Source: Candidatus Moranbacteria bacterium GW2011_GWE2_35_2- (lineage in GTDB: Bacteria; Patescibacteriota; Minisyncoccia; Moranbacterales; UBA9337). Taken from it: a stretch of 64,000 bases of DNA. The stretch lies in the NCBI GenBank assembly GCA_000990585.1, contig LBQD01000002.1, forward strand, positions 184,016 to 248,015. The letters are read 5' to 3'. The notes under the pieces were generated by a model. That model did not search any database, had not been told where the DNA came from, and saw only the letters and a list, made by a program, of their open reading frames with translations. Below are positions 1 to 64,000 of the stretch, in pieces (position 1 is the stretch's first letter; every line of letters begins with the position of its first letter). A program made the translations under genes and the position numbers.

Positions 1-2904
1 AGCGTGATGAAAGATGTGGTGCCGCGATATTGGACGATGCGCGGAAAATATGTCGAGCGAAAATGGGGCTGGGATTGCCATGGTCTTCCAATTGAAAATA
101 TCGTGGAGAAAGAACTTGGTTCAAAAAAGAAAAAAGACATCGAGGAAATGGGCGTGGAGAAATTCAACGAGCTGTGTCGAAGCAAAGTTTTGGAATATGT
201 CGATATTTGGAAAAAAGTGATTTCCCGGCTCGGACGCTGGGCGGATATGGAAAATGCCTACAAAACGATGGATTTGCCGTATATGGAATCGGTTTGGAAC
301 GTTTTCAAACAGCTCTATGACAAGGGTTTGATTTATGAAGGCTACCGCTCAATGCATATTTGCACGCGCTGTGAAACGACTTTATCGCAACAGGAGGTTT
401 CCGAAGGGTATAAGGATATTAAGGATTTGTCGGCGATCGCGAAATTCGAATTAGTGAAACCCTCACCCCTAACCCCTCTCCCGGAGGGAGAGGGGGATAA
501 GGTTTTCGTTTTAGCTTGGACGACGACACCTTGGACATTGATTGGGAATGTGGCGCTGGCAGTAGGAAAGGATATTGATTATGTGGAAATTGGAATTAAG
601 AATCAAGAATCAGGAATTAGAGAAAACTATATTTTAGCCAAAGACAGAATTGCGGATGTGGCGAGAGATAAAGAGTATGAAATTATAAAAGAATTCAAGG
701 GTAGCGAATTAGTCGGTAAAGAATACAAACCGCTATTTGATTATTATCAAAACAAAGGTTTGCAAAACGAAGAGAATGGCTGGAAAATTTATGCCGGAGA
801 TTTTGTGACGACTGATGAGGGAACTGGCGTGGTGCATATCGCGCCGGCATTTGGAGAGGATGATTTGAAATTGGGACAAAAAGAAAAATTGCCGTTTGTG
901 CAACACGTTGGGTTGGATGGCGTGATTAAAAAAGAAGTTGGAGATCCTGAAGCACAGCAATCTGGCTATAGGGCAAGTTTTGCGGGACTTTCAGTCAAGC
1001 CGATGACCGGGGAAAAAGACAGCCATCAAAAAACCGATATCGAAATCATCAAATATTTGGCGCACAAGGGTTTATTGTTTTTTAAGGAAAAATATGAACA
1101 CAGTTATCCGCATTGCTGGAGGTGTGACACGCCGCTAATTAATTACGCGACAAGCTCTTGGTTTGTGGCGGTGGAAAAAGTGAAAGACGAAGCGTTGGAA
1201 TTGGCAAAAGAAATAAATTGGTCGCCATCCCATATGAAAGAAGGACGGTTTGGAAAATGGCTGGAAGGCGCGCGCGATTGGTCGATTTCCCGGCAGAGGT
1301 TTTGGGCGAGTGTGATGCCGATTTGGGTTTGCGATCAATGCGGAGAAGTTAGGGTGTTTGGGGGCGTTGGGGAGTTGGAAGAAATTTCCGGAGAGAAAAT
1401 CACTGACATCCACAAGCATATCGTGGATAAAATCATTTTCAAATGTGAAAAGTGCGCTTCGACAGGCTCAGCGCAAGTAGGGACAATGAAACGGGTGCCG
1501 GATGTTTTGGATACTTGGTTTGACAGTGGCTCGATGCCGTATGCTCAGATGCATTATCCATTTGAAAATGTGGAAAAATTCGAAAAAAGTTTTCCGGCGG
1601 ATTTCATTGCCGAAGGGCAGGATCAGACCCGGGCGTGGTTTTATTATCTTCATATTCTAGGCACGGCGCTCAAAAACAAGCCGGCTTTCAAGAATGTGAT
1701 TGTCAATGGAACTGTTTTAGCGGAAGATGGAAAGAAAATGTCAAAAAGGTTAAGTAATTATCCCGATCCTATGGAGATGTTTGAAAAATACGGCGCGGAC
1801 GCGGTGCGATTCTATTTGATGAGCAGCCCCGTCGTGGCGGCGGAAAATTTGAATTTCAAAGAGGCGGATGTGGCGGACGTGGTTCGTGGGATGATGCGGA
1901 TGCTTTGGAATTCATATTCATTTTTTGTGTTGTATGCAAACATTGACGGCTTTGCGCCGCAAGATACAAGATACAAAATACAAGATACAAGCAGTCTTTT
2001 GGATAAGTGGATTATTTCGGAATTGCATACGCTGATTCGGGAATTCAATTTGCATATGGAAAATTATGAGCTTAACCGGGCGTGCCGTTTGGTGCCTAAA
2101 TTCGTGGACAATCTTTCCAATTGGTATGTGCGCCGATCAAGAAAAAGATTCTGGAAATCGGAAAATGACAATGATAAAAATGAGGCATACGCGACTTTGC
2201 ACTATGTTTTGGTGGAACTTTCCAAAGTAATGGCATCGTTTACACCGTTTATTTCGGAAGAGATTTATAGAAATTTGAAGAGCCCTTACCCCAACCCTCT
2301 CCCAGAGGGAGAGGGGGATTTAGTGTCGGTGCATTTGGCTGATTTTCCGATGGCGGATGAGAAGTTGATTGATGAAAAGTTGAATGAGCAAATGCAAAAA
2401 ACTCGCGAAATTATTACGGAAGCGTTGCAACTTCGCGCCAAAGCGGGAATCAAGGTGAGGCAACCTTTGGGTCAATTTTCAATTTTCAATTTTCAATTTT
2501 CAAACAATGAAAAAGAATTTTTAAATATAATAAAAGAGGAAGTTAATGTGAAAAATGTTGCGATTAGCGGAGAAGAAGAAACGGAAGGGAAATGGGCGGT
2601 TGGCGATGCCGGAGGAGTCAAAGTGTCTTTGAATACGGAAATAACGGATGAGTTGAGGATGGAGGGGCAGGCGCGGGAGGTTGTTCGCTTTATTCAGGAA
2701 ATGCGCAAAGAAGCGGGATATGAAGTTGACAATCGCATCCAAGTGTGCTATGATGGACAGTCGGATGTTTTTGAAAAATTCGGTTCTTTGATAACTAAAG
2801 AAGTGTTGGCAGACAAACTGTCTGCCGAAAAATTGGAAAAAACAGACCTGCAAAAAGAATTCAATCTGGATGGCGAAAAAATCCGGATTGGGATTTGCAG
2901 ATAA
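1..2904 (+). CDS. ileS: isoleucyl-tRNA synthetase, 5' truncated at window edge
   Basis: WDCHGLPIE, WSISRQRFW and KMSKRL (KMSKS-type) motifs; long C-terminal anticodon-binding/Zn region; frame open to base 1. Confidence 0.85.
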   Translation, partial: SVMKDVVPRYWTMRGKYVERKWGWDCHGLPIENIVEKELGSKKKKDIEEMGVEKFNELCRSKVLEYVDIWKKVISRLGRWADMENAYKTMDLPYMESVWNVFKQLYDKGLIYEGYRSMHICTRCETTLSQQEVSEGYKDIKDLSAIAKFELVKPSPLTPLPEGEGDKVFVLAWTTTPWTLIGNVALAVGKDIDYVEIGIKNQESGIRENYILAKDRIADVARDKEYEIIKEFKGSELVGKEYKPLFDYYQNKGLQNEENGWKIYAGDFVTTDEGTGVVHIAPAFGEDDLKLGQKEKLPFVQHVGLDGVIKKEVGDPEAQQSGYRASFAGLSVKPMTGEKDSHQKTDIEIIKYLAHKGLLFFKEKYEHSYPHCWRCDTPLINYATSSWFVAVEKVKDEALELAKEINWSPSHMKEGRFGKWLEGARDWSISRQRFWASVMPIWVCDQCGEVRVFGGVGELEEISGEKITDIHKHIVDKIIFKCEKCASTGSAQVGTMKRVPDVLDTWFDSGSMPYAQMHYPFENVEKFEKSFPADFIAEGQDQTRAWFYYLHILGTALKNKPAFKNVIVNGTVLAEDGKKMSKRLSNYPDPMEMFEKYGADAVRFYLMSSPVVAAENLNFKEADVADVVRGMMRMLWNSYSFFVLYANIDGFAPQDTRYKIQDTSSLLDKWIISELHTLIREFNLHMENYELNRACRLVPKFVDNLSNWYVRRSRKRFWKSENDNDKNEAYATLHYVLVELSKVMASFTPFISEEIYRNLKSPYPNPLPEGEGDLVSVHLADFPMADEKLIDEKLNEQMQKTREIITEALQLRAKAGIKVRQPLGQFSIFNFQFSNNEKEFLNIIKEEVNVKNVAISGEEETEGKWAVGDAGGVKVSLNTEITDELRMEGQAREVVRFIQEMRKEAGYEVDNRIQVCYDGQSDVFEKFGSLITKEVLADKLSAEKLEKTDLQKEFNLDGEKIRIGICR
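458..498 (+). repeat. GC-rich palindromic 38-bp element, copy 1 (in frame inside ileS)
   Basis: AACCCTCACCCCTAACCCCTCTCCCGGAGGGAGAGGGGGAT; stem CCCTCTCCC/GGGAGAGGG; encodes PSPLTPLPEGEGD. Confidence 0.8.
1960..1992 (+). repeat. heptanucleotide tandem array (CAAGATA)x4-5 inside ileS
   Basis: caagatacaagatacaaaatacaagatacaagc, in frame (QDTRYKIQDTS). Confidence 0.8.
2281..2319 (+). repeat. GC-rich palindromic element, copy 2 (in frame inside ileS)
   Basis: AGCCCTTACCCCAACCCTCTCCCAGAGGGAGAGGGGGAT; encodes SPYPNPLPEGEGD. Confidence 0.8.
2472..2503 (+). repeat. heptanucleotide tandem array (TCAATTT)x4 inside ileS
   Basis: tcaattttcaattttcaattttcaattttcaa, in frame (FSIFNFQFSN). Confidence 0.8.
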
Positions 2905-2937
2905 AATATAAAAACCGTAAATACGAGAGGTGCGTTT

Positions 2938-3084
2938 ATGGACATTGCAATCAAATTTTTTTTGGATGTATGTGAAGTTCCGCCGATTGTTCTATATGTG
3001 TTTTTTGGCGGAGGCTTTTTAATCATTTCGTTTTTCTTGCTCGCAACGGCGGGCGGGGAAAAAAATAAGGAGGGAAAGAAATGA
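2938..3084 (+). CDS. small hydrophobic peptide (48 aa), hypothetical
   Basis: ATG at 2938 preceded by gagagg; TGA stop overlaps ATG of next ORF (ATGA coupling); single TM segment. Confidence 0.3.
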   Translation: MDIAIKFFLDVCEVPPIVLYVFFGGGFLIISFFLLATAGGEKNKEGKK

Positions 3085-3335
3085 TAGTGGAATGGTTTTT
3101 TACCCTGCCCATGGATTTTAAAATCCTTGCGTGGGTAGGTTCTTTTTTGGCAACAGCTTTTTGCTGTATGTTCTGGGGAGCGTTTTTTCTCCCCCAAAAA
3201 AAATGTTTAAGATGTGATAACTTGGATGATCCTCACGAGATGTTTCGTGAAGCGGATGGGAGTCTTCTCTGCCGGAGTTGTAAGGCAGAAAAGATTGCCG
3301 CTTCGATCGTTTCAGGGTGCGAGCATTGTCATTAA
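3081..3335 (+). CDS. small membrane protein with C-terminal CxxC...CxxC zinc-ribbon
   Basis: 84 aa ORF, N-terminal TM helix, CLRC...CRSC...CEHC cysteine pairs; translationally coupled to upstream peptide. Confidence 0.4.
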   Translation: MIVEWFFTLPMDFKILAWVGSFLATAFCCMFWGAFFLPQKKCLRCDNLDDPHEMFREADGSLLCRSCKAEKIAASIVSGCEHCH

Positions 3336-3427
3336 CTTTGACAAGTGAGCTTGCCCCGAGGCTTGACTCTACGTAATGTGGAGTTGAGCTTTTTTTATTT
3401 TCTTGGAAATTTTAATATTTTTCTAAG

Positions 3428-3465
3428 AACCCTCACCCCAACCCTCTCCCAGAGGGAGAGGGGGA
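3428..3465 (+). repeat. GC-rich palindromic element, copy 3 (intergenic, upstream of recO)
   Basis: GAACCCTCACCCCAACCCTCTCCCAGAGGGAGAGGGGGAA. Confidence 0.8.
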
Positions 3466-3517
3466 AATAATGCTATGATAATAGAATATTGAGATGTTAG
3501 TATGTTAAAATGATTTT

Positions 3518-4231
3518 ATGGAATACAAATATACGGGAATAATTTTGGGAAAATATGATGTCGGGGAGACCGACCGGATTTATGTTATTTACACCTTGGA
3601 GCAAGGAAAAATTCGCGCGCTTGCCAAAGGGGTGCGCAAGATGCATGCTAAACTGTCAGGATCACTGGAGAGTTTCAATTTGGTTGATATTTTGATTGCG
3701 CGCAACAGGGGGATGGGAAAGATAAAATCAGCGATTGTGGAGAGAAACTTTTCCGTTATTAAAAACAATTTTGAACTGTTGGAAAAGGTTTTTCAAGTTA
3801 TTGGAATTTTCGGTCGTTTAATGGAAGATGAACAAAAAGACGAAGAAGCGTTTTTTTTGCTTGCGCAATATTTGAAAATGATGAATGAAAAAAACGGAGA
3901 TGATTTTTTGCGTTTTAGGATAATAACGCAGGGATTTTTGCACCAACTTTTTTCTTTATTGGGATATCAATTAGAAATTTCCGGTTGTGCGGTTTGTCGG
4001 GAAAAAATAAAAGCCGGCGGTAATTTTTTTTCAATGAGTTGCGGCGGAGTTGTTTGCCATAAGTGTGGCAATGATGTGGTTGAGAAAATGCGCGTTACGG
4101 ACAATACAATCAAGGCGATGCGTATTTTTTCTTCGAATAATTTGAAGTCCTTATTAAAGTTAAAAATAAAAAAAGAGGAAATAACAGAGTTGGAAAGAGT
4201 ATCCGATTTGTTTTATCGATGGATTGTATAA
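3518..4231 (+). CDS. recO: DNA repair protein RecO
   Basis: N-terminal OB-fold region (GIILGKYDVGETDRIYVIYT), C-terminal CAVC...CHKC zinc motif typical of RecO. Confidence 0.8.
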   Translation: MEYKYTGIILGKYDVGETDRIYVIYTLEQGKIRALAKGVRKMHAKLSGSLESFNLVDILIARNRGMGKIKSAIVERNFSVIKNNFELLEKVFQVIGIFGRLMEDEQKDEEAFFLLAQYLKMMNEKNGDDFLRFRIITQGFLHQLFSLLGYQLEISGCAVCREKIKAGGNFFSMSCGGVVCHKCGNDVVEKMRVTDNTIKAMRIFSSNNLKSLLKLKIKKEEITELERVSDLFYRWIV

Positions 4232-4267
4232 GTTGTCTTGTTGGGAAGAAAAAAATTTGATAAAATA

Positions 4268-6214
4268 ATGATACAATCTAATTGTTATATAGTTATTCGA
4301 ATAAAATTTTTTATGTCTCTTGATAACTTAAACAAAAAAATAAATAATCCCAATGAGTTGATTGATAATAGTGAAATTTACGGGGAAAAAAAATTACCAG
4401 TAGAGAACAAATTTATTATTGGTGATGGAAAAAAATGGAAGCGAACTAACGGTTGGCTGGATGAAGGAACATTGAAAATTATTAAAATTGCGATGATGGT
4501 TCTTGCCGGATTTTTTGTACTGGCGGCGATCGTTTATGGTGTTTTTCGGTACAGTCAAACTTCTTTTAGCGAGGAACGAGTGCTTGTTGAAATTGAGGGA
4601 CCGGCGGATATTAACAGTAGTGAAGTTGTAAAGTATAAAATAAAATATAAAAACAACAACCGAGCTGAACTTGAAAATGCGGAATTTGTGATTAGCTATC
4701 CTGAGAATTTCAATCCGGAAGGAAATTCTAATTTTCAAATTCAAGGGGAAAATAATAGTGTGGTTAAGGTGGGAAAAATAAAGTCTCGTGGTGAAGGTTA
4801 CGTGGAGATTAGTGGGCGTTTTTATGCGCCGATAAATTATACATTAATAATGAAAGCTTCATTGAAATACATGCCTTCAAATTTTAGCAGTCAATTTCAA
4901 TCTAGCACGCAAAAAGGTCTTAGCGTAAAAACTTCTCCGTTGGTAATTTCCATCAATGCTCCGATGGAGATTCTCAGTGAAAGTAAAATTAGTTATGTAA
5001 TCGGATACCAAAACACAAGTTCTATTTCTTTTGATGATTTGAAACTTGAAGTTGATTTTCCGAAAGGGTTTGAAATTCAAAATTCGGAAGTTTCTATTTT
5101 TAAAGAAAACAGCATTTGGAATGTTGGAAGGTTGGAGGCGGGGCAAAAAGGAGAAATCAAAATCGAGGGGATTATTCAAGGCGTAAGAGGTGATGTCAAA
5201 TCCATAAATGTCGCTATTGGACAGTTTAGGCAAGATAAGGAGTTGCTGGTGTTTGATAAAAGAGAAGCAATTTCTAAAATAGTGGTACTTCCTTTGTCCA
5301 TTTCACAAACAATAAATGAGCAAAAATCGCTTAATATCAATTCTGGGGAGAATTTGAATTATCGTTTGCATTATCGAAATGATGGAGATGTCGGATTGCG
5401 GGATTTGATTATAACGATGAAGATAGATTCTCCGGTTTTGGATTTTTCCAAGTTGAATTTGAGTGGCGGAGGTTCGTATGATTCGGAAAAAAAAGAAATT
5501 GCATGGAAAGCTTCTGATGTTTCTCAACTTGCCAAGCTTGATCCGGGTCAAGGAGGATCAGTAAGTTTTTCCATTCCAGTAAAAGACAAGATTGAAGTGA
5601 ACAGTAAGGAAGACAAAAATTTTTCAATTGAATCAATTGCTAAGATTGATAGTCCGGATGTGGCATATCCAGCGATAGGAGTAAATGAGAGTGCGAGCAG
5701 AGCGCTTGTAAAGGTCAATTCGAAAGTTATTTTAGAAACCGTCGGATATTATAAGGATGCGAATATTGCAACGTCCGGACCGATTCCTCCGGAAGTAGGC
5801 AAGGAAACGGAATATATTATTCATTGGTTAGTTACTAATATTTCCAATGATATTGATAATGTCTCGGTTTCCGCTTTTCTTCCGACGGGAGTGAAATGGA
5901 AAAACGAAATTTATTCAAAAACCGAGGATGTGAAATATAATGAAAGAACCAATGAGATTATTTGGAATCCGGGAAAAATTGAAAACGGAACCGGAATTTT
6001 GGGCAAAGTAAGAGATGTGAGTTTCAAAGTTTCGATAGTTCCACAAATAAATCAAGAAGGGAAAGCGGTTGTTCTTTTGGGAAAAACGACACTTAGGGCG
6101 AAAGACTTGTTTACTGGAAATGAAGTGTTAAAAGAAATTGCAGAAAAAAATACAGAACTTCGGGAAGATAGTAGTATTACATCTGCTGGTTATCAAGTGA
6201 AAAAAGGAGAGTAG
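4268..6214 (+). CDS. large N-terminally membrane-anchored surface protein, hypothetical (start uncertain; track start 4238 is TTG)
   Basis: single TM helix near residue 90 followed by ~550 aa beta-rich repeat-like domain; no catalytic motifs seen. Confidence 0.5.
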   Translation: MIQSNCYIVIRIKFFMSLDNLNKKINNPNELIDNSEIYGEKKLPVENKFIIGDGKKWKRTNGWLDEGTLKIIKIAMMVLAGFFVLAAIVYGVFRYSQTSFSEERVLVEIEGPADINSSEVVKYKIKYKNNNRAELENAEFVISYPENFNPEGNSNFQIQGENNSVVKVGKIKSRGEGYVEISGRFYAPINYTLIMKASLKYMPSNFSSQFQSSTQKGLSVKTSPLVISINAPMEILSESKISYVIGYQNTSSISFDDLKLEVDFPKGFEIQNSEVSIFKENSIWNVGRLEAGQKGEIKIEGIIQGVRGDVKSINVAIGQFRQDKELLVFDKREAISKIVVLPLSISQTINEQKSLNINSGENLNYRLHYRNDGDVGLRDLIITMKIDSPVLDFSKLNLSGGGSYDSEKKEIAWKASDVSQLAKLDPGQGGSVSFSIPVKDKIEVNSKEDKNFSIESIAKIDSPDVAYPAIGVNESASRALVKVNSKVILETVGYYKDANIATSGPIPPEVGKETEYIIHWLVTNISNDIDNVSVSAFLPTGVKWKNEIYSKTEDVKYNERTNEIIWNPGKIENGTGILGKVRDVSFKVSIVPQINQEGKAVVLLGKTTLRAKDLFTGNEVLKEIAEKNTELREDSSITSAGYQVKKGE

Positions 6215-6233
6215 TATCGTTTTATTTCAAAAT

Positions 6234-7397
6234 ATGGAAATTTTTTCCGAAAAAAGAGTAAGAGTGAAAAAAATAAAAACGAAAAGCGGAGAATTGCAAA
6301 CTCCGTTTTTTATGCCTGACGCTACACGAGGATTTATCAAATCTATGAGCGGAAAAGATTTGAAAGATGCAGGGGTTGGTCCGATGGTAGTCAATACATA
6401 TCATTTGTATTTGCAACCCGGTATGGAATTGATTAAGAAATCCGTCAGTCCTTGTCAAAATTTTGACGGACAAGGAAATATTCATAAATTTATGAATTGG
6501 GACAAGCCCTTGCTTTCCGATAGTGGAGGATATCAAGTTTTTTCTTTGATACACAAGAATCCGCAAATGGGAAAAATTACCGATGATGGCGTGGAATTTC
6601 GTTCGCCTTTGGATGGTTCAAAACACTATATTACTCCGGAAAAAGCGATTCAAATTCAGTTTGATTTGGGAGTGGATATGATGGTGTGCCTGGATGATCC
6701 GCCTCCAAACAGTCATACGAAAGAAAAAATTGAAGCGGCCGTTGATCGGACTTTGGCTTGGGCGAAAAGGTGTATGATAGAGTATAAAAAACAAATTAAA
6801 GAAAGGAAAATTGAAAAAGAAAATAAACCTTTGATTTTTTGCGTTATTCAAGGCGGTGAATATTTGGATTTGAGGAAAAAATGCGTTGAGGGATTGATTG
6901 AAATCGGGTTTTCCAAAGAAGGCGGACCGGCTATGCGATGGGATGGATATGGATTTGGTGCGCGGCATGTTGACAGCGAGGGCAATTTTTTGGAGAAAGT
7001 TTTGGAATATACTGCCAAGTTGATTCCGGAAGATTCTTTGCGTTTTGCTTTGGGAATCGGAACACCGGAGGATATTGTCCGTTCGGTGCAAATGGGATGG
7101 GATATGTTTGATTGCGTAATTCCGACGCGAGAGGCAAGACATGGAAAAATATTTTTATGGAAAGACGATAATTTGGAAGGGGAGTTTTATAAAACTGTGA
7201 ATATTACTAATTCGAAATTTAAGGATGATTTTAGCGCGATAGATGAAAATTGTGATTGTGAACTTTGTCTAAATTATTCACGGGCATATTTGCATCATAT
7301 TTTCAAAATGAAAGATCCTTTGGCGGCACGTATTGCTTCGATTCACAATTTGAAATTCTATACGAATTTGATGAAAAAAATCCGCGGGGAGATGTAG
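6234..7397 (+). CDS. tgt: queuine tRNA-ribosyltransferase
   Basis: GGYQVFSL, DCVIPTR, CDCELC...H zinc site and YLHHIFKMKD motif. Confidence 0.9.
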   Translation: MEIFSEKRVRVKKIKTKSGELQTPFFMPDATRGFIKSMSGKDLKDAGVGPMVVNTYHLYLQPGMELIKKSVSPCQNFDGQGNIHKFMNWDKPLLSDSGGYQVFSLIHKNPQMGKITDDGVEFRSPLDGSKHYITPEKAIQIQFDLGVDMMVCLDDPPPNSHTKEKIEAAVDRTLAWAKRCMIEYKKQIKERKIEKENKPLIFCVIQGGEYLDLRKKCVEGLIEIGFSKEGGPAMRWDGYGFGARHVDSEGNFLEKVLEYTAKLIPEDSLRFALGIGTPEDIVRSVQMGWDMFDCVIPTREARHGKIFLWKDDNLEGEFYKTVNITNSKFKDDFSAIDENCDCELCLNYSRAYLHHIFKMKDPLAARIASIHNLKFYTNLMKKIRGEM

Positions 7398-7747
7398 GCT
7401 TTTTTTGTAGAATTATTGTAGGTTTGAATTTAAAAAATCGAATGTTCTTTTTGAATAAAAAATTATCATAGAAGGTTAAAATAGGGAAAAAACTGAATTT
7501 CTCATAGCCAACCTCATGAAAAAAAGAAAAAGTTGGTAGTAGATAAAAATAACCGATTTTGTAAAAAAATCAAATTTAATGTTGAAAATGAAAGAATGTT
7601 ATGACTCATATCATCAAAATTTGCGTTCGTATTTTTATTTGATCCAAAGACAAGTTCTTAGATGATTATTAAAAAAAATGTCACAGGCTGATTTTCTTAT
7701 TATATTCGAGTCTTTTTTTATTTCATTTTTAAGGATATAATGAAAAT

Positions 7748-9025
7748 ATGAAAAAAATAATTCCACAAAAATTGAAAAATTATTATCATCTACTTTACGC
7801 CGTGGTGGCTAATTTTTGGTACGGATTTCCGTCAAAAAAAATAAAGGTAATTGGCGTAACGGGAACTAATGGAAAAACAACAACCGTGCAAATGATAACC
7901 AAGATTTTGGAAGAAGCTGGATTTGATGTGGCAATGGCTTCAACGATCAATTTCAAATTAAACGGTAAAGAAAAAGTTAATAAAACAAAATTCACAACCC
8001 TCTCGGCATTTGCGGTACAAAAATTTATTATGGATGCGGTTTTGGGTGAACATGATTTTGTGGTCTTGGAAACTTCATCGCATTCGCTAGATCAATACAG
8101 AGTGTGGGGAGTGGAATATGACACAGCAGTGATTACCAATGTGACGCGTGAGCATTTGGATTATCACAAGACAATGGAACAGTATCGAAAAGCCAAAAAA
8201 ACATTATTTAAAAAAGCGGAAAATATTGTGGTTAATTTGGATATGGAGAAACCGGAATATTATTTGAGTGCGGATGTCGAGAAAAAATATGGATATAGTA
8301 TTGAGAATCAAGAATCAAGAATCAAGAATCAGGATTTTTATAAAATGATAAAAGCAGAGAATATAAAACTAGATATCAATAAATCTGAATTCATAATTCA
8401 TAATTCTCAATTCTTATTAAATTTGCCGGGTAAGTTCAATATTGAAAATGCACTGGCGGCAACTTGCGTCGGAATGATTTATGATATTAAAAATGATGTT
8501 ATCGCGCGAGCTTTGGAAAAAATCAATGGAATTCCAGGAAGAATGGAAAGTGTTTCAAATGATAGAGGTTTAAATATTATAATTGACTACGCCGTGACTC
8601 CGGATTCATTGGAAAAATTGTATAGACTAATCAGAGAGTTTCGAAATACTGAAGACGGAAAAATCATTGCGGTATTTGGTTCTTGCGGAGAGCGTGATCG
8701 CGGCAAGCGTCCGATAATGGGAGAAATTGTTTCGCGTACTGCCGACTATGTCATTGTGACTAATGAAGATCCGTATGGAGAAGATCCGCAAAGAATTATT
8801 GATGAGGTGGCAAGCGGGGTGAAAAACAAAAAAGAGAATGAAAACTTTTGGAAAATAACGGATCGCCGCAGGGCAATCAAAAAAGCATTGCAAATTGCAA
8901 GGCCGGGGGATTTTGTGATTGTGACCGGCAAGGGGGCGGAAGAAACAATGGCAGTCGGCGCCACCGAAAGAATTTCTTGGAGCGATAAGAAAATTATCCG
9001 AGAAATATTGCAAGAATCAATGTAA
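7748..9025 (+). CDS. Mur ligase family protein, MurE-like, lacking the usual N-terminal UDP-binding domain
   Basis: P-loop VIGVTGTNGKTTT only ~35 aa from N-terminus; C-terminal GSCGERDRGKRP...VTNEDPYGEDP resembles MurE DNPR region. Confidence 0.65.
   Translation: MKKIIPQKLKNYYHLLYAVVANFWYGFPSKKIKVIGVTGTNGKTTTVQMITKILEEAGFDVAMASTINFKLNGKEKVNKTKFTTLSAFAVQKFIMDAVLGEHDFVVLETSSHSLDQYRVWGVEYDTAVITNVTREHLDYHKTMEQYRKAKKTLFKKAENIVVNLDMEKPEYYLSADVEKKYGYSIENQESRIKNQDFYKMIKAENIKLDINKSEFIIHNSQFLLNLPGKFNIENALAATCVGMIYDIKNDVIARALEKINGIPGRMESVSNDRGLNIIIDYAVTPDSLEKLYRLIREFRNTEDGKIIAVFGSCGERDRGKRPIMGEIVSRTADYVIVTNEDPYGEDPQRIIDEVASGVKNKKENENFWKITDRRRAIKKALQIARPGDFVIVTGKGAEETMAVGATERISWSDKKIIREILQESM
8303..8331 (+). 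repeat. heptanucleotide tandem array (AGAATCA)x4 inside Mur ligase gene
   Basis: gagaatcaagaatcaagaatcaagaatcagg, in frame (ENQESRIKNQD). Confidence 0.8.
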
Positions 9026-9446
9026 GAACAAAACCGAAAATCGCTCCGGCGATCGCTTCTTCCGGACGATGCCCCATTCTTTCTTTGAGGCGGGTATATT
9101 CTTTTTCATCAACACCGATTTTATCAGTGAGCATATTAATATAGCGGCTGTGTTCTCCCATATAGACGCGAAGTCTTGTGGCGTCGTCAATAATCAAAAT
9201 CGCCAAAACAAAAGCAATGGCGAATTCTCCTGAGTCGATTCCGGAGAAATATCCAACGGAAGTTACCAAGGAAATCATTAAAGCGCTATGCACGCTGGGC
9301 ATATGTCCATATGTCATTGCGTGGTCAAGCGTATATTTGAAATTATTTCCGTGTTTGACGTAGAATATGATAAATTTCAAGATTCTAGCGAAAGCCAAAA
9401 CGATCAAAGGAATGATAAACATTGCATAATTTGAAAAAATATCCAT
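8994..9446 (-). CDS. divergent PAP2 (YuiD-like) family membrane protein
   Basis: HMPSVHSA motif and multi-TM topology; ATG at 9446 (track start 9464 is TTG); 3' end overlaps Mur ligase 3' end by 32 bp. Confidence 0.55.
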   Translation of the reverse strand: MDIFSNYAMFIIPLIVLAFARILKFIIFYVKHGNNFKYTLDHAMTYGHMPSVHSALMISLVTSVGYFSGIDSGEFAIAFVLAILIIDDATRLRVYMGEHSRYINMLTDKIGVDEKEYTRLKERMGHRPEEAIAGAIFGFVLTLILAIFLG

Positions 9447-9576
9447 TTTATTTGAAATTAACAATTTAACATTTTAATTATAGCACAAAAAAACGGAAAA
9501 AACAGGAATATTTTATTTTTTGCCAAATAGTGTATAATTAAAGATACAGTATAATAATTAAAATAAAAGTAAAAAT

Positions 9577-10128
9577 ATGGGAATTGGATTGATTTTATTA
9601 ATTGTTCTTATTATTGTGGCGGTGTGGGTTCTTGGGATTTATAACAGTTTAATCAAATTGAAAAATAGAGTGGATGAAGCATGGAGCGATATTGATGTGC
9701 AACTCAAAAGGCGTTATGATTTAATTCCGAATTTGATCAACACTGTTAAGGGTTACGCAACGCACGAGAAGGAATTGTTTGAAAAAATAACGCAGGCTCG
9801 AACGGCGGCAATGGGAGCGAAAAATCCGGCAGAAAAAGAACAAACGGAAAATATGCTTTCCGACACCTTAAAATCGCTTTTTGCGGTGGCGGAAAATTAT
9901 CCGGATTTAAAAGCCAATCAAAATTTTTTGGAATTGCAACGCGAACTTTCTGATACAGAGAATAAAATTCAGGCATCCAGAAGATTTTACAATGGCAATG
10001 TTCGTGATTTCAATACTAAAATTGAGGTTTTTCCAAATAATTTGATTGTCGGAATGTTGAATTTTACCAAGCGCGAATTTTTTGAAGCTGAGGAGAGGGA
10101 GAAAGAAAATGTGAAAGTGGAATTCTAA
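9577..10128 (+). CDS. lemA: LemA family protein
   Basis: N-terminal TM then NSLIKLKNRVDEAWSDIDVQLKRRYDLIPNL signature. Confidence 0.85.
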   Translation: MGIGLILLIVLIIVAVWVLGIYNSLIKLKNRVDEAWSDIDVQLKRRYDLIPNLINTVKGYATHEKELFEKITQARTAAMGAKNPAEKEQTENMLSDTLKSLFAVAENYPDLKANQNFLELQRELSDTENKIQASRRFYNGNVRDFNTKIEVFPNNLIVGMLNFTKREFFEAEEREKENVKVEF

Positions 10129-10237
10129 TCAAGTTTTTTATTTATAAAATATAAATAGCGTGAAATTTAGTAATAAAGAAAAAGAGGGAATAAAATCTTC
10201 TTTGGGTTGTGAAGGAAATTGTTTTTTAATTTTTACG

Positions 10238-10822
10238 ATGACTCTCACTGTGGTTTTTTTATTAGTGGTTGCCTTTGCATTGTATGAAATTAAGGAGATG
10301 TTAGGAATTCATTTGATTGAAGATGAGAGAAAATATGAAACAGTTAGTGTTAATAATGATAACAGTGCTAATGTTAAATGGAATTTTTTTCAAGACAAAA
10401 ATAAGGATTTCAAGATTTACTATCCGGCTGATTGGATTATGGAAAAAAACAGTGAAAATTCAATTGTTTTAAAGAGAATTCAAGCAGAAGAAATCGGAGA
10501 TTATAAAATGGAATCAATGCTTCTGCGTCTTTCTGTTGATTATTTAAAAAAAGATGAAAATGAAAGTTTGGATGAATTTGTGGCGAAAAATAAAAAAGAT
10601 GGCGATCAATACGAGGTGGTTGTTCCAGGTAAAGATGAAATAAATATAGAAGGGATGGCTATTAATAATTCCATTCCATTTGAATTGCATTGTTTTGACG
10701 GAGATAGTGCGGTTTTGTGTCTCAAAGTTGATTATTATCGAGTCGGAAACACGGAAAAATGTCGCGATACATTCAGGGAAATTGTAGCAAAAGTTGAAAT
10801 AAATAAAGAAAATAAGGAGTAA
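10238..10822 (+). CDS. hypothetical membrane-anchored protein
   Basis: ATG at 10238 followed by TM helix (track start 10160 is GTG); lies between lemA and htpX. Confidence 0.35.
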   Translation: MTLTVVFLLVVAFALYEIKEMLGIHLIEDERKYETVSVNNDNSANVKWNFFQDKNKDFKIYYPADWIMEKNSENSIVLKRIQAEEIGDYKMESMLLRLSVDYLKKDENESLDEFVAKNKKDGDQYEVVVPGKDEINIEGMAINNSIPFELHCFDGDSAVLCLKVDYYRVGNTEKCRDTFREIVAKVEINKENKE

Positions 10823-10826
10823 AAAA

Positions 10827-11714
10827 ATGGCAACATTGTATACGCAAGCCGATCGAAATATAAGACTTACCTGGTTGTATATAACCGGTTTTTTGATATT
10901 CGTAATTGGTGTTGGTTATGTTTTTGCCGGGGCGATGGGGAATAGTACGATTTTGTATGGTGCGGTGATTTTCTCGGTAGTGATGAGCTTCGGATCATAT
11001 TGGTGGAGCGACAAAATCGTTTTGGCGATGAGCGAGGCAAAGGAATTGACCCATGACAACAATCGGGAAATATACCATCTGGTGGAAAATCTCTGCATTA
11101 CCGCCGGCCTTCCTGTTCCCAAGATTTATATCATCCAAGACAGCGCGCCGAACGCTTTCGCGACCGGGCGCGATCCCAAGCACGGGGTTATTTGCCTGAC
11201 GACTGGGATCGTTGAAAAATTAGAAAAGACCGAATTGGAGGGTGTAATCGCGCACGAACTTTCGCATATCGGGAACCGGGATATTCTGCTTTCCACGGTG
11301 GTCGTGATTTTGGTAGGCTTCGTTACGCTTTTGGCGGATTGGTTCCGGCACTGGGCGTTTTTCGGCAGGCGTGGAAGTGATCGCGAAGGTGGTGGGCAAT
11401 TGCAGATTATCCTGATGGTTGCGGCGATTGCGCTTTCGATTTTGGCTCCGATCGCGGCGGTGTTGATGCAATTGGCGATTTCTCGAAAAAGGGAATTTTT
11501 GGCGGATGCCTCCGCAGCCATTCTGACGCGCTATCCGGACGGATTGGCACGCGCTCTGGAAAAGATTTCCGCCGATCAAGAACCGCTGGAAGCCGCTAAC
11601 CGGGCTACGGCGCATCTGTATATCGCCAATCCCTTTAAAAGAAAGAAAGTTTCAAAACTGTTTATGACTCATCCGCCGATCGAAGAAAGAGTTAAGGCGT
11701 TGCGAAATATGTAA
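10827..11714 (+). CDS. htpX: zinc metalloprotease HtpX (peptidase M48)
   Basis: HELSHIGNRD HExxH motif, 4 TM helices, AAGGAG RBS; classic lemA-htpX neighbourhood. Confidence 0.9.
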   Translation: MATLYTQADRNIRLTWLYITGFLIFVIGVGYVFAGAMGNSTILYGAVIFSVVMSFGSYWWSDKIVLAMSEAKELTHDNNREIYHLVENLCITAGLPVPKIYIIQDSAPNAFATGRDPKHGVICLTTGIVEKLEKTELEGVIAHELSHIGNRDILLSTVVVILVGFVTLLADWFRHWAFFGRRGSDREGGGQLQIILMVAAIALSILAPIAAVLMQLAISRKREFLADASAAILTRYPDGLARALEKISADQEPLEAANRATAHLYIANPFKRKKVSKLFMTHPPIEERVKALRNM

Positions 11715-11739
11715 ATATTATTTGCTTGCAATATAATTT

Positions 11740-12174
11740 ATGGAAAGAGAAAAAATAATTCAACCGGAGAAGGCGGAAAACCTCTCGGATGAATTGATAA
11801 GAACCATTTTTGGAAGTACGGATAATTTCAAACAAAGAATAAAACAGGCAACAAAAGAATTGAAAGAAAACGGAACGGAGATGTCCGAGTGTGATTTTGC
11901 AAGATATGTTATTGGAAATGGAAATGCCAATGAATTATCTGAAAAAGAATTTGCAATGATAAAAAGGGAAATAAAAAAAGTGATTAAAGATGCAGACAAG
12001 GGGGATAAGATAAAAAAAATAAGCAAGGGAGGCAGAAAATTATCTTTGCATATTGGGAGAGGGGAGGAAATAGCTACGGATGAAATGGAAAAAGAAGCGA
12101 GGATAAAAGAGGAAAACGAGGAATTGACAGAAACGGGGTTTGATCCGGAAGAAATTCGAAAAGAATTAAAGTAA
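11740..12174 (+). CDS. hypothetical charged protein
   Basis: 144 aa K/E-rich ORF, no recognisable motifs. Confidence 0.3.
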   Translation: MEREKIIQPEKAENLSDELIRTIFGSTDNFKQRIKQATKELKENGTEMSECDFARYVIGNGNANELSEKEFAMIKREIKKVIKDADKGDKIKKISKGGRKLSLHIGRGEEIATDEMEKEARIKEENEELTETGFDPEEIRKELK

Positions 12175-12197
12175 GATATTTTCGAAAAAAATAAAAA

Positions 12198-12227
12198 AAC
12201 GAGTCCGATGTAGGGGCTCGTTATTTT
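12198..12227. terminator. hairpin between convergent genes, putative bidirectional terminator
   Basis: AACGAGTCC-gatgtag-GGGCTCGTT stem-loop followed by T-rich run. Confidence 0.4.
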
Positions 12228-12252
12228 AGTAAGAAAGATACTTTCATCTAGA

Positions 12253-12636
12253 TTACCAATAGTCGATCATATTACTGATTTCTTTTCTTTGATTCTTGGA
12301 AAATTTTTGAAGGAAATCTTTTTTGACACGTAATGCTCTGTTTAAAGCTAGATTTCCTTTAATAACAATAAAAATCAAAACAGCAATTAACATCAAGAGA
12401 TAATATTCATATCTGAATGTTAAAAAACCCTTAATTTGCAAAAACATTGCAATAAGAGTTAATAGAAGAGAAAGAATTAATGTATAAATACAAAAACGAT
12501 GAAAGTTTTTTCTTGGTTGGAAATCCGAGTGGTTTTCTCGAAATTCCAAAAAATCATTGTTGAGTAGATTTTTGTGTTTCAGATATTTTAAATATCCATC
12601 TTGGATATTGCAAAAGTTTTTATCTGATTTTTCCAT
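12253..12636 (-). CDS. hypothetical membrane protein
   Basis: 127 aa ORF with two TM helices. Confidence 0.3.
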   Translation of the reverse strand: MEKSDKNFCNIQDGYLKYLKHKNLLNNDFLEFRENHSDFQPRKNFHRFCIYTLILSLLLTLIAMFLQIKGFLTFRYEYYLLMLIAVLIFIVIKGNLALNRALRVKKDFLQKFSKNQRKEISNMIDYW

Positions 12637-12721
12637 GAACTTTCTCCTTGTTATTATGTTAAATTACTATACGATTTGTGTTATTATTAGGGTAGTTTAA
12701 TATTTGCTATTTGTAAAGGCT

Positions 12722-13153
12722 ATGCAATTTAAGATACCTCGGGATAATGACAAATATCAGTGGACGGCGCATTCGGTGATGAAGATGCGGCAGTATGGGC
12801 TGAGCGCCCAGCGGATTTTGCGCGTGGTGCGCGCTCCGCACAGAAAGGAAGAAGGAATTGTGAAAAAAACCGTTGCCGTGATGCAACCGGTTTCATTTAA
12901 GACTGATAAGGAAGGTAAGCGTACTTGGGGAAGTGAGATTTGGGTGATGTATCAACTAAAAAGAATTAAGAATAAAGAATTAGGAATTAAGGATAATAAT
13001 TCAAAGAAAAATATTCTCAATTCTCAATTCTCAATTCTCAATTCTGCGAGTCAGAAAATTCGCATAATAAGCGCTTGGAAATATCCCGGGGTAAGTCCGA
13101 AAAACAACCCTGTTCCGGAAGATATTTTGCGGGAATTGGAGGATATTGTGTAA
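12722..13153 (+). CDS. hypothetical protein
   Basis: ATG at 12722 (track start is TTG); contains two in-frame heptamer tandem arrays. Confidence 0.3.
   Translation: MQFKIPRDNDKYQWTAHSVMKMRQYGLSAQRILRVVRAPHRKEEGIVKKTVAVMQPVSFKTDKEGKRTWGSEIWVMYQLKRIKNKELGIKDNNSKKNILNSQFSILNSASQKIRIISAWKYPGVSPKNNPVPEDILRELEDIV
12961..13044 (+). repeat. two adjacent heptamer arrays (AAGAATT)n and (ATTCTCA)x4 inside hypothetical gene
   Basis: aagaattaagaataaagaattaggaattaagg ... attctcaattctcaattctcaattctcaattct. Confidence 0.75.
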
Positions 13154-13226
13154 TTTTTATTGTCGTGATAAAATAAAATAAATAGATAATAGTTTATTTA
13201 ATATAAGCATTAATGACAATAAAAAT

Positions 13227-13646
13227 ATGGAAGAATTAAAAAATGCCAATAATGATGAAAAGCAAACAGGAGTAGAAGATAAAAAAGAGGATTTTCAATC
13301 AAATGAAGACATTAAAAAATCTTCAAACGAGAATAAAGGAGCAGAAACGGGCAATGATTCTCAGGAAAATAAAGCGATCGCTTTATTGAGTTATATCTCA
13401 ATTCTTTTTCTGATTCCTCTTTTATTAAAAAAAAGCAGTGCTTTTTGTCAATTTCATGCGAAGCAAGGTATGGTTTTGTTTATTGTTGAAGTTGTCGGAT
13501 GGTTTCTAACTCCATTTTTCGGATTGGGAGTTTTGGTTAATCTTTTTGCGCTGATTCTGATGATTATGGGAATTATTAATGTGCTTAATAATGAAACAAA
13601 GAAGCTTCCTTTGATTGGCGATTTTGCGGATAAGTTTAACTTGTAG
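13227..13646 (+). CDS. DUF4870-like small membrane protein
   Basis: acidic N-terminus then LLSYISILFLIPLLL...HAKQG TM core typical of DUF4870. Confidence 0.4.
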   Translation: MEELKNANNDEKQTGVEDKKEDFQSNEDIKKSSNENKGAETGNDSQENKAIALLSYISILFLIPLLLKKSSAFCQFHAKQGMVLFIVEVVGWFLTPFFGLGVLVNLFALILMIMGIINVLNNETKKLPLIGDFADKFNL

Positions 13647-13748
13647 ATCTGGTTATTTTTTGCAATAAATCTTTCAAAGCAGGCGGTTTTTAGAAAGTTG
13701 CCTGTTTTGATTTAGAGAGAAGTGCGATAAAATCAAAATAGAAAAAAT

Positions 13749-15200
13749 ATGCAAATTGAAGAAATATCCCGTTCATACAACAAAAAAACAAAAATAGTAG
13801 CAACAATTGGGCCAGCATCTGAGTCTGAAGAAAAATTGGAAAAAATGATAAAAGCGGGGATGAATGTCGCTCGGCTTAATTTTTCTCATGGGACGCACGA
13901 ATGGCATGGAAAAATAATTAAGAGAATTAGAAAAATTTGCGCAAAACTAAATGCCAACATTGGAATTCTGGCTGATTTACAAGGTCCGCGTATTCGCGTA
14001 CAAACAAATGGCGATATTGATGCAAAAAGAGGAAAAGAAATTTTAGTGAGCGATGTTCGTTATCGTAAGGTGGTTTCCGATATGTCTGCGAGCATATTTT
14101 TCTTGGATCATCCCGGAATTATCGATGGGATTAAAGAAGGGAATGAAATTTTAGTGGAAGATGGATTGATAAAAGTCAAAGTGATAAAAAAAGAGAAGAA
14201 TTTTTTGCGAACAAAAGTTATTGATGGAGGAATGATCAAAAATCGTAAAGGAGTAAATATTCCGGATGCCCAATTGAATATTGGAGTAATAACTAAAAAA
14301 GATGATTTGGATTTGAAATTTTCTCTTGAAAACGGAGTGGATTTCGTTGCTCTTTCATTTGTCAGCAGCGCGAAAGATATTTTAGATTTGAGAAAAAAGA
14401 TGAAACGTATTTTAGGAAAAAAAGATAGTCCTCAGATTATTGCAAAAATAGAAAGAAAAGAAGCGATTAAAAATCTGGATGAAATAATTGAACAAACCGA
14501 TATAGTAATGGTAGCACGCGGAGATTTGGGGATTGAATTAGATCCGAGCAAGGTAGTGATTTGGCAGAAAGAAATAATCAAAAAGAGTCTCAAGAAAGCC
14601 AAGCCAGTAATTGTGGCAACACAAATGCTTAATAGTATGATTGAAAATCCTCGTCCAACCAGAGCGGAAGTAAGTGATGTTTCAAATGCGGTAATCGATC
14701 ATACGGATGCGGTGATGCTCAGCGGTGAATCTGCCAGTGGAAAATATCCGATTGAAAGCGTGAAAATGATGACAGAAATCATTAAAAATACGGAAGAATC
14801 GCCTTTTGATGACGTATATAAATATATGGATTTGCATATTACCACTGAATATGCGACAGTGGTTCGCAGCGCCTATGAAATTGCTAAAAGTTATGATGTG
14901 AAAGCGATTGTGATGATAAGTCTTAGTGGATTTACAGCTAGGCTGGTTTCCCATTTTCGCCCTGATCAAAATATTTTGGTTGTGACGAATAATACTAAAA
15001 CTTTCAATCAATTTTCTTTAGTTTGGGGGATAAGTGGTTATCTTTTTGAAGGCGATGAAAAATTGGAAACTTTAATTGATAAGATGCTTGTCAAAGCAAA
15101 AAAAGAAAAGTGCGTGAATGCCGGTGACAATGTGGTGGTAATTGTCGGTAGAGATTGTAGCGGAAATAAAATGCGTCTAGTTGGAATTCGTAGAGCTTGA
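13749..15200 (+). CDS. pyk: pyruvate kinase
   Basis: KTKIVATIGPAS...NVARLNFSHG, MVARGDLGIE motifs. Confidence 0.9.
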   Translation: MQIEEISRSYNKKTKIVATIGPASESEEKLEKMIKAGMNVARLNFSHGTHEWHGKIIKRIRKICAKLNANIGILADLQGPRIRVQTNGDIDAKRGKEILVSDVRYRKVVSDMSASIFFLDHPGIIDGIKEGNEILVEDGLIKVKVIKKEKNFLRTKVIDGGMIKNRKGVNIPDAQLNIGVITKKDDLDLKFSLENGVDFVALSFVSSAKDILDLRKKMKRILGKKDSPQIIAKIERKEAIKNLDEIIEQTDIVMVARGDLGIELDPSKVVIWQKEIIKKSLKKAKPVIVATQMLNSMIENPRPTRAEVSDVSNAVIDHTDAVMLSGESASGKYPIESVKMMTEIIKNTEESPFDDVYKYMDLHITTEYATVVRSAYEIAKSYDVKAIVMISLSGFTARLVSHFRPDQNILVVTNNTKTFNQFSLVWGISGYLFEGDEKLETLIDKMLVKAKKEKCVNAGDNVVVIVGRDCSGNKMRLVGIRRA

Positions 15201-15279
15201 CTTTTGGTTATAAATAAGTATTATTAACTCTGATTAGCGAGGGTATAATTTAGTTATTGTTTTTGCGCGCATAAAAAAA

Positions 15280-15364
15280 GGAGAGGTGGCCGAGCGGTTT
15301 AAGGCGCACGCTTGGAAAGCGTGTTGAGGGAAACTTCACGCAGGTTCAAATCCTGTCTTCTCCG
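15280..15364 (+). tRNA. tRNA-Ser (anticodon GGA)
   Basis: acceptor GGAGAGG/CTTCTCC, anticodon stem CACGC/GCGTG with loop TTGGAAA, long variable arm, T-arm GGTTCAAATCC. Confidence 0.85.
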
Positions 15365-15365
15365 C

Positions 15366-17159
15366 ATGAATTCCAATACTGAAGAAATTAAGGCGAGGGT
15401 AAATATTGTCGATTTTATCGGTGGATATGTTCGCTTGCAAAAAGCCGGCTCAAGTTGGAAAGCTTGTTGCCCTTTTCATAATGAAAAAACACCTTCGTTT
15501 GTCGTTAATGAGGAAAAACAATTTTGGCATTGTTTCGGTTGTGGAAAAAGCGGAGACATCTTCACTTTTTTGATGGAAATGGAAGGAATCGATTTTCGTG
15601 AAGCACTTAAGGTTTTGGCCGATAGGGCGGGAGTGGAGCTTCCGGAATATAATCCGCAAAAAGAAAAAGAAAAAAATCGAGGTGCGGATATTTTGGAACT
15701 TTCCGCAAAATTTTATGAAAAACAACTTTGGGAAGGAATGGGAAAAGTAAAAACATTTGAATATTTGAGGCAAAGAGGATTGAAAGATGAAATAATTAAA
15801 GAATTTCGTTTGGGATATGCTCCTGACGGATGGCGGAATTTGCTGGATTTTTTGCTTAGTCGGGGCTATAGAATGGAAGAAATTTCCAAAACCGGAGTAG
15901 TAGTTATTAAACAAGATAATTCGCAGCGTTTTTATGACCGCTTTAGAAACAGGATTATTTTTCCCATTGCCGACGCAATGGGAAAAATTGTTGGTTTTAC
16001 GGCGAGAGTGGCTCCAGGAGACGATGAATCGCAGGCAAAATATGTAAATACTCCAGAATCGGAGTTTTATCACAAAAGTCGGATTTTATATGGAATTGAT
16101 AAAGCTAAGGGAGAAATAAAAAGCAAAGATCGAGCGATTTTAGTAGAGGGGAATATGGATGTTATTGCTTCGTATCAAGCCGGAATAAAAAATACGATTG
16201 CAGTTTCCGGTACGGCGCTCACGCAGCAACAAATAGATATCATTAAGCGTTACACGAAAAACTTATACTTGTTTTTTGATGCTGATACGGCTGGTCGGCA
16301 GGCGGCGGTGCGAAGTTGTGAGATGGCTTTTGCAAATGATTTGAATGTTTTTATTATCGAACCTTCCGAAGGAAAGGACGCAGCTGACATTGCGCAGAAA
16401 AACCCCGCTGATTTGTTGAAATTGACAGAAGAAGCTGTTGAGGCGATGGAATATTTTTTGCAAAAATTTTTCAAAAAATATAATCCGGAAAACATTATTG
16501 AAAAGAAGAAAATTGTTCAGGATTTTGTTGCGCTGATAATTAATTTTCCCAAAGAAATCGATCGTCAACATTGGGGAAAAAAATTGGCCGAGCGGCTGGG
16601 TATTAATGAAAAAGTTATTTATGAAGAAATATCTTTAGCGAGTAACAGAGCGAATGTATATCCAAAAACAAAATTACGACAAGAAGCGGGTGTTTTTTCC
16701 AAAACAGAAAAAAGAAGTACTGTTATCGGAGAAAAAATATTTTCCTTATTTTTTGGAAATGAGGATGTTTGGAGAATGGCGGAAGAGAAACGTGGAAAGG
16801 AAATAGCGGAATATTTTGCGGATAATGTTTTTTTTGCAAATATTTTATCGCTGGGCAGAGAAAATGATTTTAAATTTGATAAATTTGAATTATTGATTGA
16901 TGATGAAAAAGAGCGGAAATTTTTAAGGAAAATGAAATTTTCAAGCGCTGAAGAGAATATTAATAAAGGCAATGACGTGCTATTTGACGAGGAATGGAAA
17001 TATTTCGAACAATTGATGGAGGAATTGAAAAAAGAAAAAAAGAAGGAATATGTCGATTTTTTGGTCAAAGAGATTGCGTTGGCTGAAAAAGATGGGGATA
17101 AAGAGAGAGTAAAAAAAATAGCGCAGAAATTGTCAGAGTTGTCTCGGGAAGATAAATAA
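15366..17159 (+). CDS. dnaG: DNA primase DnaG
   Basis: CPFHNEKTPSF...WHCFGCGKSGD CHC2 zinc finger and Toprim region; ATG at 15366 abuts tRNA-Ser 3' end (track start 15312 lies inside the tRNA). Confidence 0.9.
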   Translation: MNSNTEEIKARVNIVDFIGGYVRLQKAGSSWKACCPFHNEKTPSFVVNEEKQFWHCFGCGKSGDIFTFLMEMEGIDFREALKVLADRAGVELPEYNPQKEKEKNRGADILELSAKFYEKQLWEGMGKVKTFEYLRQRGLKDEIIKEFRLGYAPDGWRNLLDFLLSRGYRMEEISKTGVVVIKQDNSQRFYDRFRNRIIFPIADAMGKIVGFTARVAPGDDESQAKYVNTPESEFYHKSRILYGIDKAKGEIKSKDRAILVEGNMDVIASYQAGIKNTIAVSGTALTQQQIDIIKRYTKNLYLFFDADTAGRQAAVRSCEMAFANDLNVFIIEPSEGKDAADIAQKNPADLLKLTEEAVEAMEYFLQKFFKKYNPENIIEKKKIVQDFVALIINFPKEIDRQHWGKKLAERLGINEKVIYEEISLASNRANVYPKTKLRQEAGVFSKTEKRSTVIGEKIFSLFFGNEDVWRMAEEKRGKEIAEYFADNVFFANILSLGRENDFKFDKFELLIDDEKERKFLRKMKFSSAEENINKGNDVLFDEEWKYFEQLMEELKKEKKKEYVDFLVKEIALAEKDGDKERVKKIAQKLSELSREDK

Positions 17160-17239
17160 AATATTGTTTTTGAAGTAAAAGTAGTATAAAATTAGTAGCA
17201 GAAAAACCTTTCAGTTCTTAATGTAAAAATATATAAGTT

Positions 17240-18589
17240 ATGAGCAAGACAACTAAGAAAAAAAGTAAAATAAAGAAGACTAAAAAAACAATGCCTAAAA
17301 AGTTGACAAGCAAAGTTGCAAAGAAGCAAAAGGCAAGGGTTGGGCAAAAAAAGCGCAATGTTAAGAAAATAAAGAAAATTGCAAATAAAAAGAAGTCTAC
17401 TGCAAAAAAGATGGTAAGGAAAACCGGCGGTTTGTTGCGTGCGAAAAAAACAACCGGTAAATCGGCAAAATTAAAACAGTCGCAATCAAAAAAAGAAAAT
17501 TTATTGGAAGAACTTGTATCTCGAGGGAAAATTAGAGGGTTTATAACCGAGGATGAAATTATTCATATAATTCCGGAAATAGAAAAAGATTTGGATGATC
17601 TGGAGAATTTATACGAAAAATTGGAAACCAACGGAATTAGAGTGGTGGGATCGGGCGAAATGATAAAGATGGAAGTGGACGCGACAGCAGAAAACTTCGA
17701 GAAAGAAAAAAATAGAAAAGAAAAAGAAAGACAGACGATAATTAACGAGGGAGAAGCTAATTCTTCCGATTCAGTACAAATGTATTTGAAAGAAATTGGA
17801 AGAGTTCCATTGCTTAAGACTGAGGATGAAATTCGTTTGGCGAAATTGAACGAAAAAGGTGATTTGGCCGCTAAAAAACAGCTTACAGAAGCTAATTTGC
17901 GGTTGGTGGTAAGTATTGCTAAAAAATATGTAGGGCGTTCGCATAATTTGGGCCTCTTGGATTTGATTCAGGAAGGAAATATTGGATTGTTTCGGGCGGT
18001 CGAAAAATTCGATTATCGTAAGGGGTATAAATTTTCCACTTATGCGACTTGGTGGATTCGTCAGGCGATTACGCGTGCGCTGGCCGATCAATCCAGAACA
18101 ATTCGTATTCCGGTGCATATGGTGGAGACTATCAATAAATATATTCAAATAACGCGCCGCCTTGTTCAGGAATTGGGACGCGAACCTTTGGCGGAAGAAA
18201 TTGCAGCAGAAATGGATATGGAAGTGGATAAAATCAGGCATATACAAAAAATTTCGCAAGAAACCGTTTCCTTGGAAACCTCAGTTGGAGATAGTGATGA
18301 TGAAAGTGTATTAGGTGATTTTATCGAGGATACAGAAACAATTATGCCTAATCAGGCGGCTTCAAGAAAATTACTTACCGGTCATGTTGTTGAAGTTCTT
18401 AGTGAGCTTACTCCGCGTGAGCAAAAAATTCTCAAAATTCGTTTTGGATTGGAAGATGGAGTGACTCATACATTGGAAGAAGTCGGGCAGGAATTCGGAG
18501 TAACGCGAGAACGTATTCGTCAAATCGAAGCCAAGGCTTTGGAGAAAATTCGTGATCATTCCGGAGTAGGTAAGTTGAGAGATTATTAG
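17240..18589 (+). CDS. rpoD: RNA polymerase sigma-70 factor RpoD with lysine-rich N-terminal extension
   Basis: [40 protein letters not shown] region 2, region 4 HTH at C-terminus. Confidence 0.9.
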
Positions 18590-18600
18590 AATTTTTTTAA

Positions 18601-18652
18601 AATAGATAAATACAAAAAAGACACAATGTGTCTTTTTTGTATTTATCTATTT
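18601..18652. terminator. near-perfect 51-bp palindrome, bidirectional terminator between rpoD and M23 peptidase
   Basis: AATAGATAAATACAAAAAAGACACA-A-TGTGTCTTTTTTGTATTTATCTATT, 25-bp arms. Confidence 0.6.
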
Positions 18653-19930
18653 TAGTAGTGAGTTGTATTTTTCTTTTATTTTTTCAAATTCTGGCATTTT
18701 GTCCGCGTTGAGTATGTTTCCTTTGGGAAGATTTAGCGCCATCGGATTGATCGGATTTCCATTAAGACGCATTCCATAGTCAAGATGCGGTCCGGTCGAC
18801 CAGCCAGTGGAACCGACATAGCCGATTATTTGACCTTGAGAAACTTGCGCGCCGGATTTTATTCCTTTACCGAAGGCGCTGAGATGTCCGTAATGGGTAG
18901 TATATCCATTGGCGTGACGGAGTCGGACTATATTTCCCCAGCCACTTTCCCAACCGGCACTGACAACATCTCCACGAGCAGTGGCGACAACCGGAGTTCC
19001 GGTAGGGGCGGCGTAGTCAATTTGATAGTGAGCGCTCACGGTTTTGGTGATAGGATGAACCCTGGCTCCGGTGTAGCCGGAGGTTATTTGGCGATAACTG
19101 AGCGGAGCGCGCAGAAATTGGCGAACTAGAAAATGTCCTTCGCTATCATAATGTCCATCATCTTCGCCGCCGTTAAAATAATATCCATAGTAATCATTTC
19201 CGGCGTTTGTGAATTTTGCCGCCAAAACTTTTCCGTCCGAAGCTTCTCTTCCATCTCGGATTCTTTTTTCATAAACAATGATAAAACTGTCTCCTTGGCG
19301 AATTTCTGTGGTAAAATCTATGTCAAAAGAAAAGATATCGGCAATTTCCAAAATGGTGGATTCGCTTATTCCGGCATTGAGCGCATCAATGTATAAAAAA
19401 TTATCAATATTTACTCGGGAGGTTTTTTGAGAGATTTCATATTTGATTTCTTCTTCGTGAACTTCAAAAGAATCTCCATTTTTTTGGGCGACAATCATTG
19501 TCTCCGTGTTGCGGTCATATTCAATACGGGTAGCACAATTATTCTTATTGTCAAAATAAAAACGAATATTCTTTCCGATTTTGATGTTTGTGAAATCGTA
19601 AGTATCTTTCGAAGCTGTCAAAAGGGCAATGATATCATTGGCATCCAACTTTCCGTGTTCGCTAAAAACTTCCGCTGGAATATCTCCCTCGGAAATAGTG
19701 TGGATTATTGGAGCTTTTTCTTGTTTCTCCGCGGGCGAAGCATTTTCTATAACCGCATCGTTCGGAGAAATGGAGGATTCCAGGGTGATTTCTTTTGAAC
19801 TGGAAAATTTGTCAAACAAGAGATAGATGGCACAAATAAAAAAAATACCAAGCAATAGTTTGAATTTGTGTTTGTTTTTTGCAGGTTTTTCCGATTGCAA
19901 AAATACTTTTTTGTTGTTATATATTTTCAT
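18647..19930 (-). CDS. M23 family peptidoglycan metalloendopeptidase, membrane-anchored
   Basis: HYQIDYAAPTGTPV...GHLS...GSTGWSTGPHLDY LytM-type motifs; N-terminal TM. Confidence 0.8.
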   Translation of the reverse strand: MKIYNNKKVFLQSEKPAKNKHKFKLLLGIFFICAIYLLFDKFSSSKEITLESSISPNDAVIENASPAEKQEKAPIIHTISEGDIPAEVFSEHGKLDANDIIALLTASKDTYDFTNIKIGKNIRFYFDNKNNCATRIEYDRNTETMIVAQKNGDSFEVHEEEIKYEISQKTSRVNIDNFLYIDALNAGISESTILEIADIFSFDIDFTTEIRQGDSFIIVYEKRIRDGREASDGKVLAAKFTNAGNDYYGYYFNGGEDDGHYDSEGHFLVRQFLRAPLSYRQITSGYTGARVHPITKTVSAHYQIDYAAPTGTPVVATARGDVVSAGWESGWGNIVRLRHANGYTTHYGHLSAFGKGIKSGAQVSQGQIIGYVGSTGWSTGPHLDYGMRLNGNPINPMALNLPKGNILNADKMPEFEKIKEKYNSLLK

Positions 19931-20155
19931 TGCTATAAAATACTACGTCTCAATTTCATTCATTATTCATACTGGCATTTTTTTTGGAAATTGACAACCA
20001 AAAATATCCAATCGTGCGGAAAATAAGGTTGCATCTGACATGAAAGAGAACGCGGGGTTGACAAAGTAAACAGGGAGTGATATACTTGACTTTTATGTGA
20101 ATACTTCTTGCGGTATATCAACATAAAACGATTTAATTTTTTATGTTGAAATATC

Positions 20156-21361
20156 ATGTACAACAGAACAAACACACGACAGCCGCGTGCTAATAACGGC
20201 TGGAAAAAAAGACCGTTTCGAAATAATTCTCAATCGAGAAGCAGAAGATTTACGGGAAACACAATAGATATCAGACGCTTTGTTAATAAGGCGGAAAAAG
20301 TGAAAACAGAAGAAATTTTCAAACCAAGGTATTCCTTTGCAGAATTGGAGATTTCCGATGTATTGAAGCGATCCATTATTGGTCGCGGATATAAAACTCC
20401 TACTCCTATTCAAGATAAAGCGATCCCGGTTGTCTTGTCTGGACGAGATGTTATTGGTTTGGCCAATACGGGAACCGGAAAAACAGCAGCTTTTTTGATT
20501 CCGATAATTAACAAAATATTGAATAATCCAGAAGAAAAGGTTCTTATTGTTGTTCCAACAAGAGAATTGGCGATTCAAATAAAGGAAGAATTTTCTTTAT
20601 TCACAAGAGGAATGGGTATTTATTCTGTCGTTGTTGTTGGGGGTGCCAGTATTCAAAGACAGATTATGGAACTGCGATCGCGGCATAACGTGGTAATTGG
20701 AACGCCAGGAAGATTGAAGGATTTGATTGACCGAAAGGTGCTTAATTTATCTCGAGTCGGGAATGTAGTTCTTGATGAGGCCGACAGAATGTTGGATATG
20801 GGATTTATTAATGATGTTAAATTACTTTTATCGCTTGTGGCGAAAGAAAGACAAATAATGCTTTTCTCCGCAACATTTTCAGCGGAAATCGAAAAATTAG
20901 TAAGACAGTTTTTGGTTAACCCAGAACGAATCTCTATTGTAACCAGAGAAACCTCCAAACAAATCGATCAGGATATTGTTCGTGTGGCGGGAGGCGAAGA
21001 TAAAATTGAAGTTTTATGCGGAATGCTTGTTCAAACTCATTTTGAAAAGGTGCTGGTATTTACTCGCACAAAGCATGGAGCGGATAAACTTTGCAAAAGA
21101 CTGTATGAAAAAGGATTGAAATCGGAAGCTATTCATGGTAATAAACCACAAAATAGACGTCAGCGAGCACTTAAAATGTTTAAAGATAGCATGATCAATA
21201 TTCTCGTAGCGACTGATGTTGCAGCTAGGGGATTGGATATTCCCAACGTGAGTCACGTCATTAATTTTGATGTTCCGGCTACGTATGAAGATTATGTGCA
21301 TCGAATTGGACGTACCGGTCGGGCGGATCAAAAAGGAATAGCATTGACTTTTGTTGATTAG
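20156..21361 (+). CDS. DEAD-box ATP-dependent RNA helicase
   Basis: Q-motif, ANTGTGKTAAF, VLDEADRMLDMGF, SAT, HRIGRTGR motifs. Confidence 0.9.
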   Translation: MYNRTNTRQPRANNGWKKRPFRNNSQSRSRRFTGNTIDIRRFVNKAEKVKTEEIFKPRYSFAELEISDVLKRSIIGRGYKTPTPIQDKAIPVVLSGRDVIGLANTGTGKTAAFLIPIINKILNNPEEKVLIVVPTRELAIQIKEEFSLFTRGMGIYSVVVVGGASIQRQIMELRSRHNVVIGTPGRLKDLIDRKVLNLSRVGNVVLDEADRMLDMGFINDVKLLLSLVAKERQIMLFSATFSAEIEKLVRQFLVNPERISIVTRETSKQIDQDIVRVAGGEDKIEVLCGMLVQTHFEKVLVFTRTKHGADKLCKRLYEKGLKSEAIHGNKPQNRRQRALKMFKDSMINILVATDVAARGLDIPNVSHVINFDVPATYEDYVHRIGRTGRADQKGIALTFVD

Positions 21362-21372
21362 AGTAAGAAATA

Positions 21373-21407
21373 AAAAAGCATATCTTTCGGGATATGTCTT
21401 TTTTATT
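21373..21407. terminator. hairpin between convergent helicase and ABC-F genes
   Basis: AAAAAAGCATATC-tttcggg-GATATGTCTTTTTT. Confidence 0.5.
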
Positions 21408-21432
21408 TATGCTTTTAAAAATATTCGCCCAG

Positions 21433-22884
21433 TTATTTTTCTAAGTTCAATATTTCATCAATGCGGATTTGCTGGACGAATTCATTGACATGGCTCACTA
21501 GAATCATCGCGCCCTTGTAATCATTCAGGGCTTTGGCGATGATTGGCAGATGGCGGAAGTTTATGTGATTGGTCGGTTCATCCAAAATGAGCAGTCCCGG
21601 TTGTTGGAGTGTTAGGCGGGCAAAAGCCACTAACCCTTTTTGTCCTTCGGAAAGTGATCCGATTTTGGTGCCGATAATTTTTTTATCAATAAGAAATCCG
21701 GAGGCGACAGAGCGCATCACTTCTTCGTCTTTTTTCTCCATTACTTCCAAAAGCGAGTCGCGAACCGTATCTTCAAAATTGAGCGTTGAAAAATCTTGGC
21801 GATAATATCCAACCTTGATTCCTTTGGATATTTTGGCATTTTCGGATCTTCCTGATGCCAGTGATTCAAGTAGGGTGCTTTTTCCGATTCCATTGGGTCC
21901 GGCAAGTAGTAAGTGAGTATTTTTTTTGAGCGAAATTTCTACTTTCTTTTCTTCAATTTGGTGATTTTTAACGATTGTGAGTGAATCAATACTCAATATT
22001 TCTCCTATCAGTTCTTCTTGGGAGGGGATGGTGAAATTTCTAATCGCTTTATCTTCTCGGCGGATATCAACTTTGGCTTCTTCCATCTCTTGCGCTTTTG
22101 TACGCATTTTTCGTGCGACCAAACGCATTTTTCCTCCCTTGTTGGCAAAGAAGTTCGCCTTTTCTTTGTTGGCGATAATTTCTTTTTCGTATTGAGCGTT
22201 TTTCATTTTTTCTTTTTCAATTCGATCTGCGATTTCCGCTACCACAACATAATAATCTCCGAGATATTGTTCGATTTTGTGCGTAAAAATATCCAAATAA
22301 AGCACTCCATCTGTGAAAGAATTCAAAAAGTCCGCGTCATGGGAAATTACGATGCAAGTTTTGTCATAGTTTATTAAAAATTGGGTGAGGTGGGCGATTC
22401 CTGCTTTGTCCAAGTTGTTTGTCGGTTCGTCCAGGATGAGCAGATCGGGATTTTGAATTAATGCGGAAGCCAAAAGAAGTCTAGCTTGCTGTCCGCCGGA
22501 AAAACTCTTGATTATTTTTTCGTGCGGCGCTTTCAAATTTACCAAATCAAGTACTTTGTCGATTTTTGGAGCAATGCTGTATATTTTTTCATCGAAACAT
22601 TTTTCGAAAAATTCTTTGACAGTTATCTCCATCTGCTCGCGCGGAATGACTTGTTTGGCGTAGGCGATTTTGAGGTCTGGATCGACATAAATTGATCCGT
22701 CATCCGCTTTGAGCGAGCCGGTGATTAAATTGAGGATGGTGCTTTTTCCGGCGCCGTTTTGTCCCATGATTGTCATTTTTGTTCCGGCGCGAAGCGCAAA
22801 AGAAGCCTCATCGAGGATTGGTTTGTCGTGCCCGTATTCAAATGAAACCTTGTTAAAACGTATCGCTACATTATCTTTCGCCAT
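21433..22884 (-). CDS. ABC-F family ATPase (two ABC domains, no TMD)
   Basis: two Walker A (GQNGAGKST, GPNGIGKST), two LSGGQ/LSEGQ signatures, ILDEPTN Walker B. Confidence 0.85.
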   Translation of the reverse strand: MAKDNVAIRFNKVSFEYGHDKPILDEASFALRAGTKMTIMGQNGAGKSTILNLITGSLKADDGSIYVDPDLKIAYAKQVIPREQMEITVKEFFEKCFDEKIYSIAPKIDKVLDLVNLKAPHEKIIKSFSGGQQARLLLASALIQNPDLLILDEPTNNLDKAGIAHLTQFLINYDKTCIVISHDADFLNSFTDGVLYLDIFTHKIEQYLGDYYVVVAEIADRIEKEKMKNAQYEKEIIANKEKANFFANKGGKMRLVARKMRTKAQEMEEAKVDIRREDKAIRNFTIPSQEELIGEILSIDSLTIVKNHQIEEKKVEISLKKNTHLLLAGPNGIGKSTLLESLASGRSENAKISKGIKVGYYRQDFSTLNFEDTVRDSLLEVMEKKDEEVMRSVASGFLIDKKIIGTKIGSLSEGQKGLVAFARLTLQQPGLLILDEPTNHINFRHLPIIAKALNDYKGAMILVSHVNEFVQQIRIDEILNLEK

Positions 22885-23010
22885 ATTTTTTGATTTATAC
22901 GCTGAGTTTCAATAATAGCGTGTTTTTTAAATTTTGTAAATATAAAAACTTACGCACCGGAAATTTAGTGCTTATTAATATGCGGTATAAATTTTATAAG
23001 CACATAAAAA

Positions 23011-23799
23011 TCAATCAATAACGATCATAACTTTTTTACCTGTATCAACATCGCCATTATTCCAATCATGGATGGCATTCATAATAATATCTTGTTTGTA
23101 AATATAATCAGCACCTTTTTTGGTTCCTGGATCGTTAGTTATGAAGTCTCCATTTTTTGTGTATCCTTTGATCACTAGCATATGATATAGCGGTCCTGGT
23201 TGGCGAAAATTAGGATTTCCAAGTTGTTGTCCGGCAAAAGGAAGAATAATAGCTTTGTTTTTTGTCAAGGCGCTTTTGATATCCATGGCAGATGGATTAT
23301 AGACAACAGTCGTATTTCTTAAGTTAAAGTATTCCCGGAGAATTATAGCTGTTTCTTCGGCAGTGGTATCTTGATAAAATCCAAATCTGTCCATTTCGAA
23401 TTTTTGCAGCGCTTTTAATTTTTTGTCGGCGTCTTCCGGACTGGAAATCTTTTGACCTTTGGCATAGCTGGCCGCCATCAGCATCGATGCTTCCTCACAA
23501 AATTCTTGGTAGGGCATATCCCAATTTTGGTGTGGCGCCTGGGAAGTGAAAGGGATTTTCAAATTTATTTCTTGCGGCAATTCGGCGGGATTTTTTTCTG
23601 TTGGTTGCGCCTTGGGAACTTTTGTCGGTTCATTTGTTTGGGGGTTTTCTTTTTCCGCGCTCGTGGTTGTGTCTGAAATCGGGGTATGTATGATTTCAGG
23701 AGGGAGAGGCGGATTGTTTTTTGCTGCAAACAGAAAAACCGTTCCTGTAATGAAAAACGCCGCAAGAAGTATGACAATGTATTTTTTAAAATGGGACAT
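23011..23799 (-). CDS. secreted protein with C39-like papain-fold peptidase domain (putative)
   Basis: signal/TM, Pro-rich linker, SQAPHQNWDMPYQEFCEEASMLMAASY (Cys), HMLVIKGY (His), NDPG. Confidence 0.4.
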   Translation of the reverse strand: MSHFKKYIVILLAAFFITGTVFLFAAKNNPPLPPEIIHTPISDTTTSAEKENPQTNEPTKVPKAQPTEKNPAELPQEINLKIPFTSQAPHQNWDMPYQEFCEEASMLMAASYAKGQKISSPEDADKKLKALQKFEMDRFGFYQDTTAEETAIILREYFNLRNTTVVYNPSAMDIKSALTKNKAIILPFAGQQLGNPNFRQPGPLYHMLVIKGYTKNGDFITNDPGTKKGADYIYKQDIIMNAIHDWNNGDVDTGKKVMIVID

Positions 23800-23853
23800 A
23801 TTTTCAATTATATACTACTTTTCATTTTTCGACATACTTCTATTGAAAATTTT

Positions 23854-23883
23854 TTGCGACAAAGCGAAAAAATGTGCTATACT
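23854..23883 (+). promoter_or_regulatory. putative sigma-70 promoter with extended -10 for ytxH-like gene
   Basis: TTGCGA -18- TGcTATACT. Confidence 0.35.
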
Positions 23884-23994
23884 AAAAATATAGAAACGGT
23901 GATTTTTCGTTTGTTTTTCCTTCGGCAAGAAAAAGAAATTTCAACAAAAAGAAAGAGAAGAAATAAGGTAATAATTTTTTTAAAATAAAAAACA

Positions 23995-24396
23995 ATGCAA
24001 AAGAAAAAAAACAATTCAAAAGTAGTAGGGTTGGCAGTAATTGGCGCAAGTTTGGCTGCTATTGCGGCGACAGCTTATTTCCTTTTTGGACCGAAAGGAA
24101 AAAAGCACAGACAGCAAGCGAAAGCATGGGTTATCAAAATGAAAGGGGAGGTTATCGAGAAGTTTGAAAAGGCGCGGGAGATTACCGAGCCGGTTTATCA
24201 GGAGATTATCGATACCGTGGCAAGTGAATACAAAAAAGGAAAAAAAGCGAGCCAGCCGGAAATTGATGCGCTGGCAGTTGATCTCAAAAAACATTGGAAA
24301 TCAATGAGCAAATTGGCATCTTCCGCCAAGCAGAAAATATCCAAAGATGCTTCGCGAGTAGCCAAGACAATCAAGAAAGCAGGCAAAGAAAAATAA
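23995..24396 (+). CDS. YtxH-like membrane-anchored protein
   Basis: GLAVIGASLAAIAATAYFLFGPKGKKHRQQAK glycine-zipper N-terminus followed by helical K/E-rich tail. Confidence 0.4.
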   Translation: MQKKKNNSKVVGLAVIGASLAAIAATAYFLFGPKGKKHRQQAKAWVIKMKGEVIEKFEKAREITEPVYQEIIDTVASEYKKGKKASQPEIDALAVDLKKHWKSMSKLASSAKQKISKDASRVAKTIKKAGKEK

Positions 24397-24422
24397 TTTC
24401 AAAGATATCCAGATAAAAAACT

Positions 24423-24650
24423 ATGTATAATTTTAATCCGTTTATTCATTTGTTTGCTCCGGTTTTTCCGTTATTTTTGTTGTGGAGTATTTTCTGGAAA
24501 GGTCTGGCGCTTTGGCATTCAGGAAGAAGAGGGCAGGAATGGTGGTTTTTAATCCTTTTGTTGATAAATACTCTTGGAATTTTGGAAATCATCTATCTTT
24601 TTGCCATCATCAAATTGAAACCGGCGGAACTTTTCAGTAGGAAAATGTAA
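24423..24650 (+). CDS. small membrane protein, hypothetical
   Basis: 75 aa, two TM helices. Confidence 0.25.
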   Translation: MYNFNPFIHLFAPVFPLFLLWSIFWKGLALWHSGRRGQEWWFLILLLINTLGILEIIYLFAIIKLKPAELFSRKM

Positions 24651-24682
24651 GAAATGATTGTGCGGGAAAAAAATAAAAAAAT

Positions 24683-24712
24683 ACGCAAAATTTGCGTATT
24701 TTTTGTTGCTTT
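24683..24712. terminator. bidirectional rho-independent terminator
   Basis: AAATACGCAAA-ttt-TGCGTATTTTTT. Confidence 0.55.
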
Positions 24713-24782
24713 GAAGTCTGAAAAAATAGAAAACCCACCACCGAAGTAGTAGGTTTCTACCTTAATTCGATAGCGGGTTATT

Positions 24783-25547
24783 TCAGTGCCGCTTAGATAC
24801 GGCGCTGATTTCATCCCAACAAATCTGAGTCATTTTTTCAAAATCAATCGGGATGTTGACAGCAGCACGCTTCATCATGTGCAAAAGGGCGATAAGTGTC
24901 TTGTGCCATTTAATCACAGCATTCATCAGTGGCCACCTTTCTTTTGTCAGAAACTTTCCATATTTTAGGTACAGTTCACTGCCCTTAATAGTCAGCCCTG
25001 AATCTTGGCTAATTCCATTCACAACAGCACCGATTGAAAGCCTATCCATCATGTGGGAAGTACCACTTACAGATATGGAGTCATCCCAAAAGAAATGAGG
25101 ATAATTTTCGGGGTCGAGTATTCTCTCTTTGTCATCCTCTTTGATTGTTATAGTAATGGAAAGCCGATCAAGAAATTCGTGTAATAGATTTCTGTTGAAA
25201 TTTTTTTCACGCTCTCTGATTACGTCAATTTTCTTTCCAACATCCTTCTCTTGGATAATGAAGGGTTGGTTTCCTCTACACCACTTTTCCCACTCTTGTG
25301 AATGAAGACTTAGTTGTATTGGATAACCATCAACGAAGTTTTTCTCTCCATTTGTTATTTTCAATTCTACTGATCCCCATGGCAATTCACTTATTTTCCC
25401 AGTAATTACTTGAGGAATTTCTTTGGGTCTCAAGTAAAACCCAGTGATTCCATTATCAATAGAATCAAGAAGTATTCTGCCTGGATGTGGAAGAGATTTC
25501 AGTAATTTTGCAATTTTAACTTGGCCATTCTCAAATTCTTGTTTCAT
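24783..25547 (-). CDS. hypothetical protein, GC-rich (likely horizontally acquired)
   Basis: 254 aa, ATG with AAGGAG RBS; local GC ~45% versus ~33% background; no motif recognised. Confidence 0.4.
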   Translation of the reverse strand: MKQEFENGQVKIAKLLKSLPHPGRILLDSIDNGITGFYLRPKEIPQVITGKISELPWGSVELKITNGEKNFVDGYPIQLSLHSQEWEKWCRGNQPFIIQEKDVGKKIDVIREREKNFNRNLLHEFLDRLSITITIKEDDKERILDPENYPHFFWDDSISVSGTSHMMDRLSIGAVVNGISQDSGLTIKGSELYLKYGKFLTKERWPLMNAVIKWHKTLIALLHMMKRAAVNIPIDFEKMTQICWDEISAVSKRH

Positions 25548-25746
25548 GGTACACGCTCCTTCGAAGAAGAGAACCTGTTCTTCTTCATTTGATTTTTGTG
25601 AAAAGAACTAGTTTTCCACATTAGCCACAATAGCTACTGCTATTAATATAAAAAATCTAGCACGAAAATGATTTTTGTCAAAATAGTTAGTAGAGCCGTG
25701 GGTGGTTCACCGCACGGTTCTATCAGTGTCTTACAGGTACTCATCT

Positions 25747-26331
25747 TTATAGGCGAGTCAGGGCGTCCTTTACCCTTGCCTGTCCATCAGACGAGACCAT
25801 TCCTGGATACCATCGTTTGAAACGCTCCAGTAGCTGGTCTTCTTCTTCAGTTCTTCCATTCTTCTTTCCCCCAAGTGCGGGATTGGTCAAAGGAAGGCTC
25901 CATTTCTTTGTGAGTCTCGACAGAAAGTCGTCTTTCATGACGAGATAGTTGCAGCCATTATGATGCGTACAATATACTTCGAATTGCTTTGGCTGTTCCG
26001 CTTCCTTGGCAGTCATTATACCGGTGTGAATAAGAGCATTTAAAATACTAAACTCTCCGCCATTATGACTTTTCCACTGGAAATAACCGCTCAATCCATT
26101 GACCAATAACTCAAAGGCTAAGCACTGCATCATATTCCCAGAGACAGACTCGGGAATGAATGCAGCTATAGCAAATCCTGTGTTAGAGTAGGATGGATGT
26201 GGCCTAGACTGTAAATCCGTAAAGAGAGCCTTTGCAGCGATTATGGTAAGATGATCATTTTCTTTGATTGGACCATTGCCAATTGCTTCAGTGATTATTT
26301 GTTGTGCAGTTTTTTGCCAGGATGTATACAT
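25747..26331 (-). CDS. hypothetical protein, GC-rich (likely horizontally acquired)
   Basis: 194 aa, ATG with AAGGAG RBS; co-directional with 24783..25547; no motif recognised. Confidence 0.4.
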   Translation of the reverse strand: MYTSWQKTAQQIITEAIGNGPIKENDHLTIIAAKALFTDLQSRPHPSYSNTGFAIAAFIPESVSGNMMQCLAFELLVNGLSGYFQWKSHNGGEFSILNALIHTGIMTAKEAEQPKQFEVYCTHHNGCNYLVMKDDFLSRLTKKWSLPLTNPALGGKKNGRTEEEDQLLERFKRWYPGMVSSDGQARVKDALTRL

Positions 26332-26706
26332 AGCTAGCTCCTTCGTTCACTTGATTGGTCACATGATTGTTAGTATTTTTTGAAAAAGATGACAATAAAT
26401 CTGAAAGGTCCACTATTTACTTATTTCAGAGTAAGCGTTTTTTATATACACTCGGTTTCTTGAGTCTACGTAGCTCAAGTTCTGTGCATTTTTCTAGGTT
26501 TATTTTCATGCCATTTCCTCCTGAGTGGTGGTTGTGGGGGTTTTTGCTTAATTTTTTGAAATTTATTTGTTAAAAAACTGATTAGGTAGTATATGAAATT
26601 CCCAGGCTCGTGTCAATTTTTTCTAGTCTCGATTTTTCTAAATCACTAATATCGGAATTTAAGAGAATCTTTTGCTTTTTGGAATAAATTCAAATTTTGT
26701 GTTTTT

Positions 26707-27009
26707 TTAATTCCATATCAAAATAAATTCGCATCCTTCGGAACCTGCCTTGAGAAAATGCTTGGAACCTTTTTCATTTATAAGCAGATCTCCTTTTTGA
26801 TACGTTTGATTTTCATCAGACATACTTCCTTTTAAAATATAGTTATATCTTGTATCTGTGTGATTATGCAATGGAATTTTCTTGTTCGGCTTAATTTTTA
26901 AAATGGAAAAATTCAATCCATTTTTATTCGTAACGCATTGTTTTTCAAAAACATCTTTCTGTATTTCTTCCCATTTAATGGTTGTTGTTTTTACATATTT
27001 GTCACTCAT
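26707..27009 (-). CDS. cupin domain protein
   Basis: 100 aa with LHNHTDTRYNYILKG...GSKHF cupin-2 type His/Glu motifs. Confidence 0.55.
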   Translation of the reverse strand: MSDKYVKTTTIKWEEIQKDVFEKQCVTNKNGLNFSILKIKPNKKIPLHNHTDTRYNYILKGSMSDENQTYQKGDLLINEKGSKHFLKAGSEGCEFILIWN

Positions 27010-27077
27010 TTTTTTGTAAATTTATTTTATTACTCGCTTACCATACTACGATTTAACTATAAAAACAAGACTAGAAA

Positions 27078-27108
27078 TAAAAGGGGTAAGGCACCTTTTT
27101 TGTTAAAT
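27078..27108. repeat. ~30-nt upstream motif AAAAGGGGTaAGGcACCTTTTTTGTTAAATA (copy 1 of 4)
   Basis: near-identical copies at 33612, 34575 and 36867, each 40-90 nt upstream of a minus-strand gene start. Confidence 0.5.
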
Positions 27109-27324
27109 AGATCGCAAGTTAAAATATAAATGGAATCAGCGTCTTAACCTTATTTTTATATTCAAGATAGTCTGGAAAGTAGTTTATCAATATCCTTTCT
27201 TCTTTCTGAGCTTTATAATAAGCACCAAAGAAAAATATTACAAAAAATATTAGCCAGCCCAATGTATCAACATACAAAACAATTCCCAAGACCATTAAAA
27301 TCTCATTTTTTCTGCGTAATTTAC

Positions 27325-27360
27325 AAAAGCCGCCCTCATTAATGAGGCGGCTTTGTTATT
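27325..27360. terminator. rho-independent terminator downstream of DUF1428 gene
   Basis: AAAGCCGCCCTCATT-AATGAGGCGGCTTT hairpin flanked by A/T runs. Confidence 0.6.
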
Positions 27361-27371
27361 TTAAGTCAGTC

Positions 27372-27752
27372 CTATCCTTCTACTTCAACTTGAAAACCGC
27401 CGTAAGCCATTCGTTTCATGTCAAAAGGCGCGGACATATCTTTGTTTTCTTCCATCTTCTTGTTCATTTCTTCCATCACTTTAGCATTGACCTCATTTCG
27501 ATGTTCTTTGGATTTAAAGACTATGAAAGAAAACCAAATCGTATCCTCACTCGTTGCCTCAGTCATTTCAGGAAATGCACGTGCTTTTTCACCACCCATT
27601 TCTTGTGCAGCAAGGTCATCACCTTTGCATTCATAGTATTCAAGCGCGCCATACTTTATCCACATATCGCGACCGTCTTGGGCCATTTTCTTGTATTCCT
27701 CAACTTTGTCTTTTGGAACTACAAGCACGAATCCGTCTACATATTTTTCCAT
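27372..27752 (-). CDS. DUF1428 (YbaA-like) family protein
   Basis: 126 aa; MEKYVDGFVLVVPKDKVEEYKK...WIKYGALEY pattern typical of DUF1428. Confidence 0.45.
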   Translation of the reverse strand: MEKYVDGFVLVVPKDKVEEYKKMAQDGRDMWIKYGALEYYECKGDDLAAQEMGGEKARAFPEMTEATSEDTIWFSFIVFKSKEHRNEVNAKVMEEMNKKMEENKDMSAPFDMKRMAYGGFQVEVEG

Positions 27753-28031
27753 AATTTATTCACCACCTTTCTAGTATCTATTTTCGCTATTATTATACTA
27801 TTTACCAAAATCAATCGCAATGCATATTTATTTGAAATAGTAGTGAAAAAATTAGACCTAGTCGAAGATAGATATTGATTTTTATTATGATAAGTTTTAT
27901 TTAGATCAAGCAAGATAATTAAAATTATACTCAATTGCTTTTATCATTTGTTGGATAATTTATCAATATTGCAATAATTGTCAAACGAGAATAGTATTTA
28001 TATAAATATTAAATATAAAAATCTAATACTT

Positions 28032-29099
28032 ATGGGCAAGAATAATACTGCTAAAAAACGTATTGCCGTGATTTTTGGCGGACGATCGGGTGAACACGAG
28101 GTGTCTTTGAAATCAGCCTACCAGGTAATAAGTGCTCTTGATAAGAATAAATACGAAATTATTCCGGTGGCGATAACCAAAGTCGGTTATTGGCTGGTCG
28201 GGGAAAAGGGACGGAAATATTTGGAGGATAATTTGGGGCAGACGGGGAAGCAAGGTGGTGTGAAAAGTGAAAATAATTTTGAAGATAGAAATAAATTTCC
28301 GGAAAAATTCCCATCGGTTGATTTAGTATTGCCAATTATGCATGGCACATTCGGAGAAGATGGAAAATTACAAGGAATGCTTGAAATGTTGGGACTGCCA
28401 TATGTTTTTTCCGGAGTTTTGGCGAGCTCCCTGGCGATGAATAAAAGGAAAACTAAAATTATTGCAAAAGCTTCTGGTCTTAAAATCGCGAAAGACGTCA
28501 TAGTTATTAGGGGTAAAAAATTTAATACGGAGAAAATTATTGCCAAATTAAATTTTCCAATTGTCATTAAGCCGAGTGAGTTAGGTTCATCGGTCGGAAC
28601 TAGTTTGGCTAACGCCAAAGAAGAATTAGAAAATGGAATTAAAGAAGCTTTTAAATATGGTGAAGAAGTTTTACTTGAGCAATTTGTGAAGGGACGCGAA
28701 CTGACAGTGACGGTGATGGGAGATAAATCTCCAAAAGCTCTGCCGGTCATTGAAATTATTCCGAAAATTTCCGGCTGGTTTGATTATCGGGCCAAATATG
28801 AAACCGGCGGATCGGAGGAAGTTTGCCCGGCTGAAATTTCAGAAGAAATTCTAAAAAAAATTCAGCGCTATGCGGTCAAAGTTTTCAAAGCGGTGGGATG
28901 CCTTGATCTTGCTCGGGCAGATTTTATTTGGAGCGCCGAAGATGGCAAATTATATTTTCTCGAAATCAATACTATCCCCGGCATGACCGCCACAAGCCTC
29001 GCCCCGCAAGCGGCCGCCGCCGCCGGAATGGAATTTTCGGTTTTTTTGGACAAATTAATTGAGGGAGCAATAAGAAGAAATGAAAAAGAACAGAGTTAA
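28032..29099 (+). CDS. ddl: D-alanine--D-alanine ligase
   Basis: KRIAVIFGGRSGEHEVSLKSA N-terminus, ATP-grasp core, C-terminal EINTIPGMT; ATG at 28032 (track start 27978 extends upstream). Confidence 0.9.
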   Translation: MGKNNTAKKRIAVIFGGRSGEHEVSLKSAYQVISALDKNKYEIIPVAITKVGYWLVGEKGRKYLEDNLGQTGKQGGVKSENNFEDRNKFPEKFPSVDLVLPIMHGTFGEDGKLQGMLEMLGLPYVFSGVLASSLAMNKRKTKIIAKASGLKIAKDVIVIRGKKFNTEKIIAKLNFPIVIKPSELGSSVGTSLANAKEELENGIKEAFKYGEEVLLEQFVKGRELTVTVMGDKSPKALPVIEIIPKISGWFDYRAKYETGGSEEVCPAEISEEILKKIQRYAVKVFKAVGCLDLARADFIWSAEDGKLYFLEINTIPGMTATSLAPQAAAAAGMEFSVFLDKLIEGAIRRNEKEQS

Positions 29100-29269
29100 C
29101 CCTGTATTTTTTAAAATGCTCCCCCTGCAGGGTATGTTCCGCCACCTCAATATCGCTCAAATGGAGATGGAATTAAGCCTGTTTGCTTTTCAAGCCGTTT
29201 AATACTTAATAGAATTGTATAAAAATCAAAAGAGACTAAAAAATTTAGTCTTTCTGATTGTATGGGTAC

Positions 29270-29530
29270 TTATTTTATCCAGTCCCAATACTCTTTGTTA
29301 AGCCATCCATCCTTGTTTGTCGTAACCTGAATAACCAATAGGCTATCATTTTGGTCGATTTCGCTCCTTAATATAGCGGATATTTCAGACGTAGACTTAG
29401 TTGTTTTAAACAACCAAACAGATTCGAGTGGTTTGATATAATCTGTAGAAATTCGGTTTTTCAAAGATTCATACAACTTTGCATAATTTTTTCCGGGTGC
29501 CTTGAGATCATAACTTACTAGTACAATCAT
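29270..29530 (-). CDS. Cas2/VapD-fold small protein (orphan, putative nuclease/toxin)
   Basis: 86 aa; MIVLVSYDL...YAKLYESL...ESVWLF...DSLLVIQV matches Cas2/VapD beta-alpha pattern; no cas1 or CRISPR array in window. Confidence 0.4.
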   Translation of the reverse strand: MIVLVSYDLKAPGKNYAKLYESLKNRISTDYIKPLESVWLFKTTKSTSEISAILRSEIDQNDSLLVIQVTTNKDGWLNKEYWDWIK

Positions 29531-29700
29531 AATACTTACTATTAAATTGTCTTTTTGTGTTTCTTTTGCTAAAATGAATTAAGGAAAACATTTGTGAGAT
29601 GTAAAATAAAATACGAGTCGACCAATCTTTTACTTCAAAATATCCTCACAATATTTCAAAGTAAAAGCACTCTTATGTTTTACTAGCATTTGGAAACACG

Positions 29701-29727
29701 AAAAAGCTACCTCAAAGTAGCTTTTTT
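29701..29727. terminator. hairpin terminator at 3' end of ImmA gene
   Basis: AAAAAGCTAC-ctcaaa-GTAGCTTTTTT, 7-bp perfect stem with flanking A/T runs. Confidence 0.55.
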
Positions 29728-30383
29728 CTATTTCCAATAAAACCTAGATCTTCCAATCTAATTTGAAAAGCTTTTTTTGAGATACCGAATCGTTCTTTTA
29801 TTTTCGGATACACAAAATCAAGGTTTAATACTGATTTCAATCCTCCATTTTCAACCAATCCAAGTTGGGAAAAATAATTTACTAAATCAAATTTAGGTAC
29901 AAGCAAAGTGGAAGCGTATTTGTTTGCTTGCCATTCAAGTCTTTTTTCTCGTCCATCGGAAACAACTTTATTACTTTGAGATGGCAAAGGTTTTCCCTGC
30001 CAACCAACAACTTCACCATTTTCAAGACGCATCATTGAAAGGTGCAAAGAGAGGTGCCCCGCTTCGTGTGCCACGGTAAAATTTATTCTTTCAGGCGAAC
30101 AATTTGGATTAACATATATGATTTTGTTTTCAGGATCCAGATATCCCCAAATTTCATCATCTGATGTATCGGGCACAATTTCGTGAAAGACAATTTGAAA
30201 GCCCCACATTATTTCAATATAATTATCAATATCAAGTTTTTCAGAAGGAGCTTTATTAAATTTTTTTTGATAAATTTCTTTATATTTCCTAATATCCTGC
30301 ATAACCTGAAATTCAATCTCATCTTTCGTGAGTCGATATGTATCCACAAAGGGTATCCAATTTTTATGCAGTTTAATCTTCAT
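29712..30383 (-). CDS. ImmA/IrrE family metallopeptidase (COG2856)
   Basis: VAHEAGHLSLH HExxH motif in 223 aa protein; start overlaps XRE gene end by 11 bp. Confidence 0.75.
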   Translation of the reverse strand: MKIKLHKNWIPFVDTYRLTKDEIEFQVMQDIRKYKEIYQKKFNKAPSEKLDIDNYIEIMWGFQIVFHEIVPDTSDDEIWGYLDPENKIIYVNPNCSPERINFTVAHEAGHLSLHLSMMRLENGEVVGWQGKPLPSQSNKVVSDGREKRLEWQANKYASTLLVPKFDLVNYFSQLGLVENGGLKSVLNLDFVYPKIKERFGISKKAFQIRLEDLGFIGNRKKLL

Positions 30384-30708
30384 TTCCGCTAATTTTATTA
30401 TTTTTTATTTTTCGAAAAAGCTCCCCCATCATTTTTTCTTTATCTTTCATTTCTGGCCATTCTTTTTTTATTTCGACCGCAAGATAGCTAGTTATCAAGT
30501 CTTCAAACTCTTCTTCAGTTAAACCATACTTGGCTTTTATCTCATAAAGAAATTTTTTTGAAGGCGTTGCGAGTCCTGCTTCTATCTTACTTAAATAAGT
30601 AAAAAAATTACTATTTGGTTTGATTTTATCGCCTACAGTTCGCAAGCTTTCGCCAGGGAAGTACTTTTCCCTCAGACTCTTTAATTTGTCGCTAAAATTT
30701 ACCTCCAT
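30373..30708 (-). CDS. XRE-family helix-turn-helix transcriptional regulator
   Basis: SLREKYFPGESLRTVGDKI...YLSKIEAGLATPS HTH_3 pattern; ATG at 30708 (track start further upstream). Confidence 0.65.
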   Translation of the reverse strand: MEVNFSDKLKSLREKYFPGESLRTVGDKIKPNSNFFTYLSKIEAGLATPSKKFLYEIKAKYGLTEEEFEDLITSYLAVEIKKEWPEMKDKEKMMGELFRKIKNNKISGNED

Positions 30709-30743
30709 AGAGATTAGATTAAAAATTGTTATCCCTGTTGAAT

Positions 30744-30772
30744 ATAATATCAACAGTTGAAAAATTTGTCAA
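30744..30772 (-). promoter_or_regulatory. putative promoter and operator of XRE-ImmA operon
   Basis: minus strand TTGACA -17- TATTAT; spacer/-10 contains palindrome TTCAACTGTTGA and half-site TCAACAGG (autoregulation-type operator). Confidence 0.45.
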
Positions 30773-30805
30773 CACTCTTGTTCTTTATAATAAAAATGGC
30801 TTTAG

Positions 30806-31276
30806 TTAGCCATTTTTCATTGAGTCAGTTATTTTTTTGAGCCCTATGGCTTTATTTTTCTTTATTCCGTGTTCCCAAATTCTGATTACTTTCCAGCCAT
30901 TTCTCCTTAAGTATGCCGTTGTTTTACGGTCTCTTGTTCGATTATTATTTATTTTATCCCGCCAAAAATCATTTTTCAAAGTATTTTTCCACCTTGGAAA
31001 TTGCCAACCGTGCCAGAAATCACTATCAATAAACACGCAAATTTTTTTAGATTTAAAAACGATGTCAGGATTACCCTTGATGCTTCTTTGATGCGTCAAG
31101 AATCGGTATTTTGTTTCTTTTTTTAATAATTTTATAAACTCAATTTCAAGCTTAGTTTCTTTGGAGCGTATTTTCGACATTAACGCCGATCGCTTCTCTT
31201 CAGAAAGTTTATCCTTCAAATTTTTTCGCTGGAAATTTCTTCCAAGATAATTTCTTATTTTACGCTTTTTTACCAT
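30806..31276 (-). CDS. vsr: very short patch repair endonuclease Vsr
   Basis: TKLEIEF...GNPDIVFKSKKICVFIDSDFWHG Vsr catalytic core. Confidence 0.8.
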   Translation of the reverse strand: MVKKRKIRNYLGRNFQRKNLKDKLSEEKRSALMSKIRSKETKLEIEFIKLLKKETKYRFLTHQRSIKGNPDIVFKSKKICVFIDSDFWHGWQFPRWKNTLKNDFWRDKINNNRTRDRKTTAYLRRNGWKVIRIWEHGIKKNKAIGLKKITDSMKNG

Positions 31277-32303
31277 ATTTTAAGCCTGCTTCAAATATTT
31301 CAACCGCATCTTTTCCAGCTGTTTTTCGTAACATACCTTTCCAATGAGCTAGCTTATCGCTTGGAATTTTGGATATTCTCCAATAGTAAGAAATCCTTTC
31401 TTCATCTATTTCGTTTATGACGGATGCGATATTCGATGCGTTTGAATAAAGGTTAAAATAAATTTTAGGAACCAGTTTTTCTTTTCCTTTCAATTGAATA
31501 TTTTGTTGTCCTCCAGCCGTGAATTTATCTCGTAAGCTAGATGAAACAGTGTTATAAGCGGTTATCAAGTACGCAGCCACTCGCTCGAATTTTGTTTGAG
31601 TTCGTCCAAAAATTTCGGGAAATAATATCATTGATTCGATAAAAAATTTCTCTCGCTCCTTTCTTTCTAAAGTATCGTAGGACTTAATGATAGGTGCGAC
31701 GGTTCCTTCCTCGGACATTTGGTCAATCCACCATAATTCTTCACCGTCTTTCAATTGACTCCTGTAGTAATCCTTAACTTTAGCTATTAGGTTCGATTGT
31801 GAGCGAAACAACTCATAATCAATTTTCATTTTATCGAAAATAGATTTACCAATCTCTAACTCCATATTTATTTTGTACCTAGGCGAATGAGTCACGCCAA
31901 TATCGTAAAGGCACTCTTCATAAAGGCGAAACCTTATGTCCGTATCGCCGCCGAGCTTTCCAAAGAAAAGAAAGATTCTTTTTACGTCATCTATTCTTGT
32001 TGTTTCAAGGACGCTATTTCCAGTCGAAACCCATTTATTTCCAGTTGTGACTTTGACTTCCACTCCAAAATATTTTTTTGCGATAATATCGGGAAAAGCG
32101 TGCGCGCCCGTTTGTTTTACTGTATTTTCAAATTCAGTCCCAACTGACGATTCTTTCATTTTTTCAAAAACAAAAGTTTCAAACTCATCACCGCTCATAC
32201 CGCTATTTCTGCCTGAAAGAATATTTAATGAGTTTTCTCTTGTTTTTTCCAAAAGGGCAACAAAGTTTTCCTCCTGTATCCCGTTTTTATTGATATAAAT
32301 CAT
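31260..32303 (-). CDS. type II restriction endonuclease (PD-(D/E)xK) partner of Dcm
   Basis: FPDIIAKKYFGVEVKV = PD...EVK motif; gene between C5-MTase and vsr, overlapping both by a few codons. Confidence 0.5.
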   Translation of the reverse strand: MIYINKNGIQEENFVALLEKTRENSLNILSGRNSGMSGDEFETFVFEKMKESSVGTEFENTVKQTGAHAFPDIIAKKYFGVEVKVTTGNKWVSTGNSVLETTRIDDVKRIFLFFGKLGGDTDIRFRLYEECLYDIGVTHSPRYKINMELEIGKSIFDKMKIDYELFRSQSNLIAKVKDYYRSQLKDGEELWWIDQMSEEGTVAPIIKSYDTLERKEREKFFIESMILFPEIFGRTQTKFERVAAYLITAYNTVSSSLRDKFTAGGQQNIQLKGKEKLVPKIYFNLYSNASNIASVINEIDEERISYYWRISKIPSDKLAHWKGMLRKTAGKDAVEIFEAGLKYGKKA

Positions 32304-32310
32304 TGCTTTA

Positions 32311-33345
32311 TTACTTTAAATTTTTATCAAGAAATTTTTGAATCGCAGTCGCTATATGCCAAGCCATAACTGGGGGAACCGCATTGCCGACTTGCTTATA
32401 TGCGGAAGATGTTGAAGGGAAGAAAATGAAGTCGTCCGGAAATGATTGGATTCTGGCTGCTTCTCTAGCCGACAACCTTCTTTTCCCATTGTAATGATAT
32501 TCAATATTTCCGTGATGCTCAGTCCGCATTGTTGGTCCTGGTTTCAATGCGGATACAATATTGTTACCTTGCCCATTATTTTTTTTCGCCTTTGACCAAA
32601 AGTGGTTATCAAATCCCCCTTCTTCTAATTTCTCTAAATCACCAATAGCTTTTTTCAAAGGAATCCAATTTTCTTTACTAAATAATTCTTTCGGATAGTC
32701 TTCATTTTCAAATTTAGGAAGTTTTCCTTTTATTGTTCCAACAATTATGACACGCTCCCTAGTTTGCGGAACACCATAATTTGCAGCGTGCAATAATTTG
32801 AAGTTAACGTTATATCCCAATGTCGCAAAGTCTTTTACGATTGTATCAATAGCTTCTCCCTTGTTCATTGTGAGAAGTCCTTTGACGTTTTCAGCGACAA
32901 ATAAAACAGGCTTTGTGCGCTTGATTACTTCCATCATACTTTGATAAAGAATACCTCTTTTGCTTTCAAAGCCCTTTCTTTTTCCAGCGTGACTGAAATC
33001 CTGACAAGGAAATCCTCCTAAAACTATATCTACCTTTTGCGGCAGTTGTTTATCAAAAAGTTTTTTTGTTCCCTTTTCACTAAGAATATCTCGAATGTCA
33101 CCACAAACAATATCGTGTCCAAAATATTTTCTGTAAGTTTCACAGCTAGGAGAATCTATATCATTCGACCATTCCATTTCAAAATTCCTTTTTGCGTACT
33201 TCTTTCCTAAATAATCAAATCCGCCTCTAAAACCAAGATCGAGCCCTCCACACCCCGCAAACAATGAAGCTATTTTATATTTCTTCTTTTGTTCCTTTTT
33301 TGTATTCACAGTTTTGCTTATCGCCATATTATTGATTATTTTCAT
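32311..33345 (-). CDS. dcm: DNA (cytosine-5)-methyltransferase
   Basis: motif I LFAGCGGLDLGF, motif IV GGFPCQDFS, motif VI ENVKGL, C-terminal TRD. Confidence 0.9.
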   Translation of the reverse strand: MKIINNMAISKTVNTKKEQKKKYKIASLFAGCGGLDLGFRGGFDYLGKKYAKRNFEMEWSNDIDSPSCETYRKYFGHDIVCGDIRDILSEKGTKKLFDKQLPQKVDIVLGGFPCQDFSHAGKRKGFESKRGILYQSMMEVIKRTKPVLFVAENVKGLLTMNKGEAIDTIVKDFATLGYNVNFKLLHAANYGVPQTRERVIIVGTIKGKLPKFENEDYPKELFSKENWIPLKKAIGDLEKLEEGGFDNHFWSKAKKNNGQGNNIVSALKPGPTMRTEHHGNIEYHYNGKRRLSAREAARIQSFPDDFIFFPSTSSAYKQVGNAVPPVMAWHIATAIQKFLDKNLK

Positions 33346-33550
33346 TATGTTTTAAGAATTTTGCTATTTCTTTTTTGGAATACCTCATTAATTTTTTCTC
33401 CCCAATTCTTATAGCAACCAATATTCCTTTTGTGTCCCATTGTCTCAAGGTGTTTGGATGACATTTTAATAAACCGCAAGCCTCCTTTAGTGTGAGCAAC
33501 TCCGGGATGTCTTTATCGTTTTTTTGATCTTTGGTCATTGATTTTTTCAT
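33329..33550 (-). CDS. small HTH DNA-binding protein (MerR/excisionase-type HTH_17), possible controller of the R-M operon
   Basis: LLTLKEACGLLKCHPNTLRQWDTKGIL..IRIG; ATG at 33550 preceded by promoter; overlaps dcm start by 17 bp. Confidence 0.5.
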   Translation of the reverse strand: MKKSMTKDQKNDKDIPELLTLKEACGLLKCHPNTLRQWDTKGILVAIRIGEKKLMRYSKKEIAKFLKHNENNQ

Positions 33551-33563
33551 AACATTTGATAAC

Positions 33564-33593
33564 ATTATAATACATAAATGACCTTGGCTGCAA
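33564..33593 (-). promoter_or_regulatory. putative promoter of HTH-dcm-REase-vsr operon
   Basis: minus strand TTGCAG -18- TATAAT immediately upstream of ATG 33550. Confidence 0.4.
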
Positions 33594-33611
33594 ATGAGCG
33601 TTTTAAGGCAA

Positions 33612-33638
33612 TTGGGGTCAGGTACCTTTTTTGTTTTA
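33612..33638. repeat. ~30-nt upstream motif copy 2 (TTGGGGTCAGGTACCTTTTTTGTTTTA)
   Basis: see 27078..27108. Confidence 0.5.
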
Positions 33639-33688
33639 GTGCACAGCAAGGACGAGCCTAGACTAATCTTACAAACGAACTCCGCAAA

Positions 33689-34495
33689 TCATTTGCTGCT
33701 AAAATTTGTCAGAATAACGACTTCTTTCTCATGGATATGTCCATCTTTACTGTGTCTTTTGATAAAAAACTTCCTAGCACTTTCTTTGATTTCAGCCGAC
33801 ATATCATGCAGATGCCGCATGCCTATCCACTCCAAGACCATATTGCCGTTTTTATTAAGGATATTGCCTTTTGTCAAAACACCGGAAAATATCGTATCAA
33901 ATTTTTTGACTTTGATCCTATGCGCGCTAAGCCCGTTCAGTAACGAATCAACTTCATTCCTTGACGACGCATATTGATCGTCGGTTATTTTTTTAAGCCC
34001 GCCCAAAAAAGAATTTGCGTCATTCACCACGAAAACTGCGACTCCATCTTTTTTAAGCATTTTTCTTATTTTATCCAGATATGAGTTATTTCTAAAGGTA
34101 TAGATACTATGGATAAGAAAAATGATATCGTATTTGCTCTGGGTGGAAAATTTTTCGAAAGTACTCTTTTTTGTGGCAATGGGATACTTTTTCTTGGCCG
34201 ATTCCCTAATGCAGTTTTTTATAAATTCTTCTGAAGGCTCCACCAGATCAGCTTCGGCAATTATTTCTTTTTGTTTAAATAAATCAAGAAAATGCCTAAG
34301 TCGTTTGCCATCACCGCCACCGACATCCAATATCTTTAGTTCTTTTTTATTTCTAATTTTAGGATAGACAATATCAAAAACACTAAGAATCAATGAATCT
34401 TTTTTGCCATAAAGTATGTTTTTGAATTCGTTGTATTTACGGGCTCCTTCCGAGGAATTCAAATAATCCAAGTACTGTTTCTTTACATCTTTCAT
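33689..34495 (-). CDS. class I SAM-dependent methyltransferase
   Basis: ILDVGGGDGKRL motif I, acidic motif II DLVEP; ATG at 34495 (track start is TTG). Confidence 0.65.
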   Translation of the reverse strand: MKDVKKQYLDYLNSSEGARKYNEFKNILYGKKDSLILSVFDIVYPKIRNKKELKILDVGGGDGKRLRHFLDLFKQKEIIAEADLVEPSEEFIKNCIRESAKKKYPIATKKSTFEKFSTQSKYDIIFLIHSIYTFRNNSYLDKIRKMLKKDGVAVFVVNDANSFLGGLKKITDDQYASSRNEVDSLLNGLSAHRIKVKKFDTIFSGVLTKGNILNKNGNMVLEWIGMRHLHDMSAEIKESARKFFIKRHSKDGHIHEKEVVILTNFSSK

Positions 34496-34574
34496 AAACA
34501 AAGTCTAATACTTTATTGTGCCCTTGTCTAATGTTGGAGCCTGTTTTATAGCAAAAAAGAGCCTTCATTTGAAT

Positions 34575-34605
34575 AAAAGGGGTCAGATATATTTTTTGTT
34601 AAATA
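34575..34605. repeat. ~30-nt upstream motif copy 3 (AAAAGGGGTCAGATATATTTTTTGTTAAATA)
   Basis: see 27078..27108. Confidence 0.5.
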
Positions 34606-34757
34606 AATCATCTTCCGATTAGAATAAGGGAACTGCTTAAAAATTGCACTGTTGCTTTTTTTTATTTCATGCCTTCTGGAAATCCGGCTTAAGGTAATCG
34701 ATAACAGTCCTTAATTAGGCTAAACAAAAAAAGCCATTTGCTGGCTCTTTTGAGATT

Positions 34758-34867
34758 TGCTCCCGTTAGTTGATGTGTTCAGAAGACTTGAATTAAGGAA
34801 AATGGAGGAATCTTTGGAGATATTAAAAATAAGCGTGCCACAATTTTCTATGTAGAGCAGGCTCTAT
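34758..34867. repeat. 110-bp repeat, copy A (GCTCCCGTTAGTTGATG...TAGAGCAGGCTCTAT)
   Basis: ~80% identical direct repeat of 35714..35822; ends in hairpin TAGAGC-agg-GCTCTA. Confidence 0.7.
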
Positions 34868-34890
34868 GATTTTTTTTATTAAAATATTTT

Positions 34891-34930
34891 TAATAAAAAA
34901 GACGGTTATTGACTTGTTAGTCTCACCGTC
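34891..34930. terminator. hairpin downstream of membrane-protein gene
   Basis: AAGACGGT-(18 nt)-ACCGTCTT followed by T-rich run on minus strand. Confidence 0.45.
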
Positions 34931-34959
34931 TTTCAATTTCTTAAATCAGGAAGCTTGGA

Positions 34960-35550
34960 CTACCTGAAAAACTCAATTCGCACCATAAGCCCAATAATGG
35001 CACTTACCAGAATTACAGCCCTTGAGGCGTAAAGCAGTGCGAACCAGTCTTTCTCTTTAATTGGATTATAGAGGGCAGTCAGGTTGGAAATCAAAACGAT
35101 TACCCATACCGAGAAAGACTCGGTATTTTCGGTTGCCTTCCACAACCAAACTATAGTAGGAAGATAACCAATAACCAGAATAAAGTTTATTGCGATATTC
35201 GCCGCATTCGCTCTCTTGCTGATTCTCCAATAAATTAAAACTGCGACAACCGACGCAATGCACAGGATTTCAAAAGGGCTGAAAGCATAGCGAGTGTCTT
35301 TTCCGAAAAACAAAAGGAATAGCAGTATTGACCACGTCGCAAACACATCTGTTGTGTTTGCAATATTGGTAATGACATCCTTTTTGGAATCAGCACGCAT
35401 ATACGTCCATATTCCTACGCCTGTAGCCAGTGAAAACAAAAGCCAGGTAGCAAGAACAGGATGGATTTCTCCCAATTTTATTAAATAGCAATATCTGATA
35501 GCGACCACCGCCATCAGAAATGAGACAACGACAGCCGTTATTCTTTTCAT
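34960..35550 (-). CDS. polytopic membrane protein, hypothetical
   Basis: ~6 TM helices; ATG 35550 with GGAGGG RBS (track start TTG 35643); flanked by the two 110-bp repeats. Confidence 0.4.
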   Translation of the reverse strand: MKRITAVVVSFLMAVVAIRYCYLIKLGEIHPVLATWLLFSLATGVGIWTYMRADSKKDVITNIANTTDVFATWSILLFLLFFGKDTRYAFSPFEILCIASVVAVLIYWRISKRANAANIAINFILVIGYLPTIVWLWKATENTESFSVWVIVLISNLTALYNPIKEKDWFALLYASRAVILVSAIIGLMVRIEFFR

Positions 35551-35713
35551 TTTATCCCTCCTATAGGTAGAAATTTTTCTTATAATCCAAAGGATTTTGT
35601 TGAAAAAAGAACTGACGCATAAGTTTATAACAAAATAAGGCAAAAGTCAAGCATAAGTTCTAATCCTGCCCGAGGTATAAAAAATAACCCTTTAGATAAG
35701 GGTTATTTTAGGT

Positions 35714-35822
35714 GCTCCCGTTAGTTGATGTATTCAGAATGCTTAACTTAAGGAAAATGGAAGAATCTTTGGAAACACTTAAATAAGTTTATCTCAATAT
35801 ACAATGTAGTGCCTGCTCTATA
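35714..35822. repeat. 110-bp repeat, copy B
   Basis: direct repeat of 34758..34867; terminal hairpin variant TAGTGC-ctg-CTCTA. Confidence 0.7.
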
Positions 35823-35834
35823 TTGCTGGATAAA

Positions 35835-36779
35835 TCAAATCACTTGTCTCAAAACTCTCATCCAGTTGTCATAGAATATCTTCTTTACAACTTTTTTATC
35901 TAATTTTTGAAGTAGAAAATCTTCTATTCCATTAAGAATCAATACGTCCTTATGTCCCTCCAAGAAAGGATACTTTTCTAAGGGATAAATATCTGAACTG
36001 ATTGCCACATAATCATCACCCCATTTATTTATAATATATTCTATGTGTTTATAAAACTCATCAAAAGTTCCATTTTGCCCAGTCTCTGCAGAAAATGGAA
36101 ATAATGAAATTACACCTCTCCTGTCAACTACCAATTGAATCTCTTCATCAGTTAAATTATGTATCGTATTGCAAACTGAACGAACATTACTGTGCGTTGA
36201 AACGATCATACCTTTAAATATGTCGCTTACATCTTTCACGGACTTTTCACTTAAATGAGCAATATCTACAATTAAGGGCTTGCTATTCATTTTTTCCAAA
36301 ACATCAATACCTTTTTGACTAACACCTGTATCATTTTTTGAATTTCTTCCGCTGGCATAGTCATTGCTTTCTTCCCAGGTTAATCCAAAAATTCTTACGC
36401 CCAAATCATAAAAATGGTCAAAGTCTTCTGGGTTGCGAAAACACTGAATACCCTCAATAGTATAAATGCAAACTATATCATTTGATTTTTCATTTATCTC
36501 TCTAAAACTAGTGCTTGTTTTAATTTCCGAACTGATAGAGAAGAGCTCTTCATACCATTGGTGAAAATTATTAACTCCATCATAAAAACTAGTCTTGAGA
36601 AAACTTTCATCAAAATACAGCGAAACTCCTAAAACTTTAATCCCGGCTTTTTGAAGTTTACTCAGAGTTACTGGTAAATCTTTCTGGGAATAAAAATCAC
36701 TCTGTCTATATTTAAACAGCCGATACATATCAGCTATATCTATATGAGAATCAATTTTATGTATTCTTTTATTACCCAT
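35835..36779 (-). CDS. membrane dipeptidase (peptidase family M19)
   Basis: KIDSHIDIAD (HxD), LGVRIFGLTWE, VDIAHLSEK, STHSNVRSVCN...HNLTDEEI, YDNWMRV motifs; ATG at 36779 (track start TTG 36851). Confidence 0.65.
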   Translation of the reverse strand: MGNKRIHKIDSHIDIADMYRLFKYRQSDFYSQKDLPVTLSKLQKAGIKVLGVSLYFDESFLKTSFYDGVNNFHQWYEELFSISSEIKTSTSFREINEKSNDIVCIYTIEGIQCFRNPEDFDHFYDLGVRIFGLTWEESNDYASGRNSKNDTGVSQKGIDVLEKMNSKPLIVDIAHLSEKSVKDVSDIFKGMIVSTHSNVRSVCNTIHNLTDEEIQLVVDRRGVISLFPFSAETGQNGTFDEFYKHIEYIINKWGDDYVAISSDIYPLEKYPFLEGHKDVLILNGIEDFLLQKLDKKVVKKIFYDNWMRVLRQVI

Positions 36780-36866
36780 ATAAGTAATTATGCTTGAATC
36801 AATGTTGTTTGCAATTTTATAAATAAAATAATCAGTGGTCCAGAAGTCCAATCTAAATAAAAGAAT

Positions 36867-36889
36867 AAAAGGGGTCAGGTACCTTTTCC
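36867..36889. repeat. ~30-nt upstream motif copy 4 (AAAAGGGGTCAGGTACCTTTTCC)
   Basis: see 27078..27108. Confidence 0.5.
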
Positions 36890-37183
36890 TATTTCTTCCA
36901 ATCCTTGATTAAAATCCCGCCCCGGACTTTTTTTACTACGACTTTTTGTTTTTCTTTCCATCCCAAATCCCGAATCATTTCAATAGGGAGGGTGACAGCA
37001 AGACTTGTTTTTCCTACGCGCGTAATTTTTCTGGTGTTTTTGTCTTTGAGTTTCATCCTTCTTTTTATTTTAAGAATTAATTTTAATACTTACCAAAGTA
37101 AGTATTAAAATTATACATCCCTAAAACAGGAAAAGCAAAAAAATAAGCACTCTTTTAATTCAAAGAATTTCTGATCATTTGCT

Positions 37184-37474
37184 TCAAGCTGCTTTTTCCC
37201 TTGGTGGTTTTGAAGTATTTTCTTTAAAATAATGTCGCAGTTGTTTTTTGAGATATGTTCGACCGGAACCACTCTTGAGAAATTTTTCTCGTCCGACCGC
37301 ATCAGCTTTATTGAGATATGCTTCGTAATAAATTAATTTCCAATTTTTCTTCAAAGAAGTTGTTCTGCATCCATATCCTCTTTGATGATCATTAACTCTG
37401 GTTTTCAAATCATTAGTATATCCAATATACCAAGAATTATCATTTTGACACTCTAATAAATAGGCGTAATACAT
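37184..37474 (-). CDS. GIY-YIG nuclease superfamily protein (UPF0213-like)
   Basis: YYAYLLEC...WYIGYTNDLKTRVNDHQ...KLIYYEAY...REKFLK. Confidence 0.7.
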   Translation of the reverse strand: MYYAYLLECQNDNSWYIGYTNDLKTRVNDHQRGYGCRTTSLKKNWKLIYYEAYLNKADAVGREKFLKSGSGRTYLKKQLRHYFKENTSKPPREKAA

Positions 37475-37725
37475 GATTTTAAATTAGTGAATTATGTTTT
37501 AATTATACAGTAAAAAAAGACCTGTCGCGCCACGAAAAATGGCTTCGCCATCTCGTGGCCACGAAAAACTTACAAAAAAGGTGGAGTTATATAGTTTTGT
37601 AAAATATGGCGGCGCCACGAGATGAAAAACTTGTCACGCAAAATTCGCTTCGCTCATCGCGTGACTGCGGAAAACTTGCAAAAAAGGTTATTATATAGGC
37701 GATATTCCATATGGCGTGCTGCGAG

Positions 37726-37765
37726 ACGAAAAAAAGACTATCCCGTCAGGGTAGTCTTTTTTGAG
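37726..37765. terminator. hairpin terminator downstream of tRNA-Asn
   Basis: AAAAAAGACTAtCCC-gtca-GGGTAGTCTTTTTT. Confidence 0.6.
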
Positions 37766-37775
37766 TTTTTCGCAG

Positions 37776-37847
37776 CTCCGACGGTAGGATTCGAACCTAC
37801 GACCAAGTGATTAACAGTCACCTGCGCTACCACTGCGCCACGTCGGA
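37776..37847 (-). tRNA. tRNA-Asn (anticodon GTT)
   Basis: minus strand TCCGACG acceptor, GCGCAGTGGTAGCGC D-arm, anticodon loop CTGTTAA, GGTTCGAATCC T-arm. Confidence 0.85.
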
Positions 37848-37901
37848 ATATATTCTATTTTTAAACGACACAATCCCATTATATAGAAAAAGAAAAATAA
37901 A

Positions 37902-38537
37902 TCAAGAGCGAGAGGGGTGGTGGAATATTATTATTGGAATTATCAAAATTATTCCAATGATAAACGCGATAATTTGGTAATAAACCGGAATGGATCCGAT
38001 ATAGGTCAATGTGACAGTGGTGGGGATAACTCCAATAAGAGTGGTAAAAAAATATATTTTCCAGCTGATATCCGTGAAAAGTCCCAAGGCGTAGCTGAGA
38101 ATGTCAACCGGAGTTATGATGCGTAAAAAAATCAAATACCAAAAAAGATTTTTTTCCGGAATATATTTGTAGTGCTCTTTGATTTTCTCCAGGGAAATAA
38201 ATTTTTTCACAATCCCGCTTCCATATTTTCTAGCAATCCAAAATGCCATCATTGATCCGAGCGTCCATCCGAAAGTGCTAATAATAATAGTCCAAAATAT
38301 TCCCCATAAACTCACGGATAAAGGTATGAGCGGAATACTGGTAAACGGAGCGACAACGATTGCCAAGACGATGGCAAAAATGTAAAAAATGATTCCTAAT
38401 AAGTCATATCCCATAATCAATTCACGGATAGCCTCGGTATATTGTTGAGTCAAAAAAACGGACAGCACAAAAATTCCACCAATAATGATAATTGGAAAAA
38501 GATCTTTGAGTGGATTTTTTTCAGGCGTGTTTTTCAT
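37902..38537 (-). CDS. DedA/TVP38-TMEM64 family membrane protein
   Basis: multi-TM with ...FTSIPLIPLSVSLWGIFW... core; ATG at 38537 (track start GTG). Confidence 0.6.
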   Translation of the reverse strand: MKNTPEKNPLKDLFPIIIIGGIFVLSVFLTQQYTEAIRELIMGYDLLGIIFYIFAIVLAIVVAPFTSIPLIPLSVSLWGIFWTIIISTFGWTLGSMMAFWIARKYGSGIVKKFISLEKIKEHYKYIPEKNLFWYLIFLRIITPVDILSYALGLFTDISWKIYFFTTLIGVIPTTVTLTYIGSIPVYYQIIAFIIGIILIIPIIIFHHPSRS

Positions 38538-38764
38538 AATTCTAGCATAGCATCGTTGGCGATTTGAGGAAAGCCGCTTTAAAGAAATATTTGTCACAAT
38601 TATTCGTATTACAAAATAACAAGGACGCAGTTGTCTGATTATTTAATTTGTTTAAAGCGCATGTGGAGCTAATAGTTTTTTTGAAAAAGTTTTCGCTTGT
38701 GTTAAACTGTTTATACAATCAATTTTTTTAGATAAAGTTTGCAATAAAAATTAAGCTAAAAAAT

Positions 38765-39268
38765 ATGTCAAAAACACAAGAAAATTTGAAAGCGGCTTTT
38801 GCCGGAGAGTCTCAGGCGAATCGAAGATATTTGGCTTTTGCCAAGGTGGCGGAAAAAGAAGGAAAGATGAATTTGGCAAAATTGTTTCGAGCGGTGGCGG
38901 AAGGGGAAACAGTTCACGCTCTCAAGCATTTTGATGTCTTGGGCGAAATTGGAGATAGTGCGGAAAATCTGAAGGCGGCGATAGAAGGGGAGACGTATGA
39001 AATTGAAAAGATGTACCCAACGTTTATTTCTGAAGCCGTGGAAGAAGAAAACGCTTTGGCGGAAATGAGTTTTGATAAAGCGAATGAAGTAGAAAAAAGA
39101 CATCAAGAAATATATTCACAGGCTTTGGAAAAAATTGAAGCGGGTGAGGATATCGACGAGAAGAAATATTTTGTTTGCGGAGTTTGCGGATATTTGTCAG
39201 AAAACGAAGCGCCCGACAATTGCCCGGTTTGCAACGCGCCCAAAGAGAAATTCTCCGAGGTTATATAA
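38765..39268 (+). CDS. rubrerythrin
   Basis: N-terminal ferritin-like diiron domain (ENLKAAFAGESQANRRY...EGETYE) and C-terminal rubredoxin CGVCGY...CPVC. Confidence 0.85.
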   Translation: MSKTQENLKAAFAGESQANRRYLAFAKVAEKEGKMNLAKLFRAVAEGETVHALKHFDVLGEIGDSAENLKAAIEGETYEIEKMYPTFISEAVEEENALAEMSFDKANEVEKRHQEIYSQALEKIEAGEDIDEKKYFVCGVCGYLSENEAPDNCPVCNAPKEKFSEVI

Positions 39269-39363
39269 GATGAAATAAAAGCAGTGCTTATTAAGAGCGC
39301 TGTTTTTTATTTTTCCGCTAGCGTGGTATACTGGGAGTATAAAAAGAAAAATTTAAAATAAAA

Positions 39364-39765
39364 ATGGAAACAAAAAAAGGATTGGTTTTTTTTATGGAGG
39401 ATGATGGGGAGATTAGAAAAAAGTATTCGGAATTTTTAGAAAAGAACGGATTTGTCGTTCGGGAATCGTGCAATGGAAAAGAGGGATGTTGTTGTTTGAA
39501 AGCGGCGCAAAAATCCACTGTTTTTCCGGAAGTTATCATAATGGATTTAATAATGCCGAAAATGGATGCTATTGATGTTTTAAAAAGAATAAAAAAACAC
39601 GAAGGATGTAACACGATTCCAGTTATTGTTTTGAGCGAATCTGAAAGCAAGGAAGACAAAGAATATGTGCTTAGTATGGGAGCGGATGAATTTTTGCTAA
39701 AATCGGAACTCACGCCGGAAATATTAATGGACGCGATAAAGAAAGCCACTACCTCTGTTGTATAA
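39364..39765 (+). CDS. stand-alone response regulator receiver domain (CheY-like)
   Basis: 133 aa; phospho-acceptor context IIMDLIMPKMDAID, conserved Ser/Lys positions. Confidence 0.7.
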   Translation: METKKGLVFFMEDDGEIRKKYSEFLEKNGFVVRESCNGKEGCCCLKAAQKSTVFPEVIIMDLIMPKMDAIDVLKRIKKHEGCNTIPVIVLSESESKEDKEYVLSMGADEFLLKSELTPEILMDAIKKATTSVV

Positions 39766-39782
39766 TAAAGCAGGCGAATAAT

Positions 39783-40520
39783 ATGAAAAAAATATTGGCA
39801 ATAATTATTTTTGTTATTTTTTTAGTTGGATTGAATTCTTGGGTTTGGTCGAATTTGAAAAAAAATGAAATCAAATCCGCAAATAGTAACATTGTTTCTA
39901 TTTCAGATATTCAATCAAATGCAAGCAATGGTAATAATAATGTTGATGGTGCTACTGATACGCCACAGGAAGACGATCCGCTTGTTGATTGGGCGCCTGC
40001 CGATAGTCAGAATTCGGATTATAATCCGCCTCTTTTGCATATCGATATTTCCAAAAAACCTTTCGGAATTTTGGTAAGCTCGGAAAATTCTCCGGTTTCT
40101 CCTGAAAAATTTTCCGGGTATCACACCGGGACTGATTTTGAAATCGCTATGGAAGATTCTGATAAGGACGTTTCAGTTTTTGCGGTTTGTTCCGGGGATG
40201 TGGAAAGCGTGAAAATAATCAGCGGATACGGCGGGGTGATGGTGCAAAAATGCACATTGAATGATGAGGATATCAGAGTGCTTTACGGGCATATTAATAT
40301 TGATAAGATTTTCATCAAGGAAGGCGAATATTTGCCAAGCGGCAAAGAATTTGCTATTCTGGCAGACAATGCGAGCGAGCTTTCCGGAGGAGAAAGAAAG
40401 CATTTGCATTTGGGAATTTGGAAGGGAACAAAGATTGATGTGCAGGGATATGTGCAAAATGAAAGCGAACTTTCAAAGTGGATTGATTTTGAAACTGTTA
40501 TAGATTTGTCTAATACGTAG
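39783..40520 (+). CDS. M23/LytM-like peptidase, membrane-anchored
   Basis: HTGTDF...GDVESV...GHIN...HLHLGIW motifs after N-terminal TM. Confidence 0.55.
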   Translation: MKKILAIIIFVIFLVGLNSWVWSNLKKNEIKSANSNIVSISDIQSNASNGNNNVDGATDTPQEDDPLVDWAPADSQNSDYNPPLLHIDISKKPFGILVSSENSPVSPEKFSGYHTGTDFEIAMEDSDKDVSVFAVCSGDVESVKIISGYGGVMVQKCTLNDEDIRVLYGHINIDKIFIKEGEYLPSGKEFAILADNASELSGGERKHLHLGIWKGTKIDVQGYVQNESELSKWIDFETVIDLSNT

Positions 40521-40574
40521 GACGATTATTTTTTAATATCAAAGTTTGTTTTTAATTTGTAGGTTTTATATTTT

Positions 40575-41546
40575 ATGTTGATTGATGATGTGATAATTGA
40601 AACGGAGGCGGGAAACGGAGGTGATGGAATTGTTGCTTTTAACAAAAATATGCTTAGTCTTGGTCCGACCGGAGGAGATGGCGGAAAAGGAGGAGATGTT
40701 TTTTTGGAGGGCGTGGCGAATATCGGAGCGTTGAAAGTTTATCGAAATCAAAAGGTATTTCATGCCGAGGACGGGAAAAGAGGAGGGCAGCAGAGAAAAA
40801 TTGGAAGAAACGGAGAGAATTTGTATTTGAAAGTTCCGGTAGGCACAGTGATTCATTTTGCCAATGGAACAACCCGGGATGTTTTTTATGTCGGAGAAAA
40901 AGTTTTAGTGGCAAAAGGAGGAGAAGGCGGAAGGGGAAATTTTTCTTTTCGTTCATCAAGAAACACCAGCCCAAAAGAATCGACTCCGGGAACGGAAGGT
41001 AAAAAAAATAAATTGCGTTTGGAACTTAAATTGATCGCTGATGTGGGATTTGTGGGACTTCCGAATGCTGGAAAATCCAGCTTGCTTAACGAACTTACCA
41101 ATGCCGGAAGCCGGGTTGGGAATTATAATTTCACAACTTTGGAGCCGAATTTGGGGGCGTATTATGATTTGATTTTGGCGGATATTCCAGGGCTTATTGA
41201 GGGGGCATCAGAAGGAAAAGGTTTGGGACACAAATTCCTCCGCCATATTGAACGCACAAGAATTATTTTTCATTTTGTTTCCTGCGAGTCTGATGATGTG
41301 GCAAGGGATTATGAAACAATCAGAAAAGAATTGGAAGCGCACAATCCGGAACTTTCTCAAAAAGAAGAGCATGTTTTTTTGAGTAAAAGTGATTTGCTTT
41401 CGGAAAAAGAATTGGCAAAAAAAATAAAAGCTTTGCAAAAAGCCGGTCCGAAGCCAGTCGCTATTTCCATTATTGATGAAAACAGTCTTGAAAAAGTCAA
41501 AAAAATCCTTTCGCAAGTGGCAAAAGACAAAAAAATAAAAGAATAA
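40575..41546 (+). CDS. obg: GTPase Obg/CgtA
   Basis: glycine-rich Obg fold (GNGGDGIVAF...GGDGGKGGDV), G1 GLPNAGKSSLLN, G3 DIPGLIEGA. Confidence 0.9.
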   Translation: MLIDDVIIETEAGNGGDGIVAFNKNMLSLGPTGGDGGKGGDVFLEGVANIGALKVYRNQKVFHAEDGKRGGQQRKIGRNGENLYLKVPVGTVIHFANGTTRDVFYVGEKVLVAKGGEGGRGNFSFRSSRNTSPKESTPGTEGKKNKLRLELKLIADVGFVGLPNAGKSSLLNELTNAGSRVGNYNFTTLEPNLGAYYDLILADIPGLIEGASEGKGLGHKFLRHIERTRIIFHFVSCESDDVARDYETIRKELEAHNPELSQKEEHVFLSKSDLLSEKELAKKIKALQKAGPKPVAISIIDENSLEKVKKILSQVAKDKKIKE

Positions 41547-41574
41547 AAAATGTACAATTAATTGTACATTTTTT
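41545..41574. terminator. perfect palindromic hairpin terminator after obg
   Basis: AAAAAATGTACAATTAATTGTACATTTTTT. Confidence 0.6.
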
Positions 41575-41648
41575 GTATAAGTAGCGGGGTGTTGCGGGAA
41601 AAATAAATAGTGATATAATTAAGATATAATATCACCAAAATAAATAAA

Positions 41649-42449
41649 ATGAAAAACAAAATTTTTGAAGAAATTAAAAAGGTTAATGAGAACGGAATTG
41701 AATATTGGTCATCGCGCGATTTGGCGAAGGTTTTAGGATATTCAAATTATAGTAAGTTTTTAAATGTAATTACCAGGGCCAAAGAGGCTTGTAAGAATAG
41801 CGGACAAGTTATTCACAACCATTTTTCCCATATGGACGAAATGGTCAAAATAGGGTCTGGAGCCGAAAGATCAGTTGATACCATACATCTTTCACGCTAT
41901 GCCTGCTATCTGATTGTTCAGAATTCTGATCCATCCAAAGAAATTGTCGCTCTGGGGCAAACTTATTTTGCCGTGCAAACTCGAAGACAAGAAGAATGTG
42001 ATCAATTGATTGAAGACGAAAAAAGATTGTATTTGCGCGGTGAAGTTAAGAAACATAACACATCTTTAGCTGAAGCGGCTGGAAACGCGGGGGTGAAAAA
42101 TTACGGGAAATTTCAAAATTTTGGGCATAAAGATTTGTATGGCGGATTGGATGCAAGCGATATTCATAAAAAGAAAAAGTTGAAAAAATCTCAAAAAATT
42201 CTTGATTACATGGGAAGCGAAGAGTTGGCGGCGAATTTGTTTCGTGCCACTCAAGCGGATGCGAAACTTCGAAGAGAAAATATTCAAGGTGAAGAAAATG
42301 CAAATTTAACGCATTATTCCGTGGGAAAAAAAGTCCGCAAAGCAATCAAAGAATTAGGAGGAACAATGCCCGAAGAGCTTCCAAAAGCAGATGGAATTAG
42401 CAAAGCCAACAAAAGGATCGAAAAAAGTGAAAAGAAGATGATAAATTAA
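41649..42449 (+). CDS. dinD: DNA-damage-inducible protein D homolog
   Basis: collinear match to E. coli DinD blocks: TRAKEACKNSG, MVKIGSGAERS, LSRYACYLIVQN, GQTYFAVQTRRQE, LYGGLD, ELAANLFRATQ, GGTMPEELP. Confidence 0.75.
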   Translation: MKNKIFEEIKKVNENGIEYWSSRDLAKVLGYSNYSKFLNVITRAKEACKNSGQVIHNHFSHMDEMVKIGSGAERSVDTIHLSRYACYLIVQNSDPSKEIVALGQTYFAVQTRRQEECDQLIEDEKRLYLRGEVKKHNTSLAEAAGNAGVKNYGKFQNFGHKDLYGGLDASDIHKKKKLKKSQKILDYMGSEELAANLFRATQADAKLRRENIQGEENANLTHYSVGKKVRKAIKELGGTMPEELPKADGISKANKRIEKSEKKMIN

Positions 42450-42475
42450 TATACTAATTTAATTGATAAAAGAAG

Positions 42476-43606
42476 ATGGAGAGCGAACATATTTGTATGT
42501 GGTGTGGAAAAAATACTTTTGATAATAAGTCTAAAGAGCATATTTTTCCTGAGTGTATTGGCGGTAATATAAAATTAATTAAGGAATGCGTGTGTGATGA
42601 ATGTAATAATAAATTTAGTCGGGATGTTGATGAAGCGTTAAAAAAAGAGCATCCTATTATGATGGATGCATATCAAGATAGCTGTTTTATAGAAAATAAA
42701 ATAATTGGCAAAAAGGGAAATAAAGAAAGAAAAGAAAGGAAGAAAAAAGAAAGATATGATATCAAGGGAATTGGTGAAGCAGAAAATGTGAGAGTGTATA
42801 GAGATGATAAAGGGAAAGACATTAATTTTTGTGGCGCATCTTTTGTGGTTAATTCTCCGAAATTTGTCAGATCATTACATAAATGTGCGGCGAATGTGTT
42901 GTGTTCTGTATATGGACCATCTTATATGAGAAATAATTATAAAGAGTTGCTAGATTTTGTTAAAAATGGAAAAAATATAGAGAGCTGGAGTTATGCTGTC
43001 AGTTATAGGAATTATAATGATAGATTTTCAATGGAGCCAAGAGTGATGTTTTCCAATAAAAAAAATAAAATTGTTGTTGACATTGAATATGGTCAATATG
43101 AAATTGTTTGTTTTATCCACACATCCGGAATTTGGATTATAGGTTCATATCCGTATTTAATTAATAAAGAAATTATTGAATATGTTGATCGCGAGATTTT
43201 TGAGGAATTAAATAAAAGGAATGAATTTAAGGGGCATAATATAAAGGAATTATTCGGCGGATTTGGTTTTATGATTGATAACAGAGAATTTATTGGAAAG
43301 TTGAGATTTTTGTGGTGTAAAAAAGAGTTGGAAGGGAAATCAAATAATGATTTTTTTTATTTATTAACAAGATGTAAGATTTGCGGACAAAAGACTCCTA
43401 CCGGTATTACAATTTCTAAAGATGTGCTTCGCAATTATAAAGGTGGGTGTTTTGATATGAATATGAATAGCTGGAATTATACAATACGGGGAATTCCCCT
43501 TGGGTTAAATCAATATGTAAGAAATTTGAAGATTAATAATTGTATATGTAAATGTATTGGTTGTGGTAATTTAATAAAATATAATGCAAGCAATTGTTTT
43601 ATTTAG
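42476..43606 (+). CDS. HNH-type endonuclease domain protein with additional Cys-rich C-terminus
   Basis: N-terminal CMWCGK...EHIFPECIGG...CDECNN (CxxC-H-CxxC-N HNH-like); starts 27 bp after dinD stop. Confidence 0.45.
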   Translation: MESEHICMWCGKNTFDNKSKEHIFPECIGGNIKLIKECVCDECNNKFSRDVDEALKKEHPIMMDAYQDSCFIENKIIGKKGNKERKERKKKERYDIKGIGEAENVRVYRDDKGKDINFCGASFVVNSPKFVRSLHKCAANVLCSVYGPSYMRNNYKELLDFVKNGKNIESWSYAVSYRNYNDRFSMEPRVMFSNKKNKIVVDIEYGQYEIVCFIHTSGIWIIGSYPYLINKEIIEYVDREIFEELNKRNEFKGHNIKELFGGFGFMIDNREFIGKLRFLWCKKELEGKSNNDFFYLLTRCKICGQKTPTGITISKDVLRNYKGGCFDMNMNSWNYTIRGIPLGLNQYVRNLKINNCICKCIGCGNLIKYNASNCFI

Positions 43607-43665
43607 ATGATTTTGAGTCTGATTATTTCGTAGCTGTTAGAAAACGATTAGGTTGAAATAAGAAA

Positions 43666-44019
43666 TTATTTTATCTTTTTGAAAACTACTTTGTAGACTG
43701 GTTCGTATTCGTTTTGGTATTCGTCGGTGATGGAGATCGGTTTTCCTTCGGCGACGCTGGAGATGGCAATATCGCTAATCATTTCATTGAGCTTTTCGAT
43801 TTCAAGTTTGAGGTCTTCCATTCTTTGCCAGCGAAGACCCATTTTGGTTTGTACGATAGCCTCGATTTGTTTTTTCTTTTCACGAAGCTCAGTGGCTTTG
43901 TCGATAATCACTTCATAATCATCAGCTTGAGCGAGCATATCTTTGTATTCTCCGCGAATGTCTTTTTGCTCCTTTTTTATTTCCCTGATCTGATCAAAAA
44001 TTTGTTGTATGTTCTGCAT
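43666..44019 (-). CDS. hypothetical coiled-coil protein
   Basis: 117 aa, K/E/Q-rich heptad pattern. Confidence 0.3.
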   Translation of the reverse strand: MQNIQQIFDQIREIKKEQKDIRGEYKDMLAQADDYEVIIDKATELREKKKQIEAIVQTKMGLRWQRMEDLKLEIEKLNEMISDIAISSVAEGKPISITDEYQNEYEPVYKVVFKKIK

Positions 44020-44329
44020 ATTTTTTTTTATTGAAAATTAAATTGTTATTTTTTTAACACGACAAAATTTATTGTAGCACAGGAATTAAAAAACAAAAAA
44101 TTTTCGTTATTTTCTTTCAGTTGTGGTATAATTTAATTAAGGGAAAGAGTTTTATCGGAATAAAGGCTTGTTAGAAGGATATAAAAGAGTTTAATTTAAA
44201 TCAGTTAAGGTTGAATTCATTTAATTTAAATCAATCATTTAAGCAATAATTTTTTAATCAATTAAAATTCTGGATTCCCGCTTCTCCTCCAAAGGCGGAC
44301 AGGCGCGGGAATGACACAAACAAAAAGCT

Positions 44330-44668
44330 ATGAAAAAACATCTTATCCATTGGGCGGTTTCTATTTTGGCAATAATATTCGTCGCATATTTGATTCCTGG
44401 CGTGTATGTGAGTGGAATTTTCACAGCTTTGGTGGTGGCGGTGGTGCTGGGACTTTTGAATATTTTTATTCGTCCAATTTTTTTGATTTTCACTTTACCG
44501 ATTAATATTCTAACACTGGGACTTTTTACTTTGGTTATCAATGCGGCTATGGTCATGCTTACAAGTCGCATTGTGGAAGGATTTTCCGTTTCCGGATTCT
44601 GGGCAGCTCTTATTTTCGGATTGATTTTATCCTTAGTGAATCATATTTTACATCTCGGGGGTAAATAA
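44330..44668 (+). CDS. phage holin family 4 (DUF360/YvlD-like) membrane protein
   Basis: 112 aa, 3-4 TM, ...GLLNIFIRPIF...LTLGLFTLVINAAM... pattern. Confidence 0.5.
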   Translation: MKKHLIHWAVSILAIIFVAYLIPGVYVSGIFTALVVAVVLGLLNIFIRPIFLIFTLPINILTLGLFTLVINAAMVMLTSRIVEGFSVSGFWAALIFGLILSLVNHILHLGGK

Positions 44669-44747
44669 TAGTTGATGTAAATTTTTATTTTATTTTTTTC
44701 ATTCGTAGATTTGTTTTAATTTGTTGATTTGAATTGAGTTAAAAATT

Positions 44748-45386
44748 ATGAAAAATTATCTTTTAATTTGGAAAAAAACAGAATCAAAAAAAACAAAGGC
44801 GAACAAATTTTTTAAAAAATTTCAAAAATTTGATCAGGAAAAACTCAGATTTTTTTTGGTTTTACTGGTTGTTGTCCTTTTGGATGTTATGGTGATTTTT
44901 GTATATTTTTTCAAGACTGAAACTGACCGAGAAATTGTTGTTAAAACGTTTAATTTTCCTAATAATTCAAAATTAAGAGGCGAGTTGGTGGAAATGACGA
45001 AAGGTTATCCGATTGAAAAAATGATTCCGTTGATTTCGCGTCAAGATGAAGAAATTGCCGCTTTTTTGATTAGTATTGCCAAAAAAGAAAGTAACTGGGG
45101 AAAGAGAGTTCCAAGATTGAATGGAGAAGATTGCTATAATTATTGGGGCTATAGAGGAATTCGAGAAAAAATGGGAACAGGCGGACATACTTGTTTTGAC
45201 AGTCCGCAAGATGCAGTGCGGACTGTTTCGGCAAGAATCAAAAAACTTATTGAGCAGGATGTCAATACTCCTTCCAAGATGGTTGTTTGGAAGTGCGGAT
45301 ATTCTTGCAATGGACATAGTGATTATAGTGTGAAAAAGTGGATCAACGATGTGGATTATTATTTTGGGAAAATTAACGGTTCCTAA
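44748..45386 (+). CDS. membrane-anchored hypothetical protein, possible lysozyme-like (SLT-type) domain
   Basis: N-terminal TM; AAFLISIAKKESNWG resembles lytic transglycosylase catalytic E-S region; C-terminal Cys pairs. Confidence 0.3.
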   Translation: MKNYLLIWKKTESKKTKANKFFKKFQKFDQEKLRFFLVLLVVVLLDVMVIFVYFFKTETDREIVVKTFNFPNNSKLRGELVEMTKGYPIEKMIPLISRQDEEIAAFLISIAKKESNWGKRVPRLNGEDCYNYWGYRGIREKMGTGGHTCFDSPQDAVRTVSARIKKLIEQDVNTPSKMVVWKCGYSCNGHSDYSVKKWINDVDYYFGKINGS

Positions 45387-45398
45387 CTAATTTATTTG

Positions 45399-48062
45399 AT
45401 GAAAAAAAATATTTTATATCATTCGATTTCAGCAAGCGAGACATTGAAAGAGATGAATTCTGAAAAGAGTGGTCTTTCGGTTGCAGAGGCGGAAAAAAGA
45501 TTAAAGCTTTGGGGGAGAAACGAACTTCCTTCCGGAAAGAAGCTTTCACATTTTCATCTTTTTATCCGACAATTCAATAGCCCTTTGATTTATCTTATTT
45601 TAGTGGCAACTTTTCTTTCTTTTTTGATCGGACATATATTGGATGCCATTTTTATTATTGTTGTTATTTTTGTAAATACGATTGTTGGTTTTTTACAGGA
45701 AATGAAAGCTGAAAAAGCTTTGGAGAAATTAAGTAAATCGGTAAAATTTTTTTGTCGTGTTATTCGTGGTGGAAAGATGCGTCAAATTTCTAGCGAAGAT
45801 ATTGTTGCGGGTGATATTATTGAATTGAGAGAGGGGGATAAGGTTCCGGCTGACGGGAGATTGTTGGAGTGTCGCGGATTGAAAGTAAACGAAGCGACGC
45901 TCACTGGAGAATGGGCGGCTGTTGCCAAAAACGATGAAATTTTAGCGGAGGACAGCGGAATTTCTGATCAGAGAAATATGGTTTTTATGGGAACAATTGT
46001 TGAAGAAGGCAAGGGTGTTTTTTTAGTGACCGCAATCTCTGGTGATACACAGATTGGAAAAATAGCCAGACTTGTAAATCAAGCTCATGAAACACAAACG
46101 CCTATTCAGAAAAAATTTAAGCAACTTTCCAGAATTTTGGGCGGAGGAATTTTAGTAATAATTACTATTTTTTCTTTAATAAATATTTTTAGAGGTGAAG
46201 ATTGGTACGTTGTTTTTACTACGGCAATTGCTTTGGTTGTGAGTGCGGTTCCCGAGGGATTGCTTCCGGCGATTACCGTAATTCTTGTTTTAGGAATGCG
46301 CCGATTGGCGCGGCACAAAGCCTTGGTGCGTAAATTGAATGCGACGGAAGGAATGGGGGCAGTTTCTGTTATTTGTATGGATAAAACCGGGACACTCACG
46401 AAAGGGGAAATGCAAGTGAGTCATATTTTATCCGGAACTAGAGAGCTTTTATACAAGAAAAAGGCATTTGAAAATGAAAATAATATTCAGGCACATATAA
46501 AAACTCTAGAAACAGCTCTTTTAATTCAAGACGCATATGCGGAAAATCCTGATGATGATTTTTCTGATTTGGTAGTTCGCGGTAATTTGACTGCACGGGC
46601 AATTTTTTTGGCGGGAATAAGTGCGGGAATAACGAAAGAATCTTTGCAAGAAAAAATGAAGTTGCGTTTTTTAGAAAGTATTGATTTTAGTTCAGAAAAA
46701 AAATATTCAGCTAATGTATATGAAAAGGAAGATGGTAGAATTTTATTTTGCGTTATGGGGGCTCCGGAAAAGATAATTGATTTTTCTTCAGAAGTTGATG
46801 TTGATGGGAAAAGCTTTCATATATCATCGGATGATTCAAAAAAACTTTTTCTCAGAGTGGATAATTTAGCCTCTAAGGGATTGCGAATTTTGGCGTGCGC
46901 TTTTGGGGATTTTTCACGCGAAGAATATGAAAATCGCAAAGGTAATTTAGAGAAATTGAAATTGGTAGGATTTTTGGCATTTAAAGATCCTTTGCGAAAA
47001 GAAGTGGCGGTTTCAATAGCGGATGCTAAAAGAGCCGGAATACGCCCGATAATAATTACCGGAGATCATAAAAATACGGCAAAGGCGATTGTAAGTGAAT
47101 TGGGAATGGAAATAGGTGATGATGAAATTATGGAAGGGAAAGATTTGGATAATTTCAGTGATTGGGAATTGGAAAAGATTGTGGAAAAAGTTTCGATTTT
47201 CGCGCGTGTAATTCCTGAGCATAAAATTCGTATTGTAAAGGCACTTCAAAGAAAAGGAGAAGTTGTGGCGATGGTGGGGGATGGAGTGAATGATGCTCCG
47301 GCGCTCAAGGCGGCAGATATTGGAATTTCAGTCGGAAGCGGGACGGATATTGCTAAGGAAGTTTCAGATATTGTACTGACGGATAGCAGTTTTTCTGTGA
47401 TTATCAAGGCGATTGAACAAGGAAGACTGATAAAGGAAAATATTCGTAGAATTGTGGTATATCTTTTGGCGGATGATTTTTCAGAATTGTTTTTGTTTTT
47501 TGGAGCAGTCGCGTTGGGGATGCCGTTTCCTCTTTATCCGGTACAAATTCTTTGGATAAATTTGGTTGAGGACAGTTTCCCTGATATTGCGCTTACTACG
47601 GAAAAAGATACTGCCGGGTTGATGAATCAAAAACCGGCAGCGGCTGGTGATCCGCTACTGAACAATAAATATAAAAAATTTATGTTAGCGGTTTTCCTTA
47701 TTTCCGGAATAGCCGCCTTCTCTGTTTTTTATTTCTCTTGGAAAATATCGGGAGATTTGGATCGAGCGCGAACAATCACTTTTGCTTTGGTTGCTTTTGA
47801 TTCTTTAGTATTTGCTTTTATTGTACGATCATTTAGGCAGAGTTTTTTTTCTCGCCATATTTTTTCCAATAAAATATTAAATGGTGCGATTTTTATTTCT
47901 TTAGTTTTATTATTGATTGGGTTGTATTTTCCTCCGATGCAAAAAATACTTAACGTTGTACCTTTAAGTATTTTCGGATGGGTGATTATTTTAGGAGTGA
48001 GTTTTGCAGAGTTGGTTATTTTGGAATTTTTTAAAAAGAAATTATTACGAGATAATGCTTGA
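45399..48062 (+). CDS. cation-transporting P-type ATPase (type IIA/IIB, Ca2+-type)
   Basis: ICMDKTGTLT phosphorylation site, TGDHKNTA, VAMVGDGVNDAPALKAADIGISVG hinge, 10 TM; ATG 45399 (track start TTG). Confidence 0.9.
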   Translation: MKKNILYHSISASETLKEMNSEKSGLSVAEAEKRLKLWGRNELPSGKKLSHFHLFIRQFNSPLIYLILVATFLSFLIGHILDAIFIIVVIFVNTIVGFLQEMKAEKALEKLSKSVKFFCRVIRGGKMRQISSEDIVAGDIIELREGDKVPADGRLLECRGLKVNEATLTGEWAAVAKNDEILAEDSGISDQRNMVFMGTIVEEGKGVFLVTAISGDTQIGKIARLVNQAHETQTPIQKKFKQLSRILGGGILVIITIFSLINIFRGEDWYVVFTTAIALVVSAVPEGLLPAITVILVLGMRRLARHKALVRKLNATEGMGAVSVICMDKTGTLTKGEMQVSHILSGTRELLYKKKAFENENNIQAHIKTLETALLIQDAYAENPDDDFSDLVVRGNLTARAIFLAGISAGITKESLQEKMKLRFLESIDFSSEKKYSANVYEKEDGRILFCVMGAPEKIIDFSSEVDVDGKSFHISSDDSKKLFLRVDNLASKGLRILACAFGDFSREEYENRKGNLEKLKLVGFLAFKDPLRKEVAVSIADAKRAGIRPIIITGDHKNTAKAIVSELGMEIGDDEIMEGKDLDNFSDWELEKIVEKVSIFARVIPEHKIRIVKALQRKGEVVAMVGDGVNDAPALKAADIGISVGSGTDIAKEVSDIVLTDSSFSVIIKAIEQGRLIKENIRRIVVYLLADDFSELFLFFGAVALGMPFPLYPVQILWINLVEDSFPDIALTTEKDTAGLMNQKPAAAGDPLLNNKYKKFMLAVFLISGIAAFSVFYFSWKISGDLDRARTITFALVAFDSLVFAFIVRSFRQSFFSRHIFSNKILNGAIFISLVLLLIGLYFPPMQKILNVVPLSIFGWVIILGVSFAELVILEFFKKKLLRDNA

Positions 48063-48116
48063 AATAAAAGATATTTTACAGTATACTTAGAATGCTTAAA
48101 AAATAAATATTTTTTT

Positions 48117-49382
48117 ATGATGCAATTATTTGAAATAAACGGAGGAAAAAAGCTTTCCGGGGAAATTGAAGTGCGGGGCAGTAAAAACGCGGCCGCACCT
48201 ATTATTGCGGCAGCTTTGCTTACCAAAGAGCCTTGCGTTATTTCCAATATTCCTTTGATTGAAGATATATTCAAGCTTTTGAAAATAATTGAAAGTATGG
48301 GCGCCAAAGTTGAATGGATAGGAGAAAGGGAAATAAAAATCACCGCGCGGGACTTGGATGCGGAAAAAATGGATTATGATCTTGTGAAAGAAATCAGAAT
48401 GTCCATCCTTCTTTTGGGATCGTTGAGCGCCAGATTTGAGAAATTCAAACTTGCAAATCCAGGAGGATGCAAGATTGGAAAAAGACCGCTAGGAACTCAT
48501 TTTAATGCTTTGGAGAAAATGGGTATCAAAATTGAACAAGATGAAAAAAATTATTCGGTAGATGCTATCGATAGAAAAGCCGCAAAAATTATTTTGCGGG
48601 AATTTTCCGTAACGGCTACTGAAATTGCCATGATGTTGGCAGCGGGAATTCCCGGAAAAACTATTATCAAAATTGCCGCCGCTGAACCGCATGTTGAAGA
48701 TTTGGGGAGGTTTTTGAAAAAGATGGGTGCCAAGATCGGAGGTTTAGGTACGCATACGATTGAAATTGAAGGAGTGGAAAAATTATCAGGAGTGCAACAT
48801 GAAATTATTTCGGATGCCAATGAGGCGGCAACATTTTTGATTATGGGCGTGGCACTGTCCAGTCCGATTAAAATTAAAAATGCCAGGGAAGAAAATCTTG
48901 ATTTGGTTTTGGAAAAACTTAGAGAAATGGGAGCGGATTTTGTTGTAAGCGAGAATATGATTGAAGTTGTGCCCACAAAAAAAATAAAGGCGCTGGAAAA
49001 AATAGAATCCAGAATTTATCCCGGAATTCCGACAGATAACCAAGCACTTTTTGGAGTCTTGGCGACGCAAGCGGAAGGTGAAACTTTGATTTTCGATACT
49101 CTTTTTGAGGGAAGATTTAGCTATGTGGCGGAAATTGAGAAAATGGGAGCTAAGGCGAAAGTTCTTAATCCCCATCAAGTGATAATTTCCGGTCCAACCC
49201 ATCTTTATGGTGATACTATTAAAAGTTATGATCTTCGAGCCGGAGCTTCGTTGATTTTGGCAGCTCTTTTAGCAAAGGGAAAAACAATAATTGAAGATAT
49301 TTATCAGGTAGATAGGGGTTATGAAAAGATAGAAGAAAGACTTCAAAAAATTGGTGCGGATATAAAAAGGATAACCAAATAA
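48117..49382 (+). CDS. murA: UDP-N-acetylglucosamine 1-carboxyvinyltransferase
   Basis: LSGEIEVRGSKNAA...EPCVISNIP active-site Cys region and EPSP-synthase fold length. Confidence 0.9.
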   Translation: MMQLFEINGGKKLSGEIEVRGSKNAAAPIIAAALLTKEPCVISNIPLIEDIFKLLKIIESMGAKVEWIGEREIKITARDLDAEKMDYDLVKEIRMSILLLGSLSARFEKFKLANPGGCKIGKRPLGTHFNALEKMGIKIEQDEKNYSVDAIDRKAAKIILREFSVTATEIAMMLAAGIPGKTIIKIAAAEPHVEDLGRFLKKMGAKIGGLGTHTIEIEGVEKLSGVQHEIISDANEAATFLIMGVALSSPIKIKNAREENLDLVLEKLREMGADFVVSENMIEVVPTKKIKALEKIESRIYPGIPTDNQALFGVLATQAEGETLIFDTLFEGRFSYVAEIEKMGAKAKVLNPHQVIISGPTHLYGDTIKSYDLRAGASLILAALLAKGKTIIEDIYQVDRGYEKIEERLQKIGADIKRITK

Positions 49383-49407
49383 TTTGTGTAAGTATAATTA
49401 TGAGGAT

Positions 49408-49854
49408 ATGAAAAAAATAAAACCAGGATATGATTATATTGGAGTAGGCGGGGGAGTTTTTATTTTTAATAAAAAGAAAGAGGTCCTTTTGATGAAAAGA
49501 GCAGGGAAGGTGAGAAATGAATCTGGCTGGTGGTCAAAACCGGGAGGAAAGGTGAGTTATGGCGAGAAGACTATGAATGCTATGAAAAGAGAGATCAAAG
49601 AAGAGCTCGGAGTAGAAATTGATATCTGGGGTCTTCTTCCGCACACGGATCATATTATCAAAAAAGAAAATCAGCATTGGGTGGCTATAAATTATTTGGC
49701 TGACATTAAATCAGGAGAGCCAAGAATAATGGAACCGCATAAATGTGAGGAAATTGGCTGGTTTAAAATAAACAAGATTCCGTCAAAGACAACTCAAACA
49801 ACCAAAGAACCGGCAAAGTATTTTTTGGAGAAAAAATTTATTAAATTAAAGTAG
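49408..49854 (+). CDS. NUDIX hydrolase
   Basis: Nudix box GGKVSYGEKTMNAMKREIKEELGV; ATG 49408 with GAGGA RBS (track start TTG). Confidence 0.75.
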   Translation: MKKIKPGYDYIGVGGGVFIFNKKKEVLLMKRAGKVRNESGWWSKPGGKVSYGEKTMNAMKREIKEELGVEIDIWGLLPHTDHIIKKENQHWVAINYLADIKSGEPRIMEPHKCEEIGWFKINKIPSKTTQTTKEPAKYFLEKKFIKLK

Positions 49855-49855
49855 T

Positions 49856-50179
49856 ATGGAAAAATATTACGAAGCAATAAAAAAGTTTCATGAAAAATTT
49901 GAGATGAAAGGAACGAACAATGAGGATATGAATTTTCGGCTTAATCTTTTAATTGAAGAGTTGGGGGAGTTGGCGCAAGCGGTTACCAAAGGGAAATCGC
50001 GGGAGGAAATTATGGAGGAGAATATTGACTTGCTCAATTTGATTATCGGAAATTTTGTGAGTATAGGAGCTTCTTTGGATGAGATAGATTCGGCATTTTG
50101 GAAAAAGCATGATAAGATAATGAACCGGAAGAAAAAGAGAATAGAGGGAGGGAATTATCGAGTAAGTGAATTTAAGTAG
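49856..50179 (+). CDS. MazG-like nucleotide pyrophosphohydrolase domain protein
   Basis: LLIEELGELAQAV EExxE-type motif in 107 aa all-helical protein. Confidence 0.5.
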   Translation: MEKYYEAIKKFHEKFEMKGTNNEDMNFRLNLLIEELGELAQAVTKGKSREEIMEENIDLLNLIIGNFVSIGASLDEIDSAFWKKHDKIMNRKKKRIEGGNYRVSEFK

Positions 50180-50255
50180 AAGTTTAATTATCAAAATTAT
50201 TAATGATCAATTATTAATTAATGTTCAATGAAATAATTTTCAAAAATATTAAAAA

Positions 50256-50304
50256 ATTGAAAATTATAAATTGATTGTAAATTGAAAATTGTGAATTGAA
50301 ATTT
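50256..50304 (+). repeat. intergenic heptamer array (AAATTGA)n upstream of mreB, reverse complement of the TCAATTT array in ileS
   Basis: aaaattgaaaattataaattgattgtaaattgaaaattgtgaattgaaa. Confidence 0.7.
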
Positions 50305-50313
50305 TTTTCAGAT

Positions 50314-51321
50314 ATGTTTTTACGAAAAATTGGAATTGATTTAGGAACAGCGAATATTTTGATTTTTATTCCTGGTAAGGGGGTGGTAATCAATGAACCG
50401 TCGGTAGTGGCGGTTTCTTTGGCTGAGAACAGGGTTTTGGCGGTGGGTAATGAAGCTAAAGAAATGCTCGGACGTACTCCGGATACGATTATTGCCAGTC
50501 GTCCACTCAAAGATGGGGCGATCGCGGATTATCGTATTACTGAAGCTATGCTTAAATATTTTATCAATAAAGTAAGTGGAAAATTTCGCTTGTTTCGTCC
50601 GGAGGTGATGATTTCTGTTCCGGCAGGGATTACTTCAACGGAAAAAAGAGCGGTGATTGATGCGGCGGTTAAAGCGGGTGCCAAGGCGGCCTATGTTCTC
50701 AAAGAGCCGATTTTGGCGGCAATTGGGGCGGGAATTCCAATCAATAACGCACAAGGGAATATGATAATCGATATTGGTGGCGGAACATCAGAAGTGGCGG
50801 TAATTTCTTTGGGTGGAGTGGTGGCGGCTCATAGCGCGCGTGTTGGAGGAAATAGATTTGATCAAGCGATTGCTGACTATATCAAACGCAAGCACGGATT
50901 GGCAATCGGAGACCGCACGGCGGAGGATATTAAAATTCAAATTGGCAGTGCTATTGCGCAAGTTAAGGAAGAATATGCAGAAGTAAAAGGGAGGGATTTG
51001 ACTGGTGGACTCCCCAAGATAATTAAAGTTTCTTCCAATGAAATTACCGAAGCATTGCAAGATGAACTTCGCGAGGTGATTAATGCGATTAAAAAAGTCC
51101 TGCAAGAAACTCCCCCGGAATTGGCGGCGGATATTATGGATAAAGGGATGGTTCTTTCAGGAGGAGGAGCGCTATTGCGCAATCTTGATCAACTTATTAC
51201 GAAAACTATTAACGTTCCTTGTTATGTAGCGGATGATGCGCTCCTTTGTGTGGTAAAAGGAACCGGAAAAGCCTTGGAAAATTTAGATTTGTATAAAAAG
51301 ACCTTATTGATGAGCAAATGA
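50314..51321 (+). CDS. mreB: rod shape-determining protein MreB
   Basis: IGIDLGTANI, NEPSVVA, actin-fold phosphate/adenosine motifs; ATG 50314 (track start TTG). Confidence 0.9.
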   Translation: MFLRKIGIDLGTANILIFIPGKGVVINEPSVVAVSLAENRVLAVGNEAKEMLGRTPDTIIASRPLKDGAIADYRITEAMLKYFINKVSGKFRLFRPEVMISVPAGITSTEKRAVIDAAVKAGAKAAYVLKEPILAAIGAGIPINNAQGNMIIDIGGGTSEVAVISLGGVVAAHSARVGGNRFDQAIADYIKRKHGLAIGDRTAEDIKIQIGSAIAQVKEEYAEVKGRDLTGGLPKIIKVSSNEITEALQDELREVINAIKKVLQETPPELAADIMDKGMVLSGGGALLRNLDQLITKTINVPCYVADDALLCVVKGTGKALENLDLYKKTLLMSK

Positions 51322-52463
51322 AAATAGGTATTGATGGTTCGCGGGCGTTTTTGAAAAATCGCACGGGAATCGAAGAATATTCTTATCAAGTTATCAAACA
51401 CCTGAGGGACAAATTAGAAAGTCATCAGGTGATTTTGTATTTGAGGAAGAATCAAGAATTGAGAATCAAGAATCAGGGCTTTGAATTGCCGGAAAATTGG
51501 AAAGTGAAAGTGATAAGTTTTCCAAGGTTTTGGACTCAGATCGGATTGTCCTTGGAAATGCTTTTGCGTCCGATAGATGTGCTTTTTGTGCCGGCGCACA
51601 CAGTGCCGATCATTCATCCCAGAAAAACAATCGTGACAATTCATGGATTGGAATACGAATTTTGTCCCAAAGCTTATTCATTTTGGGAAAAAATTTATAT
51701 GCGCTGTTCGATAAAATTTTCTTGCAAGTGGGCGAGTAGGATTATTTCTGTTTCGGAAAATACCAGGAAAGATTTGATGAGATTGTATAATGCGCCGGAA
51801 AATAAGATTGAAGTTATTTATGAGGGATACAATTTTAATTTCCAATTTCCAATTTCCAATTTTCAATCAATTTCCAATGATAAAATTTTAAATTCAAAAA
51901 ATAAGTATCTACTGTTTATTGGCAGGCTGGAAAAACGGAAGAATACTCTGGGAATCATTAAGGCATTTGAAATTTTAAAAGAAAAATATCAAATTCCGCA
52001 CAAACTGATTTTGGCGGGAAAAGGCGGGTATGGAGAAGAGGAAATTAAAGATAAAATTGAAAAATCAAAATATAAAGAGGATATTATTTTACCGGGTTTT
52101 ATTGCCGAAGAAGAAAAATGGGAATTATTGAAAAATGCAGATGTTTTTTTGTTTCCGACTTTTTATGAGGGTTTTGGAATTCCGATTTTAGAAGCGCAAA
52201 GCGTCGGCACTCCTGTGGTGGCTGGAAACAATTCCTCAATTCCGGAAGTGGTGTCAGTAAAACAGGGAAGTATTGAATTGTCAGATCAAAAGTCAGCTTT
52301 GCTTGTGGATGTTAATAGCGCGGAAGAAATCGCCGAAGCAACTTATGAGCTTATTAACGATAATGATTTGAGAGAAAAAATAATTAAAATGGGATTGGAA
52401 AACGTCAAAAGATTTTCTTGGGAAAAATGCGCATCTTCTATTACTAAATTATTGAATAAATAG
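51318..52463 (+). CDS. glycosyltransferase family 4 (GT-B)
   Basis: C-terminal EGFGIPILEAQSVGTPVV EX7E region. Confidence 0.8.
   Translation: MKIGIDGSRAFLKNRTGIEEYSYQVIKHLRDKLESHQVILYLRKNQELRIKNQGFELPENWKVKVISFPRFWTQIGLSLEMLLRPIDVLFVPAHTVPIIHPRKTIVTIHGLEYEFCPKAYSFWEKIYMRCSIKFSCKWASRIISVSENTRKDLMRLYNAPENKIEVIYEGYNFNFQFPISNFQSISNDKILNSKNKYLLFIGRLEKRKNTLGIIKAFEILKEKYQIPHKLILAGKGGYGEEEIKDKIEKSKYKEDIILPGFIAEEEKWELLKNADVFLFPTFYEGFGIPILEAQSVGTPVVAGNNSSIPEVVSVKQGSIELSDQKSALLVDVNSAEEIAEATYELINDNDLREKIIKMGLENVKRFSWEKCASSITKLLNK
51447..51474 (+). repeat. heptanucleotide tandem array (AAGAATC)x4 inside glycosyltransferase gene
   Basis: aagaatcaagaattgagaatcaagaatcagg, in frame (KNQELRIKNQG). Confidence 0.8.
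51837..51880 (+). repeat. heptanucleotide tandem array (AATTTCC)x3-4 inside glycosyltransferase gene
   Basis: aatttccaatttccaatttccaattttcaatcaatttccaat, in frame (NFQFPISNFQSISN). Confidence 0.8.
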
Positions 52464-52536
52464 ATTGTTTGAAAGCTTTTTTTAGTGTTTTGGCGTAAGC
52501 AATAAATAAAAGATTTAATCGGGGCAAATTTTATTT

Positions 52537-53295
52537 TTATTTTACATTAATATATTTGCAAGAAAAATCCTTATCTCCTCCGGTAAGTCCAGCGGTAATG
52601 TGTCCTGGCGTAAAATTTCTTCCCTTGGAAGAGTGATATAAATAATATTTTTCTAATTGCTGTGCTGTTAGGTTTTTTTGTTTCAATATTTGAATAGCTT
52701 TTAATTCACCCGTTGCTCCTGGACCAAATTTTTCATCCAAACAATTATAAATAGCAACCAGTTGATTTTCAAAATTTTCATTGGCTGGCGAGGGGCTAGC
52801 TATAATTTTATCTACGATACCTGAATAAACTTTCAAAACATCTTGGGTGTCACTTTCGGTTTTTATATCTTTCTTGACTTTTGTTTGGCATAAACTCATA
52901 TCCTTATCATTGCAAATAGAGCCTCCGGTCACAAATCCCGCACCATGAAAATTAGAACAATTAAAACCACATTCATCTTCTTTACAACTCGGCTCTGCTC
53001 TTAATTCGAGGCAAAGTTTTTGATTTTCCTCTTTAATTTGTTTGGAATCTATAGAATTTGCCCAACCAAAAATTATCCACCCCACTAAACATCCAAGCAA
53101 AAATATATTTTTTTTGAAAGCAAGTAACCCAAAAACTATAGCTAACAAATAGCCGAAAATAGCGAATTGAAAATAATGATTATAAAACAGTGCTGGAATG
53201 GTAGAGGCTGCACCAAGTAAAAAAATAAAACCAAGCAATGCGACTGCTACTAAGTTTATAATTTTTAAAAATCCGATGATTTTGTCTTTATTCAT
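52537..53295 (-). CDS. membrane protein with Cys-rich extracytoplasmic domain, hypothetical
   Basis: 4 N-terminal TM helices then Cys-rich ~150 aa domain. Confidence 0.35.
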   Translation of the reverse strand: MNKDKIIGFLKIINLVAVALLGFIFLLGAASTIPALFYNHYFQFAIFGYLLAIVFGLLAFKKNIFLLGCLVGWIIFGWANSIDSKQIKEENQKLCLELRAEPSCKEDECGFNCSNFHGAGFVTGGSICNDKDMSLCQTKVKKDIKTESDTQDVLKVYSGIVDKIIASPSPANENFENQLVAIYNCLDEKFGPGATGELKAIQILKQKNLTAQQLEKYYLYHSSKGRNFTPGHITAGLTGGDKDFSCKYINVK

Positions 53296-53365
53296 GTATT
53301 TAAAATAAAAAAATAAAATTTGCCTCGATTAAATGCCCGATAGGGTCGAAAAGAATTTTTTAATA

Positions 53366-53540
53366 TTTCGCCTAACGTATCGGAGTATGCGAAGTTCGCT
53401 TTTTGGGTTTATTGATTATTATTTGAATTATCTGGTTACTATTTTAGATGATTTTTGCTTAAATTACCACCAAACAGAGAAAAGCGAATTTGGGAAAAAT
53501 TCGAGCCGAGCCTTTTTCCGCATACTCGGTGTTAGGCGAG
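53366..53540 (+). repeat. attC-like structured repeat R1
   Basis: left CGCCTAACGTATCGGAGTATGCGAAGTTCGC, right GCGAATTTGGG...CCGCATACTCGGTGTTAGGCGAG; inner stems pair within the copy. Confidence 0.7.
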
Positions 53541-53618
53541 GGTGAGCGGAACGGAGTGGAGCGAAAGCGCAGCGTCCCAGTAGCGTTTTCTTTTAAATTA
53601 TTTTTTGCGGTCGCGGGC

Positions 53619-53647
53619 TTGACAGATTATTCCTTATCTGCTATACT
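53619..53647 (+). promoter_or_regulatory. consensus-like sigma-70 promoter P1 inside cassette W
   Basis: TTGACA -17- TGcTATACT; near-identical module to P2 at 54648. Confidence 0.55.
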
Positions 53648-53742
53648 AAACGGTCAATAGTTGAGAAATCGTTTTTTAACTCAAAAGAGTGGTTTCTTGC
53701 TATTGCGAGGACTTACTCTATTTGGAGGAGGGAGGAGAAAAA

Positions 53743-53892
53743 ATGAAGAAAACAATAAAGATTTTGGCCGCAATAAATGCTGTATTAACTGTAGTAAATG
53801 CCGCAGTTAATATAAAGCCACTTACTGTGGCAGCTGCGGTGTTTTTCATTTTAATCACAATCATCATTTTTTCGATACCATCGAAGAAGTGA
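53743..53892 (+). CDS. small hydrophobic peptide (49 aa)
   Basis: GGAGGAGGGAGGAG RBS, ATG 53743, single TM peptide MKKTIKILAAINAVLTVVNAAV...; strong terminator follows. Confidence 0.35.
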   Translation: MKKTIKILAAINAVLTVVNAAVNIKPLTVAAAVFFILITIIIFSIPSKK

Positions 53893-53911
53893 TGATCCAC
53901 AGTTCCAATTC

Positions 53912-53945
53912 AAGGCGTTAGCTGTACAGCTAACGCCTTTTTTTC
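53912..53945 (+). terminator. rho-independent terminator
   Basis: AGGCGTTAGCTG-ta-CAGCTAACGCCT 12-bp perfect stem followed by TTTTTTT. Confidence 0.7.
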
Positions 53946-53972
53946 ATGAGCAAAAAATAATTTGAAAGAAAA

Positions 53973-54060
53973 TGTCGCCTAACGTTTACGCATCATCTGA
54001 AGTGCGAAGCATTTGAGTGAAGCGTAGCGAAACCGGATATGGGCTGTTGGGCGATGTAAG
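53973..54060 (+). repeat. attC-like repeat R2 (short, degenerate)
   Basis: left TGTCGCCTAACGTTTACGCATCATCTGAAG, right CTGTTGGGCGATGTAAGG. Confidence 0.55.
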
Positions 54061-54070
54061 GTTTGGCAAT

Positions 54071-54334
54071 TTATTTTTGTTTATTAAAATTTTTAACTGG
54101 AAAAAATAGTATCAAGCAGAAAGCTACCAAGCTATCAATATACGGAATTAACGGACAAATATTTTTTGAATAATAAATTTTTTTTTCACAATCTAAATCG
54201 CCGACTACACATGCGAGTTTCAATGTGCAATTACTTCCATATAAAAATTTATCGAAAATAACAAAAACCAGGACGGCGATAATTAAAGCGATGATAAATT
54301 TAATTTTAGTTGGTTTAAAAATTTTAATAAACAT
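54071..54334 (-). CDS. small membrane protein, hypothetical (cassette gene)
   Basis: 87 aa, two TM helices, Cys-containing loop; sits between R2 and R3. Confidence 0.3.
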   Translation of the reverse strand: MFIKIFKPTKIKFIIALIIAVLVFVIFDKFLYGSNCTLKLACVVGDLDCEKKIYYSKNICPLIPYIDSLVAFCLILFFPVKNFNKQK

Positions 54335-54373
54335 ATTTTTTTTTACTTATTAAAAATAAATTGCCAGACCTTA

Positions 54374-54594
54374 TTTCGCCTAACGTTTAAGAATATCTGA
54401 AGTCCTGCACTTTGGTTTTTATACACAAAACCTTGATATTCCTACTTTATTTGTTAATCTCATTATACTCTAATTTACAGCAAAACGGAAAAGTGCAGGA
54501 TTTGGGAGAGAAAAATTTGCCCTCCTTTTAGTTTTAACTGTGGCAAATTTTTTGAACCAGATATTCTTTGTTATCGGATGTAGCAAAAAACAAA
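54374..54594 (+). repeat. attC-like structured repeat R3
   Basis: TTTCGCCTAACGTTTAAGAATATCTGAAGTCCTGCAC...GTGCAGGATTTGGGAGAGAAAAATTTGCCCTCC...GGCAAATTTTTTGAACCAGATATTCTTTGTTATCGGATGTAGC. Confidence 0.75.
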
Positions 54595-54647
54595 CATTCC
54601 TTATTGTATTTATTTTTTTTCAAGCCCTTTTAAAATTTTTTGTGGTC

Positions 54648-54676
54648 TTGACAGGCTGGCTTTTTTCTGCTATACT
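54648..54676 (+). promoter_or_regulatory. consensus-like sigma-70 promoter P2 inside cassette X
   Basis: TTGACA -17- TGcTATACT, then AAAAGGAGG RBS before ATG 54736. Confidence 0.55.
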
Positions 54677-54735
54677 AACTTGATACTAATTTTGGTGTCT
54701 GTACATTACAAAACTCGAGAAAAAGGAGGTTTACA

Positions 54736-55296
54736 ATGGAACTCAAGAGTATATTGTCGGTAATTTCTGGCGTGTTGTTCGTTGCGGGATTCGTTCCCTA
54801 CATTATCGCAATACTGCGTGGTGAAACGAAGCCTGCAAAGGCCTCGTGGATAATCTGGGCAAGCCTTGACTATATTGTCTTGGCTGGCATGATTGCTGAA
54901 AAAACAGTCAACGGACAAATCCTTGGGGCTGTAATCGGAGCAACAATCGTCATCGGTCTGGCCATGAAATACGGAGCTTCGGGTTGGACAAGAACGGATA
55001 AATTTTGTCTCATCGGTGCAATGCTTGGCATTTCATTATGGATGATTTTTAAAAATCCAACCTTCGGCATCATGACAAGCTGCATTGTCGCATTTATCGG
55101 TTCTTTTCCCACGTTTATATCTGCGTGGAAAGACCCCAGTAAAGAAAACAGGCTTGCGTGGACTATTTTCTGGATTTCCTGCGTTTGCGCAATGATAGCC
55201 ATTCCGCGCATGACCTTTGCTGATGCAGCACAGCCCACAACCTTTTTTCTAATTGAAAGCGTCATGATGTATATTTTGTACTTTCGCGCTCGCTAA
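54736..55296 (+). CDS. polytopic membrane protein, hypothetical, GC-rich (foreign-looking)
   Basis: 186 aa, ~6 TM; strong promoter and RBS; GC ~48%. Confidence 0.5.
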   Translation: MELKSILSVISGVLFVAGFVPYIIAILRGETKPAKASWIIWASLDYIVLAGMIAEKTVNGQILGAVIGATIVIGLAMKYGASGWTRTDKFCLIGAMLGISLWMIFKNPTFGIMTSCIVAFIGSFPTFISAWKDPSKENRLAWTIFWISCVCAMIAIPRMTFADAAQPTTFFLIESVMMYILYFRAR

Positions 55297-55411
55297 ACTC
55301 GCAAGCGACATTATTGTAAGGTCATCAGTTGGATACTGGTGGCCTTTTTCTTTTTCTAAAATTTTAAAAGGGCTTGAAAAAAAATATTAATAAAAGGTTT
55401 GTTTTTTGCTA

Positions 55412-55440
55412 TTTCCGATAACGTAAGTGATATCTGAAGT
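55412..55440 (+). repeat. attC-like repeat R4, left arm (interrupted by cassette Y)
   Basis: TTTCCGATAACGTAAGTGATATCTGAAGT pairs with right arm at 55877. Confidence 0.55.
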
Positions 55441-55495
55441 TTTTATTTTCTTTCCTTATTATTTTTAAAAAAGGGAAAATAAAAATTTGGGTGGA

Positions 55496-55874
55496 GTGAA
55501 AGAAAAATATTATTTAATATCGATTAGAACAGCATCAACTTCTTCATCAGAAACAAACGCTCTGGTAACTTGCTCACATTGAATTTCATCAAAAATTTTC
55601 ACCACCACATATGTTCCAATGGTTTTTCCTTCGCCTAAAGTATATTTGGTTATGACACATCTGCCATAAGCATTCCAGTTTTCATCTCGCAGATCCATTG
55701 GAACTTTGATTTGATAAAGCCTGTGCCCGTTTTTACTAAAATTATACTTTTTGCCAATCTCGAGCGGATTAGGAATATCCTTTTTGTCCATTCTGAGACA
55801 GGCTTGCAATTCAAATGGGTTGCCCATAAATTTTTTGATATTAACGGAGATATTAAATAATATTTTTCTTTCAC
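55496..55874 (+). mobile_element. TIR-bounded mini-cassette Y carrying a 105-aa gene, inserted inside repeat R4
   Basis: 26-bp TIRs GTGAAAGAAAAATATTATTTAATATC / GAGATATTAAATAATATTTTTCTTTCAC; left TIR overlaps stop codon of the gene. Confidence 0.55.
55510..55827 (-). CDS. hypothetical protein (cassette gene)
   Basis: 105 aa soluble protein, no motif recognised. Confidence 0.4.
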   Translation of the reverse strand: MGNPFELQACLRMDKKDIPNPLEIGKKYNFSKNGHRLYQIKVPMDLRDENWNAYGRCVITKYTLGEGKTIGTYVVVKIFDEIQCEQVTRAFVSDEEVDAVLIDIK

Positions 55875-55876
55875 GT

Positions 55877-55907
55877 AACCAGATATTACTTGTTATCGGA
55901 TGTGGCG
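55877..55907 (+). repeat. attC-like repeat R4, right arm
   Basis: AACCAGATATTACTTGTTATCGGATGTGGCG. Confidence 0.55.
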
Positions 55908-55922
55908 AATACTTGGAGCTAT

Positions 55923-56042
55923 TTCCGATAACGTTTCAGTATATCTGATGTTTGCCAAAATTCCTTTAAAAATCAATAAGTTTTTGGCAAATATGGGTCG
56001 AGCGAGGGCACGAGCGAGCCAGATATACTGTGTTGTGCGAGG
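55923..56042 (+). repeat. attC-like repeat R4b (short complete copy)
   Basis: TTTCCGATAACGTTTCAGTATATCTGATG...TTTGCCAAAA/TTTTGGCAAA...AGCCAGATATACTGTGTTGTGCGAGG. Confidence 0.65.
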
Positions 56043-56175
56043 GTTATTTTCTGGAGTGATAACGGAAGAAAATCAAGTGCAACGACCCCGAAGCGTATTT
56101 TTCAATATTTTTTCATTCCTTATTATTTTGTTGAAGAATTTTATCATTATTTGGAATTTTTATTTTTTCGTTTTT

Positions 56176-56212
56176 CTTTTTCCAAGAGGGGTTAGGGGTG
56201 AATTGGAAAAAG
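56176..56212. repeat. hairpin with G-rich loop GAGGGGTTAGGGGTGAA (half copy of the ileS GC-rich element), at 3' end of IIG gene
   Basis: 10-bp stem CTTTTTCCAA/TTGGAAAAAG around loop. Confidence 0.5.
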
Positions 56213-56221
56213 AAAAACACC

Positions 56222-58642
56222 TTATTTTAAATATTTCTTTAACTCATCAAAACCATAACTATTTTCTACAATATTTTTTATATACTCCAAATCTAACTCC
56301 TTGTCGTTTTTAAAAGGCATTGGAATATTCATTTTTTTAAGTTTTGTTAAATTTAATTTTCTGTAATAATTATATCTCCATTGATGATTTTTTATCATTA
56401 CTGAAATATAAAATAATAAATATGGATTATATTCATTTTTTAATGTTAGAACTGCATTATCTCCGCTAGTTATAAAATCATCAAATTGAAAAAATGTTTC
56501 TCCAACACTTCCGTTTAATGCCACAGTTAGACATTTGCCTTTAAAATTTGGATCTTCATCGTAATAACCGGATACTCCATTATTTAGCGATGAAGTAGTA
56601 ACATATGGAATATTACCTATTTCTAAAGAATTTTGAGGCAAGGCTGTTTTTTTGTTTATAATACATAAACCATTTTCTTGCTCTTCTTTTATATAAATTA
56701 CTGGTATAAATTTTATTTTAGGCTGTTTCCCTATATGTTTACTTCTCCATTTTTTAGTTTTTATTAAATATGTTAATGATTCTTTTATAGCATTGTCTAA
56801 TTGTTCTTCGACTTCTTTAATATCAGGTATTTTATTATCTATATAAACCTCGGGGGTAAGTTCTATGTTTACATCATTATTATCAAGCTTACAAATTTTC
56901 TTAAATTCTGGAGCGTCTTCAAATTTTAGATTTTGATTAACTAAAAATGCTTTCAATTCTTCTTTTATTTCTTTTATTTGATTTCTTTCTCTTTCTTCAT
57001 CAAAAATTCTTTTTCCTTTCTTTTTTCTATATCCGTCCGTAACACCTCTTGCAAAATATACATTTTGACTATTAAAATTATGAGGAACACCCTTTTTTAT
57101 AAATACTCCTATTGTTCCAACACTAACAGGATAAAATAGATCTTCTGGCAAAGTAACAACCGATAATAAAGTATTATTTTCTAGTAAATCTTTTCTCCAA
57201 GATTTTCCACCTCCACCTTCAACCATTACAGAGATTGGAACAATGGCAAAAAGAATACCACCGTCTTGCATTTGAGATAATGCATGATCTATAAAATGTC
57301 TTTCTTTTTCATCTCCTTTTTTAAGAGCAAAAGGAGGGTTCATTAATACTTTAGTGATAACTGGATTTTTAGTTAATTCATTACCTATTCTTTTTACAAA
57401 TTCACCTGTTTGATTTCCTTTTTTATTAGTTAATTCTATATTTTTTTGAAAACAATTTCCCTCACTCATATTATTTCTTCCATCTCCCCTAAAAATCATA
57501 TTTACAAGTGCAAGTGCTACGACTTCATCGTCCTGTTCAATTCCAAAAAGATTATAATTTTTAAATTTTTCTATTTGTTTATCGCTTGAATTTTTTTTGA
57601 TATGATCAAAAGAAGAAACTAAAAAACCACCTGTACCACAAGTCGGATCAAGAACATAATCATTGTGATTTACATCTAAAACTTCAACTGCAAATTCTGT
57701 TATATGTCTAGGAGTTAAAACGATACCTATCTCTTTTGCACCATTTCCATATTTCAAAAATTTTTCATAAAATTCTCCTAAAATATCTTTACCAGAAGCC
57801 ATTGCATTCTTAATATCTAAAGCCTCTAATTCTTTAATTGTTTCCTTGATTGCGTCCCTATATTTTATGTGATTCTCTCTGCTTGGTGGTAATTCTAATT
57901 TTAGAAAATTAAAAAAACTTTCTTTTTCTACTTCTCTTAGTTTTTTATTGATTAATGAATTAACACTTTCAACTAATGTTGTTGTATCATTTTCTTTTAG
58001 ATTGATAAAAGAATTATCTGCCAAAGAAAGTACAAGTCCTGCAATGAATCTAGCTCTTTTATTTTTATTTATCCCTGCATTATGTAAAATTTCATTTATT
58101 TCTAATGCTGAATCTATATATTTTTCTTCTGGCAAATCTGGAAACTCCGACCATTCTGGCTTATCGTGTTCTAAAATATATTGAGCTTGTTTTTTTGAAA
58201 GTAAGATATTTTTTATCTTTCCTTTTTCCAAAAGCACATTTTCCCATTTCCCATTTTTTAAATATTGATTTTTGACTATATAACCATCTGTATCATTTCC
58301 AGCTACTCCAGAAATTAAAACACATTTAATTTTTTTACTTTTGTTAATCTTTTTCGCATATTGATTTTTTGCCTCATCAAGAGCTTGTTCTATCATATCT
58401 CTATCTCTCTTGCTTTCAATTGCCCAAAATTCTTCACTATTAAGTTTTACCACAGCTTCTGGCATATCTCTATCCAGAAGATTTTTTAGTTCTTTATGGT
58501 ACAAAACTTCATTTTGCTTATAAACTTCACCATCAGAAACCCTAGCAGGATTTTTTACAATCCAACCTAATTTATCAAGCTCTTCCTTGATATAAGTATA
58601 AGCATCAACCTCACTATTTTTTGGTTTAGATGAATGAGTCAT
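56222..58642 (-). CDS. Type IIG-like restriction-modification fusion protein (N6-adenine MTase + TRD, putative N-terminal nuclease)
   Basis: MTase motif I DPTCGTGGFL, motif IV NPPF, HsdM-like GEFYEKFL...TPRHI; C-terminal HsdS-type TRD; N-terminal PE...IESK possible PD-ExK; very AT-rich codon usage. Confidence 0.55.
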   Translation of the reverse strand: MTHSSKPKNSEVDAYTYIKEELDKLGWIVKNPARVSDGEVYKQNEVLYHKELKNLLDRDMPEAVVKLNSEEFWAIESKRDRDMIEQALDEAKNQYAKKINKSKKIKCVLISGVAGNDTDGYIVKNQYLKNGKWENVLLEKGKIKNILLSKKQAQYILEHDKPEWSEFPDLPEEKYIDSALEINEILHNAGINKNKRARFIAGLVLSLADNSFINLKENDTTTLVESVNSLINKKLREVEKESFFNFLKLELPPSRENHIKYRDAIKETIKELEALDIKNAMASGKDILGEFYEKFLKYGNGAKEIGIVLTPRHITEFAVEVLDVNHNDYVLDPTCGTGGFLVSSFDHIKKNSSDKQIEKFKNYNLFGIEQDDEVVALALVNMIFRGDGRNNMSEGNCFQKNIELTNKKGNQTGEFVKRIGNELTKNPVITKVLMNPPFALKKGDEKERHFIDHALSQMQDGGILFAIVPISVMVEGGGGKSWRKDLLENNTLLSVVTLPEDLFYPVSVGTIGVFIKKGVPHNFNSQNVYFARGVTDGYRKKKGKRIFDEERERNQIKEIKEELKAFLVNQNLKFEDAPEFKKICKLDNNDVNIELTPEVYIDNKIPDIKEVEEQLDNAIKESLTYLIKTKKWRSKHIGKQPKIKFIPVIYIKEEQENGLCIINKKTALPQNSLEIGNIPYVTTSSLNNGVSGYYDEDPNFKGKCLTVALNGSVGETFFQFDDFITSGDNAVLTLKNEYNPYLLFYISVMIKNHQWRYNYYRKLNLTKLKKMNIPMPFKNDKELDLEYIKNIVENSYGFDELKKYLK

Positions 58643-58864
58643 AAGTTTAGATTATTATAAATATAAATTTATTATAGCATGTAGCAACATATTAATAAAA
58701 AAAATTAAATTTTCAATTATGGTTTTATTAAATAATCATTTTTTGCGGAGGAACGGAGCAAAAAATATCCGCTTATCCCCCTCATAAAAATAAAAAAATA
58801 AAAATTCCATTCCTTTTTAAATTCTTCAACAAAATTTTCATTTGAGAAAAAATATTGAAAAATA

Positions 58865-59064
58865 TGTCGCACAACGTATCGGCATCATCTGAAGTTGCGC
58901 CCATATTTATTGGCTAAAACTTCAACTTTCTATCTACTTTAATTATATCACTAAATTTTGTCCTATCACAGCGCAATTTGGGAGAGAAAATTTTTCAAAC
59001 CTTGGCGTTAAAAGATATAAAGGTGAAAAATTTCCGAACCAGATATGCCGTGTTAGCTGATGTA
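58865..59064 (+). repeat. attC-like structured repeat R5
   Basis: TGTCGCACAACGTATCGGCATCATCTGAAGTTGCGCCC...CAGCGCAATTTGGGAGAGAAAA...GAACCAGATATGCCGTGTTAGCTGATGTA. Confidence 0.75.
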
Positions 59065-59128
59065 TTTTTTTTGTCTTCTATTTTATTGGTACAAATTTTG
59101 TTTATTCTAAAAGAAAATTTGATTTTTG

Positions 59129-59177
59129 TTTTGGATTTTGGGCAGAGGGGTCAGGGGTGAATGCCCAAAATCCAAAA
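59129..59177. repeat. hairpin with G-rich loop GAGGGGTCAGGGGTGAA, at 3' end of 59185..59664
   Basis: 16-bp perfect stem TTTTGGATTTTGGGCA/TGCCCAAAATCCAAAA. Confidence 0.55.
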
Positions 59178-59184
59178 CTCCTTT

Positions 59185-59664
59185 TTATTTTTCCTCTAGA
59201 TCTTTACCAGATATCCATGCTTCATACAATATTTCATCACGAGTTTTATAATGGCTTTCTTCAATTTTAACATCTTCCATTCTTTTCATATAAGCTGCGT
59301 ACAAAGGAGACTCTTTTTTCATATATTCAATGTATGCATCATCAATTCCGTTGTAAGTTGGGTCTGCCATCATTTTTTGTACACGATATTCATCCTTTCC
59401 CTTTTCTAGCTTTTTCCACTCTTGGGCTAATTCTTCATCACTACGATTATCACCAGCCAACCTTGCTCTGTTGATGTAAATATCCGTTCTTTCTTTCTCT
59501 AACTTCTCCATCTCTACAATATCCTGCTCCTCAGTTTGCTCATAATCTCTTGTGCCTGGATTAAAATCTCTTTCCATAGCTTCTAACCCTTCTATGTGGG
59601 CAGTTTCAGCATCTTTACTGCCTGGCTCTGGAGTAAAACTCCCAAAATTTTCTTTGTTTCCCAT
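59185..59664 (-). CDS. acidic hypothetical protein (cassette gene)
   Basis: 159 aa, E/D/K-rich, no motif recognised. Confidence 0.35.
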   Translation of the reverse strand: MGNKENFGSFTPEPGSKDAETAHIEGLEAMERDFNPGTRDYEQTEEQDIVEMEKLEKERTDIYINRARLAGDNRSDEELAQEWKKLEKGKDEYRVQKMMADPTYNGIDDAYIEYMKKESPLYAAYMKRMEDVKIEESHYKTRDEILYEAWISGKDLEEK

Positions 59665-59679
59665 ATTTTTTTACTTAAA

Positions 59680-60285
59680 TTAATTAATATTTATTACTTT
59701 TATTATTTCATCAAAACTAGAAACTATTTTGAACGGTTTTCCTTTTTCGAGTCTGTCTTTTTTGTGAAAGCCAAAATCGACTGCAATTGTTTTGACTCCG
59801 ACTTTATTCCCTTCTATAATATCTCCCAGAGTATCAGTCACAAAAACACAATCTTCAGCTTTGAATTTGTATTTTTCAAATAAGTATTTGAATTTTTCAA
59901 CTTTAGATTGATGTGTTTCAGCTCCCAATATTTCCTTAAAAATGTGAACGAATTTATTGTTTTGAAAATAAATATTCAACGCCTCCTCTTGATTGGATGA
60001 AATAATAAACAAAAGATATCTCAGTGATAGTTTTTCTAAATTACTTTTAACACTCGCGTCTATTTTAAGATGCTCGAACGCTTTATTTTGCAACTTATAA
60101 AATTGCTCGCTATCCGCCTTTTCCTTTTCCTCATCAACCACTACTTTTTCAAAGATATTTCCATTGAAAAAATCCCTATGTTGTTCTCGAGTTAGATTCC
60201 CGCCAGAAATCTTAAGGTTTATTTGATAGGCCATTTCATATGTATCATGAATTACACCATCAAAATCAAAAATAATTGCTTTCAT
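59680..60285 (-). CDS. HAD superfamily hydrolase (subfamily IA-like)
   Basis: motif I IIFDFDGVI, motif III K, motif IV VFVTDTLGDIIEG. Confidence 0.7.
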   Translation of the reverse strand: MKAIIFDFDGVIHDTYEMAYQINLKISGGNLTREQHRDFFNGNIFEKVVVDEEKEKADSEQFYKLQNKAFEHLKIDASVKSNLEKLSLRYLLFIISSNQEEALNIYFQNNKFVHIFKEILGAETHQSKVEKFKYLFEKYKFKAEDCVFVTDTLGDIIEGNKVGVKTIAVDFGFHKKDRLEKGKPFKIVSSFDEIIKVININ

Positions 60286-60429
60286 AGGTTATTTGCTATA
60301 AATAGTTTTTTTATGCCTCTTTGTAGGCAGAAAAAACACCTTTTACCCCTCTATAAATAAATTAAAAATCAAATTTTCTTCGTGGTTCAACGCACAAATC
60401 TCAAAATTATCACCAAAGACAAAAAAATA

Positions 60430-60547
60430 TTTCAGCTAACGTTTGCGTGTATCTGAAGTTGCGCCCGTTATTTTTTTGGCTAAACTTCAATATTCACTTG
60501 TCTGAATTATATCACCGAACCCCAATTATTAGAAGGCGCAATTTGGG
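60430..60547 (+). repeat. attC-like repeat R6, left part (interrupted by cassette Z)
   Basis: TTTCAGCTAACGTTTGCGTGTATCTGAAGTTGCGCCC...GGCGCAATTTGGG. Confidence 0.7.
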
Positions 60548-60610
60548 CGAAGCCAGAGAATGAATTTATAATTTTTTTCCTTATAAAAAAGGCTCTTTTT
60601 GATTTTTTCG

Positions 60611-60639
60611 TTGACAGAACGGTTTTTTTCGTTTAAGGT
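60611..60639 (+). promoter_or_regulatory. putative sigma-70 promoter P3 inside cassette Z
   Basis: TTGACA -17- TAAGGT, then AAGGAGG RBS before ATG 60684. Confidence 0.45.
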
Positions 60640-60683
60640 AACCTCAGTACAAAATCCATAAACCCAGAAAAGGAGGAAATAAA

Positions 60684-61160
60684 ATGAAGCTCTTTAATAT
60701 CTTCAAGAAAAAAATCGTGGCTGGTTGCGGACACGAAACGCTGAAAAAGGACAAGGTGACGGCTTTCGGTGCAAGTTGCGAAACCAAAATCCCGATCGCT
60801 GACGGCAAAACCGACTATTGTCATCGTTGTCTCGAGAAAATGGCAATTAGGTGCGCCTGGTGCGGTGAAGTCATTTTCATCGGCGACCCGATTACTCTCT
60901 ATTCTCCGAAAGACAAAGACCGTAAGATGCCTGATTATGCTGTACCTCACAACAAAGAACACAATTCCTACGTGGGATGCTTCCGTTGGAACTGTGCCGA
61001 GACAGGCGCGGATAGAGCTGGATTTTGGTATCCGCCAGGCAAGGTTTACCGTGTTCCGACGCCGATTGAGATGTGCATGAAGAACATGCAAAACGGCGGT
61101 GATGGCGTAATTTGTGTCGGCGATCTCAGTGATCGCAAGGAGGCAGTGAGAGGCTTGTAA
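60684..61160 (+). CDS. Cys-rich hypothetical protein, GC-rich (foreign-looking)
   Basis: 158 aa with >=12 Cys (CxH..C, CHRC, CAWC, CFRWNC...); ~50% GC; overlapping ORFs on other frames are shadows. Confidence 0.45.
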   Translation: MKLFNIFKKKIVAGCGHETLKKDKVTAFGASCETKIPIADGKTDYCHRCLEKMAIRCAWCGEVIFIGDPITLYSPKDKDRKMPDYAVPHNKEHNSYVGCFRWNCAETGADRAGFWYPPGKVYRVPTPIEMCMKNMQNGGDGVICVGDLSDRKEAVRGL

Positions 61161-61215
61161 AAAATCAAAAAGAGCCTTTCAAAAATAAGAAAAAATTATA
61201 AATTCATTCTCTGGC

Positions 61216-61247
61216 GTAGCCAGATACACGCTGTTAGGCGATGTAAA
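61216..61247 (+). repeat. attC-like repeat R6, right arm
   Basis: GTAGCCAGATACACGCTGTTAGGCGATGTAAA. Confidence 0.65.
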
Positions 61248-61333
61248 TTTTAGCTAAACGCTATATTACATCGCCTTTTTTATTGGTAGATGTAAAAGTA
61301 AAAACAATAAATATTTTTATTAAGCTAAAATTT

Positions 61334-61531
61334 ATTTCGCCTAACGTATCGGCATCATCTGAAGTTGCGCCCGTAGTTATTAGCTAAAACTTCAAATATC
61401 TACCTGTTTTTGATTATATCACTAAATTCTAACAAACGTCAGCGCAATTTGGGAGAGAAAAATTTGCCCTCCTTTTAGTTTTAACTGAGGCAAATTTTTT
61501 GAACCAGATATGCCGTGTTGTGCGATGTAAA
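61334..61531 (+). repeat. attC-like structured repeat R7
   Basis: TTTCGCCTAACGTATCGGCATCATCTGAAGTTGCGCCC...CAGCGCAATTTGGGAGAGAAAAATTTGCCCTCC...GGCAAATTTTTTGAACCAGATATGCCGTGTTGTGCGATGTAAA. Confidence 0.8.
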
Positions 61532-61536
61532 ATTTT

Positions 61537-61794
61537 TTATCGTTTGCTATGGGTTAACTTTAATATTAACAAAGACAGTGTGAGAGACGCTTCAATTGTA
61601 GTAAAAATCATTATGGGACGACTATGCAATCCAATGCCATATATTATAAATAGAATCAGCCCGATTAAAAGCAAGGAATTCCACAACAAAGAAATATCTT
61701 CTGTTGATTTAGTTGTCCATGATTTAATCACCTGAGGCACAAGGGCTGATGCGATGATTGCCGAACCAGCAAAACCTACGATTTCAATATCCAT
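61537..61794 (-). CDS. SemiSWEET/PQ-loop family small transporter (putative)
   Basis: 85 aa, 3 TM, ALVPQVIKSWTTKSTEDISLLW PQ-loop motif. Confidence 0.5.
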   Translation of the reverse strand: MDIEIVGFAGSAIIASALVPQVIKSWTTKSTEDISLLWNSLLLIGLILFIIYGIGLHSRPIMIFTTIEASLTLSLLILKLTHSKR

Positions 61795-61915
61795 AATGAT
61801 TTTTACGTTAGTTAATAAAAAATTTTATTTCGCACAACTGGTTTTATCCGTACCTGCCAATAATTTGGCTTGGATTAAGGTTTGTGGTATGATTTTGATG
61901 TAATCATACTGTCTT

Positions 61916-62773
61916 ATGAATGAATATTATCATAAAAGAAAAAATGCGACAATGACAGAAATGGACTCATTAAACAGATTGGAACGAGAATTGAAAATTC
62001 GTGGATTTAGTTTAAAAACCGTCAAGTCTTATTTGATGTATAATAGGCTATTTTTGGAATTTATAAAGAAAAGTCCTAAAGCGATTACAAATGATGACAT
62101 TCGTCAATATTTATTATCTCTGAAAAATAAAAATTGCGCTAATTCCACTTTAAACGTGGCGCTTAATGCTTTGAAGTTTTATTATCGAGGAATACTTAAA
62201 AGAAAATTCTTTTTTGATATAAAAAGCGCTAAAAAAACTAACTATTTGCCGACGGTTCTTAGTAAGGAAGAAGTTAAGAGAATGTTAGAGATGACCACAA
62301 ATCCAAAACATAATTTTTTCATAGCCTTGATGTATTCGTCCGGTTTGCGTGTTAGCGAGGCAGTCAAAATAAGGATGTGTGATTTTGATTTAGATAGAAA
62401 AATAATCACAGTGCGGCAAGGAAAGGGTGCAAAAGATCGCTGCACGCTTCTGTCGGAAAAACTTATACCGACATTAAAAAAGCAACTAACACTTAAAAAA
62501 TCAAATGATTATTTATTTACTGGGGCAGGTGGAAACGGACATCTAACTGTTGAAAGTGCCGAAAAAATAATTAGAAAGGCAGTTGAGTCAGCCAATATCG
62601 TTAAAAAAGTTTCTTGTCACAGTTTGCGACATTCTTTTGCCACTCATCTTCTGGAATCTGGTACGAGTATTCGGTATATTCAAGAACTTTTAGGGCATGC
62701 TAGACTGGAAACAACACAAATTTACACTAAAGTTGCCAATAATAATTTACAAAATATCCAAAGTCCGTTATGA
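61916..62773 (+). CDS. tyrosine site-specific recombinase, XerC/XerD-like
   Basis: GLRVSEAVKIRMCD (Arg I), VRQGKGAKDR, HSLRHSFATHL (His/Arg II), LGHARLETTQIYTKV (catalytic Tyr); no IntI-specific insertion. Confidence 0.8.
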   Translation: MNEYYHKRKNATMTEMDSLNRLERELKIRGFSLKTVKSYLMYNRLFLEFIKKSPKAITNDDIRQYLLSLKNKNCANSTLNVALNALKFYYRGILKRKFFFDIKSAKKTNYLPTVLSKEEVKRMLEMTTNPKHNFFIALMYSSGLRVSEAVKIRMCDFDLDRKIITVRQGKGAKDRCTLLSEKLIPTLKKQLTLKKSNDYLFTGAGGNGHLTVESAEKIIRKAVESANIVKKVSCHSLRHSFATHLLESGTSIRYIQELLGHARLETTQIYTKVANNNLQNIQSPL

Positions 62774-63918
62774 AAAGAGATATAAAAGTAGCGTTGGTGC
62801 ATGATTTTTTGGTTGATTTCGGGGGAGCGGAAAGGGTTTTTGAGGTTTTGTGTGAAATGTTTCCTGAGGCTCCGATTTACACCTTGCTATATGACAAAGA
62901 TAAAATGTCCGCCAAGAGTGAACCAGCCTTTGACTGGAATAAGCGGGAAATTCATACTTCATTTCTTCAAAAATTTCCTCGTTTTTTGCGTAATCATAAA
63001 AAATGGTTATTGCCGTTTCTTCCGGTAGCGCCGGAAACTTTTGACTTGCGTGATTTTGATTTGGTGATTTCATCTTCCGGAGCTTGGAGTAAAGGAATTA
63101 TTACGCGACTCAATACAATTCATGTTGCCTATATCCACAGTCCGATGAGGTTCGTGTGGGATTATAACAGCGCCAAATATCTCAAGGAAAACAAGAAGAG
63201 TAAGTTCGGTTTTTGCGTGCAGCCATTTTTGAATTATCTCCGGATTTGGGACAAGCAGGCGGCAGATCGTCCGGATTATATCATCGCTAATTCACAATAC
63301 ACACAAAAAAGAATTGCGAAATATTATCGGAAGGACAGCGAGGTGGTTTATCCGCCAACTCAAAATTTTCAATTTTCAAATGTTAAAATAAATTATGATT
63401 CGGGAAATTCAAAATTTTTTTTGATTGTTTCCCGGCTTTCGCCGTATAAACGAGTGGATTTGGCGGTAAGGGTTTTCAATAAATTAAATCTGCCTTTGGT
63501 GGTAATTGGCGATGGAGAGCAAAAAAAATATTTGCAAAAAATCGCCAAAGAGAATGTAAAAATTTTGGGATGGAAAGATGATGCGGATGTTGCAAAATAT
63601 TATCAAAATGCGCGTGCTTTTATTTTTCCGGCAGTGGATGATTTTGGAATGACAATGGTTGAAGCAAACAGCTTTGGTGTTCCGGTTATTGCATATCGAA
63701 AAGGCGGAGCTTTGGATATTGTCAGAGAAGGAGAAAATGGAGAATTTTTTGATATACAAAGTGCGGAGAGCTTGATTTCTTGTGTGAAAAAATTTATTGA
63801 AAAAGAAGATGAATATAATAAAGAAGTGATTGTAAAATCGGCAGAAAGGTTTTCCAAAGAAATGTTTAAAAAAGAATTTAATAGATATTTGAATAAAATT
63901 TATGTTTATCGGAAATAA
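62770..63918 (+). CDS. glycosyltransferase family 4
   Basis: C-terminal EANSFGVPVIAYRKGGALDIV EX7E-type motif; start overlaps recombinase stop (ATGA). Confidence 0.8.
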   Translation: MKRDIKVALVHDFLVDFGGAERVFEVLCEMFPEAPIYTLLYDKDKMSAKSEPAFDWNKREIHTSFLQKFPRFLRNHKKWLLPFLPVAPETFDLRDFDLVISSSGAWSKGIITRLNTIHVAYIHSPMRFVWDYNSAKYLKENKKSKFGFCVQPFLNYLRIWDKQAADRPDYIIANSQYTQKRIAKYYRKDSEVVYPPTQNFQFSNVKINYDSGNSKFFLIVSRLSPYKRVDLAVRVFNKLNLPLVVIGDGEQKKYLQKIAKENVKILGWKDDADVAKYYQNARAFIFPAVDDFGMTMVEANSFGVPVIAYRKGGALDIVREGENGEFFDIQSAESLISCVKKFIEKEDEYNKEVIVKSAERFSKEMFKKEFNRYLNKIYVYRK

Positions 63919-64000
63919 AAAAATAGTTGATTATTTGAATAAAATATCCGAGAGTGGAAAAATTTCTCAAGCATATATTTTTTCCGGTCCAGAAGGGGTG
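63902..64000 (+). CDS. holB: DNA polymerase III delta-prime subunit, N-terminal fragment (3' beyond window)
   Basis: MFIGNKKIVDYL...ISQAYIFSGPEGV matches HolB N-terminus leading to AAA+ P-loop. Confidence 0.45.
   Translation, partial: MFIGNKKIVDYLNKISESGKISQAYIFSGPEGV

Follow-up and report, generated by a model that had tools for sequence, protein, structure and literature searches.

Restriction–modification (R-M) systems in which a C5 methyltransferase gene adjoins a Vsr gene are represented by the HpaII, XorII and NaeI types, and solitary Dcm-Vsr pairs also exist, dcm-vsr of Escherichia coli being the solitary analogue of such systems. The C proteins C.PvuII, C.AhdI and C.Csp231I are of the XRE/HTH_3 type and bind palindromic C-boxes, while BldC binds direct repeats head-to-tail. 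EcoRV, HincII and SwaI are paired with methylases other than C5 enzymes. C.PvuII, C.AhdI and C.Csp231I are among the C proteins of R-M systems cited in PMC12255303, and ImmR/ImmA and CapH/CapP are described as repressor–protease pairs (bioRxiv 10.1101/2022.04.27.489752).

The locus presented here comes from a Candidatus Moranbacteria genome and was analysed within a window of 64,000 nucleotides, the whole stretch of DNA considered. It very probably contains, at 33593-30806, an intact and horizontally mobile one-promoter Type II R-M cassette (HTH_17, C5-MTase, PD-(D/E)XK REase, Vsr), lying in a mosaic interval and not in an 8-kb tRNA-integrated island. Such a cassette would be an ordinary but intact four-gene DNA defence, made up of a regulator, a cytosine methylase, a cutting enzyme and a repair nickase. 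The features are displayed in Table 1.

Table 1. Features of the Ddl to tRNA-Asn interval and its surroundings, in window coordinates
Feature	Position	Strand	Remarks
tRNA-Asn(GUU)	37775-37847	-	no intron here
Strong terminator hairpin	37730-37762		after the tRNA
Block shared with L008	37161-37629		contains GIY-YIG gene
GIY-YIG domain protein	37184-37474	-	stand-alone
Variable slot B	34572-37160	.	AbrB/MazE-like, M19 dipeptidase, membrane protein, two ~110-bp repeats
AbrB/MazE-like	36889-37056	-	in slot B
M19 dipeptidase	35835-36779	-	in slot B
Repeat D1b (~110 bp)	35713-35825	-	then terminator-like hairpin on minus strand
Membrane protein	34960-35550	-	in slot B
Repeat D1a (~110 bp)	34758-34870	-	then terminator-like hairpin on minus strand
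Block shared with L008	33614-34571		contains SAM-MTase gene
Class-I SAM-MTase	33689-34501	-	
Intergenic motif AAAAGGGGTCAGGTACCTTTT	33610-33630	+	L008 homology begins inside copy
Further AAAAGGGGTCAGGTACCTTTT copies	34575-34595, 36867-36887, 27079-27099		
Variable slot A	29123-33613	.	R-M cassette, XRE/ImmA pair, Cas2-like gene; blastn breakpoints and junction sequences vs L008
Promoter-like site of R-M operon	33564-33593	-	TTGCAG (33593-33588), 18-nt spacer, TATAAT (33569-33564); read directly
Three 10-bp phased direct repeats, ATGTATTATA / ATGTTATCAA / ATGTTATGAA	33546-33575	-	putative operator
HTH_17 small DNA-binding protein	33329-33550	-	73 aa; gene call and Pfam
Dcm (C5 cytosine DNA methyltransferase)	32311-33327/33345	-	called start 33327, 338 aa
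REase, Type II, PD-(D/E)XK type	31260-32303	-	347 aa
Vsr (very-short-patch T:G mismatch endonuclease)	30806-31276	-	
Strong promoter-like site before XRE/ImmA	30744-30772	-	TTGACA-17-TATTAT, upstream TG, 11/12 matches
XRE-like small protein	30373-30708	-	111 aa; gene call
ImmA/IrrE-type M78 metallopeptidase	29712-30383	-	
Cas2-like small protein	29270-29530	-	86 aa, stand-alone

Nearly all the features reported in a first-pass annotation of this DNA were found again. Gene calls and domain searches bore out the gene content, the order and the shared minus strand of the 13 co-directional genes at 29270-37474, and the tRNA-Asn placed at the end of the stretch was recovered. Successive genes had been described as overlapping by a few codons; this holds for REase and Vsr (17 nt) but not for Dcm and REase, which lie 7 nt apart, and for HTH_17 and Dcm it depends on the start (1 nt apart with the called start at 33327, a 17-nt overlap with a start at 33345). 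The XRE and ImmA genes overlap by 11 nt. The GC content of the region (0.32-0.37) is that of the rest of the window. As previously noted, an integrase domain was not found in a scan of the 19 ORFs from 26707 to 39268, nor a tRNA-derived repeat >10 nt in the region.

Dcm matches Pfam DNA_methylase (3e-77), TIGR00675 (4e-73) and PADLOC MTase_II (9e-96), and the PCQ and ENV motifs attributed to it are read as GGFPCQ and AENV; its alignment with M.HaeIII and M.HhaI is confined to parts outside the target-recognition region. Vsr matches Pfam Vsr (1.6e-18), TIGR00632 (111.8 bits, above the cutoff of 97.85) and E. coli Vsr 1cw0 (7e-13). The cysteines of 1cw0 in the stretch aligned to 'FWHGWQFPRWK', which are zinc ligands in E. 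coli Vsr, have no matching cysteines in this Vsr. The REase has no match in Pfam or NCBIfam and is recognized by the PADLOC family REase_II PDLC03508 (6.5e-45). The PD..EVK motif proposed earlier is present as FPD72...E82-V-K84, and D72, E82 and K84 are invariant across 40 homologues. With an AlphaFold2 model of the REase (mean pLDDT 82.6), the top Foldseek matches in the PDB are SwaI, HincII and EcoRV; these matches are weak (best E 2e-3, TM 0.32-0.45) and cover the N-terminal ~210 residues alone, and the predicted fold is nearest to that of these blunt cutters. The nuclease assignment is supported by both family and modelled fold; the enzyme could nevertheless be inactive despite its intact motifs. 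Overall, the proposal of a coherent R-M and deamination-repair operon with the order HTH-Dcm-REase-Vsr is supported.

The linkage of the three enzymes is strict in relatives (~85 loci). Among 85 loci with an REase homologue, all those with enough upstream sequence have Dcm as the immediately preceding gene, and in most loci Vsr follows directly. The REase gene is full length by comparison with >1000 homologues (44-82% identity), whose database name is always 'hypothetical protein'. Dcm also adjoins more distant homologues (30-38% identity), carried by plasmids of Klebsiella, Parabacteroides and Pelobacter, and the Klebsiella one is annotated 'restriction endonuclease' with a Vsr gene nearby. 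Elsewhere, the cassette travels as a unit of three to four genes in unrelated contexts, and the other genes of the region (SAM-MTase, M19 dipeptidase, GIY-YIG, XRE/ImmA and Cas2-like) occur in 0/85 of these loci.

Upstream of Dcm, the regulatory part of the cassette is more variable. The promoter announced as TTGCAG-18-TATAAT is present by direct reading, and a promoter scanner places the site in another register (TTTGCA-16-TATTAT); since promoter-like matches are frequent in AT-rich DNA (46 found vs 32 expected), the hexamers alone are weak evidence. A block, GGTCATT..TGTAT.ATAATGTTATCAAATGTTA, is kept upstream of the orthologous HTH_17 gene in the related locus L003, where the flanks differ. 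The three 10-bp repeats overlap the -10 hexamer, the probable start of transcription and the start codon of HTH_17, and we infer that they act as an operator. L003 has the same arrangement; L077, which also has HTH_17, carries another direct repeat (CATTGTAAT twice), and L096, with an XRE-type controller, has an inverted repeat in place of direct repeats. The HTH_17 protein itself matches Pfam HTH_17 (9e-9) and PADLOC mad1 (2e-7), with weak NCBIfam matches to the excisionase family (TIGR01764) and HTH_BldC (E 9e-4) and a weak PDB match to 6amk/6ama ('Putative DNA-binding protein', E 0.16-0.28), presumably BldC. HTH_17 proteins include excisionases too. The slot upstream of Dcm is occupied by HTH_17 in the window, L003, L077 and L004/L005, by a classical HTH_3 protein (68-83 aa) in 10 loci and by RadC in five, and no comparable ORF was seen there in the remaining related loci. 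Because the slot varies in this way between HTH_17, an XRE controller, RadC or none, HTH_17 is probably a controller analogue binding the phased direct repeats at the promoter, an assignment based on position, replacement by a C protein in relatives and conserved repeats. The delayed-endonuclease logic of C proteins is not directly transferable, since the methyltransferase comes ahead of the endonuclease within a single operon.

Two other readings concern what the cassette genes do. The HTH_17 protein might be an excisionase, or a recombination-directionality remnant of the mobile element with which the cassette arrived, a view encouraged by the weak HTH_17 and TIGR01764 'excisionase family' matches and by the L004 cassette being 2.7 kb from a large serine recombinase. 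It is rather unlikely: neither the window nor L003 has a recombinase near HTH_17; the gene follows the operon promoter immediately and is closely joined to the start of Dcm; conserved phased repeats span the -10 hexamer and the start of transcription; and other members of the R-M family carry a classical XRE C-type protein at that very position. Still less credible, indeed barely so, is a locus reduced to a solitary Dcm-Vsr pair, as known in E. coli, whose nuclease-like gene is degenerate or has another function and encodes no working restriction enzyme. The missing Pfam/NCBIfam model and the uninformative database names would agree with it; however, the gene is full length against >1000 homologues, its catalytic triad is invariant and its PADLOC REase_II match is strong, and the strict Dcm linkage across phyla fits selection for a toxic enzyme that requires its cognate methylase.

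The boundaries of the cassette were approached through L008, the closest relative, a metagenome-assembled genome and the sole close relative defining the breakpoints. L008 keeps Ddl as well as, in place, the SAM-MTase block (96% nt; protein 95% aa) and the GIY-YIG block (99% nt; protein 96% aa). The segments in between differ: slot A is replaced in L008 by a different 2.1-kb segment and slot B by a different, GC-rich segment of 3.3 kb, the L008 cargo having a GC content of 0.48-0.54 vs ~0.37 in its flanks and no homologue in the window. The interval from Ddl to tRNA-Asn is consequently a mosaic, in which the conserved SAM-methyltransferase and GIY-YIG genes separate two slots with differing cargo; the SAM-methyltransferase is outside the R-M cassette, which lies 4 kb from the tRNA. 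The accessory nature ascribed to the R-M unit is supported by its absence from L008.

This comparison bears directly on the view of the first-pass annotation, in which the entire 29270-37847 is one accessory island of about 8.5 kb integrated next to tRNA-Asn by some mechanism, with the R-M operon as one cargo module. All genes are indeed co-directional, the stretch ends at a tRNA and the closest relative is without parts of it. The view is nonetheless contradicted by two blocks that are in place in L008, that of GIY-YIG beside the tRNA and that of the SAM-MTase in mid-stretch, so that the gene order of a single island dissolves into two separate replacements with unrelated cargo; with neither integrase nor tRNA-derived repeat, a GC content equal to that of the flanks and an R-M cassette found elsewhere without any other gene of the region, a single island is extremely improbable. 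Two sequence elements bear on another conceivable origin for the slots. The two 110-bp direct repeats reported previously are real (D1a and D1b share a 71-nt core with 86% identity), and so is the recurring motif, AAAAGGGGTCAGGTACCTTTT, with four copies in 64 kb vs 0.01 expected, one of them (27079) outside the region. The variable slots could then be gene cassettes swapped site-specifically at this motif and the ~110-bp D1 repeats, as in an integron-like array of a bacterium from the Candidate Phyla Radiation (CPR), with single units exchanged at CTGACCCC. Three of the four motif copies fall within the 8-kb region, two of the four breakpoints between window and L008 are in or beside a copy (33613/33614, 34571/34572), a D1-like element is also at a junction in L008 and the genes are all co-directional. 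However, integrases and other recombinases are missing from the region, the repeats and motif are without significant secondary structure (z about 0; 0.4 for D1a), unlike attC sites, the other two breakpoints have no motif, the motif was not found in the 18 more distant relatives examined, and slot A holds several genes and promoters instead of one promoterless gene. An integron-like array is for these reasons very unlikely, if a little less so than a single island. Being located just 3′ of stop codons, the motifs may be conserved 3′ ends or terminators of gene units.

In slot A the cassette has two separate neighbours, the XRE/ImmA pair and the Cas2-like gene. The strong promoter-like site of the pair marks it as a separate transcription unit, and the XRE-like protein, with a weak Pfam HTH_3 match (E 0.011), is outside the R-M module; its partner matches Pfam Peptidase_M78 (7e-12) and PADLOC capP (4e-17). 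The Cas2-like protein scores 20.9 bits against Pfam Cas2, under the 23.8-bit cutoff, and belongs to a group with >1100 cluster representatives at E<=1e-3, the best 150 listed being mostly 85-120 aa; a weak Cas2 match is seen in 8/42 members. A CRISPR array was not found in the window.

As for the working of the R-M cassette, the methyltransferase would make 5-methylcytosine in a putative recognition sequence and protect the host's own sites, and the endonuclease would cut incoming unmethylated DNA. Vsr would nick beside the T of T:G mismatches arising from deamination of 5-methylcytosine, after which the site would regain its sequence instead of mutating. The HTH_17 protein, most likely the controller, would bind the three phased repeats that overlie the -10 hexamer and the start of transcription, and the operon would be autoregulated.

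Set against the described systems, the XRE/ImmA pair resembles ImmR/ImmA and CapH/CapP in its M78/ImmA-type peptidase, the overlapping upstream XRE-like gene, the strong promoter of its own and the adjoining defence system. It differs from them in being downstream of and co-directional with the R-M operon, not divergent upstream, in never co-occurring with this R-M family elsewhere and in its weak HTH match. The REase shares the PD...(D/E)XK motif and a structural match over the N-terminal ~210 residues with EcoRV, HincII and SwaI (identity 8-12%, TM-scores 0.25-0.45, E-values 2e-3 or worse), but has an additional C-terminal helical domain of ~140 aa. The HTH_17 protein, of ~70 aa and with a MerR-like HTH, is akin to small MerR-like proteins of the BldC/Xis type, and the 10-bp phased repeats would suit head-to-tail binding of direct repeats as by BldC. 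Both matches (E 9e-4 and 0.16) are weak; BldC regulates development, is no component of an R-M system and is not known to have a functional link to the HTH_17 protein. As in C-protein systems, the operon begins with the gene of a small DNA-binding protein and repeats overlie its promoter, and a true HTH_3 protein takes the position of this protein in 10 related cassettes. However, the regulator has an HTH_17 fold (MerR/excisionase-like) and not HTH_3, its putative operator consists of direct repeats without palindrome, and it stands ahead of M-R-V, not of R alone. Compared with C5-MTase/Vsr Type II R-M systems, the REase family is without a Pfam/NCBIfam model or an identified characterized member, and this Vsr, as aligned, lacks the zinc-site cysteines of its E. 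coli counterpart. The locus nevertheless resembles these systems in its tightly linked, co-transcribed C5-MTase, PD-(D/E)XK REase and Vsr nickase and in their deamination-repair rationale, and the distant Klebsiella plasmid homologue has the same three genes, annotated as such.

The genes next to tRNA-Asn form an unbroken minus-strand run, as described in the first-pass annotation and now confirmed by ORF listing and profile scans. From the tRNA gene downwards, it encodes a GIY-YIG protein, an AbrB/MazE-like protein, an M19 dipeptidase, a membrane protein, a class-I SAM methyltransferase (SAM-MTase), an HTH_17 protein, Dcm, a 347-aa protein without Pfam match (here REase), Vsr, an XRE-like protein, an ImmA/M78 peptidase and an 86-aa Cas2-like protein, and it stops short of the plus-strand Ddl gene. 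An identical gene order is present in 24 independent assemblies, and the arrangement is therefore not an assembly artefact. Other features described earlier are real as well: the promoter TTGCAG-18-TATAAT can be read directly in the sequence, Dcm contains its PCQ and ENV motifs and the REase its PD...EVK motif, the ~110-bp direct repeats (D1a and D1b) align across about 115 columns, and the recurring motif, 21 nt long (AAAAGGGGTCAGGTACCTTTT), occurs four times versus 0.01 expected. A promoter scanner finds the same promoter location in another register, hexamer matches being common here (46 found versus 32 expected). The overlap between successive genes is less regular than had been described: it holds for REase/Vsr (17 nt) and XRE/ImmA (11 nt), with no clear overlap elsewhere.

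Coordinates of the features discussed in the window and in related loci
Feature	Sequence	Position	Strand
Slot A	window	29123-33613	
XRE/ImmA promoter-like site	window	30772-30744	minus
R-M cassette (HTH_17, Dcm, REase, Vsr)	window	33593-30806	minus
REase gene	window	31260-32303	minus
Dcm gene	window	32311-33345	minus
R-M promoter	window	33593-33564	minus
SAM-MTase block	window	33614-34571	
Slot B	window	34572-37160	
D1 repeats	window	34758-34870 and 35713-35825	
ORFs in D1 repeats	window	34758-34830 and 35713-35785	plus
GIY-YIG block	window	37161-37629	
34-nt repeat pair	window	37549-37582 and 37655-37688	
Spacer with tRNA terminator	window	37626-37775	
tRNA-Asn	window	37775-37847	
Slot cargo	L008	11146-13250 and 14209-17548	
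Spacer repeat	L008	17904-18097	
Insert in tRNA-Asn	L008	18094-18656	minus
127-aa ORF in insert	L008	18244-18627	
HTH_17-Dcm-REase-Vsr cassette	L004	4452-6083	
XRE-type cassette	L129	5019-6720	

The REase matches no Pfam or NCBIfam model and no PDB sequence, and its family (>1000 members) bears no functional names, any name given being 'hypothetical protein'. It is matched by the PADLOC profile REase_II PDLC03508 (6.5e-45, profile positions 30-317 of 340), and its residues D72, E82 and K84 are invariant across 40 homologues. The best PDB fold matches to its AlphaFold2 model (40 homologues, mean pLDDT 82.6) are the restriction enzymes SwaI, HincII and EcoRV, with Hjc resolvases ranking next. All are weak hits (best E 2e-3, TM 0.32/0.45) limited to the ~210 N-terminal residues. 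The doubt raised with the original proposal, that the protein might lack nuclease-fold homology, was checked in this way, and such homology was found in both the PADLOC profile and the fold matches. The fold class of the model hints at a blunt cutter.

Dcm qualifies as a C5 cytosine DNA methyltransferase by curated cutoffs (PF00145, 260.5 bits for a cutoff of 22; TIGR00675, 247 bits for a cutoff of 100.65) and by motifs IV (PCQ, in GGFPCQ) and VI (ENV, in AENVKG) in its translation. Vsr scores 111.8 bits with TIGR00632 (cutoff 97.85) and aligns with E. coli Vsr 1cw0 (7e-13), including the catalytic PD (GNPD to GRPD). In this alignment, E. coli 'GCFWHHHHCYLFK' stands opposite 'SDFWHGWQFPRWK' and the E. 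coli cysteines are not conserved; the Cys/His cluster of the E. coli enzyme forms a structural zinc site. The REase and Dcm genes are 7 nt apart, and this adjacency is kept in the 85 loci gathered with REase homologues (44-82% identity). Wherever a locus has room for it, a Dcm homologue (61-89% identity) immediately precedes the REase, and in most loci a Vsr homologue immediately follows. Distant REase homologues (30-38% identity) on Klebsiella, Parabacteroides and Pelobacter plasmids also adjoin a cytosine methyltransferase, the Klebsiella one being annotated 'restriction endonuclease' with a Vsr gene nearby. Nuclease-fold homology together with linkage to Dcm and Vsr identifies the methylase-REase-Vsr (M-R-V) unit as a true Type II R-M cassette to which deamination repair is coupled, its activity being predicted from sequence and model; the operon first proposed is supported and strengthened. 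In part of the family, a RadC-like JAB domain protein (PF04002 + PF20582; P0147, P0167, P0191, P0204 and others; loci L056, L058, L079, L082 and L088) is fused to the methyltransferase or directly precedes it.

As to the recognition sequence, the target-recognition region of Dcm does not align to M.HaeIII or M.HhaI, and the source names of 240 REase homologues include no enzyme names. Among palindromes, GGCC shows the strongest depletion in the window (30 observed versus 109 expected). It was not accepted as a pointer to the REase site: its observed/expected ratio is 0.28 in the window, 0.44 in L008 (the closest relative, a metagenome-assembled genome) and 0.73 in other Patescibacteria loci (L009-L026), and L008 and these control loci are similarly depleted without carrying the cassette. 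Since GGCC is depleted irrespective of cassette presence, its depletion is uninformative on this enzyme. GATC is depleted too in the window, in L008 and in L009-L026, and the two depletions suggest that restriction specific for GGCC and GATC has acted in these communities over the long term.

The description of the region as a single tRNA-linked island was not borne out by comparison with the closest relative. Close relatives of Ddl were sought in one genome per species, and the closest, in L008, has 91% aa identity, with flanks 94-99% identical in nucleotides to the window. Common to both are the Ddl block and the tRNA, VTT and rubrerythrin side, as well as the SAM-MTase block (96% nt identity) and the GIY-YIG block (99%). 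L008 is devoid of slot A (R-M cassette, XRE/ImmA and Cas2-like gene) and of slot B (AbrB, M19, membrane protein and D1 repeats). In exactly both slots it carries other genes, phosphoribosyltransferase-like, glyoxalase-like and OMP-decarboxylase-like among them, which have no homologue in the window and several of which have a GC content of 0.48-0.54 versus a background of about 0.37. Because L008 keeps the shared blocks, with other genes in exactly both slots, the region is not one island but a mosaic in which two or more slots vary independently. A tRNA-integrated genomic island fails in addition on integrase and repeat, both of which had already been reported missing: no recombinase or integrase domain occurs in the 19 ORFs scanned (26707-39268), and no repeat of the tRNA-Asn 3' end lies at the distal border, the longest tRNA-derived match in the window being 10 nt, elsewhere. 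In GC, the region does not deviate within the window. The R-M cassette is itself a mobile unit; elsewhere its neighbours are a large serine recombinase (L004) or unrelated housekeeping genes, and one copy lies on a viral contig of IMG/VR; the SAM-MTase, M19, GIY-YIG, XRE/ImmA and Cas2-like genes never accompany it in the 85 loci.

Copies of the 21-nt motif, which is confined to this genome and L008, enclose or edge two of the four window/L008 junctions (33613/33614 and 34571/34572), and a D1-like element stands at one junction in L008; the other two junctions have no motif. Since these elements stand at junctions, an integron-like cassette array was tested, and it was rejected for want of attC-like structured sites and of an IntI integrase or recombinase, and because the motif is missing at two junctions. 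Shuffled sequence folds as well as the D1 repeats and the motif do (z 0.1-0.5), and the Rfam scan of the window finds two tRNAs only, so that no known RNA family covers the repeats. It is highly improbable that the Ddl-tRNA-Asn interval is a cassette-exchange hotspot of this Moranbacteria lineage, in which a so far unrecognised mechanism of site-specific exchange swaps gene units at the CTGACCCC motif and the ~110-bp D1 repeats. Most simply, the repeats are read as conserved elements at the 3' ends or near the terminators of gene units, at or close to which recombination took place.

Several observations accompany this mosaic. The L008 cargo includes phosphoribosyltransferase-like, OMP-decarboxylase-like and two unknown genes, and in another locus (L012) PRTase-like and OMP-decarboxylase-like genes are also next to Ddl; by these family labels, read from translations, the cargo may represent foreign pyrimidine-salvage genes acquired by CPR (Candidate Phyla Radiation) bacteria. 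On the Logan contig L004, the cassette lies 2.7 kb from the large serine recombinase, followed by an SMC/AAA_23 ATPase gene, which suggests carriage on an integrative element or defence island. The IMG/VR viral contig L129 (IMGVR_UViG_3300038805_000277) bears an XRE-type cassette (C protein, Dcm and REase), where the REase match spans residues 1-244 only and the gene may be truncated or frameshifted. The plus strand of the D1 repeats encodes similar short peptides from a TTG or GTG start, namely MLPLVDVFRRLELRKMEESLEILK... (32 aa) and MLPLVDVFRMLNLRKMEESLETLK (24 aa), several differences between the copies being synonymous; read by hand, they may be the remnant of a gene or small ORFs in antisense orientation.

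In L008, tRNA-Asn(GUU) is split between the second and third anticodon bases, at the equivalent of window 37813/37814, by a 563-nt insert matching the Rfam group I intron RF00028 (59.6 bits for a gathering score of 50, E 3e-14). The last base of the 5' exon is U and that of the insert is G; within the insert lies an ORF that is HNH endonuclease-like, as judged from its Cys/His pattern. ARAGORN reports no tRNA in L008, and the literature search turned up no report of group I introns in tRNA genes of Patescibacteria. The intron-less tRNA-Asn of the window is a potential homing site. The spacer between tRNA-Asn and the GIY-YIG gene holds a hairpin-containing 34-nt pair, 106 nt apart and 82% identical; of the repeats near the tRNA with ~106-nt spacing, which Tandem Repeats Finder does not report, only this pair is solid, and a blastn overlap suggests that L008 has one extra unit. 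The spacer with the tRNA terminator folds well (z -3.9).

Of the slot A neighbours of the cassette, the XRE-like/ImmA pair is preceded by a separate, strong promoter-like site (TTGACA-17-TATTAT plus an upstream TG). The second gene encodes a recognisable M78 peptidase (PF06114, 7e-12; PADLOC capP, 4e-17), and its XRE-like partner matches HTH_3 weakly (E 0.011). The pair resembles ImmR/ImmA and CapH/CapP (bioRxiv 10.1101/2022.04.27.489752); a CapH/CapP pair would be linked to the defence system that it regulates, and linkage of XRE/ImmA to this R-M family is seen in 0/85 loci. The Cas2-like protein is not considered CRISPR-associated, since its Pfam Cas2 score (20.9 bits) is below the 23.8 cutoff and the 64-kb window has no CRISPR array; the likeness is limited to fold and sequence pattern. 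An exhaustive search gives >1100 cluster representatives of its family, versus 3 relatives by word-based search, and the best 150 of the >1100 are mostly 85-120 aa long.

The gene slot upstream of Dcm varies across this one R-M family. It is occupied by HTH_17 in the window, L003, L077 and L004/L005, by a classical HTH_3 protein (68-83 aa, of R-M controller size and fold) in 10 loci and by a RadC-like protein in 5, some methylases being RadC fusions; in the other loci, no comparable ORF was found upstream of Dcm. In the window, the 73-aa HTH_17 gene is 1 nt from the Dcm start, or overlaps it. Between window and L003, whose HTH proteins are 71% identical, the block from the -10 hexamer to the start codon is conserved and its flanks differ; it is made up of three direct repeats in 10-bp phase (ATGTATTATA, ATGTTATCAA and ATGTTATGAA). 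The L077 promoter region has another direct repeat (CATTGTAAT, twice), and an inverted repeat was found only in the XRE-type locus L096. The HTH_17 protein matches, weakly, BldC and excisionase-type small MerR-like proteins. BldC binds direct repeats. We infer that HTH_17 would be a non-orthologous substitute for a C protein, autoregulating the operon at the phased direct repeats. Whether it took over the classical role by binding them is an evenly balanced proposition. The less probable alternative, in favour of which are the excisionase-type matches, is that the gene is an excisionase remnant; against it are the position of the gene at the head of the operon and the conserved repeat block.

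These results give the REase family (>1000 sequences, common in Patescibacteria, 'hypothetical' in the sources shown) a functional label, namely Type II restriction endonuclease in association with a C5 methylase and Vsr. Within one R-M family the first-gene regulator is interchangeable (HTH_17, XRE C protein, RadC or none), which amounts to a small natural experiment in R-M regulation, and even ultra-small CPR genomes retain hotspots at which close relatives differ by turnover of defence and metabolic cargo.

Two known systems come into question for the HTH_17 gene. The methylation-associated defence system (MADS) is suggested by PADLOC matches of HTH_17 to mad1 (2e-7) and of the SAM-MTase to mad2 (4e-13, profile positions 287-409 of 492); it was rejected, since these matches are partial, the full mad gene set is absent, and HTH_17 and SAM-MTase are not co-inherited, L008 keeping the SAM-MTase without the HTH_17 gene. 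The other is the C protein. Like a C protein, the window regulator is a small protein heading an R-M operon, its gene lying directly behind the promoter. With only about 14 nt between the -10 hexamer and the start codon, the transcript would have almost no leader, as has been reported for some C genes. C proteins have the XRE/HTH_3 fold, whereas the window protein matches HTH_17 and MerR_1 and not HTH_3 in the Pfam scan; C proteins act at a palindromic C-box at their own promoter, whereas direct repeats are found in the window and L003. The literature search brought up no publication in which an HTH_17 protein controls a Type II R-M system; RptR (PMC12255303) is functionally analogous and differs in fold. 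Current understanding of R-M systems is unchanged by these results: the cassette is of a well-known kind, with one modest twist, HTH_17 as the putative stand-in for the C protein.

Follow-up and report, generated by a model that had tools for sequence, protein, structure and literature searches.

A cassette array resembling a sedentary chromosomal integron beside a XerA/IntI-like recombinase in a Patescibacteria genome

Introduction

Sedentary chromosomal integrons, such as the Vibrio cholerae superintegron with its VCR attC sites, comprise a divergent integrase gene, an adjacent insertion site, and an array of same-orientation and mostly single-gene cassettes that all end in an imperfectly palindromic site with ...AAC and GTT... 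cores. The first bases of a cassette are complementary to the inner core of its own site, the repeats are homogeneous within a lineage while cassette content varies between strains, and empty cassettes as well as opposite-strand cassettes with their own promoters are found. IntI activity is reported to need an IntI-specific insertion (Messier & Roy 2001, as cited in PMC9668308). Other systems are close in part. CTX-phi and IMEX elements, which are phages or islands, integrate at dif through XerCD, Xer-type recombinases without that insertion; they present a folded single-strand hairpin that mimics a duplex site, exchange one strand, leave resolution to replication, and stack in tandem at the site. 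The archaeal recombinase XerA (NCBIfam family NF040815) acts singly and is known for chromosome resolution on a near-palindromic duplex dif, and the literature searched describes no cassette arrays with it. The pdif modules of Acinetobacter plasmids are gene modules bounded by 28-bp duplex Xer-type sites of alternating orientation, and are reshuffled between replicons.

The locus described here lies in a 64-kb stretch of DNA (the window) from Candidatus Moranbacteria GW2011_GWE2_35_2-, a groundwater bacterium with a tiny genome; a sequence-only reading had correctly taken the host for a CPR bacterium. The locus shares the above traits of sedentary chromosomal integrons, is probably an integron-like system of that kind as far as sequence can tell, and its array looks like a working integron. 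It differs from them in its host, since no integrons in Patescibacteria are reported in the literature searched, and in its integrase, which has no IntI-specific insertion. Its sites form three-way junctions, whose junction nucleotides are conserved, and not simple stems with a variable terminal loop, pairing reaches 15–90 bp outside the cores, genes can occupy the stems of a site, and many of its cassettes apparently bring a promoter with them, unlike typical integron cassettes. The recombinase resembles archaeal XerA in family, size, and domain order, and likewise appears as a single enzyme with a near-palindromic site. Compared with CTX-phi and IMEX elements, the locus has single-gene cassette arrays with a dedicated conserved hairpin, and its terminal site adjoins the recombinase gene and bears no terminus signature; compared with pdif modules, its sites are long hairpins in one orientation at one chromosomal locus. 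The insertion that its recombinase lacks is thought essential for integrons, and relatives in other phyla have a like arrangement.

Anatomy of the array

The eight structured repeats alternating with genes that the sequence-only reading had listed are all present, together with two near-empty cassettes (core-to-core distances of 41 and 113 nt). That list was nevertheless incomplete, as a ninth element, a half site at 61830–61856, stands on the array side of the recombinase, and the cassette with a SemiSWEET-like gene had been overlooked. The features are as follows.

53366–53540 (+): R1, distal-most attC-like hairpin site; left core TCGCCTAAC (53368–53376), right core GTTAGGCGA (53531–53539)
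53541–53972 (+): cassette body after R1, with inverted repeats on both flanks; 45-nt GGGT...AGC insert, near-consensus promoter (53619–53647), gene for a 49-aa hydrophobic peptide (53743–53892), terminator (53912–53939)
53973–54060 (+): R2, minimal attC-like site without stem 2
54071–54334 (-): cassette gene, 87 aa, without family match
54374–54594 (+): R3, attC-like three-way-junction site, of a subtype also present in L001, L008, L013, and L092
54595–55411 (+): cassette with terminal inverted repeats of ~70 nt; promoter (54648–54676), gene for a 186-aa membrane protein (54736–55296), terminator (55318–55346)
55412–55907 (+): R4, split site whose stem 2 houses a DUF2584 gene (55510–55827, minus strand)
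55923–56042 (+): R4b, attC-like site
56043–58864 (-): cassette with terminal inverted repeats of ~75 nt
56222–58642 (-): in that cassette, 806-aa restriction-modification protein, a fused N6-methylase/specificity-domain protein
58865–59064 (+): R5, attC-like site at whose left core the homology with strain variant L008 begins
59065–60429 (-): two-gene cassette; 159-aa protein of unknown function (59185–59664) and HAD hydrolase (59680–60285)
60430–61247 (+): R6, split site
60684–61160 (+): 158-aa Cys-rich protein gene with promoter, within R6 stem 2
61334–61531 (+): R7, attC-like site closest to the recombinase; right core GTTGTGCGA (61517–61525)
61537–61794 (-): 85-aa SemiSWEET/PQ-loop protein, the first (recombinase-proximal) cassette gene
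61826–61856 (+): attI-like terminal site; variable half TCGCACAAC (61830–61838), which pairs with the R7 right core
61839–61856 (+): conserved half of the terminal site, TGGTTTTATCCGTACCTG
61916–62773 (+): tyrosine recombinase gene, 285 aa, XerA/IntI-like family without IntI insertion; promoter 61865–61893

R4 and R4b delimit an empty cassette, their cores being 23 nt apart (41 nt core to core). The motif GATGTA, said to follow every right core, does so in five of the eight copies; R1 and R4b have GAGGGT with an insert of 45–55 nt, and R4 has GATGTG. Pattern and nhmmer scans confined the repeats to 53366–61850, with no further copies elsewhere in the 64-kb window, nor in the 10-kb flanks downstream of related loci. 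About 80% of the called array genes are directed away from the recombinase, and opposite-strand genes have 11/12 promoters of their own; the repeats keep their orientation whatever the strand of the genes around them.

Neighbour pairing and cassette boundaries

At the variable positions, the right core of each repeat complements the left core of the one that follows. The 9-mer pairs first noticed in the window hold perfectly at six of its seven junctions, and the single mismatch, from R2 to R3, amounts to a + strand G·T wobble. Over 10 loci, complementarity at the four variable core positions is perfect for 25 of 35 junctions, whereas 100,000 permutations gave 3.3 on average and never more than 12, which places the rule far beyond chance; L338 and L003 add four perfect junctions and one G·T wobble. 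The rule holds across distances of up to 6.9 kb, while the two ends of one repeat match in just 6 of 36 copies (in the window, R1 and R4, two of eight as previously counted).

The position of the crossover had been put at the right-hand G/TT. In L001, however, a 593-bp duplication with 98.7% identical copies has both ends at the AAC|GT of left cores, and this duplicated unit puts the likely crossover in the left core (AAC|GT, + strand); a single half site next to the recombinase fits such a position. Joining a repeat to the left arm of the next, as in an excised circle, stabilises the predicted hairpin by 11.6 kcal/mol on average.

Terminal site and recombinase

The predicted partner of the R7 right end, TCGCACAAC, had been expected elsewhere in the genome, with the recombinase at the distal end of a CALIN-type array or an atypical integron. 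It is found instead 78 nt before the start codon of the recombinase gene, within an attI-like site that is conserved in 10 related genomes. A partner site just upstream of the gene makes the recombinase proximal to and divergent from the array, as in the canonical integron layout, and the minus strand is accordingly the one on which to read the array. From genome to genome, the terminal half site changes together with the repeat closest to it (GTGC in the window, GTAC in L001, GGGC in L003, ATCT in L004, CTGC in L090), while the adjacent AACT..TTTTAT is invariant in the 10 genomes. Right ends of repeats and the terminal site have equal spacing and arm sequences (CGGATAAAACCAGTTGTGCGA versus CAGATATGCCGTGTTGTGCGA).

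The recombinase scores 234 bits against NF040815, above the XerA_Arch equivalog cut-off of 220 bits, and 230 bits against TIGR02249, below that model's cut-off; its best solved homologue is VchIntIA (168 bits), which outscores XerA (147) and XerD (83). By score it therefore appears about equally an archaeal XerA and an integron integrase. The catalytic residues R145, K170, H235, R238, H261, and Y270 are invariant, and the IntI-specific insertion is absent, as had been proposed.

Folding of the repeats

The repeats fold as three-way-junction hairpins. The inner-stem covariation described for the window was borne out on 34 distinct copies from 12 loci: 96% of L-stem cells are paired and in 7 of 11 pairs both partners have changed, values reached by 0 of 500 shuffles, and the further stems were recovered by MFE folds. 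In 26 of 29 repeats the + strand folds more stably as DNA than the minus strand (mean -3.0 kcal/mol, Wilcoxon p = 5e-6), and on the + strand G·T pairs exceed A·C pairs by 13 to 4 in the L stem and 6 to 0 at core junctions. This excess points to a folded single strand, the window's + strand; the 'bottom strand' proposed for folding corresponds to that strand and not to its complement. The integron-like cassette logic and folded single-strand sites of the sequence-only reading were sustained, but its recombinase position, CALIN class, and crossover side were not.

Relatives and variation

Homologous recombinase and array loci occur in every Patescibacteria relative with available upstream sequence, the same-orientation arrays always being upstream of a recombinase of this one family. 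Array content differs among related strains. L008 has an identical recombinase and shares the four proximal cassettes, but differs distal to R5, where identity rises stepwise (unalignable, ~83% in R5, ~88% in the next 50 nt, then ~100%); as the breakpoint is not clean, L008 alone does not fix the crossover side. L003, L092, and L338 have common flanks (PriA, array, recombinase-def), between which array gene content is entirely different. In L274 the recombinase gene is deleted, but its promoter and start codon are still there, as are the terminal site and the array. Distant insertion-less relatives adjoin attC-like arrays in Desulfitobacterium, Fusibacter, Gemmatimonadaceae, Ignavibacteriota, and Nitrospirae.

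Proposed mechanism

In the integron-like system envisaged, the recombinase, catalytically intact as judged by its residues, would act on the array sites and on a double-stranded target directly upstream of its gene, TCGCACAA|C TGGTT TTATCCGT. Each cassette would carry at its distal end an element of 80–220 nt that folds as single-stranded DNA from the window's + strand. The two ends of the cassette (TCNNNNAAC and GTTNNNNGA) would form the R stem, often extended outward by 15–90 bp, followed by a bulge of 2–4 nt and an 11-bp L stem leading to the three-way junction, in which conserved AAG and TTTGGG would stay unpaired. The folded R and L stems would mimic the two arms of the double-stranded site, and the recombinase would cut the + strand after AA in TCNNNNAA|C and exchange one strand, with the terminal site in insertion or with another repeat in excision. 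Replication would presumably resolve the product, as in integrons and in the integration of CTX-phi by XerCD. If the left core is cut, extra nucleotides would lie on the cleaved arm, in which canonical attC bottom strands differ. Some repeats (R4, R6, and those of L001, L090, and L092) hold gene modules within stem 2 or stem 1, which the simple model does not explain.

Alternative explanations

Repeats unrelated to recombination, whether a locally accumulated MITE or foldback family or transcribed structured RNAs serving as processing or termination signals, might account for the terminal inverted repeats, the three-way junction with conserved unpaired nucleotides, and the G·U-compatible pairs on one strand. 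Such an origin is nonetheless very improbable given the strictly same-orientation arrays always upstream of one recombinase family, the absence of copies from the rest of the 64-kb window and from 10-kb flanks downstream of related loci, the long reach of the neighbour rule, and repeat orientation that ignores gene strand; moreover, no repeat matched an Rfam family. Rather improbable too is pdif-like duplex recombination, in which the right end (CAGATA-N6-GTTNNNNGA) would be an ordinary duplex site and the hairpin potential incidental or for another purpose. The shared spacing and arms of right end and terminal site fit it, and the neighbour rule would likewise arise if a duplex site were crossed over at one of its boundaries, but compensatory covariation in both R and L stems keeps the left copy complementary to the right, and neither the one-strand G·T excess nor the strand asymmetry in fold energy is expected. 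The sequence between the arms also varies among repeats and, by what is established for tyrosine recombinases, this makes classical duplex recombination with its two-strand exchange less likely.

The recombinase may instead be the cell's housekeeping Xer, its sole enzyme for resolving chromosome dimers, with the terminal site as dif, and the cassettes, stacked like IMEX elements, would exploit it through a folded single-strand dif mimic, as CTX-phi does with XerCD. This is possible but on balance unlikely; it overlaps the integron-like reading, as it alters the ownership of the enzyme and not the reaction. Two imperfect inverted arms, CGCACAA and TTATCCG, can be recognised in the terminal site on either side of 6 bp, and a dif beside the gene has precedent in some Xer systems (XerS/difSL). 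Besides the score above the XerA_Arch cut-off, close homologues (70–82% identical) are very common in Patescibacteria among housekeeping genes, and Xer-related recombinases of candidate phyla have been grouped as a presumed Xer substitute (Smyshlyaev et al. 2021, PMC8138268). Against this, GC skew is positive and gene orientation alike on both sides of the array, which gives no terminus signature, although the skew argument is weak because skew here tracks gene strand. An array and terminal site that persist in L274 after loss of the gene also speak against a sole resolution enzyme. Finally, the phyla of Desulfitobacterium, Fusibacter, and Gemmatimonadaceae ordinarily encode XerC/XerD, and distant family members beside attC-like arrays in the first two and in one Gemmatimonadaceae genome suggest a dedicated role.

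Anatomy and distribution of the repeats

Re-examination of the window placed all eight attC-like repeats (R1 to R7 and R4b, 53366-61531) exactly at the coordinates claimed for them by the sequence-only reading, and pattern and profile scans of the 64-kb window yielded no further copy outside 53366-61856. In the related loci scanned (numbered with L, and recovered from other genomes and metagenomes), repeats were likewise confined to the arrays upstream of the recombinase. Copies scattered away from the locus, as expected of a plain MITE family, were thus found neither in the window nor in the related loci. All sites are hairpins of 80-220 nt in a single orientation, built as follows.

Layout of a repeat on the forward strand, 5' to 3'
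5' part: left core TCNNNNAAC, a spacer starting GT, an 11-nt L'' box, AAG
Middle: first variable stem-loop, (A)TTTGGG, second variable stem-loop
3' part: L' box starting CCAGAT, 0-2 nt, right core GTTNNNNGA

The AAC and GTT of the cores are invariant. The repeats have an outer (R) and an inner (L) stem with a bulge of 2-4 nt, and here and there a single base is bulged. Of the RYYYAAC/GTTRRRY consensus proposed earlier, the AAC/GTT part holds, and some cores depart from the RYYY part (e.g. GCACAAC). The centre of the repeat is a conserved three-way junction, with sites reaching 220 nt. Genes occupy the intervals between repeats, and in R4 and R6 one gene lies inside the second stem.

Such nesting of whole genes, with flanking inverted repeats of 20-60 nt, recurs in stem 2 of repeats elsewhere, or in stem 1 in the case of L090. 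The nested genes are bounded by conserved GAG/GAAG and CGTAG/CGTAA, and R2 has the 'empty' form GAAGCGTAG. The nested genes may mark a second insertion point or help to show how cassettes arise; repeats of this kind may bear on that unsolved question. In a separate variant, seen in R1, R4b and other genomes, an insert of 45-55 nt, which opens with GGGT and closes with AGC, takes the place of the TGTA that normally follows the right core; past this insert the inverted repeat of the cassette resumes.

Variants of the repeats
Genes nested in stems: window 55412-55907 and 60430-61247; L001 8769-9259; L090 6916-7524; L092 8050-8598
GGGT...AGC insert: window 53540-53585 and 56041-56095; L027 at about 5376; L216 at about 3340

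Pairing between neighbouring repeats

The claim that adjacent sites pair across cassettes, as expected of cassette boundaries, was examined with cores taken by profile (HMM) coordinates in 10 non-redundant loci, comparing the four variable core positions. In 25 of 35 junctions the right end of a repeat is perfectly complementary to the left end of its neighbour or to the terminal site; permuted partners gave a mean of 3.3 perfect junctions and a maximum of 12 in 100,000 trials, which bears the claim out. The two ends of the same repeat match in only 6 of 36 cases. From L338 and L003 come four more junctions that are perfect and a fifth with a G·T wobble. In the window, core-to-core alignments extend the complementarity beyond the 9-mers to a terminal inverted repeat of 24 to ~100 nt per cassette, and beside the core GATGTA stands opposite TATTTC, leaving a conserved T·T mismatch and a T·G wobble.

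Terminal site and direction of the array

For the right core of R7, GTTGTGCGA, a partner repeat starting TCGCACAAC had been predicted elsewhere in the genome. The sequence exists, but in the window itself: it occupies 61830-61838, 78 nt before the start codon of the recombinase gene, as a half site followed by TGGTTTTATCCGTACCTG. The block AACT-NN-TTTTAT is invariant in ten related genomes, at the same distance from the recombinase gene; the four or five bases 5' of AAC vary by genome and equal the right core of the nearest repeat wherever that repeat was identified. At the distal end of the array, no lone right core lies beyond R1. Since the lone half site stands at the recombinase and no lone right core past R1, the array begins at the recombinase, and we infer from these features that 61830-61856 is probably an attI-like insertion point at its head.

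Features at the head of the array
61537-61794: gene of the first cassette, an 85-aa SemiSWEET-like protein
61830-61856: putative attI-like insertion point
61916-62773, forward strand: recombinase gene, 285 aa

The recombinase is transcribed away from the adjoining insertion-type site, beyond which follow cassettes read on the minus strand. The earlier placing of the recombinase at the distal end, and with it the option of an integrase-less (CALIN) array, gives way to a canonical integron layout, in which the half site is recombinase-proximal and none is distal. An imperfect dyad, CGCACAA-N6-TTATCCG, can be drawn at the terminal site, for comparison with dif, where two inverted arms surround a centre of 6-8 bp. 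A weak promoter-like match, CTGTCA-18-TATGAT (9 of 12 consensus positions), faces the array from the minus strand at 61958-61929, within the 5' part of the recombinase gene; such matches are about as frequent in shuffled sequence. In class 1 integrons the equivalent position is that of Pc.

Folding, strand and crossover position

The arms of 34 distinct repeat copies from 12 loci were aligned. The L stem is 96% paired, with both sides changed in 7 of 11 pairs, values attained by none of 500 shuffles, and slid registers fall to 25-49% paired. The within-copy covariation of inner stems reported from sequence inspection is thereby upheld, and it extends to the 'conserved' inner L stem, which occurs as TATCTG/CAGATA, TATCCG/CGGATA, TATGCG/CGCATA, TATGAG/CTCATA, TATCAG/CTGATA and TATACG/CGTATA. 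The variable core positions of the same repeat, by comparison, are paired in only 67.6% of cells, as cassette logic predicts. In the predicted fold, an R stem of 9-10 bp leads, past 2-4 bulged nucleotides of the 5' arm, to an L stem of 11 bp and the three-way junction.

Folded with DNA parameters, 26 of 29 repeats are more stable as the forward strand than as the complement (difference of -3.0 kcal/mol on average; Wilcoxon p = 5e-6), and non-Watson-Crick pairs on this strand are G·T rather than A·C by 13 to 4 in the L stem and by 6 to 0 at core junctions. When the left arm was swapped for that of the next repeat, mimicking an excised circle, the hairpin was stabilised by 11.6 kcal/mol on average. 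The repeats would thus fold as single strands, on the forward strand, and the fold-energy bias and the G·T excess lend indirect support to recombination of a folded bottom strand by the integrase.

The position of exchange is indicated by a 593-bp duplication in L001 (98.7% identity), whose unit is bounded by the point between AAC and GT of consecutive left cores. The unit therefore takes in the interior of a repeat with its right core, the gene and the left core that follows. Its ends, and the lone half site of left type beside the recombinase, place the exchange between TCNNNNAA and C on the forward strand. For a tyrosine recombinase bound to the R arm, this position, on the 5' side of the central region, is the expected place of cleavage, and such a cut would make the forward strand of the window the counterpart of the integron 'bottom strand'. 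The strain variant of the window (L008) has an identical recombinase and shares the four proximal cassettes, and it diverges at the R5 left core. Its breakpoint was downgraded as proof of the crossover side, as identity across R5 climbs stepwise and not sharply; the comparison is consistent with a left-core crossover, and not decisive.

The recombinase

The 285-aa protein carries domains PF13495 and PF00589 (134.6 bits for the latter) and has 100% identity to a protein of Candidatus Moranbacteria bacterium GW2011_GWE2_35_2- (LBSZ01000001). It exceeds the cut-off of NF040815, recomb_XerA_Arch ('site-specific tyrosine recombinase/integron integrase'; 234.3 bits against 220), and falls below those of the integron integrase model TIGR02249 (229.8 bits in two stretches, against 265) and of PRK15417 (153.6 against 435). 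The best solved relative is VchIntIA, the Vibrio integron integrase (2a3v, 168 bits), followed by archaeal XerA (147 and 144) and E. coli XerD (83). In the 2a3v alignment, residues 186-240 of IntI stand opposite only 13 query residues (196-208), so that the IntI-specific insertion is absent. The spacing from GKG to HxLRH is 59 aa in the window protein and 57-61 aa in all motif-matching homologues, and the catalytic residues (R145, K170, H235, R238, H261 and Y270) do not vary among 13 homologues. The description of the protein as Xer-like and devoid of the IntI insertion therefore stands. Smyshlyaev et al. 2021 (PMC8138268) assign the Xer-related recombinases of candidate phyla to a 'Cand' subgroup, presumed to be a substitute for Xer, and make no mention of cassette arrays.

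Recurrence in Patescibacteria

Among close homologues of the recombinase (61-82% identity), every recovered locus with upstream sequence has the conserved terminal site, and nearly all have upstream repeats of this family (L001, L003, L004, L090, L092 and L338; the traces in L094 are weak). The same arrangement of recombinase and array is found with homologues of 43-52% identity (L013, L027, L073, L246 and L249). Gene order was taken from metagenome assemblies, and many independent contigs give the same order; L006 aligns with the window across 12,085 bases. The variation between related genomes at the level of cassettes, named beforehand as a telling point, is evident in L008 against the window, in the duplicated cassette of L001, and in L003, L092 and L338, which share the flanks PriA and def (and fmt where the locus reaches it) with wholly different array genes between them. 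About 80% of called array genes are oriented away from the recombinase, and the opposite-strand genes of the window carry sigma-70 promoters that score 11/12 and have an extended -10, plus terminators.

Several metagenome contigs (L007, L089, L091, L095, L336 and L337) stop within 20-460 nt of the recombinase gene on its upstream side, as expected of repeats, which break assemblies, so that arrays are probably under-represented in MAGs. In a 232-kb metagenome contig (L274, 6950-7290, minus strand), array, terminal site, promoter and ATG are kept, and the recombinase frame halts after four codons, leaving a decayed integrase-less array whose gene is lost. Scans of metagenome and viral contigs with a DNA pattern of 14 specified bases gave mostly chance single matches, the real sites being confined to ~10 metagenome loci and one viral locus. 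The latter (L214, IMG/VR, classed as viral) has two minimal sites of ~60 nt, at 5790-5865 and 7340-7405, consisting of R stem, bulge and L stem only, and no recombinase homologue was found on its 8.5-kb stretch.

Relatives without the insertion in other phyla

A protein-guided scan of genome contigs recovered, among the matches listed, relatives of 38-54% identity in many phyla. All motif-matching family members among these matches have the short spacing of 57-61 aa, that is, no IntI insertion, and at least five of the recombinases listed lie immediately upstream of arrays of canonical-looking, attC-like sites of 60-170 nt.

Recombinases with attC-like arrays in other phyla
L033: Gemmatimonadaceae
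L037: Desulfitobacterium sp. Sab5
L059: Fusibacter
L069: Ignavibacteriota
L015: Nitrospirae

These five arrays follow the same rule of pairing between neighbours, mostly at 6/6 positions. Relative to the recombinase-proximal end they also have the asymmetry of the window, with the first core followed by a short spacer and a long spacer before the second core. Scores of the recombinases examined on NCBIfam resemble those of the window protein. Two of them (L033 and L037) bear an N-terminal extension of ~110-140 aa.

Identity of the system and alternative explanations

Integrons are defined by an integrase with an extra domain, and several major phyla are reported to have few of them or none. 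This domain is reported as necessary for IntI activity (Messier & Roy 2001, as cited in PMC9668308) and is regarded as needed for recombining folded attC sites. Among open-access papers and bioRxiv, none was found that describes the present system, whether as a Xer-like cassette array or as an integron of Desulfitobacterium, Patescibacteria, CPR or Parcubacteria. The gene order and site features described here point to a system that is integron-like in its working, yet lacks the defining additional domain of IntI. The recombinase retains the intact catalytic residues of a tyrosine recombinase, as integrons require. The sites differ from described attC sites in their conserved three-way junction, in pairing that extends beyond the cores and in the genes nested in their stems.

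The enzyme may equally be described as one of Xer type, with a site that gathers hairpin-bearing cassettes as dif gathers CTX-phi, and it may also be the housekeeping Xer. Its membership of the Xer family by the NF040815 score agrees with this; the GC skew has no sign change across the locus and so gives no terminus signal there, though skew in this region tracks gene strand and is hence uninformative on the terminus. Duplex recombination of the pdif kind, dispersed MITEs and structured RNAs are each contradicted by one or other of covariation, strand bias, single-locus distribution in the sequences scanned and Rfam. The 28-bp duplex sites of pdif, bound by XerC/XerD, alternate in orientation, in contrast to the 80-220-nt hairpins of one orientation in the window. 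A gathering scan of the window against Rfam and an E-value scan of 53200-62000 returned only two tRNAs and two sub-threshold chance matches, so that known RNA families do not explain the repeats. A hammerhead or other ribozyme was dismissed for the three-way junction, as the order of conserved strands is unfit on inspection and Rfam is silent.

Returning to the integron-like reading, the locus is a complete integron-organised system, recurrent in related genomes, with an integrase that lacks the extra domain. Whether it belongs to a phylum-spanning, hitherto unrecognised class of integrons, with XerA/IntI-like integrases free of the IntI insertion and missed by standard detection or called CALIN, is to us an evenly balanced proposition. 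The same even balance covers, jointly with the class itself, the inclusion of Patescibacteria with the three-way-junction form of attC and that of Desulfitobacterium, Fusibacter, Gemmatimonadaceae, Ignavibacteriota and Nitrospirae with canonical-looking attC. If true, the I2 insertion is not needed for recombination of hairpin sites, and such systems supply the link that has been missing from Xer recombinases to the integrases of integrons. It would follow that the origin of integrons from Xer-like recombinases is directly testable with a natural intermediate, that ultra-small symbiotic CPR bacteria, whose genome flexibility is poorly known, have a dedicated gene-capture device, and that many 'integrase-less' arrays may adjoin an unrecognised integrase. 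Many such arrays are on record, given the single complete integron found in Firmicutes by IntegronFinder 2.0 (PMC9024848) and the 6 IntIs against 539 attC sites of the archaeal integron study (PMC9668308).

Cassette contents

Minus-strand cassette genes are followed, immediately after their stop codons, by a conserved hairpin whose loop, AGAGGGGTYAGGGGTGAAT, is rich in C on the RNA of that strand. The hairpin is common to unrelated cassettes and genomes, and it may serve as a terminator or as an RNA element. A near-consensus promoter and a conserved leader of ~90 nt recur among the cassettes for small hydrophobic peptides, while the peptides differ; by analogy, these cassettes resemble array-stabilising type I toxin modules.

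Elements shared between cassettes
Hairpin with loop AGAGGGGTYAGGGGTGAAT: window 59126-59176 and 56176-56222; L001 at about 3900-3950 and 2362-2410; also L013 and L027
Promoter and leader of hydrophobic-peptide cassettes: window 53619-53742; L001 7165-7292 and 8445-8572

One cassette of L092 contains an IS element with an rve-family transposase (6029-6976). A cassette-like interval of L001 (3831-6932) holds a class II aminoacyl-tRNA synthetase (tRNA-synt_2b and HGTP anticodon domain) and a sodium:solute symporter, so that housekeeping-type genes occur within the array. In the same locus, a split repeat contains a promoter-driven non-coding stretch (8860-9215) in which ARAGORN found no tRNA or tmRNA. 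Within it, 8932-9014 gives a weak tRNA-like match, and 9027-9115 matches positions 2126-2215 of bacterial LSU rRNA, the L1-stalk region, at 47.1 bits (E = 4e-13), just under gathering.

Follow-up and report, generated by a model that had tools for sequence, protein, structure and literature searches.

The four small single-gene units (W, X, Y and Z) within the 64,000-nucleotide stretch analysed here (the window) are probably parts of an integron-like gene-cassette array rather than separate jumping genes. The array (53368–61838) belongs to a Candidate Phyla Radiation (CPR) bacterium, Candidatus Moranbacteria GW2011_GWE2_35_2-, contains eight attC-like sites and approximately nine cassettes, and adjoins a tyrosine recombinase gene (61916–62773, + strand). 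A sequence-only reading had presented W–Z as gene modules bounded by terminal inverted repeats (TIRs) that formed a second, nested transposon-like layer. Repeats bounding all four units were indeed found at the places given, far beyond chance, and each unit held one small open reading frame (ORF). The units are discrete modules of promoter, gene and in some cases terminator between inverted repeats, but no evidence of a separate layer was found, and the repeats of W and X continue from the cassette boundary. We favour as the likely explanation an integron-like cassette array beside an IntI-related recombinase, in which the inverted repeats are stems of the cassette/attC architecture.

Read on the - strand away from the recombinase gene, each cassette began with a cargo slot, after which came a long attC-like site of three arms in the order R''-L''-arm B-CCCAAA-arm A-L'-R'. 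The L'-R' pattern was matched six times (cf. 0.02 expected), AAC...GTT boxes were conserved across the eight sites, and the order of arm A, TTTGGG and arm B was invariable in the attC-like bodies. R boxes were complementary at 71 of 72 positions between the two ends of cassettes, compared to 57 of 72 within attC sites as they stand in the array, as is classical for cassettes. The variable L''/L' sequences were of five distinct kinds, each with a complementary partner. The same structure was carried by 24 independently assembled contigs (ENA, JGI, NCBI), with 100% or 99.99% identity in those that were aligned, and an assembly artefact, which the earlier reading had named as a possible source of the repeats, was thereby ruled out.

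Boxes were located in sites a (53368–53539; R'' TCGCCTAAC, R' GTTAGGCGA), b (53975–54054), a short site of 80 nt, e (55924–56040) and the three-armed site c (54376–54578), a type that was also found to the left of homologous cassettes in two related arrays (L003 and L008). Site f (58867–59060), with a short arm B, was a paralogue of g and h, and site h (61337–61525), for which both fold and boxes were obtained, provided the reference for an 'empty' arm B. Promoter-like sequences on the - strand, i.e. in the direction of the array, lay in the arm-A loops of f (58942–58969; GTGATA-16-TATAAT) and h (61413–61442; CTGACG-18-TATAAT), both with TG. Arm B of site d (55414–55900; boxes located) contained gene Y, and arm B of site g (60432–61241) contained the Z promoter-gene module. 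In folds of single-stranded DNA (ssDNA), both sites retained arm A and the R/L stem; in d the loop closed by the 26-bp stem of arm B contained Y (z = -6.1), and in g a long arm-B stem closed the loop that contained Z (z = -6.4). The L''/L' boxes of g (GCGTGTATCTG/CAGATACACGC) were fully complementary.

The recombinase was related to integron integrases, without the IntI-specific additional domain. It passed the cutoff of the XerA-type model NCBIfam NF040815 (234 bits, cutoff 220) and scored 229.8 against the integron integrase model TIGR02249, under the cutoff of 265 and with the match in two stretches. The top PDB match, likewise in two stretches, was VchIntIA (2a3v; E 1.8e-48), the best solved-structure match to both halves of the protein, and catalytic-domain motifs such as HSLRHSFATHLLE aligned between the two. 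The 55-residue segment 186–240 of IntI4, which is the IntI-specific insertion, corresponded to merely 13 residues in the array recombinase. Integron integrases have an Xer-like ancestry (Escudero et al. 2016, PMC4792948). The additional domain is what sets integron integrases apart, and without it the array enzyme cannot be assumed to recombine attC as single strands. An attI-like junction (61830–61915) separated the recombinase gene from the first cassette, with a variable R box (TCGCACAAC) followed by conserved TGGTTTTATCC; the same type of junction, a variable R box and then T(G/A)GTTTT(T)AT, was present in L008, L017 and L051.

Terminal inverted repeats were not confined to W–Z; every other cassette of sufficient length proved to have them. 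They extended 23–110 nt inward from the R boxes in all array cassettes with room, including promoterless ones, and the only array cassette left out of this count was a 41-nt ORF-less one that was too short. Local-alignment scores between cassette ends were 49 for X (cf. 9.8±1.6 in 200 shuffles) and 21 for W (cf. 9.6±1.5 in 200 shuffles). The nine cassettes tested in related arrays (L003, L008, L017 and L022) had the same kind of repeat, which began at the R box in eight and 16 nt in from it in one; seven scored clearly above all shuffles, and two, with a score of 19, equalled or barely exceeded the highest shuffle. The TIRs described for W and X are the inner part of these cassette terminal repeats, which start at the recombination boxes.

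In the W cassette (c8, 53531–53983, + strand), the 23-nt repeat arms (53586–53608 and 53950–53972; 96%) enclosed a promoter (53619–53647), a hydrophobic 49-aa ORF (53743–53892) and a terminator. The right arm lay 2 nt from the R'' box, and the left arm was set apart from the R' box by a 46-nt GC-rich insert (53540–53585). The promoter and terminator claimed for W were both confirmed, with a scan match of 11/12 and a 12-pair stem at 53912–53939. The X cassette (c6, 54570–55422, + strand) had a perfect 29-nt repeat (54611–54639 and 55358–55386; 100%) inside a single imperfect 70-nt inverted repeat that ran unbroken from the R boxes (54570–54639 and 55358–55422), and contained a promoter (54648–54676), a gene for a 186-aa membrane protein (54736–55296) and a terminator (55318–55346). 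The W and X promoters were the top two sigma-70-like matches in 53300–61900 (TTGACA-17-TATACT, 11/12, with TG), and the description of textbook promoters was therefore apt for these two units but not for Z, in which the -10 element TAAGGT (60634–60639) agreed with consensus at three of six positions and failed the promoter scan. GC-rich cargo (approximately 48–50%) had been claimed for X and Z; the GC content was 49.1% in Z and 44.9% in X, cf. 34.7% in W, 36.8% in Y, 32.9% in the array and 36.0% in the window.

Y and Z did lie within attC-like sites as had been proposed; they did not replace the whole central loop, as arm A and the TTTGGG linker were retained and the gene occupied arm B alone. 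Arm B of site d (55496–55874, - strand) had a perfect 26-bp stem (55496–55521 and 55849–55874) with gene Y (DUF2584, 105 aa, 55510–55827) in its loop; Y had no promoter of its own, and the repeat stem overlapped its stop codon. The cargo slot of the Y cassette (c5, 55892–55932) was 41 nt long and ORF-less. A homologue of Y in L101 retained R''-L'' and the left stem. Arm B of site g (60546–61221, + strand) had a 63-nt, 84% complementary stem (60546–60608 and 61159–61221) around a TTGACA-17-TAAGGT promoter (60611–60639), the -10 element of which was conserved in orthologues (TAAGGT or TAAAGT), and gene Z (60684–61160), encoding a Cys-rich protein of 158 aa. The cargo slot of the Z cassette (c2, 61233–61345, + strand) was 113 nt long and ORF-less with 26-nt terminal repeats, and contained a + strand hairpin (61237–61282; stem GGCGATGTAA/TTACATCGCC followed by T6) that, read from the sequence, resembles a terminator and appears to be that of the Z transcript.

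Z was found in eight array contexts (the window, L019, L021, L023, L025, L051, L022 and L024), in all of which it lay within the same attC arms and in one orientation. The upstream R'' box was different in each of the eight, and the downstream R' box was identical in all seven with a readable downstream flank. Z thus travels together with its attC arms as a single cassette. Decayed copies were present in L026 and L040. No Z-less or Y-less form of the same attC was found among these loci, which were picked through Z and so do not provide a fair test. Differences between the arms of the Z stem in L019, L021 and L025 were uncompensated (8/8 in the outer 22 nt), indicating that selection for pairing is loose. 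Homologues of X, Y and Z elsewhere were ordinary genes without repeats.

The repeats of W–Z had been called unrelated; this applied to the repeat of Y, but not to W, X and Z, the inner parts of which were homologous. X and Z shared a frame comprising TCCTTAT, a GCCCTTTTGAAATTTTTT repeat, TTGACAGG-17-TATACT, a leader and a Shine-Dalgarno site, of which W was a weaker variant. This frame recurred with other cargoes: a homologous TIR surrounded unrelated coding sequences in X, Z and cassettes encoding 110 aa in L003, 80 aa in L008 and 112 aa in L022, and four of these five (all except the L022 cassette) also shared promoter and leader. The L003 and L008 cassettes had unrelated coding sequences but shared, at 85–97% identity, attC type c, R boxes, end stems, promoter and approximately 45 nt of leader; the leaders of X and Z were alignable to theirs. 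Homology broke off at different points in different pairs; X and L008 shared the leader up to the Shine-Dalgarno site, whereas L003 diverged approximately 15 nt earlier.

According to the integron-like explanation, the two ends of each cassette, complementary over 23–110 nt from the R boxes, would form a longer attC stem in the circular cassette. Y and Z would be the cargo of cassettes with an ORF-less usual slot (41 and 113 nt), the gene being placed in the arm-B loop and the supposed TIR being the arm-B stem. In ssDNA, this stem may reunite the L'' and L' boxes, which are 380–680 nt apart, such that the site would still fold. X and Z, and W in a weaker variant, use a recurrent frame that surrounds unrelated coding sequences in other genomes. 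W, X and Z are oriented against the array, which would be why they have promoters of their own, as do reverse-oriented cassettes of chromosomal integrons. The anatomy, the match between cassette ends, the movement of Z as an entire cassette and the common frame were all observed; from these we infer that recombination occurs via folded single strands and that the stems have a role in folding. When a single strand of the array was simulated, pairing between the two ends of the X cassette was favoured over that of the attC c R boxes, and long stems might thus compete with attC folding instead of assisting it.

A weaker form of the earlier reading, in which repeat-promoter-leader-gene modules are a second exchangeable layer that moves or swaps cargo by recombining within or at its repeats, separately from recombination of whole cassettes, seems unlikely to us. 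It would account for one homologous TIR around five unrelated coding sequences and for the orthologous frames with different cargo in L003 and L008, and the presence of the frame in two structural slots (cargo slot and attC arm B), which counts against our main explanation, is more easily explained if the module moved as a unit at least once. However, homology ends at differing points between pairs, no repeat or site marks the cargo borders, each specific TIR occurs as one pair only in the window and 112 fetched loci, and Y has an unrelated repeat and is promoterless. Ordinary chromosomal homologues of X likewise have the hexamers TTGACA..TGCTATACT, so part of the likeness is generic. Non-autonomous, MITE-like TIR transposons with cargo, put into cassettes and attC sites and dependent for mobilisation in trans on a transposase encoded elsewhere in the genome, would fit single genes bounded by near-perfect inverted repeats without a transposase inside the unit, two of the four interrupting a repeat family; we consider this very improbable. 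The units differ from MITEs in carrying genes and promoters and in having repeats that merge into recombination boxes, as they also do in promoterless cassettes. No target-site duplication flanked any of the four, no transposase was noted in an unsystematic look at the ORFs of the array and related loci, and, contrary to the earlier expectation of copies elsewhere, no further copy of any TIR was present in the window or the 112 loci except in orthologous Z cassettes. Z, moreover, was never apart from its attC arms in the eight contexts.

Two further alternatives concern the recombinase. In pdif modules of Acinetobacter plasmids, genes lie between inversely oriented XerC/D sites, each an 11-6-11 dyad-symmetric duplex. 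By analogy, R-spacer-L could be a double-stranded site in alternating orientation, with cargo and attC bodies as modules of alternate phase and the Y and Z genes in the second phase. An Xer-like recombinase that passes the XerA-type cutoff without the IntI domain, inverted half-sites that bound both kinds of segment, and array folds in which ends of cargo modules can pair along with adjacent L cores would all suit this arrangement, which we nevertheless judge distinctly improbable: R-spacer-L as read from the sequence has no dyad symmetry and no 11-6-11 duplex, L''/L' co-vary inside a site as expected of a hairpin, conserved structured bodies of fixed arm order separate the modules, and the array has a dedicated recombinase gene with a conserved attI-like end abutting it. 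That the recombinase flips whole genes flanked by inverted repeats near it is hardly credible, given that Z has the same orientation relative to its attC arms in 8/8 contexts, that the repeats vary widely in length and are imperfect, and that W, X and Z have their own promoters and would not be switched by inversion.

The integron-like array shares several features with sedentary chromosomal integrons such as the Vibrio superintegron with its VCR attC sites: a tyrosine recombinase gene beside an attI-like junction, cassettes mostly in one orientation, attC types alike within an array, sites that are imperfect palindromes with conserved AAC...GTT boxes, and cassette ends that match each other and not the neighbouring cassette. 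Chromosomal integrons are also known to have cassettes without an ORF and cassettes in reverse orientation that bring their own promoter (PMC8876359; bioRxiv 10.1101/2023.11.21.568050). The array differs in its CPR host, in the missing IntI domain, and in sites of 80–203 nt with two internal arms and a fixed TTTGGG linker. Two whole genes lie within attC sites (487 and 810 nt), and we found no description of genes sitting within a recombination hairpin for classical integrons. Complementarity of the cassette ends extends 23–110 nt past the R boxes, and arm A contains promoter-like TGnTATAAT elements.

All four inverted-repeat pairs described by the sequence-only reading were recovered where it had placed them, each enclosing one ORF: unit W (arms 53586-53608 and 53950-53972; 23 nt, 96% identity; 49 aa), unit X (54611-54639 and 55358-55386; 29 nt, 100%; 186 aa), unit Y (55496-55521 and 55849-55874; 26 nt, 100%; 105 aa) and unit Z (60546-60608 and 61159-61221; 63 nt, 84%; 158 aa). 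The promoters proposed for W, X and Z held for W and X (TTGACA-17-TATACT with TG, 11/12), which gave the top two sigma-70-like matches across 53300-61900; the -10 element of Z (TAAGGT) was weaker than claimed, falling below the scan threshold, and was kept in orthologues. The W terminator was found as a 12-pair stem. A GC content of ~48-50% had been given for the X and Z cargo, which is right for Z (49.1%) and too high for X (44.9%); the values for W, Y and the array were 34.7%, 36.8% and 32.9%. An assembly artefact was ruled out, as the same structure occurred on 24 independently assembled contigs, the X and Z proteins each being present on 24 of them, and the loci fetched from these contigs for comparison were 99.8-100% identical to the window. 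Profile searches assigned Y to DUF2584, whereas W, X and Z had no Pfam, NCBIfam or PADLOC match; the predicted structure of Z was confident (pLDDT 84) and had no PDB fold match (best E-value 1.5).

In this genome, Candidatus Moranbacteria GW2011_GWE2_35_2- (GCA_000992055.1), the units lie in an array of eight repeats of one design (53368-61838). On the + strand each repeat consists of an R'' box (TCGCCTAAC), a GTWT spacer, L'' (a variable 6-7 nt, then ATCTGAAGT), the arm A hairpin, a TTTGGG linker, the arm B hairpin, L' (CCAGAT, then a variable part), a single T and an R' box (GTTAGGCGA). All 8 sites thus show the imperfect R''-L''...L'-R' inverted repeats and conserved AAC / GTT of attC sites, and the single-strand fold of site h (61337-61525) was a three-armed shape (z = -3.2). 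Nine-base R boxes from opposite ends of the same cassette were complementary at 71/72 positions, while those of one attC as placed in the array matched at only 57/72, which is the classical sign of cutting and joining inside the R box; both ends of a cassette therefore come from one attC, as in integrons, and the cassette-type boundaries of the array are demonstrated by this pattern. Five distinct L''/L' variable sequences were present, each with a complementary partner. In integrons, strand choice is set by extrahelical bases and an unpaired spacer; here one arm has GTWT and the other a single T, a conserved spacer asymmetry, and an L-box bulge was seen in only 2-3 of the 8 sites. In classical integrons, gene orientation would predict the asymmetry on the opposite arm from that found here. 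Most cassette genes were on the - strand, directed away from the recombinase, and W, X and Z were on the + strand. An Rfam scan of 52000-62500 returned nothing relevant.

At the right end of the array, the last R box meets a conserved sequence (TCGCACAAC|TGGTTTTATCC), and a tyrosine recombinase gene (61916-62773) begins 77 nt further on. This junction, a variable R box followed by T(G/A)GTTTT(T)AT, lies 77-80 nt ahead of the recombinase gene in the window and in two comparison loci (L008 and L017), and it carried a different R box in each of three other genomes (L008, L017, L051), as would an attI insertion point beside an integrase gene. The best solved relative of the recombinase was VchIntIA (2a3v, E 1.8e-48), matched in two pieces; residues 186-240 of IntI4, the IntI-specific additional domain, had a counterpart of only 13 residues. 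The TIGR02249 integron-integrase model likewise matched in two stretches and scored 229.8, under its cutoff of 265, and the XerA-type model NF040815 scored above cutoff. In the account of Messier and Roy 2001 cited in PMC9668308, IntI is defined by the additional domain around patch III, and PMC9668308 treats this domain as defining for archaeal integrons too. Thus, the recombinase lacks the feature that defines an integron integrase, though the array behaves like an integron. The literature searched contained no account of integrons in the Candidate Phyla Radiation.

The repeats of W and X had been read as the ends of a separate element; they are instead cassette-end stems running from or near the R boxes. 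The first bases of each cassette were aligned to the reverse complement of its last bases and the scores were compared with shuffles. Terminal inverted repeats of 23-110 nt, mostly extending inward from the R boxes, were present in all window cassettes with room for them (scores of 19-49, cf. shuffle means of 9-14), the sole exception being a 41-nt ORF-less cassette that is too short beyond its R boxes. Nine cassettes from four comparison loci (L003, L008, L017, L022) were also tested: 8 repeats began at the R box and 1 began 16 nt in, with 7 scoring clearly above all shuffles and 2 at or just above the shuffle maximum. X has a single imperfect 70-nt stem starting from the R box, of which the perfect 29 nt reported earlier is the inner end. 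The right arm of W lies 2 nt from the R'' box, and a 46-nt GC-rich insert separates its left arm from R'; a similar insert occurs in c4, the restriction-modification cassette. These GC-rich inserts (~46-55 nt; 53540-53585 in the W cassette, c8, and 56041-56095 in c4) directly follow the R' boxes and part them from the end stem, and the NCBI assembly of the same genome (L005) has a 20-nt deletion within the c4 insert. In a circular cassette the end stems would lengthen the attC hairpin. When a single strand of the array was simulated, these stems beat attC R-box pairing, so their effect on recombination could go either way.

Y and Z do lie within attC-like repeats, as had been claimed, but they occupy the loop of arm B, with arm A kept, and do not replace the whole central loop. 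The Y and Z stems start where arm B starts in gene-free sites (after TTTGGG + 4 nt) and end 2-4 nt before CCAGAT. Folds of the full sites (Y, site d, 55414-55900, 487 nt; Z, site g, 60432-61241, 810 nt) kept the R/L stem and arm A with the gene looped out. Read from the recombinase side, the cargo slots of the Y and Z cassettes (c5 and c2) are 41 nt and 113 nt long, respectively, and contain no ORF.

Contexts of Z were drawn from 80 loci (a metagenome-contig scan) and from look-ups by protein identity. Z was located between the same attC arms and in the same orientation in 8/8 contexts, the neighbouring R'' box was different in each of the 8, and the downstream R' box was always GTTAGGCGATGTA in the 7 of 8 with a readable flank. 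The constancy of the arms and R' together with the changing R'' demonstrates that the Z gene and its site move together as one whole cassette. No terminator for Z was found inside arm B; a terminator-like hairpin (61237-61282, + strand) lies in the ORF-less slot of the Z cassette and is partly formed by the R' box. The slot sequence in L051, another Z context, is different, yet a terminator-like hairpin is present there too, which again points to the cassette as the functional unit. Decayed copies of Z were found at two loci (L026, L040). Distant Z homologues, and homologues of X and Y at 70-85% identity, were mostly ordinary chromosomal genes without repeats; in one Y homologue (L101) the R''-L'' and left stem were still present. 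A regex search of the fetched loci for genes inside attC elsewhere returned only Z orthologues and false pairings, among them a match in L017 that proved to be two neighbouring sites. A search for empty sites had been proposed as a check, and there was no Z-less copy of the same attC among the fetched loci, which were selected through Z. In the literature searched, no attC site was reported to contain a complete promoter-driven gene.

Two distant Z homologues that have their own promoters, L049 (52% identity) and L089 (42% identity), are also flanked by inverted repeats, of 102 nt (99%; 3645-3746 and 4613-4714) and 80 nt (82%; 3581-3660 and 4749-4828), respectively. These repeats are GC-rich and of an unrelated family, and gene-in-hairpin units may exist in other systems. 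Homologues of Y at 56-63% identity are annotated in Nanoarchaeota and in CPR bacteria (P0160, P0171), which suggests spread of this small gene across domains.

A common module with different cargo had also been proposed, as part of a layer of nested mobile elements. The module is real for X and Z and, in a weaker form, for W; the nested transposons are not supported. It is a frame consisting of the inverted repeat, promoter, leader and Shine-Dalgarno site, with the pattern TCCTTAT..GCCCTTTTGAAATTTTTT..TTGACAGG-N13-TGCTATACT. Cassettes of L003 (110 aa) and L008 (80 aa) have the attC type, R boxes, end stems, repeat, promoter and ~45 nt of leader in common, at 85-97% identity, while their coding sequences and terminators are unrelated. 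The X leader matches that of L008 as far as the Shine-Dalgarno site, the repeat, promoter and leader of Z align to the L003/L008/X family, and L022 carries a fifth cargo inside the same repeats. This demonstrates a conserved expression frame around exchangeable coding sequences, and the frame is present in both cargo slots and arm B. Promoter hexamers were dropped as proof of homology, since X homologues that are ordinary chromosomal genes show this consensus too; the claim therefore rests on the repeats and leader. No agent of cargo exchange was found, the end points of homology varying by pair and lacking a repeat. No conserved RNA structure was predicted in the shared leader (0 pairs), and neither the promoter frame nor the Z repeat had a match in viral contigs (two scans). 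A TCCTTAT motif (54598-54604, 60578-60584, 55455-55461, 56125-56131) recurs in arm loops and just outside promoter repeats; in sites c (54376-54578) and h the arm-B loops have a shorter form, CTCCTT. The motif is AAGGAG-like on the - strand, and its left-side copies are better conserved than their mirror positions on the right.

The explanation that the units form a true layer of TIR transposons is disfavoured. MITE-like elements would be recognised by a target-site duplication and by repeated occurrence of their TIRs at unrelated sites; here, as read from the sequence, no direct repeats flank W, X, Y or Z, no transposase was noticed among ORFs of the array and of the related loci examined, the repeats merge into R boxes, and each TIR was represented by a single pair across the 64-kb window and 112 fetched loci, orthologous Z cassettes excepted. 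Invertible segments, which would show both orientations within populations, are unlikely given that Z has a single orientation in 8/8 contexts. A double-strand system of Xer/pdif-like modules is possible, and the nature of the enzyme would allow it; however, Xer/dif-type sites have a dyad-symmetric core of two arms and a 6-8 bp spacer, whereas the R and L boxes on one strand of the array sites are not inverted copies and lack duplex dyad symmetry, and L'' and L' co-vary as in a hairpin. The observation of the four units is confirmed and their interpretation as nested mobile elements is partly supported: the object is an integron-like array, with its anatomy of repeated sites and cassettes, whose IntI-related enzyme lacks the hallmark domain, and its peculiarities are long cassette-end stems, genes within attC sites and a shared promoter-leader frame.

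In such an array the sites would recombine as folded single strands, and arm-B stems would be needed to bring L'' and L' together over a gene-sized loop. In three loci (L019, L021, L025) the two arms of the Z stem differed without compensating changes, which argues against a strict structural role of this stem. Reverse-strand genes would need their own promoters since platform promoters would serve the - strand, and these platform promoters may include TGnTATAAT extended -10 elements in the arm-A loops of sites f (58867-59060) and h. Such elements were observed on the - strand, in the array direction, at 58942-58969 (f) and 61413-61442 (h), and a promoter-like element was noted by eye in arm A of site g (~60505-60522). 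They could drive the next cassette, each site bringing a promoter for its downstream neighbour.

A broader proposal is that this is a proto-integron-like system, in which an IntI relative without the single-strand-recognition domain acts on very long hairpins and genes landing in the loops of ORF-less cassettes create new cassettes; we consider this improbable. The landing hairpin would be an end stem or arm B of an attC, some already having a promoter and leader. If true, the Y and Z cassettes and the swapped-cargo frame would be snapshots of cassette genesis, a step unobserved for classical integrons. The array bears on two questions, the origin of integron cassettes and the evolution of the integron integrase from Xer-like recombinases. 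Here, cassette behaviour is clear (matching ends, differing arrays in related strains, one cassette recurring across many genomes), although the enzyme that serves it, while IntI-like, has no hallmark domain; the recombination sites are able to hold whole genes, and a common promoter-leader frame is placed around unrelated genes. If the enzyme and sites could be reconstituted, both questions would become testable. Annotation tools with a limit of ~200 nt on attC and a requirement for the IntI domain would probably miss such arrays.

Compared to the array of a related strain (L003), the window has the first three cassettes in common, followed by different ones. This comparison did not locate a crossover cleanly: identity was perfect only from 59112 onward, and the diverged body of attC f points to homologous exchange. 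The two sequences were identical over 3.8 kb (59112-62885), and, a few mismatches in and beside the R'' box (58868-58878) aside, the differences in the shared block were all in the attC f body and the adjacent 60 nt (58926-59111). Exchange or divergence appears to be concentrated in the bodies of the sites. L003 also has a 45-nt ORF-less cassette (4140-4200) with R boxes GATATGC/GCATATC replacing GTT.../...AAC, and the GTT triplet is thus not invariant in this family. L017 (~250-640) has a broken or fused site, in which a cassette gene is followed by an L'-R' half-site only and no R''-L'' half goes with it.

The cargo of c4 (56222-58642, - strand) is an 806-aa Type IIG restriction-modification enzyme (PADLOC 3.6e-44), which places a defence gene in the array. 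The 49-aa peptide of W and the 80-aa peptide of L008 may help to stabilise the array. The most distal gene (52484-53379, - strand, 252 aa) lies between the arms of a 31-57-nt inverted repeat and has a degenerate R-like box (GTTTTGGCG) alongside, with no attC body after it; this may be a cassette of old date, or the flank that originally adjoined attI. In the window (59106-59200, 56170-56225) and in L008 (~4490-4560), - strand cassette genes are followed by terminator-like hairpins whose loop is G-rich (GAGGGGTNAGGGGTG), and a related C/G-rich repeat is present in 3 copies far from the array (457-504, 2278-2325, 3425-3472).
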